48,806 nt of DNA from Candidatus Methylomirabilota bacterium (GTDB taxonomy: Bacteria; Methylomirabilota; Methylomirabilia; Rokubacteriales; CSP1-6): the NCBI GenBank assembly GCA_035455085.1, contig DATIFV010000163.1, positions 1 through 48,806 on the forward strand. The letters are read 5' to 3'. A program made the translations under genes and the position numbers. Numbering within the stretch: the first letter of the stretch is position 1; each line of letters begins with the position of its first letter. The notes beneath the pieces are model-generated. The model was not told the origin of the DNA. It searched no databases and was given only the letters and a program-made list of their open reading frames with translations. This document shows, piece after piece, positions 1-48,806 of the stretch.

Positions 1-1
1 C

Positions 2-733
2 CACCTCGTGGACTACGACAAGCGCGCGCTCGTCTGGACCTACGGGGCGCCGGACGTCAAGGGCAGCGCCCCGGGCCTCCTCAACTATCCCGACGACGCC
101 CACCTGCTCGAGGACGGCACCTTCGTCACCGCCGACATCCGTAACTGCCGCGTGCTCATCATCGATCCGCGCACGAACCAGATCGTGACCGAGTGGGGCC
201 GGCCCGGGGTGTGCCGCCACGAGCCGCCGCGCTATCTCGGCTACCCGAACGGGGTGACCCCGCTCGACAACGGCGACATCCTGGTGACCGAGATCCGCGG
301 CTCCTGGATCTCCCGCATCACCCGGCGGGGCGAGGTCCTCTGGAGCGTGCCCGCCCCCCGCGTCCGCTACCCGTCGGACGCGTTCCCGACCTCGGACGGG
401 CAGGTGATCGTGGCCGACTTCTCGCGGCCGGGGCGGGTGGTCATCTTCGACCCGGCTCGCCGGCGCGTGACCTGGGAGTACGAGGTGACGGCGGGGGAGA
501 AGATGCTCGATCATCCCTCGCTCGCGCGCGAGCTGCCGGGCACCGGCGACGTCATCGTGGCGGACGACCTGCGGGAGCGGGTCGTGGTCATCGACCGCCA
601 GAGCAAGGACATCGTCTGGCAGTACGGCGTCACCGACCGGAAGGGTCACGCGCCGGGCTATCTGAACTACCCGGACGGGTTCGATCTCGACGTCTTCCAC
701 GACTGGAAGGGCGCCCTCGGTGCGGGGTCCTAG
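2..733 (+). CDS. beta-propeller repeat protein (ASST/NHL-like), 5'-truncated by window edge
   Basis: ORF 8..733 stays open back to nt 2. Repeated blade-like motifs (DG..V.AD..N.RV..ID, APGLLNYPDD / APGYLNYPDG). Confidence 0.55.
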   Translation, partial: HLVDYDKRALVWTYGAPDVKGSAPGLLNYPDDAHLLEDGTFVTADIRNCRVLIIDPRTNQIVTEWGRPGVCRHEPPRYLGYPNGVTPLDNGDILVTEIRGSWISRITRRGEVLWSVPAPRVRYPSDAFPTSDGQVIVADFSRPGRVVIFDPARRRVTWEYEVTAGEKMLDHPSLARELPGTGDVIVADDLRERVVVIDRQSKDIVWQYGVTDRKGHAPGYLNYPDGFDLDVFHDWKGALGAGS

Positions 734-961
734 CCGGTCGCCCGGCCGGTGCCGGCCGGGAATCGAGCTGGGGACACTGGGGCGAAGATGCCCCGGGGCG
801 GGCCGGCGGGGCCCCGCCCGGGGGACGGATCCCGGATCCGGCGCCGCGCTTGGTCGGGCTCGAACCCCGTGACTTTTCGTCCTTCGGATCTTGACACTCG
901 CAGCGCGGAGGCACCGAGGGCGCTGGCACGCTCGCTGCACCGTGGTCCGGAGGATGTGAGC

Positions 962-2092
962 ATGGCAGCGTCATCGTTCGACTTCCGTGCACGCTGGAGC
1001 CGGGCGGTCGCCCAGATGAAGGTCGAGGGCATCGACGGCCTGTTCGTGATGAAGCCGGCCAATCTGGCCTATCTGACCGGTGACGGCCGACCCTGCGCCC
1101 TCGGCCTGCTGACCGGCACCCTGCAGTGCATCGTGGCGGTGCCCGCCTCGGACGTGAGCGCTGTCCGCAGGAGCTCGGCGGCGACCGACATCCGGGCATT
1201 CAGCAGCGAGGAGGAGATGTTCCACGGCTTCCGCGACGTGCTGGAGGAGCACGGGCTCTCGAGGGCGACGATTGCCCTGGAGAAGAACTTCTTCGATGCC
1301 GCCCTCTACGAGGTCTTCAGCGCCCACATCCTGCCCGGCGCCCGGGTCGTCCCGGCGGGGCCGGTTCTCTCGCGCCTGCGCATGCACAAGGATCAGGCGG
1401 AGATCGAGTGCCTGGAGGCGGCGGGCCGCGTCGCCGACCTGGGCATGGCCGCGGCGGTGCGGACGATCGGGCCCGGTGTCCGGGAGATCGACGTCGCGGC
1501 GGAGGCCGAGTATGCCATGCGGCGGGGCGGGGCGGAGGGGTGGGCCTCCGCCACCTACGTGGCCTCGGGCTGGCGCTCGGCGATGGCGCACGGTCCGGCG
1601 TCCCTGAAGGTCATCGAGGCCGGTGACGTCGTGCAGGTGCATCTGGCGCCGATCGTGATGGGCTACACCGTGGACCTGTGCCGGACGATCCTCCTGGGCC
1701 AGGGTCCGGAGCAGCCGGCCGCCGCCGCGTACGTCCGGGCGCAGGAGGCCGGCATCGCGGCGGCGGCTCCGGGGGCGCCCCTCCTGGGCATCGACGCGGC
1801 GATGGCCCGGACCCTGGAGCAGGCCGGCTACGGGGGCGCGTTCCTGCGACCGGTGTTTCACGGCGTCGGCATCGAGCACGAGGAGGCGCCGATCCCGGGC
1901 GGCCACGCGGTCATCCACGGCGAGGAGAAGGTGGAGCGGGTGGAGAGCGGCATGGTGCTGGCCATCGGCAACTGTGGGATCTACCGCGAGCGCTTCGGTG
2001 TCCGGATGGAGGATACCGTCTGGGTCAGCGACCGGGGTCCGGTGCCGCTCACGCGCCATCCGAAGGGTCCGCTCCTTCCCCCGGGTCCGTAG
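962..2092 (+). CDS. M24-family metallopeptidase (Xaa-Pro aminopeptidase/creatinase-like)
   Basis: Internal ATG at 962 of ORF 749..2092, preceded by GGAGGATG. The N-terminus (IDGLFVMKPANLAYLTGDG) resembles a creatinase_N domain and the C-terminus (HGVGIEHEE, MVLAIGN) a pita-bread fold. The upstream 71 codons are Arg/Pro/Gly junk. Confidence 0.8.
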   Translation: MAASSFDFRARWSRAVAQMKVEGIDGLFVMKPANLAYLTGDGRPCALGLLTGTLQCIVAVPASDVSAVRRSSAATDIRAFSSEEEMFHGFRDVLEEHGLSRATIALEKNFFDAALYEVFSAHILPGARVVPAGPVLSRLRMHKDQAEIECLEAAGRVADLGMAAAVRTIGPGVREIDVAAEAEYAMRRGGAEGWASATYVASGWRSAMAHGPASLKVIEAGDVVQVHLAPIVMGYTVDLCRTILLGQGPEQPAAAAYVRAQEAGIAAAAPGAPLLGIDAAMARTLEQAGYGGAFLRPVFHGVGIEHEEAPIPGGHAVIHGEEKVERVESGMVLAIGNCGIYRERFGVRMEDTVWVSDRGPVPLTRHPKGPLLPPGP

Positions 2093-2161
2093 GATCCTGG
2101 ATCAAGATCATACCCGGCGTACGCGGGAAGCGCCGAGGGTAGTGGACACGGAGGGGGCGCG

Positions 2162-3946
2162 ATGAACGGCGGCGAGGTCATCGTCGAGTACCTGGCCCGC
2201 GAGGGGGTGCCGTACGTCTTCGGCCTGTGCGGCCACGGCAACGTGGGGCTGCTCGACGCCCTCTACGACCGCACCGACGCCATCCGGACCATCTCGACCC
2301 GCCACGAGCAGACGGCAGGGCACATGGCCGACGCGTACTTCCGGGTGGCGCACCGCCCGGTCGCCACGCTCACCTCGTGCGGGCCGGGCTCCACGAACCT
2401 GCCCATCACGCTTGCGTGCGCTTTCATGGACTCCTCCGCCTTCCTGGCCATCACCGGCAACGTCCCCACCTCGCAGTTCAACCGGGCCGCGTTCCAGGAG
2501 ACGTACCGGCACTTCCAGGCCGACTTCCCGTCGGTGATCCGCCCCTACGTGAAGCGGAGCTGGCAGCCCACGCGCGCCGACATGCTGCCCACCGCGCTCC
2601 GCCAGGCCTTCGCGACCATGCTGGGGGGCCGGCCCGGGCCGGTGAACCTCGACGTGCCCTTCAACCTGTTCAAGGAGCCGGCCGAGGTCGACGTCCCGGA
2701 GCCCGGCGCCTGGCGGGCCGGGATCAGCTGGCGCAGCGGCGGGGACCCGACCACGATCCGGCGGGCGGCCGAGCTCCTGCAGGAGGCGCGGCGCCCGCTC
2801 ATCTACGTCGGCCACGGGGTGACCCTCTCCGAGGGGGCGGCCGAGCTGACCGAGCTCGCCCGGCGGCTGCGGATCCCGGTGATCTTCTCGCCCAACGGCT
2901 TCGGCGCGCTCGACATGGCGGACCCCCTGGCCCTCGGGTTCGTCGGGCGCAACGGGGTCTTCCAGGCCAACGAGGCGGCCCGGACCTGCGACGTGCTGCT
3001 GGCGATCGGCGTCCGCTTCGACGACCGCTCGAGCAGCTCGTGGATCCCCGGCTACTCCTTCAACATCCCGCCGACGCGCCTGATCCACGTGGACATCGAC
3101 GCCGAGGAGATCGGGCGCAACTATCCCGTCCACCTCGGCATCGTGGGCGACGCGCGGACCGTGCTGCGCCAGCTGCTCGCGGCGGCGGATCCCGCGGGGC
3201 CGGGGACGGCCGCGCACGAGGCCTGGCTGGCCGAGACCGCCGCGTGGCGCGCCCGGTGGGAGGTCTTCATCCGGCCCCAGCGGGAGAGCGACGCCGAGCC
3301 GATCCATCCGCAGCGGGTGGTCCGGGCGCTGCGGGCGGTGCTGCCCGACGACGGGATCATCCTTCCGGACGTGGGCGTCCACCACAACTGGCTCGTGCAG
3401 TTCTGGCCGGCCCGGCGCCCCGGGACCCTGCTCAACAGCTGGGGCTTCGGGGCGATGGGCTTCGGGGTGTGCGGAGTGCTCGGCGCCAAGCTGGCCGCGC
3501 CCGACCGGCCCTGCGTGGCGGTGTGCGGCGACGGCGGCTTCATGATGCGGCCGGACGTGCTCTGCACCGCGGTCGAGTACGGCATTCCCGCGGTCTGGGT
3601 GGTGTGGAACAACTTCGCCTACGGCGGCATCCGCGACATCCAGATCGGGATGCTCGCGAAGCGCGAGATCGCGACCAGCTTCGTGCGGGAGGAGGACGGC
3701 CGCCTGATCAACCCGGACTTCGTGGCGCTGGCCCGCGCCTGCGGGGCGGACGGCATCCGGGTGGAGCGCCCCGGTGACCTGGCCGGGGCGCTCGAGCACG
3801 CGCTCCGGGCGGAGGCGCCGTTCGTGCTGGACGTGCACGTGGACCGCGACGTGCGGCCCCCGTCGGTGGGCACCTGGGAGCTGCCGCCCTTGCCCTACGG
3901 CGAGCCCGCTTTCGGCGCGCGGCGGCTGCCGCGCGCGCACGAGTGA
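2162..3946 (+). CDS. thiamine-diphosphate enzyme, acetolactate-synthase-large-subunit family
   Basis: 594 aa. N-terminal pyrimidine-binding domain (VFGLCGHGNVGLLDAL) and ThDP motif GDGGFMM...VVWNN. RBS GGAGGGGG lies upstream. Confidence 0.85.
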   Translation: MNGGEVIVEYLAREGVPYVFGLCGHGNVGLLDALYDRTDAIRTISTRHEQTAGHMADAYFRVAHRPVATLTSCGPGSTNLPITLACAFMDSSAFLAITGNVPTSQFNRAAFQETYRHFQADFPSVIRPYVKRSWQPTRADMLPTALRQAFATMLGGRPGPVNLDVPFNLFKEPAEVDVPEPGAWRAGISWRSGGDPTTIRRAAELLQEARRPLIYVGHGVTLSEGAAELTELARRLRIPVIFSPNGFGALDMADPLALGFVGRNGVFQANEAARTCDVLLAIGVRFDDRSSSSWIPGYSFNIPPTRLIHVDIDAEEIGRNYPVHLGIVGDARTVLRQLLAAADPAGPGTAAHEAWLAETAAWRARWEVFIRPQRESDAEPIHPQRVVRALRAVLPDDGIILPDVGVHHNWLVQFWPARRPGTLLNSWGFGAMGFGVCGVLGAKLAAPDRPCVAVCGDGGFMMRPDVLCTAVEYGIPAVWVVWNNFAYGGIRDIQIGMLAKREIATSFVREEDGRLINPDFVALARACGADGIRVERPGDLAGALEHALRAEAPFVLDVHVDRDVRPPSVGTWELPPLPYGEPAFGARRLPRAHE

Positions 3947-3953
3947 GGGAGCC

Positions 3954-4367
3954 ATGGCGGAGGTACCGCGGGCGAAGGTGATGCGCATGGAGGAGGCCTT
4001 CTGGGAGCTGCCTCCGGGGCACTTCCAGGCCTTCTCGAAGCTCCTGGTCCACCCGACGAACGCCGCGACCCGGTTCTTCGACTTCCGGATCTCGAGCTAC
4101 CAGCCCCGGGGCTACGCGGAGGTGCACGTCCACGAGGTGGCCGAGAACCTCTACTACATCCTGCAGGGCAAGGGCATCGTGGAGCTCGACGGCGTGCCGC
4201 ACCTGGTGGAGCCGCACATGGTCGTGCACATCCCGCCCGGGGTCCGGCACGGGATCTTCAACACCGGCCTGGAGGACCTCGTCTTCCTGGTGGTCGCCTC
4301 TCCGCCCGGCGACATGCCAGCGGTCGCGCAGACCGGCGGGCGCGACGCGGCGGGCGGACCGGCATGA
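3954..4367 (+). CDS. cupin-domain protein
   Basis: ATG at 3954 inside ORF 3774..4367, 8 nt after the ThDP gene stop. Cupin motifs VHVHE...YYILQG and PPGVRHGIFN. Confidence 0.75.
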   Translation: MAEVPRAKVMRMEEAFWELPPGHFQAFSKLLVHPTNAATRFFDFRISSYQPRGYAEVHVHEVAENLYYILQGKGIVELDGVPHLVEPHMVVHIPPGVRHGIFNTGLEDLVFLVVASPPGDMPAVAQTGGRDAAGGPA

Positions 4368-6301
4368 GATACCCGCGCCTGTTCTCGGCCGGCCGCATCG
4401 GCCGTCTGGCCCTGCGGAACCGCATCCTCATGGCGCCGATGGAGAAGAACCTGGCGCTCCCGACCGGCGCGGTGAGCCGGCGGTACATCGACTACTGTGA
4501 GGCGCGGGCCGCGGGGGGAGCCGCGCTCCTCCTGCTCGAGTCGATGTACGTCCACCCGGCCGGCAAGAACCACCGCTACCAGCTCGGCCTGCACGACGAC
4601 GAGGTGGTGCCCGGCTACCGACGGCTCATCGAGGCGTGCCACCGCCACGGCGCGCTGGTCGCGGCGCAGCTGCAGTTCGCCGGGCGCGAGACCTCCGCGG
4701 CGGTCACCGGCACCCAGCCGGTCGCCCCCTCGGCGGTGCCGTGCACCGCCCTGACCGGCGGCGACGTGCCGCGCCCGCTCGAGGTCGAGGAGATCGCCGG
4801 CCTCGTGCGGGCCTTCGCGGAGGCGGCCCGGCGCGCGATCGCGGCGGGATTCGACGCGGTCGAGATCCACGGGGCGCACGGCTACCTGATCGGGCAGTTC
4901 CTCTCCCCCTACGCCAACCGCCGCGACGACGCCTACGGCGGCGACTTCGAGCGCCGCCTGCGCTTTCCCCTGGAGGTGATCGCGGCGGTGCGCGAGGTGG
5001 TGGGCACCCGCGCACCCCTGCTGTACCGGATCAGCGCCGACGAGCACGTCGACGGCGGCCTCACCCTCGCGGACGCCTGCCGGGTCGCGGCCCGCCTGGA
5101 GGCGGCCGGCATCGATCTGATCGACGTCTCGGCCGGCATCTACGAGTCGGCCCCGTGGATCGTGCAGCCCATGGAGATGGGGCAGGGCTGCCTGGCGCCG
5201 CTGGCGCGGGAGATCCGTCGCCACGTCCGCGTCCCGGTGAGCGTGGCGGGCCGCATCGGCGACGCGAGCGTGGCCGAGCACGTGCTCGAGGCCGGCGATG
5301 CCGACTTCGTGACCCTGGGGCGCGCGCTGCACGCCGACCCCGAGATGCCGCGCAAGAGCCGCGAGGGCCGCGAGGACGAGGTCTGCTCCTGCGTCGGGTG
5401 CCTCAAGTGCAGCGATCTGCTGGGGCAGAACGAGCCGGTGCTCTGCCTGGCCAACACGCACACCGGGCGCGAGCGGCAGTACGCGATCCGCGCCGCGGCG
5501 CGGGCGCAGCACGTGCTGGTCGTCGGGGCCGGCCCGGCCGGGCTCGAGGCCGCGCGGGTGCTCGCCCTGCGCGGGCACGCGGTGACCGTGCTGGAGCGGG
5601 CGGGCGAGCCCGGTGGCCAGCTCCGGCTGGCCCGGCTCGTGCCCGGCCGCGCGGACCTCGCGGGGCTGGTGACCTACCTGGCGGGGGCCGCGACGCGCGC
5701 GGGAGCCCGGATCCACACGGGCGTGGAGGCGACGGTGGACGACGTGCTCGCCCGCGCCCCGGACGCGATCGTGCTGGCCACCGGGGCGGCCCCCGGGGTC
5801 CCGTCGGTGCCCGGCCTCGAGCAGGGCCCCGCGGTGGACGCGTTCACGGTGCTCGCGCGGCCGGCCGGCGCGGTGAAGCGAGCGCTCGTGATGGGCGGGG
5901 GGATGCTGGGGGTCGGGGTGGCCCACGTCCTCGCCGAGCGCGGGGCCGAGGTGATCGTGGTCGAGCCCGGCGGGGAGCTGGCCGCCGAGCTGGGGGTGAG
6001 GCCGCGCTGGCAGCACGTGGCGGACCTGCGGTCGCGCGGGAACGTGACGATCCTCCTCGGCGCCACCGTCGAGGAGATCCATCCGGACGGCGCGCTGGTC
6101 CGGCGGGCGGGGGAGGACGTGAAGCTCCGCGGCCTGGACCTGGTGGTGCCGACGAGGCCGATGGTGCCGGCCGTGGACCTCGGCGAGGCGCTCAAGGCGC
6201 GGGCCGGCGGCCCGCCCGTCTTCGACATCGGCGACTGCGCGGTGCCGCGCACCGCCTTCGAGGCGATGCAGGAGGCGGCCGCGCTCGGGCATCGTCTCTG
6301 A
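4364..6301 (+). CDS. FMN/FAD/[4Fe-4S] NADH:flavin oxidoreductase, 2,4-dienoyl-CoA reductase (FadH)-like
   Basis: ATGA overlap with the cupin stop. OYE-like N-terminal TIM barrel (HGAHGYLIGQFLSP), Cys cluster CSCVGCLKCSDLL...LCLAN, and C-terminal GxGxxG (VVGAGPAGLEAA). Confidence 0.85.
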   Translation: MRYPRLFSAGRIGRLALRNRILMAPMEKNLALPTGAVSRRYIDYCEARAAGGAALLLLESMYVHPAGKNHRYQLGLHDDEVVPGYRRLIEACHRHGALVAAQLQFAGRETSAAVTGTQPVAPSAVPCTALTGGDVPRPLEVEEIAGLVRAFAEAARRAIAAGFDAVEIHGAHGYLIGQFLSPYANRRDDAYGGDFERRLRFPLEVIAAVREVVGTRAPLLYRISADEHVDGGLTLADACRVAARLEAAGIDLIDVSAGIYESAPWIVQPMEMGQGCLAPLAREIRRHVRVPVSVAGRIGDASVAEHVLEAGDADFVTLGRALHADPEMPRKSREGREDEVCSCVGCLKCSDLLGQNEPVLCLANTHTGRERQYAIRAAARAQHVLVVGAGPAGLEAARVLALRGHAVTVLERAGEPGGQLRLARLVPGRADLAGLVTYLAGAATRAGARIHTGVEATVDDVLARAPDAIVLATGAAPGVPSVPGLEQGPAVDAFTVLARPAGAVKRALVMGGGMLGVGVAHVLAERGAEVIVVEPGGELAAELGVRPRWQHVADLRSRGNVTILLGATVEEIHPDGALVRRAGEDVKLRGLDLVVPTRPMVPAVDLGEALKARAGGPPVFDIGDCAVPRTAFEAMQEAAALGHRL

Positions 6302-6321
6302 CCGCGGCGGCAGGCGGGGTC

Positions 6322-8004
6322 ATGACCGACAGGGATCGCGACGAGCAGATACGGCAGGCCCGGCAGCGCTGGGAAGCCGCGGTCGCGCGCGCCGCGGCGG
6401 GGGAGGGCGACGCCCCGCGCGCCGGGCAGCACGACCCGGACCTGACGGCGCGGGCGGTCTACACGCCGGCGGAGGCGGCCGGGCCGGACGCCGACTACCT
6501 GCGGGACCTCGGGTTCCCGGGCCAGTACCCGTTCACGCGCGGCATCTATCCCTCGATGTACCGGGGCCGGCTCTGGACGATGCGGCAGTACGCGGGCTTC
6601 GGGACCGCGCGGGAGACGAACCGGCGCTTCCGCTACATGCTCGAGCGGGGGATGACCGGGATCAACGTCGCCTTCGACCTCCCGACCCAGCACGGCCACG
6701 ATTCCGACGACCCCCGCGCGCGGGGGGAGGTGGGCAACGTGGGGGTGCCGGTGAGCTCGCTCCGCGACCTCGAGATCCTCTTCGAGGGCATCCCGCTCGC
6801 CGACGTCAGCCCGGCCAACGCCATCAACGCCCCGGCCGCGGTGATCCTGGCCATGTACGTGGCGCTCGCCGAGCGCCAGGGCCTCGCGCGGGAGCGGCTC
6901 TCCGGCAGCATCCAGAACGACATCCTCAAGGAGTTCATCGCCCGCGGGACCTACATCTTCCCGCCGCGCCCCTCGCTCCGCCTCGTCACCGACGTCATCG
7001 AGTACTGCGCGGGGTCCCTGCCGCGCTGGAACTTCATCAACGTCTGCGGCTATCACATGCGGGAGGCGGGCTCGACCCTGGTGCAGGAGGTGGCCTTCGC
7101 GCTGGCCGACGCGGTCACGTACACGCGCGCGGCGGTCGAGCGGGGGGTCGCGGTGGACCGCTTCGCCCCGCGCTTCGCGTTCAACTTCACCGCCGGCACC
7201 AACCTCTTCGAGGAGGCGGCGAAGTTCCGGGCCGCCCGCCGCCTGTGGGCCCGCCTCATGCGCGAGCGCTTCGGCGCCGAGCACCCGGCGAGCTGGGCGT
7301 TCCGGACCGGGGCCGGCTCCGGGGCGAGCCAGCTCACCGCCCAGCAGCCCGAGAACAACCTGATCCGGGTGACGCTCAACGCCCTCGCCGCGATCCTCGG
7401 CGGGGCCCAGTCGCTGCACACCGCGGCGTACGACGAGGCCCTCGCCCTGCCGACCGAGCGCTCGGTCAAGCTGGCCCTGCGCACCCAGCAGGTGCTGGCC
7501 CACGAGGCGGGCCTGACCGAGGTGATCGACCCGCTCGCCGGGTCCTACTACGTGGAGACGCTGACCACCGAGATCGAGGCGCGGGCCCGCGCGCTCATGG
7601 ACGAGGTCGAGCGCCGCGGCGGCGTGATCGCGGCCATCGAGTCCGGGTGGATCCAGCAGCAGATCGCCGACGCCTCCTGGGAGCGGCAGCGGCAGATCGA
7701 GTCCGGCGAGCGGGTGGTGGTCGGAGTGAACCGGTTCGTGGAGGAGGAGCCGGTGCGCGTGGACATCCATCGCCACGTGGAGGCGGTGGCCGCCGAGCGG
7801 GCCGCCGCGCTGCGGGCGCTGCGCCAGGAGCGGGACGCCCGCCGGGTGGCCCGCGCCCTCGACGGGCTGCGAGCGGCGGCGACGGGCGGAGCCAACGTCA
7901 TGCCGGCCCTCGTGGAGGCGGTCGGCGTCTACGCGACGATCGGCGAGATCTGCGGGACCCTGCGCGAGGTGTTCGGGGAGTACCGGGCGACCCCGGTCTA
8001 CTGA
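6322..8004 (+). CDS. methylmalonyl-CoA mutase family, large catalytic subunit (no B12-binding domain)
   Basis: ATG at 6322 within the 1122-aa ORF 4636..8004. Motifs FTRGIYPSMYRGRLWTMRQYAGFG and SIQNDILKEFIARGTYIF. Ends before any Rossmann B12 domain. Confidence 0.9.
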   Translation: MTDRDRDEQIRQARQRWEAAVARAAAGEGDAPRAGQHDPDLTARAVYTPAEAAGPDADYLRDLGFPGQYPFTRGIYPSMYRGRLWTMRQYAGFGTARETNRRFRYMLERGMTGINVAFDLPTQHGHDSDDPRARGEVGNVGVPVSSLRDLEILFEGIPLADVSPANAINAPAAVILAMYVALAERQGLARERLSGSIQNDILKEFIARGTYIFPPRPSLRLVTDVIEYCAGSLPRWNFINVCGYHMREAGSTLVQEVAFALADAVTYTRAAVERGVAVDRFAPRFAFNFTAGTNLFEEAAKFRAARRLWARLMRERFGAEHPASWAFRTGAGSGASQLTAQQPENNLIRVTLNALAAILGGAQSLHTAAYDEALALPTERSVKLALRTQQVLAHEAGLTEVIDPLAGSYYVETLTTEIEARARALMDEVERRGGVIAAIESGWIQQQIADASWERQRQIESGERVVVGVNRFVEEEPVRVDIHRHVEAVAAERAAALRALRQERDARRVARALDGLRAAATGGANVMPALVEAVGVYATIGEICGTLREVFGEYRATPVY

Positions 8005-8606
8005 TGAAGGGCAAGGGCGAGCACGGCCGCACCACGGTGGCGCAGCTGCAGCTGCTGCTGGAGGCGGAGCGCGTCGCGGCCGCGACCGTCTCCGGCCTCA
8101 TCCCGATGGCGGCGACCCCGGCAACGGGCCGGCTCCTCGAGAAGCTCCGGGACGACGAGGCGTGGTCGTGCGCCGGCCTGACCCGGGTCATCCGGCATCT
8201 CGGCGGCAAGGTGTCGCCCGAGGACGGGAGCGTCGCGCCGCGGGTGCGGGGCGGGTCGTCGGTCCGGGAGCGCCTCGGGGGGCTCACCCGCGACCAGGCC
8301 CGGGTCGTGAAGCGCCTCGATCGGATCCTGAGCGAGGGGCTCGACCGGGAGAGCGGAGGGTTCCTGCGTCAGATGCGGTCGCTGCACGCGGAGAACGTGC
8401 ACCGCTGCGAGGAGCTCATCGCGACGCTCCCGGCGGGCGCCGCGGCGGGGCGCACGCGGCGGATGAGGCCGGTGTCCTCCGAGAACTCGACCAGCAGGGC
8501 CTGGCCCGGGGCGATCGTCACCTCCTCGTCGAGCTGCCAGCGCCGGGGCGCCGCGCCCGCGGCACTGTCCGCAGACCCGTCCGCCAGGGTCACGCCGAGC
8601 CGGTAG
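8004..8606 (+). CDS. ferritin-like DUF6306-type protein with long unstructured tail
   Basis: The ATG overlaps the mutase stop (TGATG). LLLEAERVAA...DEAWSCAGL...LTRDQARVVKRL...HAENV matches the pattern I recall for DUF6306. The last ~55 codons look like read-through tail and overlap the convergent gene. Confidence 0.6.
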   Translation: MKGKGEHGRTTVAQLQLLLEAERVAAATVSGLIPMAATPATGRLLEKLRDDEAWSCAGLTRVIRHLGGKVSPEDGSVAPRVRGGSSVRERLGGLTRDQARVVKRLDRILSEGLDRESGGFLRQMRSLHAENVHRCEELIATLPAGAAAGRTRRMRPVSSENSTSRAWPGAIVTSSSSCQRRGAAPAALSADPSARVTPSR

Positions 8607-9001
8607 CGGCCGGGGCGTACCGCCAGCTCCTCGTAGGCGAAGGTGGGCCCGTCCCGGCGCAGGCCGCCCGGTGAGTAGCGCCGCTCGAGCAGCACGCGGC
8701 CGTCGAGCTCCACGCGCAGCACCGTGTCCGTGCGCCGGCCGGTCTGGGCCCGCTCCGGGCTGGTCGGCCGCATGTGGCGCGGTAGCTTCTCGATCTCCTC
8801 CATCGAGCGCGCGGGCCCGGCGTGCTCGAAGGCGGCCACGTGCTTGAAGGCGACCCGGATCATCGCGGCCTCCTGATCCGAGGCGGCCCACGGATACGCC
8901 GCGAGCGCCCCCAGGCCCCAGGAGACGGCGCCCAGCAGCAGGGCGAAGCCCGCGAGCCGGCCGGGCCGCGGGCGGCGATCCTCGACGGCGGGCGCGGTCA
9001 C
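8369..9001 (-). CDS. membrane-anchored hypothetical protein, last gene of the oxidase operon
   Basis: The GTG at 9001 overlaps the TGA of the upstream gene (GTGA). One N-terminal hydrophobic helix (LAGFALLLGAVSWGLGALAAY) followed by a beta-rich domain. The C-terminal ~30 codons look like tail. Confidence 0.55.
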   Translation of the reverse strand: MTAPAVEDRRPRPGRLAGFALLLGAVSWGLGALAAYPWAASDQEAAMIRVAFKHVAAFEHAGPARSMEEIEKLPRHMRPTSPERAQTGRRTDTVLRVELDGRVLLERRYSPGGLRRDGPTFAYEELAVRPGRYRLGVTLADGSADSAAGAAPRRWQLDEEVTIAPGQALLVEFSEDTGLIRRVRPAAAPAGSVAMSSSQRCTFSACSDRI

Positions 9002-10662
9002 CGGCCCGCCTCCTCTCGCTCCGGCGCGGACCGGCCCAGGTCGCGCTGGAAGTCGCCCACGTCGCGGAGGAGGCGGCCGACCTCGACCGGCGAGTACCAG
9101 CGCGCCCGCAGGCGTCCCTCCGGCGCGGCCTTCAGCGCGGGGAGACGCCGGCCGGTCAGCCGCTCGGCCAGCCACTGGCTGCCCTCGCGGAACGGGCAGT
9201 CCTCGGGAATGCAGCCGGCCACGAAGACGCCGGCGGCCCCGGCCTCTATCGTCTTCGTGATCATGTCCGGGTGGAGCATCCCGACGCAGGGGAGCCCCAT
9301 CACGGTGACGCCGGGCAGCGCGGCCAGCGTGCCGTCGGCGGCGAGCCGACCCGCGAGGCTCCGCATCATGCGGCAGGTGTAGACGAGCACGGGCGCCCGA
9401 CCTTCGCGGGCGCTCACGCCGCGCAGCCGGGCGGTCACCGCCTGGCCCAGCAGGCTCACCGGCTGATCCCCCAGCAGGATCCCGGCCGAATCGCAGGCGC
9501 CGACGCAGATGCCGCACCCCACGCACTTGGCGGGGTTCACCACCGCCACCTGCTTGTAGCGGGTGCCGTCGTGCCGCGGCACCATCACGATGGCCTCGTA
9601 GGGGCAGTCCTTCCAGCATCGCGTGCAGCCGGTGCACGCGATGTTCTCGACCCGGGCCCGCGCCGGTGCCGGCCCGCGCAGGACCCACGGCACCACGAGC
9701 GCGGCCGCCCCGCCGATCAGGAGCAGACCCCAGCCCCACCGGGGGTCCAGGCGCGTGAGCGGGAAGTAGAAGAAGTAGAACCAGTCGATGGGGATCGTCC
9801 CGGGCAGGCGCCCCAGGTCCGCCGGGGGGCCCGAGAGCGCCGGCCGCAGCACGCTCGCGATCAGCAGGGCGGCGCCGGTCACCGCGAGGACGATCCGCGG
9901 CGGCATGAAGCGCGCCCGGGAGAGGCGCATCACGTGCAGCCAGTAGGCCGCCCCGAGCAGCAGGGGGATCGTGACGTGGATGAAGAGCACGAGGAAGAAG
10001 AGGAAGTTCTGGATGCGCCCGGCGTCGAGGAAGGTGCGGACCAGCGGCTCGCCGAACACCGGCAGCACGTCGAGCAGCTTGGCGATGGTGACCGAGAGCA
10101 CCTGCGCCTGCATGTCCCAGACCAGCCAGTAGCCGGTGGCGCTCGTCACCCAGACGAGGCCGAGCAGGGTGAGCCCCGACACCCAGCCGATCCAGCGCGC
10201 TCCCCAGAACCGGTCGTTCAGGAACATCTTGAGGCCGTGCAGCGCGGCGGCCACGATCGCCGCGTCCGAGGCGTAGCGGTGGAGCGAGCGCATGAGGGCG
10301 CCGATGCCCCACGGCTGCGCCATGATCTCCTCGATGGAGCGGTGCGCCTCCTCGGTGCCCACGCGATAGAAGAGGAAGAGGTAGATGCCGGTCACCAGGG
10401 CCACCGCCAGCGAGAACACCGCGATGGTGCCGGTGTGGTAGAGCGGGTTGAGGGGCGCCGATACCAGCCGGTCGAGCAGCGCCTCGATCCACTGGTAGGC
10501 CGCTCCGGCCCGGAGGAGCGCGCGCCGGTGCAGGCGCTCGCGCGGGCCCGTGACCGGGAAGACGGGCGGGAGCGCGGCGACCGGCCCGAGCGGGAACGGC
10601 GGCGGCACCCCCGGCGAGCCGGACTGCACGCCGCTCGGCCCGTCGAGGACAGGGTCGTGCAC
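8998..10662 (-). CDS. fusion protein: di-haem cytochrome b (N-terminal domain) + 2x[4Fe-4S] ferredoxin + MvhD/FlpD-like domain
   Basis: The GTG at 10662 follows the Sco stop by 2 nt. Two His pairs are each separated by 13 residues (SLHRYASDAAIVAAALH; FIHVTIPLLLGAAYWLH). These are followed by CTGCTRCWKDCP and CVGCGICVGACD, then GLPCVGM...VAGCIPEDCPF. The exact start is uncertain. Confidence 0.8.
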   Translation of the reverse strand: MHDPVLDGPSGVQSGSPGVPPPFPLGPVAALPPVFPVTGPRERLHRRALLRAGAAYQWIEALLDRLVSAPLNPLYHTGTIAVFSLAVALVTGIYLFLFYRVGTEEAHRSIEEIMAQPWGIGALMRSLHRYASDAAIVAAALHGLKMFLNDRFWGARWIGWVSGLTLLGLVWVTSATGYWLVWDMQAQVLSVTIAKLLDVLPVFGEPLVRTFLDAGRIQNFLFFLVLFIHVTIPLLLGAAYWLHVMRLSRARFMPPRIVLAVTGAALLIASVLRPALSGPPADLGRLPGTIPIDWFYFFYFPLTRLDPRWGWGLLLIGGAAALVVPWVLRGPAPARARVENIACTGCTRCWKDCPYEAIVMVPRHDGTRYKQVAVVNPAKCVGCGICVGACDSAGILLGDQPVSLLGQAVTARLRGVSAREGRAPVLVYTCRMMRSLAGRLAADGTLAALPGVTVMGLPCVGMLHPDMITKTIEAGAAGVFVAGCIPEDCPFREGSQWLAERLTGRRLPALKAAPEGRLRARWYSPVEVGRLLRDVGDFQRDLGRSAPEREEAGR

Positions 10663-10664
10663 GC

Positions 10665-11561
10665 CTACCCCCGCTCCGCGAGCAGGCGCCCGAGTTCCTC
10701 GGCCTGGCGCTCCTCGGGATGGGCGAGGCCCCGATAGGTGAAGGCCAGGCGGCCGGCCCGATCGATGAAGGCCACGACGTTCTCGTGGGCGATCTCGCCG
10801 TCCGGCAGGGGCGCCCACTGCACCCGGTAGTCGCGGACGACCCGCCTCACCGTCGCGGGGTCGCCGCTCAGCAGATGCCAGCGCGGCCCGAGACCCCAGT
10901 GGGCGGCCGCCGCGGCCAGGGCGGCCGGCGTGTCCCGCTCTGGGTCGAGGCTCACCACCACGAAGGCGACCTCCGCCCGGGGCCGGCGGGCCTCGAGGGC
11001 CTTCAGGCGCTCGATCAGGAGCGGGCAGGAGGCGTGACAGCTCGCGTACGCGAACGTGAGCACCACCGGCCGGCCCCGGAAGCTCGCGAGCGAGACCGGC
11101 TGACCGCGATGGTCGACCAGACGGAGCTCCGGCGCCGGGGCCCCCTGGCGCAGCGGCGGCGGGAGCGTCGCCGGCGTGTAGCCCGTGCCGGAGGCCGAGA
11201 TCTCGCTGGTGGCGAGCAGCGAGGCGGCGAGGGCCATGAAGAGCAGCGGGGCCCCGATCGCGGCGAGCCGTCCCCCGCGCGCGCGGAGGAAGGCGCGCAG
11301 GTCGTCGCGATAGAACACGTACACCACCAGGGCGAAGAGGGGCGGCTGGAGCAGGGTCAGCAGGAGCGCGTCGAGACGGTAGTGCCGGGTCTCGGCGTTC
11401 CAGCCGAAGCATACGGTCAGGAGGGTATCGATCCACGGCGAGGATCCGCCCGCGAGCCCGGGGCCCAGCAGCAGGAAGGCGACGGTCCCGGCCCCCAGTC
11501 CGAAGATGGCCAGCACGAGGGCGGGCGCGAAGAGCCGGTGGGTCAGCAGGCCCGTCACCAT
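10665..11561 (-). CDS. SCO1/SenC copper chaperone with polytopic N-terminal membrane extension
   Basis: The ATG at 11561 overlaps the ctaB stop by 7 nt. Thioredoxin-fold motif FAYASCHASCP (CxxxC) plus a downstream His (IAHENV). About 120 N-terminal residues carry 3-4 hydrophobic segments. Confidence 0.8.
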   Translation of the reverse strand: MVTGLLTHRLFAPALVLAIFGLGAGTVAFLLLGPGLAGGSSPWIDTLLTVCFGWNAETRHYRLDALLLTLLQPPLFALVVYVFYRDDLRAFLRARGGRLAAIGAPLLFMALAASLLATSEISASGTGYTPATLPPPLRQGAPAPELRLVDHRGQPVSLASFRGRPVVLTFAYASCHASCPLLIERLKALEARRPRAEVAFVVVSLDPERDTPAALAAAAAHWGLGPRWHLLSGDPATVRRVVRDYRVQWAPLPDGEIAHENVVAFIDRAGRLAFTYRGLAHPEERQAEELGRLLAERG

Positions 11562-12424
11562 CTCCGGAGCCCCGCGTCCAGCACCACCCCCAGGAAGAGC
11601 AGCAGCAGGAACAGGTTCGAGGCGTGGAAGTTGGCCAGCGCGAGCCGCCGGTCCGTCGGCCGGCGGAGCAGCTCGAGGTTGCGGGCGAGGAGCAGGCCCC
11701 CGCCCGTCACCACGCCGACGAGCAGGTAGGGCCAGCCCAGCAGCCCCATCGCGAAGGGCAGCACGCTCGAGGCGAGCAGGCCCACCGTGTTCAGCAGGAT
11801 GCTGCGCGCGGTGCGGGCCTCGCCCTTCACCGCGGGCAGCATCGGGATCCGCGCGCCCGCGTAGTCGCTCTTGTAGGCAATGGCGAGCGACCAGAAGTGC
11901 GACGGGCTCCAGAAGAAGAGCACCGCCGCGAAGATGACCGGCGGCAGGCACAGCTCGGGACGGGCCAGCGCCCCGCCCGCGAGTACCGCGAAGGAGCCGG
12001 CGAGGCCCCCGATGACCACGTTGAGCCACGAGCGGCGCTTGAGCCAGATCGTGTAGATCACCACGTAGGTGAAGGCGCCGAGGAAGAGGTGCAGGGCCAC
12101 CAGGCGGTTCAGCCGCCACAGGGCCACGCTCACCGCGAGCGCGACGAGGCCGAGCCCCAGCGCCACGACGTGCCAGCCGTGGCGGATCTTTCCCGAGGGC
12201 AGGGGGCGCCGCGCGGTCCGGGGCATCCGGGCATCGAGATCGCGGTCGAGGAAGTGGTTGAGAGCCCCCGCGCCACCCGCCGCCATCACGGTCACCGCGA
12301 AGAGCAGCCCGAGCGACGGCAGCGACAGCCCCGCGGGCGCGGTGGCCAAGTAGCCCAGCACCGCGGCCATGCCGATGAAGGTTCCGACCCGGAGCTTGAG
12401 CGACTCGACGTAGGCGATGATCAT
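11555..12424 (-). CDS. ctaB: protohaem IX farnesyltransferase (haem O synthase)
   Basis: ATGA overlap with the upstream gene. UbiA-family motif NHFLDRDLDARMPRTARRPLPSG. 289 aa and polytopic. Confidence 0.9.
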   Translation of the reverse strand: MIIAYVESLKLRVGTFIGMAAVLGYLATAPAGLSLPSLGLLFAVTVMAAGGAGALNHFLDRDLDARMPRTARRPLPSGKIRHGWHVVALGLGLVALAVSVALWRLNRLVALHLFLGAFTYVVIYTIWLKRRSWLNVVIGGLAGSFAVLAGGALARPELCLPPVIFAAVLFFWSPSHFWSLAIAYKSDYAGARIPMLPAVKGEARTARSILLNTVGLLASSVLPFAMGLLGWPYLLVGVVTGGGLLLARNLELLRRPTDRRLALANFHASNLFLLLLFLGVVLDAGLRRW

Positions 12425-13848
12425 CGCGCACCTCCCCGTCGCAGGAGCGGGAGGCCCATGTTGATCACGAAGGCGAGCCCGCCCACGATGGCCAGCACCG
12501 AGCCCGCGCCCATCAGGTTCATCCCGATGAGCGCCTGCGCGTTGGCCCAGCTGAAGCCGAAGGTCTTGCGCGGCGCCCCGTGGCCGCCCGCCCAGTGCAT
12601 GCCGGCCATGATGCCGAGCAGCCCCAGCCCGTAGAGGTACGGCTGCCAGCGCGCCCAGCGCTCGCTCAGCGGGTGCCGGCCGGTCAGGCCCAGCAGCAGA
12701 GGGGTCAGGGCCATGTAGGAGAGGGTCACCGCGCCCACCATGCCGTGGTAGTGGGCGGGTACCCGCGTGTCCTGGGTGAAGCCGATGAGGCCCATCACGC
12801 CGCCGATCGCGAAGAGCGCGAACGAGACCACGGTGCCGCCGAAGAGGGGGCTGCCCCACGGCAGCGGCCGGGGCGCGGCGGCCACCACCGCCACCGCCAT
12901 GAAGAGCAGGGGCACCGCGCCCGCTCCGAGCCCGCCGAACGTCAGGATGGTGATCAGGTGATTGACGAGCAGCTCCTCGGGGCGCCACAGGAGATAGGCC
13001 GCGCCGGAGGCGACCGCGAACGGCGCCAGGATGGCCAGCAGCAGGCGCACGACGCGCCGGGCCGACGGGGCCATCCCGAGCGCCACCGCGAGCGCCACCA
13101 GCCAGCCCGTGGCCATGCCGGCCACGTGGAGGAACTGGAGCACGTGGCCGCCGCCCCAGACCACCGCCCGGAGCGTGTAGCCGAACGGCACCGCAGGGTC
13201 CGCGGCCGCGGCCGCGCGCATGAAGGCCGCGGCGGCCACGAGGACGGCGAGCGCCGCCACCGCCATCGCGAGGCCCTCGGGCGATTCGACCGCCACTCGC
13301 CCGCGCTCGCGCCGCAAGAGCACCGCCGCGGCTCCGCCCAGGTAGGCGGCGGCCTGGATGCCGACGCCGGCCCCGAGCAGGACGAGGCCGGTCCAGAAGA
13401 ACGGATGGTCGATCACCGGCAGGTAATCGTTCAGGTACGGCTGGCCCGAGGCGAGGAAGGCGGGCACCGCCATGGCCGCCGACCCGACCACCGACAGCCC
13501 GAGGGCGGCCCACGAGGCGGGGGCGCTCAGCGGATAGCCCGAGCGCCAGGCCACGTACACCCAGAGCACGCCCGCGAAGGCGACGAACCAGACCGTGAAG
13601 GCGAACGTCACGTGCGAGGTGAGCGCGAGACGGAACTGGGCGGCGTCGAAGAGGGTGTGGACCACCGGGGTGCGGGCGAAGGCGGCCAGCATGGCGAAGA
13701 AGCCCGCCACCACCAGCGAGCCCAGCGCCAGCCCGAGCCAGCCCACGATCAGGCGGCGCACGGGGCTCGGTACCGGCGAGGCCGGGTCGGCGCGCCGGCC
13801 GCGGTCGCGCGGCCGGCGATCGAGGAGGAAGGTCGCGTCGGGATTCAT
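12421..13848 (-). CDS. degenerate haem-copper oxidase subunit-I-like membrane protein (CuB His pair absent)
   Basis: 475 aa, starting 10 nt after the subunit I stop with a GGGGGTG RBS. Aligns by eye to the adjacent subunit I: the helix II His (TSHVTFAF), helix VI His (WGGGHVLQF) and helix X AHYHGMVGAV are retained. HHLLVDPQL of subunit I corresponds to AYLLWRPEEL here. Confidence 0.7.
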   Translation of the reverse strand: MNPDATFLLDRRPRDRGRRADPASPVPSPVRRLIVGWLGLALGSLVVAGFFAMLAAFARTPVVHTLFDAAQFRLALTSHVTFAFTVWFVAFAGVLWVYVAWRSGYPLSAPASWAALGLSVVGSAAMAVPAFLASGQPYLNDYLPVIDHPFFWTGLVLLGAGVGIQAAAYLGGAAAVLLRRERGRVAVESPEGLAMAVAALAVLVAAAAFMRAAAAADPAVPFGYTLRAVVWGGGHVLQFLHVAGMATGWLVALAVALGMAPSARRVVRLLLAILAPFAVASGAAYLLWRPEELLVNHLITILTFGGLGAGAVPLLFMAVAVVAAAPRPLPWGSPLFGGTVVSFALFAIGGVMGLIGFTQDTRVPAHYHGMVGAVTLSYMALTPLLLGLTGRHPLSERWARWQPYLYGLGLLGIMAGMHWAGGHGAPRKTFGFSWANAQALIGMNLMGAGSVLAIVGGLAFVINMGLPLLRRGGAR

Positions 13849-13858
13849 TGCGCACCCC

Positions 13859-15532
13859 CTACTTGATGATCCAGATGGCGGCCAGCCATTTCCAGTTGAG
13901 GAAGTAGTAGATGACGAAGGACGCCAGGAACACGAAGACGAGCACGAGGGTCCCCTTGATGGGCACGTGCTGCCCGCGGTCCTGGGGCAGCGCGGCCAGC
14001 GGCACCGCGCCCGCGGTGTCCGGCACCCGCCGCCCGAAGAGCACCGAGCCCACCGTGATCACCACGTAGAGGGCGCCGCCGGCCAGCGCGAAGAGCCCGC
14101 CCACGCCCATGATGCCGAGGAAGGCGAAGGCGGCCGCTTCCACCGGCGGCTGGAAGATCGACGAGGTGAACTGCACGTCCCAGTGCCGCCGCGGGATCGC
14201 GTAGGACCCGGCGGTGGTCATGCCGCCGATGAAGATGGTCATGCCGATGGCGAAGAGGTAGATCTGGGTCGTGGCGAGCTTCACCGAGATCAGATGCCGC
14301 CGGAAGATGAGCGGCACCACGTAGTACGTGAGTCCCATGAACGCGATGGTGGTGCCGGCGACCACGGTGGCGTGGAAGTGGCCGGTGATGCGCAGCGTGT
14401 TGTGGGAGATGATGTTGACCTGCTCGGCGCCGAAGGTGACGCCGGTGATGCCGCCGATGAAGCCGAAGAGCACCAGCGACAGGGCCAGCGCCGCGAAGCC
14501 CGGATTGCCCCACGGGGCCTTGGCCAGCCACTCGAAGAGCCCCTTGGTGAGCCCCTTCTTCCGCTGTGCGACCTCCACCGACGCGGGCACCGTCATCCCG
14601 TGGACCATGCTCGCGAGCACGGCCAGGTACATGCCGTAGCTGGTGTTCCAGATCTTCCACGCCGGCGAGAGCTGGGGATCCACGAGCAGATGGTGGGCGG
14701 AGGCCAGGTTGATGAAGAGGATGTAGAGGAGGAAGGCGGATCGGCAGACCTTCTCGTTCACCGGGGTCGCCCCCACCGTGAGGGTGGCCAGGAGGTACCA
14801 GATCGTGACCATGGCGCTCACGTTGATCTGCTGGGAGCTGTGCCCGAGGCCCCACCAGACCAGGCGGTAGATGCCGGGATCGATGGTCTGGATGATCCCC
14901 AGCGACCAGAGCCACGTGGGGACATAAATGATGGCCCCGTGGGCCAGGGTGACCACCGCGATGATGCCCGCGGTGGCGGCCCCGAAGGTCACCAGCGGGA
15001 TCGAGCCCTCGTACGTCCGCTCGGCCCGCGCGACCACCAGGCTCGCGAAGAAGTTGCAGACGCCGACGAGGGCGCCGACCGCGAACAGGATCCAGCCCAG
15101 GTAGAAGTAGGACACCGCCTGGAGGGGGGCGTAGGAGGTCATCATCACGTCGGCGCGGCCCGCGAGGATCGCGACGTCGATGAGCACCGAGCCTGCCACC
15201 ATGAGCGCGAACCCGAGCCAGCCCACCCGCGGCCAGGCGAGGCGGCTTCCCAGCACGATGGGCCCGGCAAAGTAGAGCACCGCGATCTCGAAGAAGATGA
15301 TCCAGAAGATCAGCATGTTGATGCCGTGGAAGGTCAGCGCTCGGTAGAAGCTCGTCGGGTCCAGCAGGTGGACGGCGGGCCAGCGGGTCAGCAGCACGAG
15401 AATTGCCGCGATGCCGCCGAAGAGGATGGAGAACACGCCGGCCACCGCGTGGACCTTGATGAGGCGCTCGGCGTGGTTGTGGACTCGGAGGCCGGTCTGG
15501 GCGCACGTTCTGAAGACGGCTTCGGTTGCCAT
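13859..15532 (-). CDS. haem-copper oxidase superfamily subunit I, B-family (ba3)-like, lacking the cross-linked Tyr
   Basis: 557 aa. AGGAGG RBS overlaps the subunit II stop. Metal ligands: LTFHGINML, WWGLGHSSQQ, ASAHHLLVDP, ITGHFHATV. Collinear with my recollection of Thermus CbaA, including LFEWLAKAPWGNPGF. Confidence 0.9.
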   Translation of the reverse strand: MATEAVFRTCAQTGLRVHNHAERLIKVHAVAGVFSILFGGIAAILVLLTRWPAVHLLDPTSFYRALTFHGINMLIFWIIFFEIAVLYFAGPIVLGSRLAWPRVGWLGFALMVAGSVLIDVAILAGRADVMMTSYAPLQAVSYFYLGWILFAVGALVGVCNFFASLVVARAERTYEGSIPLVTFGAATAGIIAVVTLAHGAIIYVPTWLWSLGIIQTIDPGIYRLVWWGLGHSSQQINVSAMVTIWYLLATLTVGATPVNEKVCRSAFLLYILFINLASAHHLLVDPQLSPAWKIWNTSYGMYLAVLASMVHGMTVPASVEVAQRKKGLTKGLFEWLAKAPWGNPGFAALALSLVLFGFIGGITGVTFGAEQVNIISHNTLRITGHFHATVVAGTTIAFMGLTYYVVPLIFRRHLISVKLATTQIYLFAIGMTIFIGGMTTAGSYAIPRRHWDVQFTSSIFQPPVEAAAFAFLGIMGVGGLFALAGGALYVVITVGSVLFGRRVPDTAGAVPLAALPQDRGQHVPIKGTLVLVFVFLASFVIYYFLNWKWLAAIWIIK

Positions 15533-15541
15533 GGGGGCCTC

Positions 15542-16069
15542 CTACTCGACCGTGATCTTGCCCACCATCTGGTGGTGCCCGATCCCGCAGAACTCGTTGC
15601 AGACCACGAAGACCTCGCCGCTCGTCGTCGGGGTGATGGTGAGCACGTACTCGTAGCCGGGCAGGACCATGAAGTTGAGGTTCAGGGGGAAGAGCGAGAA
15701 GCCGTGGACGAGGTCCATGGAGGACAGGTGCAGGCGGTAGGTCTCGCCCTTCTTGAGCTTGAGTGCCGGGTACCACTGCCAGAGCCTCCCCAGCATGTAG
15801 ACGTCCTGCGCGGGATCGGGGGCGATCACCGGCAGCCCCTTCTCTTCCCCGACCTTCGGTCCGGACTCGACGAAGGCCTCCACCTTCTCCATGTACTGCG
15901 CCGGGGTGGTCCGGTAGGTCTCGAAGGACGGGTTCTGGCCGCCCTTGAGATGCCAGAGCGGCATCATCGCGAAGAGGATGAGGCACCACAGGAGCGCGAT
16001 CGCGAGCCAGATCTTCTCGCTCGCGTCGACTTTCTTCCACCACACGCCCTTGAGAGTCTGCAGGCTCAT
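15542..16069 (-). CDS. haem-copper oxidase subunit II, short single-TM cupredoxin with complete CuA site
   Basis: 175 aa. DLVHGFSL plus CNEFCGIGHHQM (C-x3-C-x3-H-x2-M). No cytochrome c domain. Confidence 0.9.
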   Translation of the reverse strand: MSLQTLKGVWWKKVDASEKIWLAIALLWCLILFAMMPLWHLKGGQNPSFETYRTTPAQYMEKVEAFVESGPKVGEEKGLPVIAPDPAQDVYMLGRLWQWYPALKLKKGETYRLHLSSMDLVHGFSLFPLNLNFMVLPGYEYVLTITPTTSGEVFVVCNEFCGIGHHQMVGKITVE

Positions 16070-16078
16070 GGCGGTCTC

Positions 16079-16240
16079 CTACCTCGCAACCGGGATGGTG
16101 GCGATCTCGAACAGGCCCCAGATCGTGTAGAAGACCACCGGGACCGTGAGCCCGAGCACCAGCAGCAGGAAGATGTTGTCGAAGAACACCTGGGCCAGCG
16201 GCACCCGGTCGTCGTCCTTGGCGGTCTCTTTGTCGGCCAT
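16079..16240 (-). CDS. 53-aa single-TM protein, putative oxidase subunit IIa-like; not in ORF track
   Basis: ATG at 16240 preceded by GGAGGGG. MADKETAKDDDRVPLAQVFFDNIFLLLVLGLTVPVVFYTIWGLFEIATIPVAR. The stop lies 9 nt before the subunit II ATG. Confidence 0.6.
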   Translation of the reverse strand: MADKETAKDDDRVPLAQVFFDNIFLLLVLGLTVPVVFYTIWGLFEIATIPVAR

Positions 16241-16317
16241 GGCCTACCCCTCCAGTCGGCACGTGTGAAGGCTGCTGGTCGTGTGGACCGAGCGTAGAGC
16301 GCGGGGCGATCGGCGGC

Positions 16318-16335
16318 CTATGACCTGGGTCATAG
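16318..16335. promoter_or_regulatory. 18-bp palindrome CTATGACCTGGGTCATAG, putative Crp/Fnr-type operator of the oxidase operon
   Basis: Perfect 8+2+8 palindrome. Its centre is ~86 nt upstream of the ATG at 16240. TACGCT (TAnnnT) lies 21 nt downstream on the - strand, a class-II-like geometry. Confidence 0.6.
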
Positions 16336-16340
16336 AGGGG

Positions 16341-16392
16341 CAAGAAACCCTCTCCTCCGCGAGGGGGAGAGGGCGGGGTGAGGGGGAGGGGG
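16341..16392. repeat. REP-like element copy A: hairpin CCCTCTCCTCC-GCGA-GGGGGAGAGGG followed by CGGGGTGAGGGGGAGGGGG
   Basis: Read directly. On the - strand the hairpin is followed by TTTCTTG, so it probably also terminates nirK. Confidence 0.7.
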
Positions 16393-16413
16393 CGTCCGCC
16401 CGGGGCTGCGGTC

Positions 16414-17478
16414 CTAGTGCCCGCCCGTCCCGTGGGTGCCCGGCACCAGCGTCCGGAAGATGCCGGGCTGCTCGGCGCCCGCCACCTCCAGGACCCCGAG
16501 GGCGCCCTTCTCCATCGCCCGCACGATGCTGTGGTCCACGAGCAGGAAGCGCCCCGGCACCTGCACCGTCATCTCCACGATGGCCGCGCCGCCCGCCGGG
16601 ATCAGGGTGGTCTGCACGTTCTGGGCCGGAGCGCCGGCGCCCAGCGCGCCCTCGGTGTAGACGTGGTCGAAGATCTCGCCGATCACGTGGAAGGAGGAGA
16701 TGAGGTTGGGCCCGCCGTTGCCCACGAAGAGCCGGACCTGCTCGCCGACCTTCGCGTGGATCGCCCCCTCGCCCGCGAGCGCGCCCATCTTGCCGTTGAA
16801 CACCACGTACTCGGGCCGCTCCGCGGTCAGCTTGGCCGGATCGAGCGGCTGGAGCCCCGGCGCGAGCGTCCTGCCCTTGGTATAGAACTCGCCCTGCATG
16901 ACGTAGTACTCGCGGTCCACGCGGGGCAGCCCCTTCTCGGGCTCGACGAGGATCAGCCCGTACATGCCGTTGGCGATGTGCGCGGGCACGCTCGGGGTCG
17001 CGCAGTGATAGACGTAGAGCCCGGGGTTCAGCGCCTTGAACTCGAAGGCGCCTTCCTGGCCCGGCCCCAGCTGGGTCACCGCCGCGCCGCCGCCCGGCCC
17101 GGTCACCGCGTGCAGGTCGATCGAGTGCGGGTGCATGCTCTTCTCCGCGTTCCTGAGGCGGATCTGCACGACGTCACCCACGCGCACCCGGACGAAGGGA
17201 CCCGGCACCGTGCCGCCGAAGGTCCAGAACGTGTACCGCACGCCGTCGGCGAGGGTGCCCGTGACCTCGGTGGTCTCGAGATCGACGATCACCTTCGCGT
17301 TGCCGGGGCGGTCCACCGGCGGCGGCACGAGCGGGGCCGAGGTGAGGATGGCCTTCACTTCCGGGAGCGCGGCGGGCTCGGCGGCCTTGTCGCGGGCCTG
17401 GCTCTGCCAGATCATCGCGCCCGCCACCAGCAGCCCGGCCGTTGCCAGCGTCGTCATCGTGGTCAACCCCCGTCTCAT
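16414..17478 (-). CDS. nirK: copper-containing nitrite reductase
   Basis: 354 aa with a signal-like N-terminus. Type-2 Cu motif [14 protein letters not shown] and type-1 Cu motif [29 protein letters not shown]. Confidence 0.92.
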
Positions 17479-17599
17479 CGCTCGCCTCCTGGTAGTCTGT
17501 TTGCCTTACTCGCCCTGGTGTGCAAGGCCGGTGCCCGAGAGACCCTGCCCCCGGTCGCTGCGCTATATCAACAGGATGGGCCCGGATGCCGGCGGGCAA

Positions 17600-17617
17600 G
17601 TATGACGCGGCTCATAG
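17600..17617. promoter_or_regulatory. palindrome gTATGACGCGGcTCATAG, putative Crp/Fnr-type operator upstream of nirK
   Basis: Same 7-N4-7 motif with a mismatch at the outermost position and one inside the right arm. Centre ~130 nt upstream of the nirK ATG. CATCCT lies 21 nt downstream. Confidence 0.5.
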
Positions 17618-17685
17618 GCTGGATGACGGGGTGCGGGGCGGTGGCGCCTCACGGTGAGGCACCGTCTCCGCGCAGGAGATGCGGG

Positions 17686-17973
17686 CTAGGGGCGGGGGTC
17701 CAGGGCGATGCGGTCGGGGGTCCAGGGCGGCTCGAAGGTGATGGCCACCTCGACGGCCTCGACACCCGGGATCCGCGCGACCGCCTGCCGCACCCACCCG
17801 GCCATGGAGTCGTGGAGAGGGCAGCCCGGCGCGGTCAGGGTCATGGTGACCTGCACGCGGCCGCCGTCGATCTGCACGCCGTAGATCAGCCCGAGATCCA
17901 CGATGGACATCCCGAGCTCGGGATCGAAGACGTCCCGGAGCGCCTGCGTGACCTGCCCGTGGGTGACGCTCAC
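17686..17973 (-). CDS. DUF59 (SufT/MIP18-like) metal-sulfur cluster assembly factor
   Basis: The GTG overlaps the radical SAM stop (GTGA). DPELGMSIVDLGLIY...LTAPGCPLHD...PPWTPDRI. Confidence 0.8.
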   Translation of the reverse strand: MSVTHGQVTQALRDVFDPELGMSIVDLGLIYGVQIDGGRVQVTMTLTAPGCPLHDSMAGWVRQAVARIPGVEAVEVAITFEPPWTPDRIALDPRP

Positions 17974-19115
17974 GCGTGGACCTCCCGCACGACGGGCTCG
18001 TGGGCGCACCCCGGATCCTCCGCCAGCGGGTTTCCGGTGAGCGCGTAGGCCCGCGCGCGGCTGCCCCCGCAGCGCTCGCGCCACTCGCAGCGCCCGCAGC
18101 GGCCCCCGAGCCGCGCCGGATCGCGCAGGGCCACGAAGAGCGGGTGCTCCCGGTAGACCGCGACGAGGTCGTCTCGCCGGACATTGCCGACCGGCAGCGG
18201 CAGGAACCCGCTCGGGCAGATGTCGCCGCGATGGTCCACGAAGACGAAGCCGTTGCCATCGGTGACCGCGCGCCCGGCGCGCATGCTTGGCCGCCCGCCG
18301 GATGTCCGAGACGGTTGTCCGCCGCTGGGGGAGTGCGGGGGCCATGTCTGGGCCCCCGCAGCTGAAGAGCTTGAAGAAGTAAACCAGTCTGCCCTCGCCG
18401 CCTCCGCGAGGACACGGTGGTAATGCGGGGCCTCCGTCGTCTTGATCCCGAAGGGGACGCGGCCCTGGAGGTCGGCCGCCCAGTGCAGCGCCTCCTCGAT
18501 CTCGCCGGCGGTGAGGCCCTGGTCGACCTGGGCGCGCCCTACCGGGATGAGGAAGAAGAGCGCCCAGAGGAGCACGCCGAAGCCGGTCACCTGGTTCACC
18601 AGTGCGGGCAGCTCCTTCACGGTCTGGCGGCAGACGGTCGTGTTGACCTGCAGCCCGAGCCCGAGCGCCCGCGCCCGCTCGATGATCCGGAGGGTGTAAC
18701 GGTGGGAGCCCCGCACGCCCCGGAAGGCGTCGTGGGTCTCCGGCCCGGCGCCGTCGAGGCTCACCGCGAGGCGGGCCAGCCCCGCATCCCGCAGGGCGCG
18801 GAGCTTGCCCTCGGTCACGGCGGCGGTTGCGCTCGGGGTCAGCGACACCATCAGGCCCCGGCGCGTGCCGTGCGCGACCAGCTCGGCGATGTCGGGACGC
18901 CGCAGCGGGTCTCCACCGGTCAGGACCACGAGCGGCGGCGGATCGCCGAAGGCGGCGATGCGGTCGAGCAGCGCCTTGCCCTCGTCGGTGGTGAGCTCGC
19001 CCGGATCGCGGCGCGGGATGGCCGCGGCCCGGCAGTGCACGCAGGCCAGCGCGCACGCCCGCGTCGTCTCCCAGATCGCGATGAAGGGGCTCCACGCGAA
19101 CACCGATGTCTCCAT
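17970..19115 (-). CDS. radical SAM/SPASM enzyme, NirJ/AhbD-like
   Basis: WETTRACALACVHCRA (CxxxCxxC), LTGGDPLRRPD, and a C-terminal SPASM Cys cluster CGRCEWRERCGGSRARAY. The ATG at 19115 lies 1 nt after the upstream stop. An alternative GTG start is at 19124. Confidence 0.85.
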   Translation of the reverse strand: METSVFAWSPFIAIWETTRACALACVHCRAAAIPRRDPGELTTDEGKALLDRIAAFGDPPPLVVLTGGDPLRRPDIAELVAHGTRRGLMVSLTPSATAAVTEGKLRALRDAGLARLAVSLDGAGPETHDAFRGVRGSHRYTLRIIERARALGLGLQVNTTVCRQTVKELPALVNQVTGFGVLLWALFFLIPVGRAQVDQGLTAGEIEEALHWAADLQGRVPFGIKTTEAPHYHRVLAEAARADWFTSSSSSAAGAQTWPPHSPSGGQPSRTSGGRPSMRAGRAVTDGNGFVFVDHRGDICPSGFLPLPVGNVRRDDLVAVYREHPLFVALRDPARLGGRCGRCEWRERCGGSRARAYALTGNPLAEDPGCAHEPVVREVHA

Positions 19116-19116
19116 G

Positions 19117-20430
19117 TCACCCACGCGCCGCCAGCGTGTGTCCCGCCTCCTCGCGGGTCGGTCGTCCGCCAGCCGAGAGCCGCCTCAGCACCCGCGCGAG
19201 CGCTCCCGCGAACGCGAGCGCGCCCAGCGCGAGCACGCCGCCGGCCATGCGGATCAGGACGGCGTCGCCGACGAGGACGGTGACGGCCAGCAGCGCCGTT
19301 CCGCCGGTGAGCAGCACGTAGGCCAGCCCCTCCGCCCGCGGCCAGGAGATCTGCGCCAAGGTCGGCACCGGCTCGCGGCCCGCGCGCGGGCTGTACGCGC
19401 GGTACCAGACCAGGAACGGGACGATCTTGAGCATCATCCCGGCGATGGTGAGGGAGACCCAGCCGCCCAGCGTCACGACGGCGTAGGCGAGCGCCACGCG
19501 GGGCCCGCCGAGGAGATCCGCGGCCATCGCCACCCCGAGAACGGCGGCGGGGGCGAGGAACGCGGCGGCGGTGAGGACGAAGCGGAGCCCCCAGTCGAGA
19601 CCGGGCCGCTTTCGCCGCCACGCCATCTCTGCCATCCAGGCCGCGTGGGCTCCCGCTGCCACCGCCACCGCGAGCGCGCCGATCACGAGGAGCCCCGGCA
19701 CCCCGAGGAGGCCCAGCACCACCGCCGGCCCGCCGGCCACGAGGCCCCAGAGCTGCAGGGCGGAGTGCGCCGGCCGGGGCGCGGGGGCGAGGAAGAACAT
19801 CGGATACACGCGTGCGGACACGGCGGCGATCATCGGCGCCACCCAGCCGAGGAGGGCCAGCTGCACGTGAGCGTGCAGGGTCGGGAAGAGCTCCCCCGGG
19901 AGGAACGGCCAGATGCGGTTGACCGCCAGGGCCAGGCCGAACACGGTCGTCAGGGCGAGCCCGCCGTAGCCGACCACGACGAGCCGCGCGGTGAACGTCC
20001 AGCGGTCGAAGCCCTGCAGGCTCATCCCGACGTTGACCAGGTGCGCGACGATGCCCACCGCCAGCATCCCCGCCGCGGACGCCAGCCCGGGCCAGGTGCC
20101 CAGGTAGAAGTGGGCGACCATGCCGATCACCGCGACCGCCAGGACGGCGAGCTCCCAGCGGGCGAGCCGCTCGCTCCAGATCGGCCGCTCGAGCACGATC
20201 GGGACGAGCTGGTAGCTGGCGCCCAGGATCGCGATCGTGATCCAGCCGAGCGTGACGGTGTGGGTGAGCGCGAGCAGTCGCGGGTGGTAGTAGTGGCCTG
20301 CCAGCTCGGGGCCGAGCCAGGTCACCCCGAGCGCGGCCGTCAGGAAGGCCGCCGCGGAGCAGACCAGGTAGGCCAGCGGGACGAGGGGCGAGGGGCCGCT
20401 TCCGGGCCGCGGCGGCACCGGCATGCTCAT
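19117..20430 (-). CDS. polytopic (about 12 TM) His-motif membrane protein, NnrS-like
   Basis: 437 aa. ATGA overlap with the upstream gene. Repeated module LTHTVTLGW...ASYQLVP / TLHAHVQLALLGW...ARVYPMF. The family assignment is from memory of the NnrS HAHE motif and is not verified. Confidence 0.6.
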   Translation of the reverse strand: MSMPVPPRPGSGPSPLVPLAYLVCSAAAFLTAALGVTWLGPELAGHYYHPRLLALTHTVTLGWITIAILGASYQLVPIVLERPIWSERLARWELAVLAVAVIGMVAHFYLGTWPGLASAAGMLAVGIVAHLVNVGMSLQGFDRWTFTARLVVVGYGGLALTTVFGLALAVNRIWPFLPGELFPTLHAHVQLALLGWVAPMIAAVSARVYPMFFLAPAPRPAHSALQLWGLVAGGPAVVLGLLGVPGLLVIGALAVAVAAGAHAAWMAEMAWRRKRPGLDWGLRFVLTAAAFLAPAAVLGVAMAADLLGGPRVALAYAVVTLGGWVSLTIAGMMLKIVPFLVWYRAYSPRAGREPVPTLAQISWPRAEGLAYVLLTGGTALLAVTVLVGDAVLIRMAGGVLALGALAFAGALARVLRRLSAGGRPTREEAGHTLAARG

Positions 20431-21269
20431 GCCGGGCCCCTGCGGATGAGGATGCGCACCAGTCCCGGCTCCGGCTCGTCGGTCTGGTGGACGAAGCCGC
20501 GCTCGTCGAGCTGCGGGTAGAGGAACATCGGGCGGCGCTCGTGGCGGACCTCGAGCTCCGAGCCCGGCTCGAGCCGGTCGATTGCCTCCAGCACCCGCAC
20601 CATGGGCTGCGGCGGCTCGAGCCCCCGCACGTCCAGCACGGTGCGCCCGCGCGGGGCGGGCGCGGGCGGCGCCGCCGGCTCTGCGCGCGGAGCGGCGGCG
20701 GCGCGGTAGAAGGCGACGGACCAGTCGTCGTCGGCGCGGCGCTCCGTCCAGTGCGCGAAGCCGCGCTTGGCCAGCACGTCGTAGAGCGGGATGGGCTCGA
20801 AGGGCGCGCGGAGTACCAGCGCCTGGTCGGCGTTCAGCGCCTTGACCGCGGCCATGATGCGCGGGAACGGCTCCCGGCCCAGGCGGATGTCCTCGCGCAC
20901 GTCGACGTGGACTTGGCGGGCCTCCGGCACGTCGACGAGCGCGCGCGGCGGCCCACCCTCACCCCGGCCCTCTCCCTCGAAGGGGGCCGTCCCGCCTCTC
21001 GCCTCGGGGGAGACGGCAGGGTGAGGGGGCCCAGGGTGAGGGGCTTCCGGCGACGCCTCCCCCACCGCCTGCCGCAGCACGGCCAGGAGCTCGTCCACCG
21101 GAACGCCGGCCATGCCGGCGGCCTCGGCGACGGTCACGCGCGGCGCCATGACCCCCCGGAGCAGCGGGTTCCGGAGCTGGCCGAAGTGCGGGTGGTAGCC
21201 GGCCAGCACCTCGACCAGCTCCGGATGCTCGTCGAGCAGCCGGGCCACCGTGACGTCGCCCGAGATCAT
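20427..21269 (-). CDS. DUF1858 + two DUF2249 domains protein
   Basis: Starts at the ATG at 21269 (MISGDVTVARLLDEHPELVEVL). Two SirA/TusA-like repeats (VHVDVREDIRLGREPF...; VLDVRGLEPPQPMVRVLEAI...). The linker is encoded by REP-like repeats. Confidence 0.75.
   Translation of the reverse strand: MISGDVTVARLLDEHPELVEVLAGYHPHFGQLRNPLLRGVMAPRVTVAEAAGMAGVPVDELLAVLRQAVGEASPEAPHPGPPHPAVSPEARGGTAPFEGEGRGEGGPPRALVDVPEARQVHVDVREDIRLGREPFPRIMAAVKALNADQALVLRAPFEPIPLYDVLAKRGFAHWTERRADDDWSVAFYRAAAAPRAEPAAPPAPAPRGRTVLDVRGLEPPQPMVRVLEAIDRLEPGSELEVRHERRPMFLYPQLDERGFVHQTDEPEPGLVRILIRRGPA
20952..21043. repeat. REP-like element copies B1/B2 (head-to-head) inside the DUF1858/DUF2249 coding sequence
   Basis: CCACCCTCACCCCGGCCCTCTCCCTCGAAGGGGG (reverse orientation), then CCGCCTCTCGCCTCGGGGGAGACGGCAGGGTGAGGGGG plus an extra CCCAGGGTGAGGGG. 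Confidence 0.65.
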
Positions 21270-21340
21270 GCGGGGGTCTTTCCCTCGAGCGCGCCGAGCA
21301 GGGTGACGGCGACCGGGGCGTCGCTGCACTCGTGAGCCAT
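21266..21340 (-). CDS. 24-codon upstream ORF (MAHECSDAPVAVTLLGALEGKTPA) coupled to the DUF1858 gene; not in ORF track
   Basis: ATG at 21340 with GAGGAGG 6 nt upstream. Its TGA overlaps the ATG at 21269 (ATGA). Confidence 0.45.
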   Translation of the reverse strand: MAHECSDAPVAVTLLGALEGKTPA

Positions 21341-21385
21341 GTCGATCCTCCTCGCTGCCACCCTAGCGCCGGATCGTCGGGCTCC

Positions 21386-21403
21386 CTATGACGTCGGTCA
21401 TAG
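21386..21403. promoter_or_regulatory. palindrome CTATGACGTCGGTCATAG, putative Crp/Fnr-type operator of the DUF1858 operon
   Basis: Perfect 7-N4-7 palindrome. TAGGGT lies 20 nt downstream on the - strand, followed by the RBS of the upstream ORF. Confidence 0.6.
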
Positions 21404-21419
21404 CGAGCCGGCCCGGAGG

Positions 21420-21887
21420 CTACGGAAGGGGGTGGACGCTCAGGATGATCGCGTCGATGCGATCGAGGGCCGGGTACGCGGCGATCACCCTGACGAAGTA
21501 GCCGTCGAGGTTGTGCCACCCCCGGCTGTCGCGCCTCACCAGATCGGCCCGCGGCCGGGCCGGCAGGTTGACGGCCTCGAGCGCGGCTTCGTAGGTGCGC
21601 GGGGCGAGGGCGGCGTCGGGGAAGGCGATCACCGCGGTGGTGCTCTGCTCGGCCTCGAAGTCGATGTCGATCCGCACCCCGCGCCCGTCGTACGTGCGCG
21701 AGGTGCCGCCCGCGGGTAGCTGGAAGTCCCCCGGGGCCACCGCGCTGGTGCGCACCGGCTGTCCCAGGACCGCCCGGACCGCCGCCGGCGACTGCTGGAG
21801 GATCGTCGACGGATCCAGCATCCCGCCCGCGACTGCCGGCGATCCCGGGGTCAGGGTCAGCCACCCAAGCACCAGCAGCCCTGCCAC
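21420..21887 (-). CDS. small secreted hypothetical protein
   Basis: GTG at 21887 preceded by AGGAGG with 6-nt spacing. Signal-like VAGLLVLGWLTLTPGSPAVAGG. The upstream part of ORF 21420..22133 is Arg/Pro junk. Confidence 0.55.
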   Translation of the reverse strand: MAGLLVLGWLTLTPGSPAVAGGMLDPSTILQQSPAAVRAVLGQPVRTSAVAPGDFQLPAGGTSRTYDGRGVRIDIDFEAEQSTTAVIAFPDAALAPRTYEAALEAVNLPARPRADLVRRDSRGWHNLDGYFVRVIAAYPALDRIDAIILSVHPLP

Positions 21888-22077
21888 CGGGGCCCTCCTG
21901 CGCTCGTGTGCCGGAATCGCTCGATCCTCTTGGGGCCTCGCGTTTGCACGTGGAGTGCCAGCCCCGAAGTGCCGGGAAACCGGATACTTCGGTGATCCCC
22001 GGTCCGCTCGACATGGGGCACGCGGGCCGCACCGCGGCCCCCGCGCGCCCCGCAGGCCCCGTGCTATCCTGCCGCCG

Positions 22078-22779
22078 ATGCCTGCCAAGGAGCTCGCCGC
22101 TTTCCTGGGCCGGAACCCGGTGTTCGCGGGCATTCCGGCGCGCGAGATCGAGTCGCTGGCGCGCGTGGCGCTGGAGGAGGCGCATCGGGCGCGCGCCTAC
22201 GTCTTCATGGAGGGTGACGCCGCGCGCTGGTTCTACGTGGTGCGATCGGGTCACGTCAAGATCGTGCGCCATTCCAAGACCGGCAAGGACGTGGTGCTCG
22301 AGCTGCTGGGGCCCGGCGAGGTCTTCGGGGGGGTGGCGGTGATCGAGCGACGCCCGTATCCGGCGAGCGCGCAGGCCACCGAGCCCACGGTGGTGCTGAA
22401 GGTCCCGGCGGATCCGGTGATCGCGCTCGCCGAGCGGCACCCGACGTTCATCAAGGAGATGGCGCTGATGATCGGCCGGCGCCTGCGCGCCGCGCACGAC
22501 TCCGTCGCCTCGCTCGCGGTGGATCCGGTCGAGGCCCGCCTCGCCGCGACCTTGCTCCGGCTGGCGACGCGCGAGGGGACCAAGAGCGACCGGGGCGTGA
22601 CCCTGCCGTTTCATCTCACCCGGCAGAGCCTGGCCGACATGACCGGCACCACCGTGGAGAGCGCGATCCGGATCCTGAGCCGCTGGCTCCGGGACGGCCT
22701 GCTCGCGGAGGACGGAGGCCGCCTCGTCCTCGCCGACTGGGAAGGATTGCGGGCGCTGACCGAGGGCGAGGTCGACTAG
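22078..22779 (+). CDS. Crp/Fnr-family transcriptional regulator without any Cys
   Basis: ATG at 22078 inside ORF 21595..22779. cNMP-like beta-barrel (FMEGDAARWFYVVRSGHVKI) and HTH LTRQSLADMTGTTVESAIRILSRW. Confidence 0.88.
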   Translation: MPAKELAAFLGRNPVFAGIPAREIESLARVALEEAHRARAYVFMEGDAARWFYVVRSGHVKIVRHSKTGKDVVLELLGPGEVFGGVAVIERRPYPASAQATEPTVVLKVPADPVIALAERHPTFIKEMALMIGRRLRAAHDSVASLAVDPVEARLAATLLRLATREGTKSDRGVTLPFHLTRQSLADMTGTTVESAIRILSRWLRDGLLAEDGGRLVLADWEGLRALTEGEVD

Positions 22780-22780
22780 G

Positions 22781-23224
22781 ATGACTCCGCTCATCCGGCG
22801 CTACATCAAGACGAGCTTCCTCTTCCTGCTCGTCGGGCTCCTGCTCGGGGCCTACATCGTGGTCGGCCAGTTCGTCCTCGAGGAGTACCCGCCCCGTCTG
22901 CTCGTCACGGCCCACGCCCACCTGCTGCTGGTCGGCTTCATGCTGATGATGGTCATGGGGGTCGCCACCTGGATGTTCCCGCGCCCGGCGCGCGACGACA
23001 CCCGGTACCGGCCCGAGCTGGCCGAGGCGGTCTACTGGGTGATGACGACCGCCACCGCGCTGCGGGCGGCGGCCGAGATCAGCGTGGGGCTCGCCGGGAT
23101 GCTCGGACTGCGGTGGCTCATCGCGCTGGGCGGGCTGGGGCAGCTGGCCGGGACCGCGCTCTTCGTGCTGAACATGTGGCGGCGCGTGCGCATGCCGCCC
23201 GCGGCGGCGCCCCCCGCCCGCTGA
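22781..23224 (+). CDS. 4-TM His-motif membrane protein, single-module paralogue of the 12-TM protein
   Basis: The ATG lies 1 nt after the crp-family stop. PPRLLVTAHAHLLLVGFMLMMVMGVATWMFP parallels HPRLLALTHTVTLGWITIAILGASYQLVP of the 437-aa protein. Confidence 0.7.
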   Translation: MTPLIRRYIKTSFLFLLVGLLLGAYIVVGQFVLEEYPPRLLVTAHAHLLLVGFMLMMVMGVATWMFPRPARDDTRYRPELAEAVYWVMTTATALRAAAEISVGLAGMLGLRWLIALGGLGQLAGTALFVLNMWRRVRMPPAAAPPAR

Positions 23225-23234
23225 AGGGAGCGGC

Positions 23235-25484
23235 CTAGTTTGCGGCCAGGCTCGCCACCAGGGTGGTCAGCTCGGCGGGATCCACCGGCTTCGGTATGTG
23301 CATGGTGAAGCCGGCCGAGATCGCGCGGAGACGATCCTCGCGCCTGCCGTAGGCGGTCAGCGCGATCGCGGGAGTCCGGCCGCCGCGGGCCGGCTCGAGC
23401 GCGCGGATCCGGCGGATGAGCCCGTAGCCGTCCTCATCGGGCATCTCGATGTCGGAGACCAGCACGTCGGGCGGCCGGGCCTGGAACTGCTCGAAGGCCC
23501 TCGGCGCGGAGGTCGAAGTCTCCACTACGGCGCCCGCCCGTCCCAGGATCTCCGCGATCAGACCGAGACCATCTGCATCGTCGTCGGCGACCAGGACCCG
23601 GAGCCCGTCGAGGCGGACGAGGGGCGCGGCGACCGGCAGGCGACCCGCGGACGGATGCTCGCGCTCGACCGAGCCGGCGAGAACCAGCGCGACGTTGACG
23701 GGCAGGGTCACGGTGAAGGTCGCGCCCTTGCCCACCCCGCGGCTGGCCGCCCTCACGGTGCCGCCGTGCAGCTCGACCAGCTGCTTGACGAGCGTCAGCC
23801 CGAGGCCCAGCCCGCCATGGGTCCGGGTGCTGGAGTTGTCTCCCTGCCGGAAGCGATCGAAGACGAACGGCAGCAGATCCGGGGCGATCCCGGATCCGGT
23901 GTCGCTGACGACGATCTCCACGTGCGAGTTGATCCGCTGCAGGTGCACCTGGACGCGCCCGTTTCGGGGAGTGAACTTCACCGCGTTGCTCAGCAGGTTC
24001 CACACCACCTGCTGCAGGCGGTTGGGATCGCCGGTGATCGGACCGGCCCGTGGATCGAGCACGGTCTCGAGGTGGATGCTCTTGGCCGCGGCGGCCGGGC
24101 GGGTCGCGTCGAGAGCCGCCTCGACGACGGGAGCCAGGTCCATGCTCTGAACGTCGAGTCGGAGCTTGCCGGCCGTGATGCGGCTCACGTCGAGCAGGTC
24201 GTCGATCAGCTGGACCTGGGCGTTCGCATTCCGCATGATCGCGTCCACCGCCTTGGTGAAGGCGGCCTGGTCCAGCCCGCCCGACTGCAGCATCGCGGCC
24301 CACCCGTACACCGCGTTGAGCGGCGTCCGCAGCTCGTGCGACAGGGTGGTCAGGAACTCGTCCTTCGCCCGATTGCCGGCTTCGGCCTGCGACCGGGCCG
24401 CCCGCTCCCGGACCAGGAGCTGGTCCCGGTCCCGCTGGATCCGCTTCTGTTCCGTGATGTCGCGGGCGATCTTCGAGGCGCCGACGGCCCGGCCGGCCGC
24501 GTTCCGGATCGGCGAGACCGTGAGAGAGATGTCGATCGGATGCCCGTCCTTGTGCACGCGCACGGTCTCGAAATGGTGCACGGTCTGCCCGGCGCGGATG
24601 CGCGCGAGGACCGTGTCCTCCTCCGATCGGCGCTCCGGCGGGATGATCATGGTGATGTGCCGACCGATCGCCTCATCGGACCGGTATCCGAAGATCCGCT
24701 CCGCACCGGGGTTCCACGACATGATGGTCCCGTCGAGGTCCTTGCTGATGATCGCATCGTCGGACGACGTCACGATCGCGGCGAGGCGGGCCGAGAGGTG
24801 CTCGTCCCGCTTTCTCGCCGAGATGTCCTCGAAGTAGACCGCCAGTCCCTCGGAAGAGGGGAACATCCGGAGCTCGAGCCACGCCGCCTGCGACGGCTGG
24901 TAGAGCTCGACGCGGGTAGGAGCGCGGTCCGCGGCCGCGCGCCGCGCTTCATGCTCGAAGGCGGTGCCCACCAGATCCGGCATGATGTCCCAGATCCGCC
25001 GGCCGATCAGCTCGCGCCGGGGCCGCCGGGCCAGCCGCGCCGCCTCCTCGTTGAGGAACCGATAGCGCCAGTCGCGGTCGAGCACCGCGAAGCCGTCGCT
25101 GATGCTCTCCACGATGGTGGTGAGGTGGCGCTCGCGACGATGGACGAGTTCGCTCAGCACGCTGATCGTGACGCCGACGAACAGGAACAGGGCCATCGAG
25201 ACCCCGGGACCCACGCCCTCGATCCAGAACGTGTGGATCGGGGCGATCCAGAAATAGGTGGCGATGAGGCCACAGAGCGCGGTGGCCAGGAGCCCGGGAC
25301 CGAGGCCCCCGAACCATGCCGCGCCCATGATGGCAGGAGTCAGGGTCAGGTAGGGAAACGTCAGGACCCAGAGCGAGTCCAGGGCCATGCGCACCAGGAC
25401 GGCCGCGGTCACGCAGAGGACCGCGACACCGAATCGCGCCGCGAAGCGGGGTCCCGCGGCACCCATGCCCAAAGATTGTAACAC
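23235..25484 (-). CDS. hybrid sensor histidine kinase/response regulator (membrane DUF4118-like, PAS x2, HisKA, HATPase, REC)
   Basis: H-box SHELRTPLNAV, G-box DTGSGI and GLGLGL. C-terminal receiver domain DVLVSDIEMPDEDG...HIPKP. Confidence 0.88.
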   Translation of the reverse strand: MLQSLGMGAAGPRFAARFGVAVLCVTAAVLVRMALDSLWVLTFPYLTLTPAIMGAAWFGGLGPGLLATALCGLIATYFWIAPIHTFWIEGVGPGVSMALFLFVGVTISVLSELVHRRERHLTTIVESISDGFAVLDRDWRYRFLNEEAARLARRPRRELIGRRIWDIMPDLVGTAFEHEARRAAADRAPTRVELYQPSQAAWLELRMFPSSEGLAVYFEDISARKRDEHLSARLAAIVTSSDDAIISKDLDGTIMSWNPGAERIFGYRSDEAIGRHITMIIPPERRSEEDTVLARIRAGQTVHHFETVRVHKDGHPIDISLTVSPIRNAAGRAVGASKIARDITEQKRIQRDRDQLLVRERAARSQAEAGNRAKDEFLTTLSHELRTPLNAVYGWAAMLQSGGLDQAAFTKAVDAIMRNANAQVQLIDDLLDVSRITAGKLRLDVQSMDLAPVVEAALDATRPAAAAKSIHLETVLDPRAGPITGDPNRLQQVVWNLLSNAVKFTPRNGRVQVHLQRINSHVEIVVSDTGSGIAPDLLPFVFDRFRQGDNSSTRTHGGLGLGLTLVKQLVELHGGTVRAASRGVGKGATFTVTLPVNVALVLAGSVEREHPSAGRLPVAAPLVRLDGLRVLVADDDADGLGLIAEILGRAGAVVETSTSAPRAFEQFQARPPDVLVSDIEMPDEDGYGLIRRIRALEPARGGRTPAIALTAYGRREDRLRAISAGFTMHIPKPVDPAELTTLVASLAAN

Positions 25485-25514
25485 GCGGGCGCGCCCGATA
25501 GACTGGCCCCCGCC

Positions 25515-26141
25515 ATGGAGCCGCTACCGGAGCCGTTGCCCGCCGACCCGCTCCCGCTCCTCGCGCGCTGGCTCGAGGAGGCCCGGACGGCGGTGAAGAC
25601 GCCGACCGCGATGGCCCTGGCCACCGTGGACGGCGACGGGCGCCCGGCGGTCCGGATGGTCATCTGCCGCGGGTTCGACCCGGCGCGGGGCTGCTTCGTC
25701 TTCTACTCCGATCGCGAGAGCGCCAAGGGCCAGGCCCTGGCCGCGAACCCGCGGGCCGCGCTCGTCTTCCACTGGGACGTCTTCGAGCGGCAGGTCCGTG
25801 TGGACGGGCCGGTGGCCCACGTCCCCGACGCCGACTCGGACCGGTACTGGAGCACGCGCCCGCTCGACGCGAGAATGGCGGCGGCGGCCAGCGAGCAGAG
25901 CCGGCCCATCGCCTCGCGCGAGGCGTTCCTCGAGAAGATCGAGGCGGTGCGGCAGACGCACGGCGCGGACGTGCCTCGCCCGAAGCGCTGGGGCGGCTAC
26001 CAGGTGTGGGCGGAGCGGGTGGAGCTGTGGGTCGGGCAGCCGGGGCGCGCGCACGATCGCGCGGTGTGGACTCGTGCACTCCAGCCGACCGACGCGGGCT
26101 TCACCGGCGGCCCCTGGCGGGGGACGCGGCTTCAGCCCTGA
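25515..26141 (+). CDS. pdxH: pyridoxamine 5'-phosphate oxidase
   Basis: ATVDGDGRPAVRMV, FYSDRESAKGQAL, WGGYQVWAERVELW. Confidence 0.88.
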   Translation: MEPLPEPLPADPLPLLARWLEEARTAVKTPTAMALATVDGDGRPAVRMVICRGFDPARGCFVFYSDRESAKGQALAANPRAALVFHWDVFERQVRVDGPVAHVPDADSDRYWSTRPLDARMAAAASEQSRPIASREAFLEKIEAVRQTHGADVPRPKRWGGYQVWAERVELWVGQPGRAHDRAVWTRALQPTDAGFTGGPWRGTRLQP

Positions 26142-26155
26142 CCGGACTCGGCCGG

Positions 26156-26302
26156 CTAACTCGGGTGGGCGCCGCTTCGCGGGGGCAGCGTGGAGGCGCA
26201 CCAGAGGGCGAGGCCGAGCGGCGTGAGCAGGACCGGGCTGGCGACGCCGAACGTGGCCAGGACGAACACCACCACCGCGAGAATGCGCAGGGCGAAGCTC
26301 AT
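26156..26302 (-). CDS. 48-aa hydrophobic peptide coupled to the KARI-like gene; not in ORF track
   Basis: The ATG at 26302 overlaps the upstream TGA (ATGA). MSFALRILAVVVFVLATFGVASPVLLTPLGLALWCAS... Confidence 0.35.
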   Translation of the reverse strand: MSFALRILAVVVFVLATFGVASPVLLTPLGLALWCASTLPPRSGAHPS

Positions 26303-27336
26303 GCGGTCTCTCCTGTGCCGGCGCCGGCCGGCCCAGGGGACGCCAGGCGCCGGATGCGGTCCTCCGCCTCGGTCATCGGCGAGCCCCCGTGCATCATGGC
26401 CCGCGCGAACTCGAGCATCGGATAGCCGTTCTGGGCCTCTTCCTGGAAGCGCCGGGCGAAGCCGCCGCTCCGGATGTCCTCGAGCACCCGCCGGAAGCTC
26501 TCCGCCATCGCCTCGCGATCCATCTCGAGCGAGCGGGTGATGCCGCCGAACACCGCGGTGGGCCCGTGGTCCTCGGAGGCCCGGAAGAAGCCGGTCTCCC
26601 TGAAGGAGCGGAAGACCATCTCCATCTCGCCCGACATGTACATCTCGAGCACGAGCGCCTCGGCGGGGATCCCGGCGTCGCGCGCGACCTCGAAGGCCAT
26701 CATCATCGCCATGCCCAGGACCGAGCCCACCGTCTGCTCGATGAACAGGTCCAGGGTGGCCTCGACCTTGGCGCTCATCTGGACCGCCCCCGCGCGGAGC
26801 GCGCCCATGCCGTCGGCGAGCCCGAGCATGCGCTGCCCGGCCCGGCCGCTGCGGTCGGCCTCGACGCCGACGCAGGCCCAGAACCCGTTTCCGTTCAGGT
26901 AGTGGGAGCGGGCCGAGTTGCCGGCCATGCGCGGCGCCACCAGCAGCACGTCGATGTGCGCGGGGGGACGGATGAGGCCGAAGGCGAGGCTGTAGCCCGA
27001 GCCGAAGGCGATCGCGCTGCCGGGCCGCAGCGAAGGCGCGATCTCCGAGTCGAACACAGAGGGGATTACCTCGTCCGGAAGGAGCACGTACACCACGTCG
27101 TCGGAGGCCGCGGTGGCGATCGGTACCACCTCGAAGCCCTCGCTCCGCGCCTGCCCGGCGTACTCGTCCTCGCGATTGCCGATGCGCACCTTCGCGCCCG
27201 AGTCGCGAAGGTTCAGGGCGGCGGTGCGGCCGAGGTTTCCGTAGCCGAGCACCGCCACCGACTCACCCGCCAGCGCGCCGGGCGGCGCGTCGGCCGCGCG
27301 ATATACTCGGACCTGCGATGGGGTCGGTTCGGTCAT
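26299..27336 (-). CDS. ketol-acid reductoisomerase-family protein (divergent class I)
   Basis: VAVLGYGNLGRTAALNLRDSG Rossmann motif. About 345 aa, not next to other ilv genes. Confidence 0.7.
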   Translation of the reverse strand: MTEPTPSQVRVYRAADAPPGALAGESVAVLGYGNLGRTAALNLRDSGAKVRIGNREDEYAGQARSEGFEVVPIATAASDDVVYVLLPDEVIPSVFDSEIAPSLRPGSAIAFGSGYSLAFGLIRPPAHIDVLLVAPRMAGNSARSHYLNGNGFWACVGVEADRSGRAGQRMLGLADGMGALRAGAVQMSAKVEATLDLFIEQTVGSVLGMAMMMAFEVARDAGIPAEALVLEMYMSGEMEMVFRSFRETGFFRASEDHGPTAVFGGITRSLEMDREAMAESFRRVLEDIRSGGFARRFQEEAQNGYPMLEFARAMMHGGSPMTEAEDRIRRLASPGPAGAGTGETA

Positions 27337-27416
27337 TGCGTGATCCTATCCTAAATCGCGGGACTCCGCCCCGGCTTCCGGGTCCCCGCGCCCGGGCATT
27401 GTAGCACCGGCGCGCG

Positions 27417-28676
27417 GTGATCAGCGCCTCCAGAGTGGTCCGCTGCTGCATCGCGGGGGGCGGGCCCGCCGGCATGATGCTGGGGCTGCTCCTGGCGCGG
27501 GCCGGGGTGTCGGTGCTGGTCCTGGAGAAGCACGGCGACTTCCTGCGGGACTTCCGCGGCGACACGATCCACCCCTCCACGCTCGAGGTGATGCACGAGC
27601 TCGGGCTCCTGGAAGAGTTCTTGCACCTGCCGCATCAGGAGGTCACCCGCCTGACCGCCCACTTCGGGGAATTTCCGGTCACCATCGCCGACTTCGCCCG
27701 TCTTCCGACCCGGTGCCGGTTCATCGCGATGATGCCGCAGTGGGACTTCCTGGACTTCCTGGCCCGTCACGCACGGCGCCATCCGACCTTCCGGCTGGAG
27801 ATGCGGACCGAGGCCACCGACCTGCTCGAGGAGGCGGGGCGGGTGACCGGGCTCCGCGCCGCCACGGAGGCCGGGCCGCTCAAGGTGCGCGCGGATCTGG
27901 TGGTCGCCGCCGACGGCCGCTCGTCGGTGCTGCGCGAGCGGGCCGGGCTGCGCGTGCAGGACCTGGGCGCGCCCATGGACGTGCTGTGGTTCCGGCTCTC
28001 CCGCCGGCCGGAGGATCCCGCGGCGACGATGGGGCGCTTCGACATCGGCCGGATCTTCGTGCTCATCAACCGGGGCGAGCACTGGCAGTGCGGCTTCGTC
28101 ATTCCCAAGGGCTCGGCGGACGAGGTGCGGCGGCGCGGCCTCGAGGCCTTCCGGGCCGAGGTGGCGCGGCTCGCCCCGTTCGCGACCGATCGGGTGGGGG
28201 ACATCCGCGCGTGGGAGGACGTCAGGCTCCTCACCGTGAAGGTGGACCGCCTGGCCCGGTGGTATCGCCCCGGGCTGCTGTGCATCGGCGACGCCGCCCA
28301 CGCCATGTCGCCGGTCGGCGGCGTCGGCATCAACCTGGCGATCCAGGACGCGGTGGCCGCCGCTAACCTGCTCGCGGAGCCGCTGCGCACGGGCCGGCTC
28401 GGCACCGAGGCCCTCCGCCGGGTTCAGCGACGCCGGGAGTGGCCGACCCGGGCGACCCAGGCGCTGCAGATCCTGGTCCAGCGCCGGGTCATCACCCGGG
28501 CCCTGCAGGGAGGCGCGGCCCGGCTCACCCCACCGCTCGCGCTCCGGCTCCTGGCGCGCTCCCCGTTCCTGCAGCGCCTACCCGCCCGTCTGGTCGGCCT
28601 CGGCCTCCGCCCCGAGCACGTCGTCGGGGTCCCCCGTCCTAGCGGTCGCCGGTGGCGGTGTACTCGAGGTTCTTGA
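27417..28676 (+). CDS. FAD-dependent monooxygenase (UbiH/PHBH family)
   Basis: GTG start. IAGGGPAGMMLGLLLARAG and GDAAHAMSPVGGVGINLAIQDA. The 3' end overlaps the convergent lipoprotein gene by 38 nt. Confidence 0.85.
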   Translation: MISASRVVRCCIAGGGPAGMMLGLLLARAGVSVLVLEKHGDFLRDFRGDTIHPSTLEVMHELGLLEEFLHLPHQEVTRLTAHFGEFPVTIADFARLPTRCRFIAMMPQWDFLDFLARHARRHPTFRLEMRTEATDLLEEAGRVTGLRAATEAGPLKVRADLVVAADGRSSVLRERAGLRVQDLGAPMDVLWFRLSRRPEDPAATMGRFDIGRIFVLINRGEHWQCGFVIPKGSADEVRRRGLEAFRAEVARLAPFATDRVGDIRAWEDVRLLTVKVDRLARWYRPGLLCIGDAAHAMSPVGGVGINLAIQDAVAAANLLAEPLRTGRLGTEALRRVQRRREWPTRATQALQILVQRRVITRALQGGAARLTPPLALRLLARSPFLQRLPARLVGLGLRPEHVVGVPRPSGRRWRCTRGS

Positions 28677-29223
28677 CGAGGCCGGCGGCGTCGTACTGGA
28701 TGACCAGGATCTGGTCGTAGACCTTCAGGTTGAAGGCGCTGCCCCTGGTCTGTCTGTAGTGATACACCGAGGCGCGCGCGGCCTTGTCGGCGATCAGCGG
28801 GTAGACGTAGGTGCCGTGCGGCTTGCCCAGCAGGGCCTCGACCCCGGCCTCGGTCGTCTCGCCCTTCTTGATCTGCTGGGCCTTGCCGGCGTCGAAGTCC
28901 GTCCGGTCATCGGAGAACGAGCTGCTGAAGTCGTGGCCGACGAGGACGTCGCGCCAGAAGTAGAACTCCTGGGCGCGGGCCGGGATCACGTCGCCCGGCG
29001 GGGAGCTGAGCGTGGTCGCGTAGGCATAGCCGAGCACCTTCATCGTCTCGTTGTTCTTGAGCACGGTACCCTCGCGGTACGGCGTCCCGAGCCTCTGCCG
29101 GATCTCGGCCTCGGTGGCCTTCCCGACGGGCAGGTCCTCCAGCCGGGGCCGCGTGAAGTCGCGGCCGGCGCAGCCGACGGCCAGGAGCAGAAGGGCGAGG
29201 AGCGCGAGGGCCCGTCGTGGCAT
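28639..29223 (-). CDS. lipoprotein, unknown function
   Basis: Lipobox LLLLAVGC at residues 11-18. Good coding composition. Confidence 0.7.
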   Translation of the reverse strand: MPRRALALLALLLLAVGCAGRDFTRPRLEDLPVGKATEAEIRQRLGTPYREGTVLKNNETMKVLGYAYATTLSSPPGDVIPARAQEFYFWRDVLVGHDFSSSFSDDRTDFDAGKAQQIKKGETTEAGVEALLGKPHGTYVYPLIADKAARASVYHYRQTRGSAFNLKVYDQILVIQYDAAGLVKNLEYTATGDR

Positions 29224-29298
29224 GCCGGGGACGCTAGGGGGACGATCCGTGGGCTGTCAAGCGGTCTCCGGGCGCGATGTTAGACTGCGACTGTCGCG

Positions 29299-32200
29299 AT
29301 GAGCCAGCCCTGCCCCCGCTGTGCCCACGCCGCTCCCGCCGGCGCGCGGTTCTGCCCCGCGTGCGGTAGCCGCCTCGGCGGCCTCGAGTCCCCGCGCTTC
29401 GCCTCGCCCGGCCTCTACACCCCGACGCATCTGGCCCAGCGCATCCTCGATTCCCGGGAGGCGCTGGAAGGCGAGCGCAAGCAGGTGACGGTGCTCTTCG
29501 CCGACATCCACGGCCTGATCGAGCTGGTCGGCGACCGGGACCCCGAGGAGATCGGCCCGGTCATCGACCGGGTGCGGGAGCTGATGATGGAGGCGGTGCA
29601 CCGCTACGAGGGCACCGTCAACCAGGTGGTGGGCGACGGCATCATGGCGCTCTTCGGGGCGCCGCTGGCCAACGAGGACCACGCGGTGCGCGCCTGCTAT
29701 GCGGCGCTGCGGATGCAGGCCCAGGTGACCGCGTTCGGCGACGAGATGCAGCGGTCCCTCGGTCTGCCCCTGCCCATCCGGGTGGGCCTCAACTCGGGCG
29801 AGGTGGTGGCGCGCTCCATCGGCGGCGATCTATCGTTCACCTACACCGCGGTGGGCCAGACCGTGCACCTGGCCGCGCGCATGGAGCAGATGGCCAAGCC
29901 CGGCACGATCCTGGCCACCGAGTACACCCTGGCCCTGGCGCGCGGCCGGGTGGCCGCCCGCGCCCTGGGGCCGGTGCCGGTGCGCGGCCTGCAGGCGCCG
30001 GTGGAGGTGCACGAGATCACCGGTTCGGTGCCGATCCGCTCGCGCCTCGACGCAGCCTCCCCGCGCGCGCGGGCGCCGCTGGTCGGGCGTGAGGCGGAGG
30101 TGGCCCGCCTCGACGCGGCGCTCGAGGCGATGCTCGCCGGCCCCGGCCAGATCGTCTCGATGGTCGGCGAGGCGGGGGTGGGCAAGTCGCGGCTCTGCCT
30201 GGAGCTCGCGCGGCGCGGCCGGGCCCGCGGCTGCCTGGTGATCGAGGCGCCCGCGGTCTCGTACGGACGCGCAGCCGGCTACCGCCCCGGGGTGGAGCTG
30301 CACCGCCGGTACTTCCAGATCGAGAGCGACGACGACGCGGCGACCGTCCGGGGCAAGGTCGCCGCGCGCCTGCGCGCGCTGGATCCGGAGCTGGAGGACG
30401 GTGTCTCCGCGATGCTGTGGGTGCTGGGCGTCCGCGAGGAGGGCGGGGCCTTCGCCGAGCTCGATCCCCCCGTGCGCCGCCGCCAGGTGATGCGCGCAGT
30501 GCACCGGCTGGTGGCGCGCCAGGCCCGCCGGCAGCCCTTCGTGATGATCCTGGAGGACATGCAGTGGGTGGACTCCGAGACCCACGCCGCGATGGACGCG
30601 CTGGTCGAGGCGCTGCCGCCCCGCACGCTCGTGGTCACGACCTACCGACCCGAGTACGTGGACCGCTGGAGCCGCCACCCCGGCTACGTGCAGGTACGGG
30701 TGGGTGCGCTCGAGCCACCCGCCGCGGGCGGCATGCTCGACGCGCTGCTCGGCGACGATCTCTCGCTGGTCCCGCTCAAGCGGCTGGTGTCCGAGCGCGC
30801 CAACGGCAACCCGCTCTTCCTCGAGGAGTGCGTGGCGAGCCTGGTCGAGACCGGTGCGCTTGCGGGCGAGCGCGGGGCCTACCGCCTCACGCGGCCGATC
30901 GTGGCCCTCGAGGTTCCGGTCACGGTGCGGGCGACGATCGCCGCGCGCATCGACCGGCTGCCCTACGAAGACAAGCGCCTGCTCCAGGCCGCCTCCGTGA
31001 TCGGGGACACGGTGCCGGTGCGCCTGCTCGAGACCGTCGCGGACCTGCCGCTCGACGAGCTGCACCACGGGCTCGACCGGCTCCAGGCCGCGGGCCTGCT
31101 CGACCAGCGGGCGCTCTTCCCCGACCTCGAGTACGGCTTCCGGCACGCCCTCGTGCACGACGTGGCCTACGAGAGCCTCGTCCACGAGCGGCGGCGCACC
31201 CTGCACGCCCGGATCCTGGAGGCGATCGAGCGCGCGTACGCGGGCGACCGGCTGGTCGAGCAGAGCGAGCGGCTCGCCCACCACGCCTTCCTCGGCGAGG
31301 TCTGGGAGCGCGCGGTGGAGCACTGCCGCCGGGCGGGCCGGCACACCCTGGCGCGGATGGCGAGCTGGGAAGGCGTGTCGTTCTTCGAGCGGGCCCTCGC
31401 CGCGCTCGGGCACCTGCCCGCCGGCCCCGCCACGCGCGCCGCCGCGGTGGACGTCCGCTTCGATCTGCACAACGCGCTGGTTCCCCTCGGCCAGCACGTC
31501 CGCAGCGTGGCGGTGCTCCGGGAGGCGGCCGCACTCGCCGAGAGCCTGGGCGACCGGGAGCGGCTGGCGCGCGCGCTGTCGTTCGAGAGCAACGTGCACT
31601 GGGAGCTCGGGGAATCCGACGAGGCGGCCCGCGTGGGCGAGCGCGCCCTCGCGATCGCCGAGGAGACGCAGGACCGGGGCCTGCACATCGTCGGCAACTA
31701 CAACGTCGGCGCGGGCCGCCGGGCCCTCGGTGACTACCGCCAGGCCCTCACCGGCCTGCGGCGCACCCTCGAGCTCCTGCCTCCGGAGGCGCCGGGGGAG
31801 ACCTTCGGCCTGCCCGGCATCGCGGCGGTGCTGACCCGCTCGCACCTGGCCTGGACCCTGGCCGAGCTGGGCCGGTTCGACGAGGCGGTGCGCCTCGCCG
31901 AGGAGGGCGTGCGGCTCGCGGGCGAGCAGCGAGACAGCTACAGCCTCACCTACGCGCTGCTGGGGCTGGGCGGGACCCTGGTGCGCCGGGGGCGCATGTG
32001 GGAGGCCAAGGGGGTCCTCGAGCGCGGCATCGGGCTCTGCGCCGAGATGCCCGCGCTCTTCCCCCCGTTCGCGGGAGACCTCGCGCTCGTCTACGCGCTC
32101 ACGGGACGGATCCCGGAGGCGGTCGAGCTGGCCGAGCGCGGCGTCCGCCAGGCGCAGAGCCTGCTGAAGCTCGGCCGGCTGTCCCTGATCACCACGCATC

Positions 32201-32616
32201 TCGGCGAGGTGCAGCTGCTGGCGGGCCGGCCCGACGCCGCGGAGGCCGAGGGGCGCCGCGCGCTCGAGCTGGCCGAGAGGCACCGCGAGCGGGGCAACAT
32301 CGTGTACGCGCTGCGGCTGCTCGGGCTGGCCGCCGCCGAGAAGCAGCCGCCGGACCTCGAGCGGGCCCGCGGCCACCACGCCGAGGCGCTGGCCCTGGCC
32401 GGCGAGCTGGGGATGCGGCCCCTGGCCGCTCGCTGCCACCTGGGGCTCGCGCGCCTCGCCCGGCGCACCGGGGACGCCGCCGGCGCGGGCAAGCACCTCG
32501 CGGAGGCGCGCGCGCTCTTCGAGGAGATGGGGATGGAGTTCTGGCTCGAGCGCCTGCATCTGGACTCGAGCACCGCGCCGGGGGCGAGCGCCCCGCCCGA
32601 CGGCGCCAGCTTCTAG
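29299..32616 (+). CDS. Zn-ribbon + class III adenylate/guanylate cyclase + AAA/STAND ATPase + TPR protein
   Basis: CPRCAH...CPACGS; GERKQVTVLFADIHG...VGDGIMALFGAP; Walker A GEAGVGKS; a long C-terminal helical repeat region. Confidence 0.88.
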   Translation: MSQPCPRCAHAAPAGARFCPACGSRLGGLESPRFASPGLYTPTHLAQRILDSREALEGERKQVTVLFADIHGLIELVGDRDPEEIGPVIDRVRELMMEAVHRYEGTVNQVVGDGIMALFGAPLANEDHAVRACYAALRMQAQVTAFGDEMQRSLGLPLPIRVGLNSGEVVARSIGGDLSFTYTAVGQTVHLAARMEQMAKPGTILATEYTLALARGRVAARALGPVPVRGLQAPVEVHEITGSVPIRSRLDAASPRARAPLVGREAEVARLDAALEAMLAGPGQIVSMVGEAGVGKSRLCLELARRGRARGCLVIEAPAVSYGRAAGYRPGVELHRRYFQIESDDDAATVRGKVAARLRALDPELEDGVSAMLWVLGVREEGGAFAELDPPVRRRQVMRAVHRLVARQARRQPFVMILEDMQWVDSETHAAMDALVEALPPRTLVVTTYRPEYVDRWSRHPGYVQVRVGALEPPAAGGMLDALLGDDLSLVPLKRLVSERANGNPLFLEECVASLVETGALAGERGAYRLTRPIVALEVPVTVRATIAARIDRLPYEDKRLLQAASVIGDTVPVRLLETVADLPLDELHHGLDRLQAAGLLDQRALFPDLEYGFRHALVHDVAYESLVHERRRTLHARILEAIERAYAGDRLVEQSERLAHHAFLGEVWERAVEHCRRAGRHTLARMASWEGVSFFERALAALGHLPAGPATRAAAVDVRFDLHNALVPLGQHVRSVAVLREAAALAESLGDRERLARALSFESNVHWELGESDEAARVGERALAIAEETQDRGLHIVGNYNVGAGRRALGDYRQALTGLRRTLELLPPEAPGETFGLPGIAAVLTRSHLAWTLAELGRFDEAVRLAEEGVRLAGEQRDSYSLTYALLGLGGTLVRRGRMWEAKGVLERGIGLCAEMPALFPPFAGDLALVYALTGRIPEAVELAERGVRQAQSLLKLGRLSLITTHLGEVQLLAGRPDAAEAEGRRALELAERHRERGNIVYALRLLGLAAAEKQPPDLERARGHHAEALALAGELGMRPLAARCHLGLARLARRTGDAAGAGKHLAEARALFEEMGMEFWLERLHLDSSTAPGASAPPDGASF

Positions 32617-32621
32617 CTCCC

Positions 32622-32993
32622 TCAGGTCTCGAGAACCCAGCCGACGAGGGTGCGGAGGTCGTCGACCGAGAAGGGCTTGGTCAGGACCGGGTCGCCGGTC
32701 TCGGCCAGGAAGGGCATGAACCGCTCGGACTCGGCGTGGCCGGTGATGAAGATCACGCGCGGGAGGGCCTGGCCGAACCGCTTGCGCAGCGCCTCGTAGA
32801 GGCCGGGCCCGTCGAGGTTCGGCATCTGCAGGTCGCTGATGATCAGGTCGTAGCTGCGCCGCTCGATGCGGTAGAGGGCCTCGATGCCATCGCGGGCGGT
32901 GTCGACCTCGTGCTCGTCGAGCAGCAGGATGTGGGCGATCAGCTCCCGGAGGCTGTCCTCGTCCTCCACCACCAGGATGAGCCGTGGGCGCAT
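32622..32993 (-). CDS. single-domain response regulator (CheY-like)
   Basis: VVEDED, DLIISDLQMPNLDG, LTKP. 123 aa. Confidence 0.85.
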   Translation of the reverse strand: MRPRLILVVEDEDSLRELIAHILLLDEHEVDTARDGIEALYRIERRSYDLIISDLQMPNLDGPGLYEALRKRFGQALPRVIFITGHAESERFMPFLAETGDPVLTKPFSVDDLRTLVGWVLET

Positions 32994-33014
32994 GGCGCCG
33001 GTGTCACCAGCCGC

Positions 33015-33386
33015 TCACGGCGCGAGCAGCCGCCCGGCCAGCTCGAGCAGGCGGCTCGGCTTGAGCGGCTTGGTGAGCACGGGCACCCGCAGGTTGGCCA
33101 GGAAGCTGCCGTAGTGCGGGTCGAAGGTGGCCTCGGTGAGGAACACGACGCGGGGCGGGGTGTCCCCGAAGCGCTCGTGCAGGGCCTCGAGCAGCGCGGG
33201 GCCGTCGAGGGCGGGCATCCGCACGTCCGCGATGACGAGATCGTAGTGCCGCTGGTCGAGGAGCAGCAGGGCCGACTCGGCGTCGCTGGCGCCGTCCACC
33301 TCGTGACCGTCCAGGCTCAGCACGTCGATGAGCGTCTGCCGCGTAGCGGCCTCTCCGTCCACCGCGAGGACCAGGCGCGCGCTCAC
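33015..33386 (-). CDS. single-domain response regulator (CheY-like), paralogue of the neighbour
   Basis: GTG at 33386 inside ORF 33015..33491. DLVIADVRMPALDG, LTKP. Also 123 aa. Confidence 0.7.
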   Translation of the reverse strand: MSARLVLAVDGEAATRQTLIDVLSLDGHEVDGASDAESALLLLDQRHYDLVIADVRMPALDGPALLEALHERFGDTPPRVVFLTEATFDPHYGSFLANLRVPVLTKPLKPSRLLELAGRLLAP

Positions 33387-33429
33387 GCCGGCACGATACC
33401 GGCTCGGGTGGGGGGGGAGCAAGGCTCGG

Positions 33430-34008
33430 CTAACGTCTCGGCGGCACCCCGGGCCGGTCCGGCGCGGGCCTGGGCGGGGCGGCCGGGGCACCTCGGGCCG
33501 GGGGTGGCGCGGGGCCGACGGTCTTCCAGATGCCGCGCTTGGCGGCGCGCGCCTGCTCCTGACGCCGCAGCAGCATCTCCTGGTGGCGAACGTTGGGGCC
33601 GCCGGGGACCACCTGACCGAAGCCGTAGCCGATCATCTCCGCGTTGACCATCACGTCGCCGACCCAGACGTAGGCCAGCAGCCGGCCCTCCGGATCGCGC
33701 TCCAGCGCATCCAGCTCGAGCCGTACGTTCTTGGCGTTGGTGAGGCCGCGGTTGAACAGCAGCGCCTCGCGCCCGAGCGGGTCGCCCGAGCCGGGGCTGC
33801 CGTCGCCCGGATCCGGCGCGACCACCCCGATGTAGCGGACCCGCTCGACCTCGCCGTTGACGAAGACGTGGATGGTGTCGCCGCTCACCACCTTCACGAC
33901 CGCCCCGGGCAGGGCCCGGGGCCGGCCCGCCTCCTGGCCCGGCGCGGGCGCGGCCGCCGCGAGCAGCAGCACGCCCGCGAGGAAGAGCGCTCGGGCCGGT
34001 CGGGGCAC
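33430..34008 (-). CDS. secreted thermonuclease (SNase)-family protein
   Basis: The GTG at 34008 overlaps the upstream TAG (TAGTG). Signal-like ALFLAGVLLLAAAAPAPG. VVSGDTIHV...VRYIGVVAP...GRLLAYVW. Confidence 0.7.
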   Translation of the reverse strand: MPRPARALFLAGVLLLAAAAPAPGQEAGRPRALPGAVVKVVSGDTIHVFVNGEVERVRYIGVVAPDPGDGSPGSGDPLGREALLFNRGLTNAKNVRLELDALERDPEGRLLAYVWVGDVMVNAEMIGYGFGQVVPGGPNVRHQEMLLRRQEQARAAKRGIWKTVGPAPPPARGAPAAPPRPAPDRPGVPPRR

Positions 34009-34256
34009 TACTTGCGGCCTTCGCTCAGGGAGCGCTCCAGCGCCTCCCGGCGGAGCCGCTCGGCGGCGAGCTGGTCGGTCAGGGACTTGACCTGCTCCTC
34101 GAGCCGCTTCATCTCCTCGCTCTGCTGCGCGCGCAGACCGGCCTGCTCCTGGGCGCCCTTCTGCCGCCACAGCATGTCGGCGGCCACGCCGCCGCCCAGG
34201 ATTCCCAGCACGGTCCAGACCGCGACCCGCTTGAGCAGCGACTTCCTCACGTCCAT
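34008..34256 (-). CDS. 82-aa membrane-anchored coiled-coil protein
   Basis: A TM helix VAVWTVLGILGGGVAADMLW followed by a charged heptad-like region. Confidence 0.6.
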   Translation of the reverse strand: MDVRKSLLKRVAVWTVLGILGGGVAADMLWRQKGAQEQAGLRAQQSEEMKRLEEQVKSLTDQLAAERLRREALERSLSEGRK

Positions 34257-34284
34257 GGCGAGCCTTTCGTCGCGGCGACCGCGA

Positions 34285-34953
34285 TCACTCCACCAGCGCG
34301 ATCGCGCGTACCGGCGAGCCGTCGGCGCCCGTCACCCGCAGCGGCAGGGCGATGACCCGGCAGCGGGGGGTGCCGATCCGGTCCAGGTTGGTCAGGTACT
34401 CGATCACGGTGATGCCGCGCGGGAAGAAGACGTGATGCGTGGTGCATTCCTCGCGGGCGATCTTCGTGGCGGGCGAGAAGATCGACGTGCGGATGCAGTA
34501 GTCGGGCGGGTAGTCGTAGCCCACCGCTTTCACCCCGCGGCCCACCAGCCACTCGCAGGCGCTGCGTCCGGTGTAGGGCGCGTCCTTCCAGAAGCGCTCG
34601 CTCGCCACCGGGCAGCGCGCGGGCCAGTCCGTCCGCAGCAGCGCGATGTCTCCCGCCTGCACGTGGCCGCCGCGCCGCTCCAGATCGGCGGCGGTCACCT
34701 CCGCGTTCTCGCCCAGGTGCGTGAGATCCACCACCGCGGCGGGGCCCATCCACTGGTCCAACGGCATGGAAGCGATGTCGCGGTCGCCCGGGAGGAAGTG
34801 TACCGGGGCGTCCACGTGGGTGTAGGCATGGCAGCTCACGGTCAGCACGGTGGACTGGAAGTTCGCGCCCGACTCGTGCGTCGACCGCCGCTCGCTCGCC
34901 ACCGTCCAGCGGAAGTGGGGGCCGATGGGGAAGCTCAGATCCACCACGCGCAT
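34285..34953 (-). CDS. cyclase-family protein (arylformamidase-like)
   Basis: CHAYTHVDAPVHF matches the HxGTHxDxPxH-type motif. Confidence 0.8.
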   Translation of the reverse strand: MRVVDLSFPIGPHFRWTVASERRSTHESGANFQSTVLTVSCHAYTHVDAPVHFLPGDRDIASMPLDQWMGPAAVVDLTHLGENAEVTAADLERRGGHVQAGDIALLRTDWPARCPVASERFWKDAPYTGRSACEWLVGRGVKAVGYDYPPDYCIRTSIFSPATKIAREECTTHHVFFPRGITVIEYLTNLDRIGTPRCRVIALPLRVTGADGSPVRAIALVE

Positions 34954-35042
34954 GGCGCTACATGGTGTCCCGTGGCCCGGGTCTTGTCAACGCCGGCCCT
35001 GAAGGGCCTTTGGATGGTGAGGGGGTGTATAGTTCCCCCACC

Positions 35043-35678
35043 ATGGCCGACGCCCCGACAATCCGCCGAGTCGCGGTGGCCCTGTTCGAGGGTTTCACGG
35101 TGCTCGACGTCTACGGCCCCGTGCAGGCCTTCGCGAGCGCGCGCATCGCCCGGCCCGACGGCTCCTGGCTGCGGCTCTTCGAGATCGTGACCGTCGCCGA
35201 GAAGGCCGGCCCAGTCAGGAGCGGCGAGGGCCCGACCACGCACGCCGACTTCGCCTTCGCGGACGCCCCCGCCTACGACGTGCTGCTGGTGCCGGGCGGC
35301 TTCGGCACGCGGCAGGCGGTCAACAACGCCCCGCTGCTCCTGGCCCTCACGTCGGCCAGCCGGCGCGCCGCCGTCACCACCACCGTGTGCACCGGCTCGG
35401 CGCTGCTCGCCCGCACCGGCCTGATGGACGGCCGACCCGCCACGTCGAACAAGGTCGCGTGGGACTGGGTGGTGCAGCAGGGCCCGCGCGTGCGGTGGCA
35501 GCGCCGGGCCCGGTGGGTGGACGACGGCGACCTCGTCACCTCCTCGGGGGTGTCGGCCGGCATCGACATGGCGCTCTCGGTGGTGGCGCGCTTCCACGGC
35601 GTCGAGATGGCGCGTCAGTCGGCGCGCTTCATGGAGTACGTCTGGCACGAAGAGGCGGACGACGACCCCTTCGCGTGA
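35043..35678 (+). CDS. DJ-1/PfpI-family protein
   Basis: ATG at 35043. VLLVPGGFG and the nucleophile elbow VCTGSALLARTG. Confidence 0.85.
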   Translation: MADAPTIRRVAVALFEGFTVLDVYGPVQAFASARIARPDGSWLRLFEIVTVAEKAGPVRSGEGPTTHADFAFADAPAYDVLLVPGGFGTRQAVNNAPLLLALTSASRRAAVTTTVCTGSALLARTGLMDGRPATSNKVAWDWVVQQGPRVRWQRRARWVDDGDLVTSSGVSAGIDMALSVVARFHGVEMARQSARFMEYVWHEEADDDPFA

Positions 35679-35691
35679 GCCGCCCTCCCCG

Positions 35692-35901
35692 CTAATCCAG
35701 GAAGATCTGCTCGGGCCGGACCGTCACGGCCTCGGTGGGGCCGGGGCCGGCGGCCTCGGCCGGGGGAGCGGCCGGCCAGACCTCGGCCGCCGGCGCGAGG
35801 GGGACATCGACCCGCCACTGCCACTCCTTGGTGGCCAGGTAGCCGGCGGCGGCCAGCAGGACCCCGGCGAGCACAACGGGGCGAATGATCTCAGCGGTCA
35901 T
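35692..35901 (-). CDS. 69-aa single-TM hypothetical protein
   Basis: ATG at 35901 with AAGGAGG 7 nt upstream. The rest of ORF 35692..36237 is junk. Confidence 0.5.
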   Translation of the reverse strand: MTAEIIRPVVLAGVLLAAAGYLATKEWQWRVDVPLAPAAEVWPAAPPAEAAGPGPTEAVTVRPEQIFLD

Positions 35902-36118
35902 GAGCGCACCTCCTTGGCGGTACGTGCGGGCGGCAAGCCCCATGCCACCCTGCGCCATGCGCAAGGGCTCGATCCGGCGGCGATCTGTGCGGTGGCCGCG
36001 AGGCCGGGCGGGCCCGCGGCCGAATGTACCGTGTAATCCTGCGCTGTCCGTCGGCCGGCTGACACTGGGGCCGGGTGGCTCTGGCTTCGGATCGGGCACG
36101 TGGGGTAAGGTGGCGCCG

Positions 36119-38440
36119 ATGCCCGCCCAGGCCGCTGCCGACCTCGCCACCCTCGAGTCGATCCAGAAGCGGGTCCTCTGGCTGAGCGCCTGCGTGGTGC
36201 ACCATGCCAACAGCCGGCCCAACCCCGACGGCACCAAGGTGGGCGGCCATCAGGCCTCCTCGTCCTCCGTGGTCTCCCTAATGACCGCGCTCTACTTCCA
36301 CGCGCTCCGCCCCGGCGACATCGTGGCCACGAAGGCCCACGCCTCGCCGGTGCTCTACGCCATCGAGTACCTGCGCGGGCGCCTCGGCGCGACCGAGCTG
36401 GAGAGCCTGCGCACCCTGGGGGGACTCCAGGCCTACCCGAGCCGGCGCAAGAACCCGGAGATCGTGGACCTCTCCACCGGCTCGATGGGACTCGGGGCGG
36501 TCAGCGCGGCCTTCGGGGCGCTCGCCGCGCGCTACGTGAGCCAGCACGGCGGGGGCGAGCCGATGCCCCGGCGCTACATCGCGATGGTGGGCGACGCCGA
36601 GCTCGACGAGGGCAACGTGTGGGAGGCGCTGCTCGAGGAGGCGGTGCGCGAGCTCGACAACCTCCTGTGGATCGTGGACCTCAACCGCCAGAGCCTCGAC
36701 CGCATCCTGCCCGACGCCCGCCGCGGCCAGCTGCGCGATTGGTTCCGGGGCGCAGGCTGGCACGTGATCGAGCTGCGCTGGGGCCGGCGGCTGCGCGCGC
36801 TCTTCGGCCGCCCGGGCGGCGAGCGGCTGCGCGCGCGCCTGGAGGGCATGGGCAACGCCGAGTACCAGTCGCTGCTGCGCCTGGCCCCGGCCGCCGCGCG
36901 CAAGGCGGTCACCGCCGCCGCGGCCGGGGAGACGGACGCGGTGGTGGACCGGCTGCTCGCGGATCTGCCGGACGAGGCGGTGGGCGCGCTGGTCGCCGAC
37001 GTGGGCGGCCACGACCTGCCGTCGATCCTCGAGGCCTACGCGGAAGCGGGGCGGCCACGGCGCGGGCCCTGCGTGATCATCGCCGACACCATCAAGGGCT
37101 GGGGCTACCCGTTCGCGGCCGATCCCATGAACCACGGCGCGCTGCTCACCGCCGGTCAGCTCGAGGAGCTGCGCACTGCCCTCGGGGTGGCGCCCGGCGA
37201 GACGTGGGTCGGCTTCGCGGCGGGCAGCGCGGAGGCGGAGCTGATCCGCCGTGGCCCCGCACCCTACGCGCCGCCGCCAGGCCGCGCCCCCGCGCCGGCG
37301 GTCCCCGAGACCCTGGAGGAGGCGTACCCGGCGCAGACCTCCACCCAGGAAGCCCTGGGCCGCGTGCTCGGTCGCCTCGGCCGCCTGCCGGTCGGCGACC
37401 GGATCGTCACGCTCTCCGCCGACGTGGCGGTGACCACGCACCTCGCGGGCTGGATCAACCGCAAGGGCGTCTACTTCCCGCGGCCGAAGCCCGGCTTCGC
37501 CGGAGAGGGGCCACAGGCGGTGCAGTGGAGGGAATCGCCGGCCGGCCAGCACATCGAGCTCGGCATCGCCGAGCACAACCTGTTTCTCGCCCTGGGCGCC
37601 TTCGGCCTCACCCACGAGCTGTCGGGGGCGACGCTCCTGCCGATCGGCACCCTGTACGATCCCTTCGTCACGCGCGGGCTCGACGCCCTCTACCACGCCC
37701 TCTACGCAGGCGGGCGCTTCATCGTGGCCGGCACCCCGTCGGGAGTGAGCCTCTCGCCCGAGGGCGGCGCGCACCAGTCGGTGATCACGCCGGGGATCGG
37801 CATCGCGCTGCCCGCCCTCACCTACTACGAGCCCACGTTCGCGCATGAGGTGGAGTGGATCCTGCTCGATGCCCTCCACCGCCTGATGAACCGTCGTGAC
37901 GCCGCCGAGAGCCTGTACCTGCGCCTGTCCACCCGGCCGATCGATCAGTCGCTGGCTCCCGTGCCCTCGCCCGCGTACCGCGAGGCGGTGCTGCGCGGCG
38001 GCTACCGCCTCGTCGACGCGCGCGCGGAGCCGGGCTACGACCCCGACGACGATGCGGTGCACATCTTCGCGACCGGGGTGATGGTGCCCGAGGCGGTGGA
38101 GGCGGGCCGCGTGCTGCGCGCCGACGGGATCCGCGCGAGCGTCTTCGTGGTCACGAGCCCGGATCTGCTGCACCGGGATCTCCGCACTACGTACCAGCAC
38201 GTACTCGACCTGGTCGGCGCCGACGAGGAAGGCGTGCCGGTGGTGTCGGTGCAGGACGGCCACTCGCACGGGCTCGCGTTCCTGGGGGGCGCGCTCGCGG
38301 TGCCGCAGATCCCGCTCGGGGTGGACCACTTCGGCCAGTCGGGCGCCCGGCGGGACCTCTACCGGCACTACGGGGTGGACGCGCCCGCGATCGCGGCGGC
38401 GGCCAACCGGCTTCTTGCCCGAGGGCCGGGTCTGCGATAG
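36119..38440 (+). CDS. transketolase-like / homodimeric 2-oxoacid dehydrogenase E1-type ThDP enzyme
   Basis: ATG at 36119 with an AAGGTGG RBS. GGHQASSSS and MVGDAELDEGNVWEA. 773 aa. Confidence 0.8.
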   Translation: MPAQAAADLATLESIQKRVLWLSACVVHHANSRPNPDGTKVGGHQASSSSVVSLMTALYFHALRPGDIVATKAHASPVLYAIEYLRGRLGATELESLRTLGGLQAYPSRRKNPEIVDLSTGSMGLGAVSAAFGALAARYVSQHGGGEPMPRRYIAMVGDAELDEGNVWEALLEEAVRELDNLLWIVDLNRQSLDRILPDARRGQLRDWFRGAGWHVIELRWGRRLRALFGRPGGERLRARLEGMGNAEYQSLLRLAPAAARKAVTAAAAGETDAVVDRLLADLPDEAVGALVADVGGHDLPSILEAYAEAGRPRRGPCVIIADTIKGWGYPFAADPMNHGALLTAGQLEELRTALGVAPGETWVGFAAGSAEAELIRRGPAPYAPPPGRAPAPAVPETLEEAYPAQTSTQEALGRVLGRLGRLPVGDRIVTLSADVAVTTHLAGWINRKGVYFPRPKPGFAGEGPQAVQWRESPAGQHIELGIAEHNLFLALGAFGLTHELSGATLLPIGTLYDPFVTRGLDALYHALYAGGRFIVAGTPSGVSLSPEGGAHQSVITPGIGIALPALTYYEPTFAHEVEWILLDALHRLMNRRDAAESLYLRLSTRPIDQSLAPVPSPAYREAVLRGGYRLVDARAEPGYDPDDDAVHIFATGVMVPEAVEAGRVLRADGIRASVFVVTSPDLLHRDLRTTYQHVLDLVGADEEGVPVVSVQDGHSHGLAFLGGALAVPQIPLGVDHFGQSGARRDLYRHYGVDAPAIAAAANRLLARGPGLR

Positions 38441-38486
38441 CATCCGCTCATCCCAGCCCGTATCCGCTCCAAAGGAGGAGCCCGCC

Positions 38487-39848
38487 ATGGACAGTCGCCT
38501 CAAGCACCTCGCCGAGCAGCTCGATGCCGGTCTCATCGCCCGCCGCGAGTTCCTGCGCAAGGCGGCCGTCGTCACCGGCGGCACCGCCGCGGGCCTGCAC
38601 GCCCTCCGCAGCATGGCCTCCGCGCAGGGGAAGACCAAGCTGCGCGTCTGGCTCTTCAAAAGCTTCGTCACCGCGGGTAACGACGTGCTGGCCCGGCAGG
38701 TCGAGGCCTGGGCCAAGGACAAGAACGTCGAGGTCGAGATGGACTGGGGCACCTTCGGCGACCGCGAGCAGAAGTACGTGGCCGCCATCGAGGCCGGCAA
38801 CCCGCCCGACCTCGGCGAGATGAACATCTACGGCCCGATGCGCTACAAGGCCGCCCTGCGCGACGTGAGCCGTGTCGCGGGCGAGCTGGCCAAGGCCAAG
38901 GGCGGGCTCCTGCCCTTCGCGGAGCGCGCCATGAAGGCCGACGGCAAGTTCCTCGGCGTCGCGCGCTACTCGATGACCACCGTGTTCTTCATCCGCAAGG
39001 ACATCATGGAGGCCAAGGGGCTCAAGATCCCCAAGGTCTACGATCCCGACGTGGTCGAGTTCGCCAAGAAGGCGCAGGATCCGTCCAAGGATCTCTACGG
39101 CTTCGGCCAGACCCTGAACCGGTCGGACGACGGCGACGGGTTCATGTCCAACATCCTCTGGGACTACGGCGGGGGCGTGTGGGACAAGGACGGCAAGCCC
39201 GCGCTCGGCACCGCCTTCCTCAAGCAGAACACCCAGGCTCTGCAGTTCGCGGTGGACACCATCAAGAAGCACGGCATCCAGCCGCCCGGCGTGATGGGCT
39301 GGACCGACGTGTCCAACAACGAGGCCTACATGGCGGGCAAGCTGGTGACCACCAACAACGGCGCCAGCCTCTACTTCGCGATGGTGAGCAAGAAGCACGA
39401 GCTGGCCGCGAAGACGCTCTGCGTGGTCACCCCCGGCGGGCCGGCCGGCTCCTTCGTGGGCTCCTCCTGCTACAACTGGGCGATCTTCCAGAAGACGCAG
39501 AAGGTCGATCTCTGCGAGGACCTCATCCGCTACCTCGAGGACGAGAAGCGCTTCAACGAGTACATGCAGGTCTCGGTGGGGCAGGCCGGTCCCGTCTACA
39601 AGGGCCGCGCCGACAATCCGTACTGGAAGTCCGATCCGAACTTCGATGCGATGATGCAGAACATCATCCGGAGCGTCAACCTCGGCTATCCCGGTCCCAT
39701 GACGGCGGCCGCCGCCGAGGTGCAAGGCCAGAAGATCCTCACCGACATGGCGGGCCGCGTGGTGGTGGGCGGCCTTTCGCCCGAGGCGGCCCTGAAGGAA
39801 GCGCACGCGCGGGTCGAGGAGGTCTACAAGATCCGCGGCAAGGCCTAG
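38487..39848 (+). CDS. ABC transporter substrate-binding protein (family 1, sugar-type) with Tat signal
   Basis: AAAGGAGGAG RBS. Twin-arginine ARREFLRKAAVV. Confidence 0.85.
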   Translation: MDSRLKHLAEQLDAGLIARREFLRKAAVVTGGTAAGLHALRSMASAQGKTKLRVWLFKSFVTAGNDVLARQVEAWAKDKNVEVEMDWGTFGDREQKYVAAIEAGNPPDLGEMNIYGPMRYKAALRDVSRVAGELAKAKGGLLPFAERAMKADGKFLGVARYSMTTVFFIRKDIMEAKGLKIPKVYDPDVVEFAKKAQDPSKDLYGFGQTLNRSDDGDGFMSNILWDYGGGVWDKDGKPALGTAFLKQNTQALQFAVDTIKKHGIQPPGVMGWTDVSNNEAYMAGKLVTTNNGASLYFAMVSKKHELAAKTLCVVTPGGPAGSFVGSSCYNWAIFQKTQKVDLCEDLIRYLEDEKRFNEYMQVSVGQAGPVYKGRADNPYWKSDPNFDAMMQNIIRSVNLGYPGPMTAAAAEVQGQKILTDMAGRVVVGGLSPEAALKEAHARVEEVYKIRGKA

Positions 39849-39850
39849 CC

Positions 39851-40849
39851 ATGGCGACGGTCCGTCCCTCGTCCCCCCCTCTCCCCTCCGGGGAGAGGGT
39901 CGGGGTGAGGGGGGGCTTCCGTCCCGAGGTCTCTCCGCGCCCGCGCGCCCAGCTCGAGGTCACCCTGCGGCGTGTCCTCGGGCCCGACTACCGGATGGGC
40001 TTCCTCTTCGTCGCGCCCATCGTGGTCCTCGTGCTGGCGCTGGTGGCCTATCCCTTCTGCTACGCGGTCTACCTCAGCCTGACCCGCAAGTACGTGGGCA
40101 TGCCCCCCGTCTTCGTCGGGCTCGAGAACTACATCCGCCTCACCTACGACGGCTTCTTCCAGCGCGCCGTCGTCAACAGCTTCATCTTCACGTTTGCCTC
40201 GGTGGGCGTCAAGCTGGTGCTCGGCATCGGCATGGCGCTCGTGCTGACCTCGAAGATCCGGTTCCGCGGCTTCTGGACCGGGGTGCTGCTGATCCCGTGG
40301 GTCGCGCCCACCGTGGTCTCCGCGCTCAACTTCCTGTGGATCTTCGACTACAGCCTGGGCGTGCTGAACTACCTGCTGGTCCACGTCTTCGGTGTCCTGT
40401 CGCGCGGGGTGGGCTGGCTCAGCGAGCCCGGGACCGCGATGGCTTCGGTCATCGGGGTCAACATCTGGCGCGGCTTTCCCTTCTTCGGGATCAGCTTCCT
40501 GGCCGGCATGAAGGCGATCTCGGGCGAGCTCTACGAGGCGGCGGCGGTGGACGGGGCCACGGTGTTCCAGCGCTTCCGCTACGTCACGCTGCCCGGCATC
40601 CGGAACATCGTGATGATCGTGGTGCTGCTCTCCACCATCTGGACCTTCAACGATTTCGCGATCGTCTACATCCTGACCAAGGGCGGGCCGGGGGGGGCCA
40701 CCATGGTGCTGCCCGTGCTCACCTACGAGATCGCCTTCGGGGCCCAGCGCCTGGGCGAGGCCATCGCGGTGGCGCTCTACATGCTGCCCCCGCTCGCCTT
40801 CGTGATCATCGTGCTGTCGAACTACATGCGGAAGGGCACGACGCGATGA
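39851..40849 (+). CDS. ABC transporter permease (MalF/UgpA-like)
   Basis: EAA loop ELYEAAAVDGATVFQRFRYVTLPG. The N-terminal 25 codons are encoded by REP-like copy C, so the true start is uncertain. Confidence 0.8.
   Translation: MATVRPSSPPLPSGERVGVRGGFRPEVSPRPRAQLEVTLRRVLGPDYRMGFLFVAPIVVLVLALVAYPFCYAVYLSLTRKYVGMPPVFVGLENYIRLTYDGFFQRAVVNSFIFTFASVGVKLVLGIGMALVLTSKIRFRGFWTGVLLIPWVAPTVVSALNFLWIFDYSLGVLNYLLVHVFGVLSRGVGWLSEPGTAMASVIGVNIWRGFPFFGISFLAGMKAISGELYEAAAVDGATVFQRFRYVTLPGIRNIVMIVVLLSTIWTFNDFAIVYILTKGGPGGATMVLPVLTYEIAFGAQRLGEAIAVALYMLPPLAFVIIVLSNYMRKGTTR
39877..39915. repeat. REP-like element copy C: CCCTCTCCCC-TCC-GGGGAGAGGG TCGGGGTGAGGGGGGG
   Basis: Read directly. Same architecture and orientation as copy A. 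Confidence 0.7.
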
Positions 40850-41703
40850 CGGGCATGGTCGGCCACAGCACGGTGAGGACGGAGCGGCTGCAGTCCGCGG
40901 TGTCGTATGCCATCTTGTTGACCTTCCTGCTGCTCGTGATCTTCCCGTTCTACTGGATGATCGTCACGTCCTTCAAGGGCGAGAACCAGATGCGCAGCCT
41001 GGTCTCGATGTTCTGGCCGAGCCCCTTCGTGACCGAGAACTACGACCACCTGCTCGCCAAGACCGAGTTCGTGAGCTGGTTCAAGAACAGCGTCATCGTA
41101 TCGGTGTCGAGCACGTTCCTGGCCACCGCGATCGGGACCCTCGGCGCCTACGCCCTGGCCCGGCTCAAGTTCCTGGGCCGCGCGTTCATGGCCAGCACCG
41201 TGCTGATCACCTATCTCGTCCCGCCGTCGATCCTGTTCATCCCGCTCTACGCCCAGATCCGCAACCTGGGCCTCGCCGACAGCCTCACCGGCCTGATCGC
41301 GGCGTACCCGTCCTTCACGGTGCCGTTCGTGACGTGGCTGCTGATGGGCTACTTCGAGTCGATCCCGGTGGAGCTGGAGGAGTCCGCGATGATCGACGGG
41401 GCCACCCGCTTCGGGGCGTTCCGGCGGGTGATCCTGCCCCTGGCCGCCCCCGGGCTGCTCGCGAGCGGGCTCTACGCCTTCACCCAGGCGTGGAACGAGT
41501 TCCTCTACGCCCTGGTGTTCATCACCAACGTGAGGCTGCGGACCCTGCCGGTGGGCCTCTCCACCTTCATCACCGGCGACGTCTACGGCTGGGGCTTCCT
41601 CATGGCCGGCGCCGTCCTCACCACGCTGCCGGTCATCGCCGCCTACATCTACCTCCAGAAGTACATGGTCGAAGGCCTCACCGCCTGCAGCGTCAAGGGC
41701 TAG
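40846..41703 (+). CDS. ABC transporter permease (MalG/UgpE-like)
   Basis: ATGA overlap with the first permease. EAA loop ESAMIDGATRFGAFRRVILPLAAPG. Confidence 0.88.
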   Translation: MTGMVGHSTVRTERLQSAVSYAILLTFLLLVIFPFYWMIVTSFKGENQMRSLVSMFWPSPFVTENYDHLLAKTEFVSWFKNSVIVSVSSTFLATAIGTLGAYALARLKFLGRAFMASTVLITYLVPPSILFIPLYAQIRNLGLADSLTGLIAAYPSFTVPFVTWLLMGYFESIPVELEESAMIDGATRFGAFRRVILPLAAPGLLASGLYAFTQAWNEFLYALVFITNVRLRTLPVGLSTFITGDVYGWGFLMAGAVLTTLPVIAAYIYLQKYMVEGLTACSVKG

Positions 41704-41707
41704 TTCC

Positions 41708-41770
41708 GGGGTCAGGTCTTGAAATACGACATTTGCCGCAGTGCGATGTCGTATTTCAAGACCTGACCCC
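41708..41770. terminator. perfect 25-bp inverted repeat with 13-nt loop between convergent genes (bidirectional terminator or palindromic element)
   Basis: GGGGTCAGGTCTTGAAATACGACAT - ttgccgcagtgcg - ATGTCGTATTTCAAGACCTGACCCC. The right arm contains the last five codons and the stop of the ArsC-like gene. Confidence 0.6.
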
Positions 41771-42112
41771 AAGCTGCTGCTTGTAGGTTTGCTCGTCGAA
41801 GCCGACGATCAGGGTGCGGCCTCGGCGCAGGGTCGGGGCGCGCAGGTTGCCCGTGGGCCCGAGCAGCAGCTTGAGCAAGGTCGCGCGGTCCGGCTTGGCC
41901 TTCTTCAGGTCGACGTGCTCCACCTTCTTGCCCTTGGCCACGTACAGCTCGTCGACGCCGTCGAGCACCGAGAGTGCGGCCGCGCCCTTGATGGTGGCCT
42001 TCTTGGCGTCGGCCTGCTCGCCGACAGTCACCTTGTGCTTGGCAAGGAACCCTTGCGTCTTGGCGCAGGTCATTCAGCCGTTGCGGTGATAGCTCCAGTC
42101 CACTCTGGCCAT
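41756..42112 (-). CDS. ArsC/Spx/YffB-fold protein with in-frame TGA (putative selenocysteine) at residue 13
   Basis: The ATG at 42112 is preceded by AGGAGAGGAGAG. The frame is open except for the TGA at 42074..42076. Product MARVDWSYHRNG-U-MTCAKTQGFL... is 118 aa. The C-terminus NLRAPTLRRGRTLIVGFDEQ is typical of the family. Confidence 0.6.
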
Positions 42113-42134
42113 CGGCTCTCCTCTCCTCGTCCGG

Positions 42135-43355
42135 TCAGTGAGTGTAGCGTCGCGCGTACTGGGCCACGCAGGCCGCCTCGAGGGCGGCGGGATCCTGATA
42201 GCTCCCGGCAAAGCGCTCGACCGCGAGCGGGGCCAGGTCGGGCTCGCTCTTGCCGTCCACGATGAGATCGGCCAGGGCGCGGCCGGCGGCCGGCGACAGG
42301 CTGAGACCCCCGACGCAGCAGCCCGAGGCCACGAAGAGGCCGTCGAGCCCGGACACGCGTCCGACGATGGGCCGGCCGTCCGGCGTCATGGTAGGCGCGC
42401 CGCCCCGGTGCACCGCGATCCTCGCCTCCCGCAGGGCCGGGAAGTGCGCGGCCACCTCGGCCACCAGCGCGCGCAGCACGCCCAGGTCCAGCTCGAGCGC
42501 GTCGATCTCGAAGCCCGCGGGCAGCCCCTCGCGTCCGAGCACCCGCGGGGCGTCCTCGTAGCCGCCGAAGAGCAGCCCGCCCCGCTCGTGGCGCACGTAG
42601 ACGCTCGCCTCGACGAGCCGCACGATCGGCTGCAGCGGCTCCACCCCCGCGATCGGCTCGGTGACGAGGAGCTGGTGGCGCACCGGGACCAGAGGCAGCG
42701 CGATGCCGGCCGAGGCCGCCACCCGCGCGGTCCAGCCCCCCGCCGCGTCCACCACCACCGGCGCGCGCAGCTCGCCCCCCGCGGTCGCCACGCCGGCGGC
42801 GTGGCCGCCCACCTGGAGCAGGCCCTGCACCGCGGTGAAGGGGAGCAGCCGCGCGCCCAGCTCGCCCGCGCGCGCGGCGAAGCCCACCGCCACCTTGGCC
42901 GGATCGAGCCACCCGTCGCTCGGCACGTGCAGGATCGAGCGCGCGGCGCCCGGCCGGAAGTGCGGGGCGAGCCGCCCGGCCTCGCGCGCGTCGATCACGC
43001 GCGCCTCGACCCCGCAGGCCCGCGCGGTCTCCTGCGCCGCGCGCACCCGGGCCTCGGCGGCCTCCGTGTAGGCCGCGCGCAGGCTGCCCGAGCGGTGGAA
43101 GCCCACCGTGCGCCCCATCTCGGCCTCGAAGCGCTCGAAGGCCTCGCAGGCCTCGTGGCGCAGGCGGGCCATCGTGGGCTCCCGGTCGGCCTTGCTGGTG
43201 AGGCCGGCCGCCCGCGGCGAGGTCTGCGAGCCGAGCGCGTGCTGGTCCACCAGCGTGACCCGGAGCCCGCGCCGGGCCAGGTGATAGGCGGTGGCCGCGC
43301 CGAAGGCGCCCGAGCCGATGACGACCGCGTCGCTGACGGCGGCTGCGGCGGCCAT
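42135..43355 (-). CDS. FAD-dependent oxidoreductase (DAO / sarcosine-oxidase-beta family)
   Basis: VVIGSGAFGAATAYHLARRG. The start lies 1 nt after the IlvD-family stop. Confidence 0.85.
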   Translation of the reverse strand: MAAAAAVSDAVVIGSGAFGAATAYHLARRGLRVTLVDQHALGSQTSPRAAGLTSKADREPTMARLRHEACEAFERFEAEMGRTVGFHRSGSLRAAYTEAAEARVRAAQETARACGVEARVIDAREAGRLAPHFRPGAARSILHVPSDGWLDPAKVAVGFAARAGELGARLLPFTAVQGLLQVGGHAAGVATAGGELRAPVVVDAAGGWTARVAASAGIALPLVPVRHQLLVTEPIAGVEPLQPIVRLVEASVYVRHERGGLLFGGYEDAPRVLGREGLPAGFEIDALELDLGVLRALVAEVAAHFPALREARIAVHRGGAPTMTPDGRPIVGRVSGLDGLFVASGCCVGGLSLSPAAGRALADLIVDGKSEPDLAPLAVERFAGSYQDPAALEAACVAQYARRYTH

Positions 43356-43356
43356 G

Positions 43357-45105
43357 TCAGGCCAGGCGCGAGCCGCGCGCGGTCTCCTCGTCGGTGACCG
43401 GCCGGCGGCCGCGCAGGAAGTCGAAGTCCACGCCCTCGTCGGCCTGGAGCACGTGGTCGAGGAACATGCGCAGGTACCCGCCGATGACGCCGTCCGGCCG
43501 CGGCCGCCACGCTGCGCGCCGCCGCGCCAGCTCCTCGTCGGGCACCCGCAGGGTCAGGCGCCGCTCCGGGACGCTCAGCTCGATCTCGTCGCCGCCCTGG
43601 ACCAGGGCCAGCGGCCCGCCCACCGCGGACTCGGGCGTCACGTGCAGCACCACCGTGCCGTAGGAGGTGCCGCTCATCCGCGCGTCCGAGATGCGCACCA
43701 TGTCCTTCACGCCGGCCCGCAGCAGGCGCGCCGGCACCGGCGCGGCGCCCCACTCCGGCATGCCGGGGCCGCCCTTGGGCCCGGCCTGCTTGAGCACCAG
43801 CACCGAGGTCTCGTCGATCGGCAGCGACGGATCGTCGATGCGCCGCTCGAGATCGAGATGGTCCTCGAAGACCACCGCGCGCCCGCGATGGAGCATCAGA
43901 TGCGGGGAGGCCGCCGACTGCTTGAGCACCGCCCCGCCCGGGCAGAGATTGCCGGTGAGGATGACGGTGCCCCCCTCCGGCTGGAGCGGCAGCGACAGGG
44001 GCCGGATGATGTCGGCGTCGTGGCAGGGGGCCACCGCCACGTTGTCGCGCAGGGTCCGGCCGTTGACGTTGAGCGCGGTGCCGTCCAGCATTGGCAGGAG
44101 CTCGCGCAGCACCGCGGGCACCCCGCCCGCGTAGTAGAAGTCCTCCATCAGGTGCTTGCCGGACGGCCGCACGTTGGCCAGCAGCGGCGTGGTGCGCGAC
44201 AGCTCGTCGAAGCGCCGGAGCGGCAGCGGCACCTCGGCGCGGCCCGCGATCGCGACCAGGTGCACGATGGCGTTGGTGGAGCCGCCGAGGGCCATGTCGG
44301 CGCGGATCGCGTTGTCGAAGGCGGCCGCGGTGAGGATCTCGGAGGGCTTCGGCCCGCGGGCCAGGGCCATCTCCACCGCGCGGCGGCCCGACATCTCGGC
44401 CAGGACGAGGCGCCGCGAATCCGGCGCGGGGATGGCCGCGTTACCGGGCAGCGCGAGCCCCAGCACCTCGGCCATGGCGGCCATGGTGGACGCGGTGCCC
44501 ATGACCATGCAGTGCCCGCTGGAGCGCGAGAGGCACGACTCGACCTCGGCCATGACCTCGTCGGTGATCTCGCCGGCCCGCCGCTGGGCCCAGATCTTGC
44601 GCGCGTCGGTGCCCGAGCCGAGCTCCTGCCCGCACCACACGCCCTTGAGCATGGGCCCGCCCGTCACCATGATGGCGGGCACGTCCGCGGAGGCCGCGCC
44701 CATCAGCATGGCCGGAGTGGTCTTGTCGCAGGCGGCCAGCAGCACCACCGCGTCCAGGGGATAGGCGCGGATGCACTCCTCCACGTCCATCGCCATCAGG
44801 TTGCGGAAGAGCATGGTGGTGGGCTTCATCAGGATCTCGCCGAGCGAGATCACCGGGAACTCGAGCGGGAAGCCCCCCGCGCTCCACACTCCGCGCTTGA
44901 CCGCCTCCGCCACCTGCCGGAGGTGGGCGTTGCAGTTGTTGAGCTCGGACCAGGAGTTGCATATGCCGATCACCGGCCGGCCGTCGAACACCGGGTCGCC
45001 GAAGCCCTCGGCCCTGAGATAGGCGCGGTGCATGAAACCGTCGAGGTTCCTCGGGGCGAACCAGTTGCGGCTGCGCAGGGTCGGCGGGGTCGTCATAGGG
45101 CCCAC
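43357..45105 (-). CDS. IlvD/Edd-family dehydratase
   Basis: GICNSWSELNNCNAHL and ACDKTTPAMLMGAA. GTG at 45105, or ATG at 45096. Confidence 0.88.
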   Translation of the reverse strand: MGPMTTPPTLRSRNWFAPRNLDGFMHRAYLRAEGFGDPVFDGRPVIGICNSWSELNNCNAHLRQVAEAVKRGVWSAGGFPLEFPVISLGEILMKPTTMLFRNLMAMDVEECIRAYPLDAVVLLAACDKTTPAMLMGAASADVPAIMVTGGPMLKGVWCGQELGSGTDARKIWAQRRAGEITDEVMAEVESCLSRSSGHCMVMGTASTMAAMAEVLGLALPGNAAIPAPDSRRLVLAEMSGRRAVEMALARGPKPSEILTAAAFDNAIRADMALGGSTNAIVHLVAIAGRAEVPLPLRRFDELSRTTPLLANVRPSGKHLMEDFYYAGGVPAVLRELLPMLDGTALNVNGRTLRDNVAVAPCHDADIIRPLSLPLQPEGGTVILTGNLCPGGAVLKQSAASPHLMLHRGRAVVFEDHLDLERRIDDPSLPIDETSVLVLKQAGPKGGPGMPEWGAAPVPARLLRAGVKDMVRISDARMSGTSYGTVVLHVTPESAVGGPLALVQGGDEIELSVPERRLTLRVPDEELARRRAAWRPRPDGVIGGYLRMFLDHVLQADEGVDFDFLRGRRPVTDEETARGSRLA

Positions 45106-45133
45106 ATTCTGCCCTGTTTGCTAGACTTTCGCC

Positions 45134-45730
45134 ATGCGCGCGTGTCGGCCGGGCCTGCTCCTGTGCGTGGTGGCGCTGCTCGCCGCCTGCTCGACCCTGA
45201 CCCCGGTCCAGGACCGGAGCCTCCACGAGGTGCGCGCCTTCGCCGAGGAGACGGCCCGCCTCTACGGGCTGCCAGCCATCCACGTGCTGGTGAGCCACAA
45301 CCCGGAGAGCCCGGTCGGCTCCTACCGGCGCGGCTACTTCGCGGTGAACCGCCTGGTGCTCGGCTCGGAGTTTCGCGACGCCATCGTGGCCCACGAGCTC
45401 GGCCACTACGTTCTCGGCCACGATGTGCCCCTGGCCGGCGCCACCCCCGAGGCCCGCCAGCGCGATCGCGAACAGCGGGAGCTCGACGCCAACGCCAAGG
45501 CGGTGGAGATCCTGGCCCGGGTGCGGGGGGTGCCGGAGGACCAGGGCGTGCGGCTGGTCTACAGCTATCTCCTGAACGTCCACCGCCGCCTGCAGCGCGC
45601 CCCCGGCGAGGACCTGCTCGGCCACCGCCCCCCGTGCGAGGAGATCACCGACCTGCTCGCCCGCTTCCCCCGGCAGCTCGTCTGGACCGCGAGCCTCGAG
45701 TGCGCGCCGCCGCGCCCGGTGGGCGGATAG
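45134..45730 (+). CDS. lipoprotein Zn-metallopeptidase (HExxH, M48-like)
   Basis: Lipobox ALLAAC. AHELGHYVLGH. Confidence 0.75.
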   Translation: MRACRPGLLLCVVALLAACSTLTPVQDRSLHEVRAFAEETARLYGLPAIHVLVSHNPESPVGSYRRGYFAVNRLVLGSEFRDAIVAHELGHYVLGHDVPLAGATPEARQRDREQRELDANAKAVEILARVRGVPEDQGVRLVYSYLLNVHRRLQRAPGEDLLGHRPPCEEITDLLARFPRQLVWTASLECAPPRPVGG

Positions 45731-45774
45731 ACAGCCCCGGAGGCCGCATGGTATAAATACGCGTTCCCCGGAAC

Positions 45775-45852
45775 GGGCTCGTGGTGCAGCCTGGTTAGCA
45801 CACTGGACTGTCAATCCAGAGGTCGCGGGTTCAAGTCCCGTCGAGCCCGCCA
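45775..45852 (+). tRNA. tRNA-Asp (anticodon GTC), CCA encoded
   Basis: Folded manually: acceptor GGGCTCG/CGAGCCC, D stem GTGC/GCAC, anticodon stem CTGGA/TCCAG with loop CTGTCAA, T arm GCGGG-TTCAAGT-CCCGT, discriminator G. TATAAA lies ~20 nt upstream. Confidence 0.93.
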
Positions 45853-45871
45853 TTCAATCAAGCAGTTAGGA

Positions 45872-45900
45872 GGGGGCGGCGCTCTGTCGCCCCCTTCAAC
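45872..45900 (+). terminator. stem-loop GGGGGCG-N9-CGCCCCC followed by TTCAACTT after the tRNA
   Basis: Read directly. The T-tract is weak. Confidence 0.5.
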
Positions 45901-46008
45901 TTGCCCTGATCTTGCCCTTTCCCGTTGTCCGCATTCGTGATCGCCGGGCGCCGTCCGGCAAGGATCTCTGTTCCCTAGGCCCGCTCCCCCGAGTGCTACC
46001 ATCGGCAC

Positions 46009-46133
46009 ATGGCTGCGCGCCCTCGCAAGCCTCCCGATTCACCTGCGCTTGAAGTCCGCCGATTCTCCCCTGAGGACGCGGGACAAGCGATCAAGCGGCT
46101 TGAGACTCGGATTGCTGAGGTGACGGCCCTAGG
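46009..46133 (+). pseudogene. 5' fragment of a small ORF apparently interrupted by the IS
   Basis: ORF 46009..46242 has protein-like sequence (AIKRLETRIAEVTAL) up to the IS left end at 46134. Beyond that point it reads IS sequence. Confidence 0.3.
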
Positions 46134-46163
46134 TGAACCGCCCCGGGTTTCCCGGAGACTCGA

Positions 46164-47401
<1,238 letters not shown>

Positions 47402-47698
47402 GACCCCATCCTCTCAAGGTTTGGAGCCTCCGGGAAAGCCGGGGCGGTTCAGGGTTCAGAGGCCGCGGATCTCTTGGGAGCCGTCGTGAATTCACCCAGA
47501 AGCCGGCCGTTACCCTCGTGGTGCCGGATGCGCCCCATATCCCGCAGGACGGGGTTCTAGCTCGTCCTCATCTCGCCGCCGGTATCTCGACGGTCACCCG
47601 CGCGCGCGCCATTCCTTCTCTCCGGCGCAAGGCGGCCCCAGGAGCGTAGCCCTAGCCCTCTAGGTCGGATCTCGCCGTCCAAAGTCCTACCAGAAAGC

Positions 47699-47899
47699 GT
47701 GCGCACGCCTGTGATAGGGTCTGGGCGGCGGTGCCCGGTCTGCCGGGCGGTGGACTTGGCGGGCCGCCAGACGGTCTGCTCGGCCCGGTGCCGCCGCGAA
47801 CGGTCCCGCCAGCGGGAGCAGGCCGCGCGTGAGGCCAGGGATCGGGAGATCCGGGTGCTGCTGGAGACGGCGCTGCGGAAGCTGCGGGAGGGGCCATGA
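47699..47899 (+). CDS. small Cys4 zinc-ribbon protein, mobile-element-like
   Basis: RRCPVCRAV...[16 protein letters not shown] followed by a charged helix. No clear RBS seen. Confidence 0.35.
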
Positions 47900-47960
47900 A
47901 CTTGAGAGTGTTCCTCTCGGCGTCGTCATCGTGAGCCCTGGGAGCGGCAAGGAGGGCCCG

Positions 47961-48806
47961 ATGCGTCGGCGTCCCAAGCCTGCGAAGGCGAAGGACCAGA
48001 CCAAGCCACCGGTGGCCCCCAACTCGCGGAAGCGCAAAGGCTCCAAGGTCCGCGACCTTGAGAACCGCTTGACCGAGGCGCTCAAGCGTGAATCGGAAAC
48101 ACTCGATCAGCAGGCGGCCACGAGCGAAATCCTCCGGGTCATCAGTCAGTCGCACACCGACGTGCAACCGGTCTTCGACGCAATCGTCAGAAGCGTGGTG
48201 AGGTTGTGTAACGGACTTTTTAGCACGGTTTTCCAGTTCGACGGCGAGCTGCTCCATGTCGCCGCCGCGCACAATCTCACCCCGGCAGGCCTCGAGGCGC
48301 TTCATCGCCTGTATCCGACGCGCCCAAACCGGGCCCTCGCGGCCGCGCGCGCCATCCTCGAGCGCGCTCTGATTCATATCCCTGATATCGAGCTCGAGCC
48401 CGAGTCCCAGCAGCGAGCTGTTGCCCGGACGGTCGGCTGGCGGAGTGCAGTCGTTGTACCCATGATGCGGGAGGGCGCTCCCATTGGCGTGGTCACAGTG
48501 GGGCGCGCCCGACCCGGGCCGTTCTCCGATAGCGAGATCGAGCTCTTGAAGACCTTCGCCGACCAGGCCGTGATCGCCATCGAGAATGTGCGGCTGTTCA
48601 AGGAGCTGGAGGCGCGGAACAGTGACGTCAGTGAAGCGCTGGAGCAACAGACGGCGACTGCCGATATCCTCCGCGCAATCGCCTCCTCACCCAGCGATCT
48701 CCGGGCGGTCCTGGATGCCGTGGCCGAGCGTGCAGCGCGACTGTGCGAGGCCACCGATGTTCTCATTCACCGAGTGGATGGGGCGATGCTCCCAATCGCG
48801 GCCGGC
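47961..48806 (+). CDS. GAF-repeat signalling protein, 3'-truncated by window edge; not in ORF track
   Basis: ATG at 47961 with AAGGAGG 6 nt upstream. 282 codons stay open to the window end. The module [29 protein letters not shown] ... recurs as [32 protein letters not shown]-like core [15 protein letters not shown]. Confidence 0.8.

What the first reader, a model, noticed from the sequence alone, without database searches (positions are those of the whole stretch)
17686..21340. Operator-controlled operon of unknown function: DUF1858/DUF2249, 12-TM His-motif protein, radical SAM/SPASM, DUF59
Four genes (five with the upstream ORF) are tightly coupled by ATGA, TGAcATG and GTGA junctions. They sit directly upstream of nirK under the same palindrome. 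The operon combines a putative NO/redox-associated DUF1858-DUF2249 protein, an NnrS-like polytopic membrane protein, a NirJ/AhbD-like radical SAM enzyme and an Fe-S assembly DUF59 protein. The radical SAM enzyme resembles anaerobic haem-modifying enzymes. The adjacent oxidase operon has haem O synthase but no haem A synthase. A role in oxygen-independent maturation of the haem or metal cofactors of the neighbouring enzymes is one speculative reading.
Basis: inference. Interest (0 to 1): 0.65.

Follow-up and report, generated by a model that had tools for sequence, protein, structure and literature searches.

The report
Nitrite-respiration helper operon with anaerobic haem synthase
This is a real, conserved operon of an uncultured Methylomirabilota/Rokubacteria bacterium that joins a widespread three-gene nitric-oxide-stress module to an oxygen-independent haem-making enzyme, and it is switched on together with the nitrite reductase and nitric oxide reductase genes beside it.

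Summary
Four minus-strand genes (17686-21269) are joined by ATGA, TGAcATG and GTGA junctions. The fifth "upstream ORF" is a 24-codon deletion remnant of a ScdA_N gene. The palindrome TATGAC-N4-GTCATA occurs three times (0.21 expected): before this operon, before nirK and before the neighbouring oxidase-like operon.

The operon is composite. Its core is DrpB-like protein (DUF1858 + 2xDUF2249), a 12-helix haem-copper-oxidase homologue, and DUF59. These three genes are directly adjacent in 58 of 80 distant low-GC metagenome loci, often next to NsrR-type regulators, RIC/YtfE-like proteins, qNOR or nos genes, and never with the radical SAM gene.

The radical SAM enzyme meets the NCBIfam TIGR04053 cutoff and is closest to AhbD. 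In 24 Chloroflexota species the same family lies between hemH and hemY in complete haem operons. It is therefore most likely an oxygen-independent coproheme decarboxylase, inserted into the module in Methylomirabilota and fused to DUF59 in 21 of 31 species.

The "oxidase" next door lacks the active-site tyrosine (Gln instead), the eNOR signature.

The closest parallel is Bradyrhizobium nnrR-DUF1858-hemN2-nirK. All functions are inferred. I rate it a new variant of a known kind, of moderate interest.

The parts
21387..21402 (.). Operator 1: perfect palindrome TATGACCGACGTCATA. Its centre lies 41.5 nt upstream of the start site predicted from a TAGGGT -10-like hexamer (21365-21360).
   Evidence: The palindrome, -10-like hexamer and Shine-Dalgarno sequence are conserved in L002, L005 and L011. 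The same site precedes the first gene of the module in about 27 related loci.
21266..21340 (-). 24-codon remnant of a ScdA_N gene (MAHEC...KTPA), still overlapping the next gene by ATGA.
   Evidence: DNA alignment A4 shows an in-frame internal deletion relative to the 82-83-aa ScdA_N genes of L002, L005 and L011 (PF04405 on those genes).
20427..21269 (-). DrpB-like protein, 280 aa: DUF1858 followed by two DUF2249 (TusA-like) domains.
   Evidence: Pfam. This is the same three-domain architecture described for Thermus thermophilus DrpB (PMC6282519). The gene is adjacent to the oxidase homologue in 22 of 31 Methylomirabilota loci and 73 of 80 low-GC loci.
19117..20430 (-). 12-helix haem-copper-oxidase homologue, 437 aa. 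His57 and His188 are invariant across the family, within a near-conserved HxH motif.
   Evidence: The Pfam COX1 hit is below threshold (22.4 bits against 34.8). The AlphaFold model has 12 helices, pLDDT 70 and pTM 0.72. Foldseek gives NorB 3o0r_B at TM 0.58 and cbb3 CcoN at TM 0.60-0.62, probability 1.0. Conserved residues come from alignment A3 and the profile alignment to helix X of CcoN.
17970..19115 (-). AhbD-like radical SAM enzyme, TIGR04053 family, 381 aa. It has CX3CX2C at C24/C28/C31 and CX2CX5CX20C at C343/C346/C352/C373.
   Evidence: NCBIfam: TIGR04053 scores 451.8 against a cutoff of 395; AhbD scores 298 against 500. Cysteines from alignment A1. Haem-operon relatives. Tree.
18335..18359 (.). 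Perfect hairpin GCGGGGGCC-N7-GGCCCCCGC inside a variable insert of the radical SAM gene.
   Evidence: The insert varies in copy number among relatives.
17686..17973 (-). DUF59 / FeS_assembly_P protein, 95 aa, with the conserved TAPGCP cysteine.
   Evidence: Pfam 83.9 bits. It is fused to the radical SAM enzyme in 21 of 31 Methylomirabilota species and to the oxidase homologue in distant relatives P0283, P0317 and P0333.
17601..17616 (.). Operator 2 (TATGAGCCGCGTCATA on the minus strand), 130 nt upstream of the nirK start codon.
   Evidence: The same spacing of 129-132 nt occurs in 10 related loci.
16414..17478 (-). Copper nitrite reductase NirK, followed by a terminator-like hairpin at 16348-16365.
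   Evidence: NCBIfam TIGR02376 scores 340.5 against a cutoff of 296.3. Terminator scan.
16319..16334 (.). Operator 3 (perfect TATGACCCAGGTCATA on the minus strand; TATGACCTGGGTCATA as reported on the plus strand), upstream of the oxidase-like operon.
   Evidence: The identical site lies before the small-subunit/COX2 genes in L008, L009 and L011; variants of the same palindrome occupy that position in L014 and L036.
8369..16240 (-). eNOR-type nitric oxide reductase operon. It encodes a 53-aa subunit, a CuA subunit II, subunit I with Gln in place of the cross-linked Tyr, a second COX1-like protein, UbiA haem O synthase, SCO1, a cytochrome b-Fer4-FlpD protein and an unknown protein.
   Evidence: Pfam. 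Alignment to T. thermophilus ba3 shows HPIVY changed to HSSQQ. The Gln substitution is the eNOR signature (PMC8756737).
22078..22779 (+). Divergent CRP/FNR-family regulator, 233 aa, with no cysteine. It is the likely binder of the palindrome.
   Evidence: Pfam cNMP_binding plus HTH_Crp_2. It is adjacent and divergent in relatives. Binding itself is inferred.
22781..23224 (+). Four-helix single-unit oxidase homologue, 147 aa, co-transcribed with the regulator.
   Evidence: Pfam COX1 scores 36.5 bits over model positions 3-146. It is present in 17 of 31 Methylomirabilota loci.

Best explanation
This is a denitrification and nitric-oxide-stress accessory operon made of two parts.

Part 1, the core module. 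It consists of a DrpB-like protein (DUF1858 + 2xDUF2249), a 12-helix haem-binding homologue of the oxidase/NOR catalytic subunit, and a DUF59 iron-sulfur maturation factor. This three-gene module occurs in many phyla. There it sits next to NO-responsive regulators, RIC/YtfE-type iron-centre repair proteins and NO or N2O reductases.

Part 2, the inserted enzyme. It is an AhbD-like radical SAM enzyme (TIGR04053). It most likely performs the oxygen-independent decarboxylation of coproheme to haem b. In Methylomirabilota it was inserted between the membrane protein and DUF59, and it is often fused to DUF59.

Regulation. A cysteine-free CRP/Dnr-type activator encoded divergently is proposed to bind TATGAC-N4-GTCATA at about -41.5. 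It would switch on this operon together with nirK and an eNOR-type NO reductase.

Working model. When nitrite respiration begins, oxygen is scarce and NO is produced. The operon then (a) keeps haem b synthesis going without O2 or H2O2 for the haem-rich respiratory enzymes, and (b) protects or rebuilds NO-sensitive iron-sulfur and haem centres, including the radical SAM enzyme's own iron-sulfur clusters, through DUF59, the DrpB-like protein and the membrane haem protein.

Shown here: gene structure, family assignments, operator sites, conservation, gene fusions, haem-operon context of the family, and the predicted fold.

Inferred: the enzyme's reaction, haem binding by the membrane protein, the role of DUF59, and the identity and signal of the regulator.
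For: Operon and operator.
- Overlapping junctions were read from the sequence.
- There are 3 operator sites against 0.21 expected.
- Across 90 related loci there are 67 sites in 1.16 Mb, almost all intergenic. They lie before the module (27), before nirK (13), before the oxidase-like operon (7) and before stand-alone radical SAM genes. None lies in Chloroflexota haem operons.

Radical SAM enzyme.
- TIGR04053 scores 451.8 against a cutoff of 395, and the next best model is AhbD haem b synthase at 298.
- In 24 Chloroflexota species loci the same family (450.7 bits for the one member scored, L079) is flanked by ferrochelatase (20 loci), HemY-type oxidase (21), HemE (18), HemL (16) and HemB (15).
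- The neighbour-joining tree follows taxonomy, and each genome appears once among the 80 loci kept.
- 93 of 354 positions are at least 95% conserved across both contexts, including all seven cluster cysteines.
- The C-terminal motif matches the auxiliary-cluster motif of NirJ, AhbC and AhbD (PMC10114771).
- Reviews already predict an AhbD-like enzyme for the anaerobic coproporphyrin-dependent route (PMC10114771; PMC13564367).

Core module.
- DrpB-like, oxidase homologue and DUF59 are directly adjacent in 58 of 80 low-GC loci. Neighbours include an Rrf2 regulator (23 loci), DUF2249-ScdA_N-hemerythrin (14), qNOR and NosD.
- Fusions exist between DUF59 and the radical SAM enzyme and between DUF59 and the oxidase homologue.
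- DUF59-DUF1858 fusions are reported in PMC4982691.

Fold and context.
- The fold matches NorB and CcoN at TM 0.58-0.62, with two family-invariant histidines.
- The neighbouring enzyme carries the eNOR Gln signature.
- Precedent: B. diazoefficiens nnrR, a DUF1858 protein, hemN2 and nirK are clustered and all are NnrR targets (PMC6710368).
Against: - No member of TIGR04053 has been assayed. The AhbD model's own cutoff is not met (298 against 500).
- The Methylomirabilota and Chloroflexota enzymes are only about 50% identical, and 29 positions are conserved but different between the two groups. A changed substrate is therefore possible.
- I could not check whether these genomes use the coproporphyrin route or carry chdC, because only 49 kb of this genome is available.
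- Haem binding by the membrane protein is inferred from two histidines and a model of only moderate confidence (pLDDT 70) built from a shallow alignment.
- The function of the three-gene module is unknown everywhere. In Thermus, DrpB was interpreted as a signal transducer rather than a maturation factor.
- The regulator-operator pairing rests on adjacency and site geometry only.
Confidence: 0.55

Rival explanations
1. The radical SAM enzyme has taken on a new job in this lineage. It might mature the adjacent membrane homologue or the eNOR. One possibility is oxygen-independent formation of the modified haem (haem A/As type) that eNOR uses. Another is a protein cross-link. In either case it would not be making ordinary haem b.
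For: - The gene is tightly coupled to the membrane protein and fused to DUF59 in 21 of 31 species.
- The eNOR studied from R. marinus uses haem As in both sites, and many eNOR operons carry the O2-dependent CtaA (PMC11214002).
- This operon has UbiA haem O synthase but no CtaA.
- Twenty-nine positions are conserved but different from the haem-operon clade, several with charge changes.
- Many SPASM-type enzymes modify proteins.
Against: - The enzyme falls in the same NCBIfam equivalog, with the same score, as members sitting between hemH and hemY.
- The tree looks like vertical descent of one gene per genome, with no long branch.
- All cluster ligands and many charged residues are shared with the haem-operon clade.
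- L001 keeps the module and nirK without the radical SAM gene.
- Stand-alone copies under the same operator exist away from the module (L022, L033, L061).
Confidence: 0.12
2. The operon is mainly a sensing and signalling device. The membrane haem protein would sense NO or redox state. The DrpB-like protein would relay the signal to the CRP-type regulator, as proposed for DrpA/DrpB acting on DnrS/DnrT in Thermus. The radical SAM and DUF59 genes would be merely co-regulated passengers.
For: - In Thermus, DrpB is membrane-associated, and its loss deregulates the nar and dnr promoters (PMC6282519).
- The module sits beside regulators in both settings: CRP here, Rrf2/NsrR-type in 23 low-GC loci.
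- A four-helix homologue is co-transcribed with the regulator.
Against: - The fusions of DUF59 to the membrane protein and to the radical SAM enzyme argue for a physical metallocofactor role rather than pure signalling.
- Thermus drpAB mutants also lose nitrate reductase activity despite normal protein levels, which the authors link to cofactor maturation.
- There is no DrpA partner and no nar operon in this window.
Confidence: 0.2
3. The genes are neighbours by chance and do not work together.
For: One relative (L001) lacks the radical SAM gene, and the ScdA_N gene is decayed in this window.
Against: - Stop and start codons overlap at three junctions and are one base apart at the fourth.
- The gene order is conserved in 22-24 of 31 Methylomirabilota species. 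It also appears in the one Tectomicrobia locus (L051) and, in part, in two of the ten Gaiellales loci.
- The three-gene core is adjacent in 58 of 80 distant loci.
- There are three independent kinds of gene fusion.
Confidence: 0.02

Closest known systems
Bradyrhizobium diazoefficiens nnrR - bsl7085 (DUF1858 protein) - hemN2 - nirK cluster, the NnrR regulon (PMC6710368)
   Same: - A CRP/FNR-family NO-responsive regulator lies beside a DUF1858-containing protein, an oxygen-independent radical SAM haem-biosynthesis enzyme and nirK.
- Each has its own regulator box.
- hemN2 is needed for denitrification.
   Different: - The haem enzyme there is HemN (coproporphyrinogen dehydrogenase of the protoporphyrin route), not an AhbD-like coproheme decarboxylase.
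- No oxidase homologue or DUF59 is reported in that cluster.
- The box there is TTGCGC-N2-GCGCAA-like, whereas here it is TATGAC-N4-GTCATA.
AhbD haem b synthase (TIGR04545; Methanosarcina barkeri, Desulfovibrio)
   Same: - It is the best-scoring characterised family (298 bits).
- It has the same CX3CX2C motif and a near-identical C-terminal CX2CX5C...C cluster motif.
- Relatives of the window enzyme sit where a coproheme decarboxylase is expected in haem operons.
   Different: - The window enzyme scores below the AhbD cutoff of 500 and belongs to a separate NCBIfam family (TIGR04053) that has no tested member.
- There are no AhbA/B/C genes nearby.
- It is fused or coupled to DUF59.
Thermus thermophilus DrpB (PMC6282519)
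   Same: - It has the same three-domain architecture (DUF1858 + 2xDUF2249).
- It is expressed under a CRP-family denitrification regulator (DnrT).
- It is linked to N-oxide respiration.
   Different: - In Thermus it pairs with periplasmic DrpA downstream of the nar operon.
- Here it pairs with a membrane oxidase homologue and DUF59, next to nirK.
- Sequence similarity to Thermus DrpB was not measured.
HCO-homology (HCOH) proteins including NnrS (Pei, Li, Kinch and Grishin 2014, Protein Sci; recalled from the abstract, since the paper could not be read here)
   Same: - It has twelve helices in three four-helix units.
- Only two histidines are conserved.
- Its genomic context is denitrification and NO detoxification, and an association with DUF2249 is noted (as cited in PMC11218638).
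   Different: - It is not NnrS itself, since there is no PF05940 hit.
- I could not check whether this exact family and its DUF59 partner were described in that paper.
SufT / DUF59 Fe-S maturation factors (PMC4982691)
   Same: - It has a DUF59 domain with the conserved reactive cysteine.
- SufT helps Fe-S protein maturation when demand is high.
- DUF59-DUF1858 fusions exist.
   Different: - It scores below the SufT equivalog cutoffs (105.7 against 143.4).
- It is not next to sufBC.
- It is coupled to a radical SAM enzyme and a membrane haem protein.

Membership tests
TIGR04053 radical SAM/SPASM family (NCBIfam equivalog) | Whole-protein score at or above the curated cutoff of 395 bits | tested here: met
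   451.8 bits, E = 1.9e-135, covering model positions 6-366 of 366.
TIGR04053 radical SAM/SPASM family (NCBIfam equivalog) | Radical SAM CX3CX2C motif plus a C-terminal cysteine-rich auxiliary-cluster region | tested here: met
   C24/C28/C31 and C343-x2-C346-x5-C352-x20-C373 are invariant in alignment A1 and at least 95% conserved in 77 family members. Pfam SPASM (PF13186) itself did not hit at E <= 0.01.
AhbD haem b synthase (TIGR04545) | Score at or above the curated cutoff of 500 bits | tested here: not met
   298.2 bits. It is the closest characterised family, but the protein is not a member by NCBI's threshold.
AhbD haem b synthase (TIGR04545) | Converts coproheme to haem b with SAM | not testable with these tools
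   Only context supports it: same-family genes lie between hemH and hemY in 20-21 of 24 Chloroflexota loci.
NirJ / AhbC / PqqE / MftC | Score at or above each family's cutoff | tested here: not met
   NirJ2 188.5 against 500; NirJ 152 against 515; AhbC 144.5 against 650; MftC 114.8 against 265; PqqE 110.7 against 381.
NnrS (Pfam PF05940) | Match to the NnrS profile | tested here: not met
   The only Pfam match at E <= 0.01 is COX1. The same holds for ten distant family members.
Haem-copper oxidase / NOR catalytic subunit (PF00115) | Pfam gathering score of 34.8 bits | tested here: not met
   22.4 bits, E = 6.5e-5. Some distant relatives do pass (P0261 at 54.7 bits).
Haem-copper oxidase / NOR catalytic subunit (PF00115) | Twelve-helix fold of subunit I | tested here: met
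   The AlphaFold model has 12 helices. Foldseek gives probability 1.0 and TM 0.55-0.62 to NorB, CcoN and ba3 subunit I. Model confidence is moderate.
Haem-copper oxidase / NOR catalytic subunit (PF00115) | Six canonical histidine ligands for two haems and CuB/FeB | tested here: not met
   Only H57 and H188 are invariant across 50 diverse members. H46, H49 and H262 are invariant only within Methylomirabilota.
Three-unit HCOH proteins (Pei et al. 2014) | Twelve helices, two conserved histidines, and a denitrification or NO-detoxification context | tested here: met
   The family definition is recalled from the abstract, because the paper was not readable.
DrpB (Thermus thermophilus) | N-terminal DUF1858 plus two tandem DUF2249 domains | tested here: met
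   DUF1858 at residues 22-82 of the 300-aa ORF translated from the upstream GTG at 21329 (residues 2-62 of the 280-aa protein), plus two DUF2249 stretches. The architecture is as described in PMC6282519.
DrpB (Thermus thermophilus) | Bicistronic with drpA downstream of the nar operon | tested here: not met
   There is no single-domain DUF2249 drpA-like gene and no nar genes in the window.
SufT (DUF59 Fe-S assembly factor) | DUF59 domain with the conserved cysteine | tested here: met
   PF01883 scores 83.9 bits, and the TAPGCP motif is present.
SufT (DUF59 Fe-S assembly factor) | Equivalog score and suf operon context | tested here: not met
   TIGR02945 scores 105.7 against 143.4, and TIGR03406 scores 88.4 against 202.6. 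There are no suf genes nearby.
eNOR-type nitric oxide reductase (the neighbouring enzyme) | B-family-like subunit I with Gln in place of the cross-linked Tyr, plus a cupredoxin subunit II | tested here: met
   HPIVY of T. thermophilus ba3 aligns with HSSQQ. COX2 subunit. Signature from PMC8756737 Table A4. No phylogenetic placement was done.
Class II CRP/FNR-activated promoter | Inverted repeat centred near -41.5, and a cognate regulator that binds it | tested here: inconclusive
   All three sites lie 22-23 nt upstream of a -10-like hexamer (TAGGGT, CATCCT, TACGCT; the nirK one does not fit TAnnnT). The generic sigma-70 scan found no promoter. Transcription start sites and binding are untested.

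The most novel reading that the evidence does not exclude
The membrane oxidase homologue, DUF59 and the AhbD-like enzyme may form one membrane-bound complex. In it, the haem protein would accept the electron that each propionate-to-vinyl step must lose, and would hand finished haem directly to respiratory enzymes. The acceptor for AhbD/HemN-type enzymes is still unknown. The three-gene module on its own would be a general NO-resistant metallocofactor delivery or repair machine. A bolder variant is that the enzyme supplies an oxygen-independent route to the modified haem of eNOR.
Probability: 0.15. Interest if true: 0.8.

Novelty: new variant of a known kind. Interest (0 to 1): 0.5.

Why it matters
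[quoted passage not shown] Reviews call this step 'AhbD-like' and note it is unproven. The context evidence is strong: hemH-rSAM-hemY in Chloroflexota, and co-regulation with nirK and eNOR in Methylomirabilota.
- It defines a three-gene module (DUF1858-DUF2249 protein, oxidase homologue, DUF59). The module has no known function but recurs in at least hundreds of metagenome contigs next to NO-responsive regulators, RIC proteins and N-oxide reductases.
- The gene fusions predict physical partners. This gives a way into three families of unknown function at once.
- It suggests how abundant soil Methylomirabilota/Rokubacteria may equip a NirK plus eNOR pathway that produces N2O.

Tried and rejected
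Papers that could not be used.
- Pei et al. 2014 (PMC4243994) and Dailey et al. 2017 (PMC5312243) are not held. The HCOH definition is therefore from memory of the abstract.
- 'TIGR04053' appears in no searchable paper.

Computations that failed or misled.
- The first all-against-all BLAST of stop-to-stop ORFs timed out.
- Picking the longest ORFs in 70%-GC DNA selected antisense shadow ORFs. I replaced it with a caller based on third-codon-position GC (GC3), which reproduced the gene calls recorded for L002.
- Alignment A5 was too diverse for the metagenome scan, so A6 was used.
- One NCBIfam call failed because L056 carries a frameshift.
- The listing of cluster members returned no informative names for distant oxidase homologues.
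- The sigma-70 scan found no promoter in 16000-22300.

Ideas considered and rejected.
- NnrS membership: there is no Pfam hit.
- A peptide-maturase reading (PqqE/MftC-like): all scores are far below cutoffs and there is no precursor peptide gene.
- An oxygen-independent haem A synthase: kept only as a low-probability rival.

Not done.
- A second structure prediction, because the tool returns no interface information.
- A third homologous-protein search, because only near-identical hits are listed.

Full report
WHAT IS THERE

The window is 72% G+C. The closest relatives of its proteins come from Methylomirabilota/Rokubacteria metagenome bins.

Four genes lie on the minus strand between 17686 and 21269.
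- A 280-aa protein with DUF1858 and two DUF2249 domains.
- A 437-aa polytopic membrane protein whose only Pfam match is a sub-threshold hit to cytochrome oxidase subunit I.
- A 381-aa radical SAM enzyme.
- A 95-aa DUF59 protein.

I read the junctions directly from the sequence.

That tiny ORF (21340-21266, 24 codons) is not a gene in its own right. Aligned with three relatives, it is what remains of an 82-83-aa ScdA_N gene after an in-frame internal deletion.

THE OPERATOR

TATGAC-N4-GTCATA occurs three times in the window against 0.21 expected. It lies before this operon, before nirK and before the next operon downstream.

Each site sits 22-23 nt upstream of a -10-like hexamer (TAGGGT, CATCCT, TACGCT). 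That puts its centre near -41.5, the geometry of class II CRP/FNR-activated promoters. This step is an inference: transcription starts are unknown, and the generic promoter scan found nothing.

The palindrome, the -10-like hexamer and the ribosome-binding site are conserved in relatives.

I surveyed the 90 loci fetched up to that point and found 67 sites in 1.16 Mb, nearly all intergenic.
- 27 lie before the first gene of the module.
- 13 lie before nirK, ten of them at a fixed distance of 129-132 nt.
- 7 lie before the oxidase-like operon.
- Others lie before radical SAM genes that stand alone.
- None lies in Chloroflexota haem operons.

A 233-aa CRP-family protein without any cysteine is encoded divergently. 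It is the obvious candidate binder. The site can also be read as TATGA-N6-TCATA, a CRP-like layout.

THE RADICAL SAM ENZYME

It passes the curated cutoff of NCBIfam TIGR04053 (451.8 against 395). The next best model is AhbD haem b synthase (298, cutoff 500), then NirJ2, NirJ and AhbC. PqqE and MftC are far lower.

It has the CX3CX2C motif and a C-terminal CX2CX5CX20C motif. That is the auxiliary-cluster motif described for NirJ, AhbC and AhbD (PMC10114771).

A scan of one genome per species returned 80 loci. I called genes with a GC3-based caller that reproduced the recorded calls for L002. I then clustered the products and named clusters with Pfam. Two contexts appeared.
- In 24 Chloroflexota species the gene lies in the order hemA, hemCD, hemB, hemL, hemE, hemH, rSAM, hemY. 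Ferrochelatase is present in 20 loci and the HemY-type oxidase in 21.
- In 31 Methylomirabilota species it lies after the membrane protein (24 loci) and the DrpB-like gene (22 loci).

Sampled members from both contexts pass the TIGR04053 cutoff with similar scores (446-488 bits). A neighbour-joining tree follows taxonomy with no long branch, and each genome appears once among the 80 loci kept. Across both contexts, 93 of 354 aligned positions are at least 95% conserved, including every cluster cysteine and many arginines.

Reviews state that an AhbD-like enzyme probably replaces the O2/H2O2-dependent ChdC in anaerobic coproporphyrin-dependent haem synthesis, but that this is unproven. The most economical reading is that this gene is that enzyme. 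I put about two chances in three on this.

THE OTHER THREE GENES

The membrane protein.
- Its AlphaFold model has 12 helices, pLDDT 70 and pTM 0.72.
- The model matches NorB, cbb3 CcoN and ba3 subunit I at TM 0.55-0.62 with probability 1.0.
- An exhaustive search found 1,811 cluster representatives at E <= 0.001.
- In 50 diverse members only His57 and His188 are invariant.
- A profile search aligns both histidine motifs with the haem-binding HVH motif in helix X of CcoN. This fits three four-helix repeats and probably one bis-histidine haem.
- It is not NnrS by Pfam.

DUF59 links.
- Distant members of the membrane family are fused to DUF59.
- Close relatives of the radical SAM enzyme are also fused to DUF59.
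- A close relative, L001, has the DrpB-like gene (there lacking the DUF1858 domain), the membrane protein, DUF59 and nirK with no radical SAM gene at all.

To see the membrane family away from Methylomirabilota, I scanned metagenome contigs with an alignment of distant members. The result was 80 low-GC loci (median G+C 35%).
- The DrpB-like gene is present in 73 and DUF59 in 65.
- The three genes are directly adjacent in that order in 58. Most exceptions are cut by contig ends.
- No radical SAM gene is present.
- Neighbours include an Rrf2/NsrR-type regulator (23 loci), a DUF2249-ScdA_N-hemerythrin protein resembling RIC/YtfE (14 loci), qNOR, a nos cluster and nirK-like genes.

The core is therefore an N-oxide-associated three-gene module found across phyla. 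The radical SAM gene is a lineage-specific insertion into it.

NEIGHBOURS

NirK passes its equivalog cutoff.

The 'oxidase' subunit I aligns with Thermus ba3, but has HSSQQ where ba3 has HPIVY. The cross-linked tyrosine is replaced by glutamine, which is the eNOR signature (PMC8756737).

Its operon also encodes a second COX1-like protein, a UbiA haem O synthase, SCO1 and a cytochrome b-ferredoxin-FlpD fusion. It has no CtaA.

The cluster is thus nirK plus an eNOR-type NO reductase plus the accessory operon, all behind the same operator.

HOW IT MOST LIKELY WORKS

Low oxygen and/or NO would activate the CRP-type regulator. NirK then makes NO and the eNOR-type enzyme removes it.

The accessory operon supplies haem b without oxygen. 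It also keeps NO-sensitive iron-sulfur and haem centres assembled.

DUF59 proteins are Fe-S maturation factors needed when demand is high (PMC4982691). In Thermus, loss of DrpA/DrpB leaves nitrate reductase protein present but inactive, which the authors link to cofactor maturation.

The closest described arrangement is in Bradyrhizobium diazoefficiens. There nnrR, a DUF1858 protein, the oxygen-independent haem enzyme hemN2 and nirK are clustered, and all are NnrR targets (PMC6710368). The present operon looks like the coproporphyrin-pathway counterpart of that arrangement, enlarged by the oxidase homologue and DUF59.

RIVALS

- The enzyme could have a new substrate in this lineage, for example a haem modification for eNOR. 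The eNOR studied uses haem As, and CtaA is absent here. Shared family, tree and residues argue against this. I give it 0.12.
- The module could be mainly a signalling device, as proposed for DrpB. The DUF59 fusions argue for a cofactor role. I give it 0.2, and it is not exclusive of the main model.
- Chance adjacency is excluded by conservation and fusions.

NOVELTY AND VERDICT

Every part belongs to a family that is already named or predicted. The logic of an anaerobic haem enzyme in a denitrification regulon is known.

What I did not find described is this assembly:
- the three-gene module as a unit;
- its fusions with DUF59;
- the capture of the AhbD-like gene;
- the shared operator with nirK and eNOR.

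I rate it a new variant of a known kind, interest 0.5. All functional statements are inferences from sequence, context and literature. None has been tested.

Noticed in passing
window 13859-15532 (-), operon 8369-16240: The 'cytochrome oxidase' subunit I has Gln where Thermus ba3 has the cross-linked Tyr237 (HPIVY changed to HSSQQ), which is the eNOR signature. The operon also carries a second, weak COX1-like gene (12421-13848), UbiA haem O synthase and SCO1, but no CtaA. The eNOR that has been studied uses haem As.
   Followed up: partly
window 18300-18385 (hairpin 18335-18359): A variable insert lies between the radical SAM core and its Cys-rich tail. It contains a perfect hairpin, GCGGGGGCC-N7-GGCCCCCGC. 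In relatives the encoded motif AGAQ(T/K)WPPHSP occurs in zero to more than five tandem copies at this spot. The same motif occurs at the C-terminal tail of the membrane protein, and once it is read in another frame (P0134). It looks like a small palindromic mobile repeat that is tolerated in-frame.
   Followed up: partly
window 21266-21340: The ScdA_N gene that heads the operon in relatives has been reduced here to a 24-codon ORF by an in-frame deletion. It keeps its start codon, ribosome-binding site and ATGA overlap. In four Methylomirabilota loci (L026, L028, L029, L039) the operator lies directly before the DrpB-like gene, with no ScdA_N gene between them.
   Followed up: yes
L059-L086 (Chloroflexota loci), e.g. 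L067 2833-10572: These are complete haem operons in the order hemA, hemCD, hemB, hemL, hemE, hemH, TIGR04053 rSAM, hemY. The radical SAM gene occupies the place where a coproheme decarboxylase would be expected.
   Followed up: yes
window 8998-10662 (-): A 554-aa fusion of a cytochrome b domain, a 2x[4Fe-4S] ferredoxin domain and an FlpD domain lies at the end of the eNOR-type operon. It is conserved in eight of the 80 genome loci (mostly Methylomirabilota; cluster C21). It may be the electron-input module.
   Followed up: partly
window 23235-25484 (-): A PAS/HisKA/HATPase/receiver hybrid histidine kinase lies between the four-helix oxidase homologue and the PNPOx-like gene (25515-26141). In L002-L004 and L001 those two genes are adjacent, so the kinase looks like an insertion.
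   Followed up: no
L013, L015, L016, L022 and NC10 loci L048, L050, L088: In some Methylomirabilota and NC10 genomes the radical SAM gene stands outside the module. In L013, L015 and L016 it heads a CopD-COX2-COX1-SCO1 operon. It still carries the same operator, or TATGAT-N4-GTCATA, just upstream.
   Followed up: partly
window 46164-47371 (-): Two overlapping ORFs near the end of the window look like an IS3-type transposase pair. This is judged by eye from the translations and was not checked with any tool.
   Followed up: no
window 21420-21887 (-): A conserved 155-166-aa protein with an N-terminal hydrophobic, lipoprotein-like segment and no Pfam match lies just upstream of the operator on the same strand. 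It is present in L001-L005, L011 and L012.
   Followed up: no
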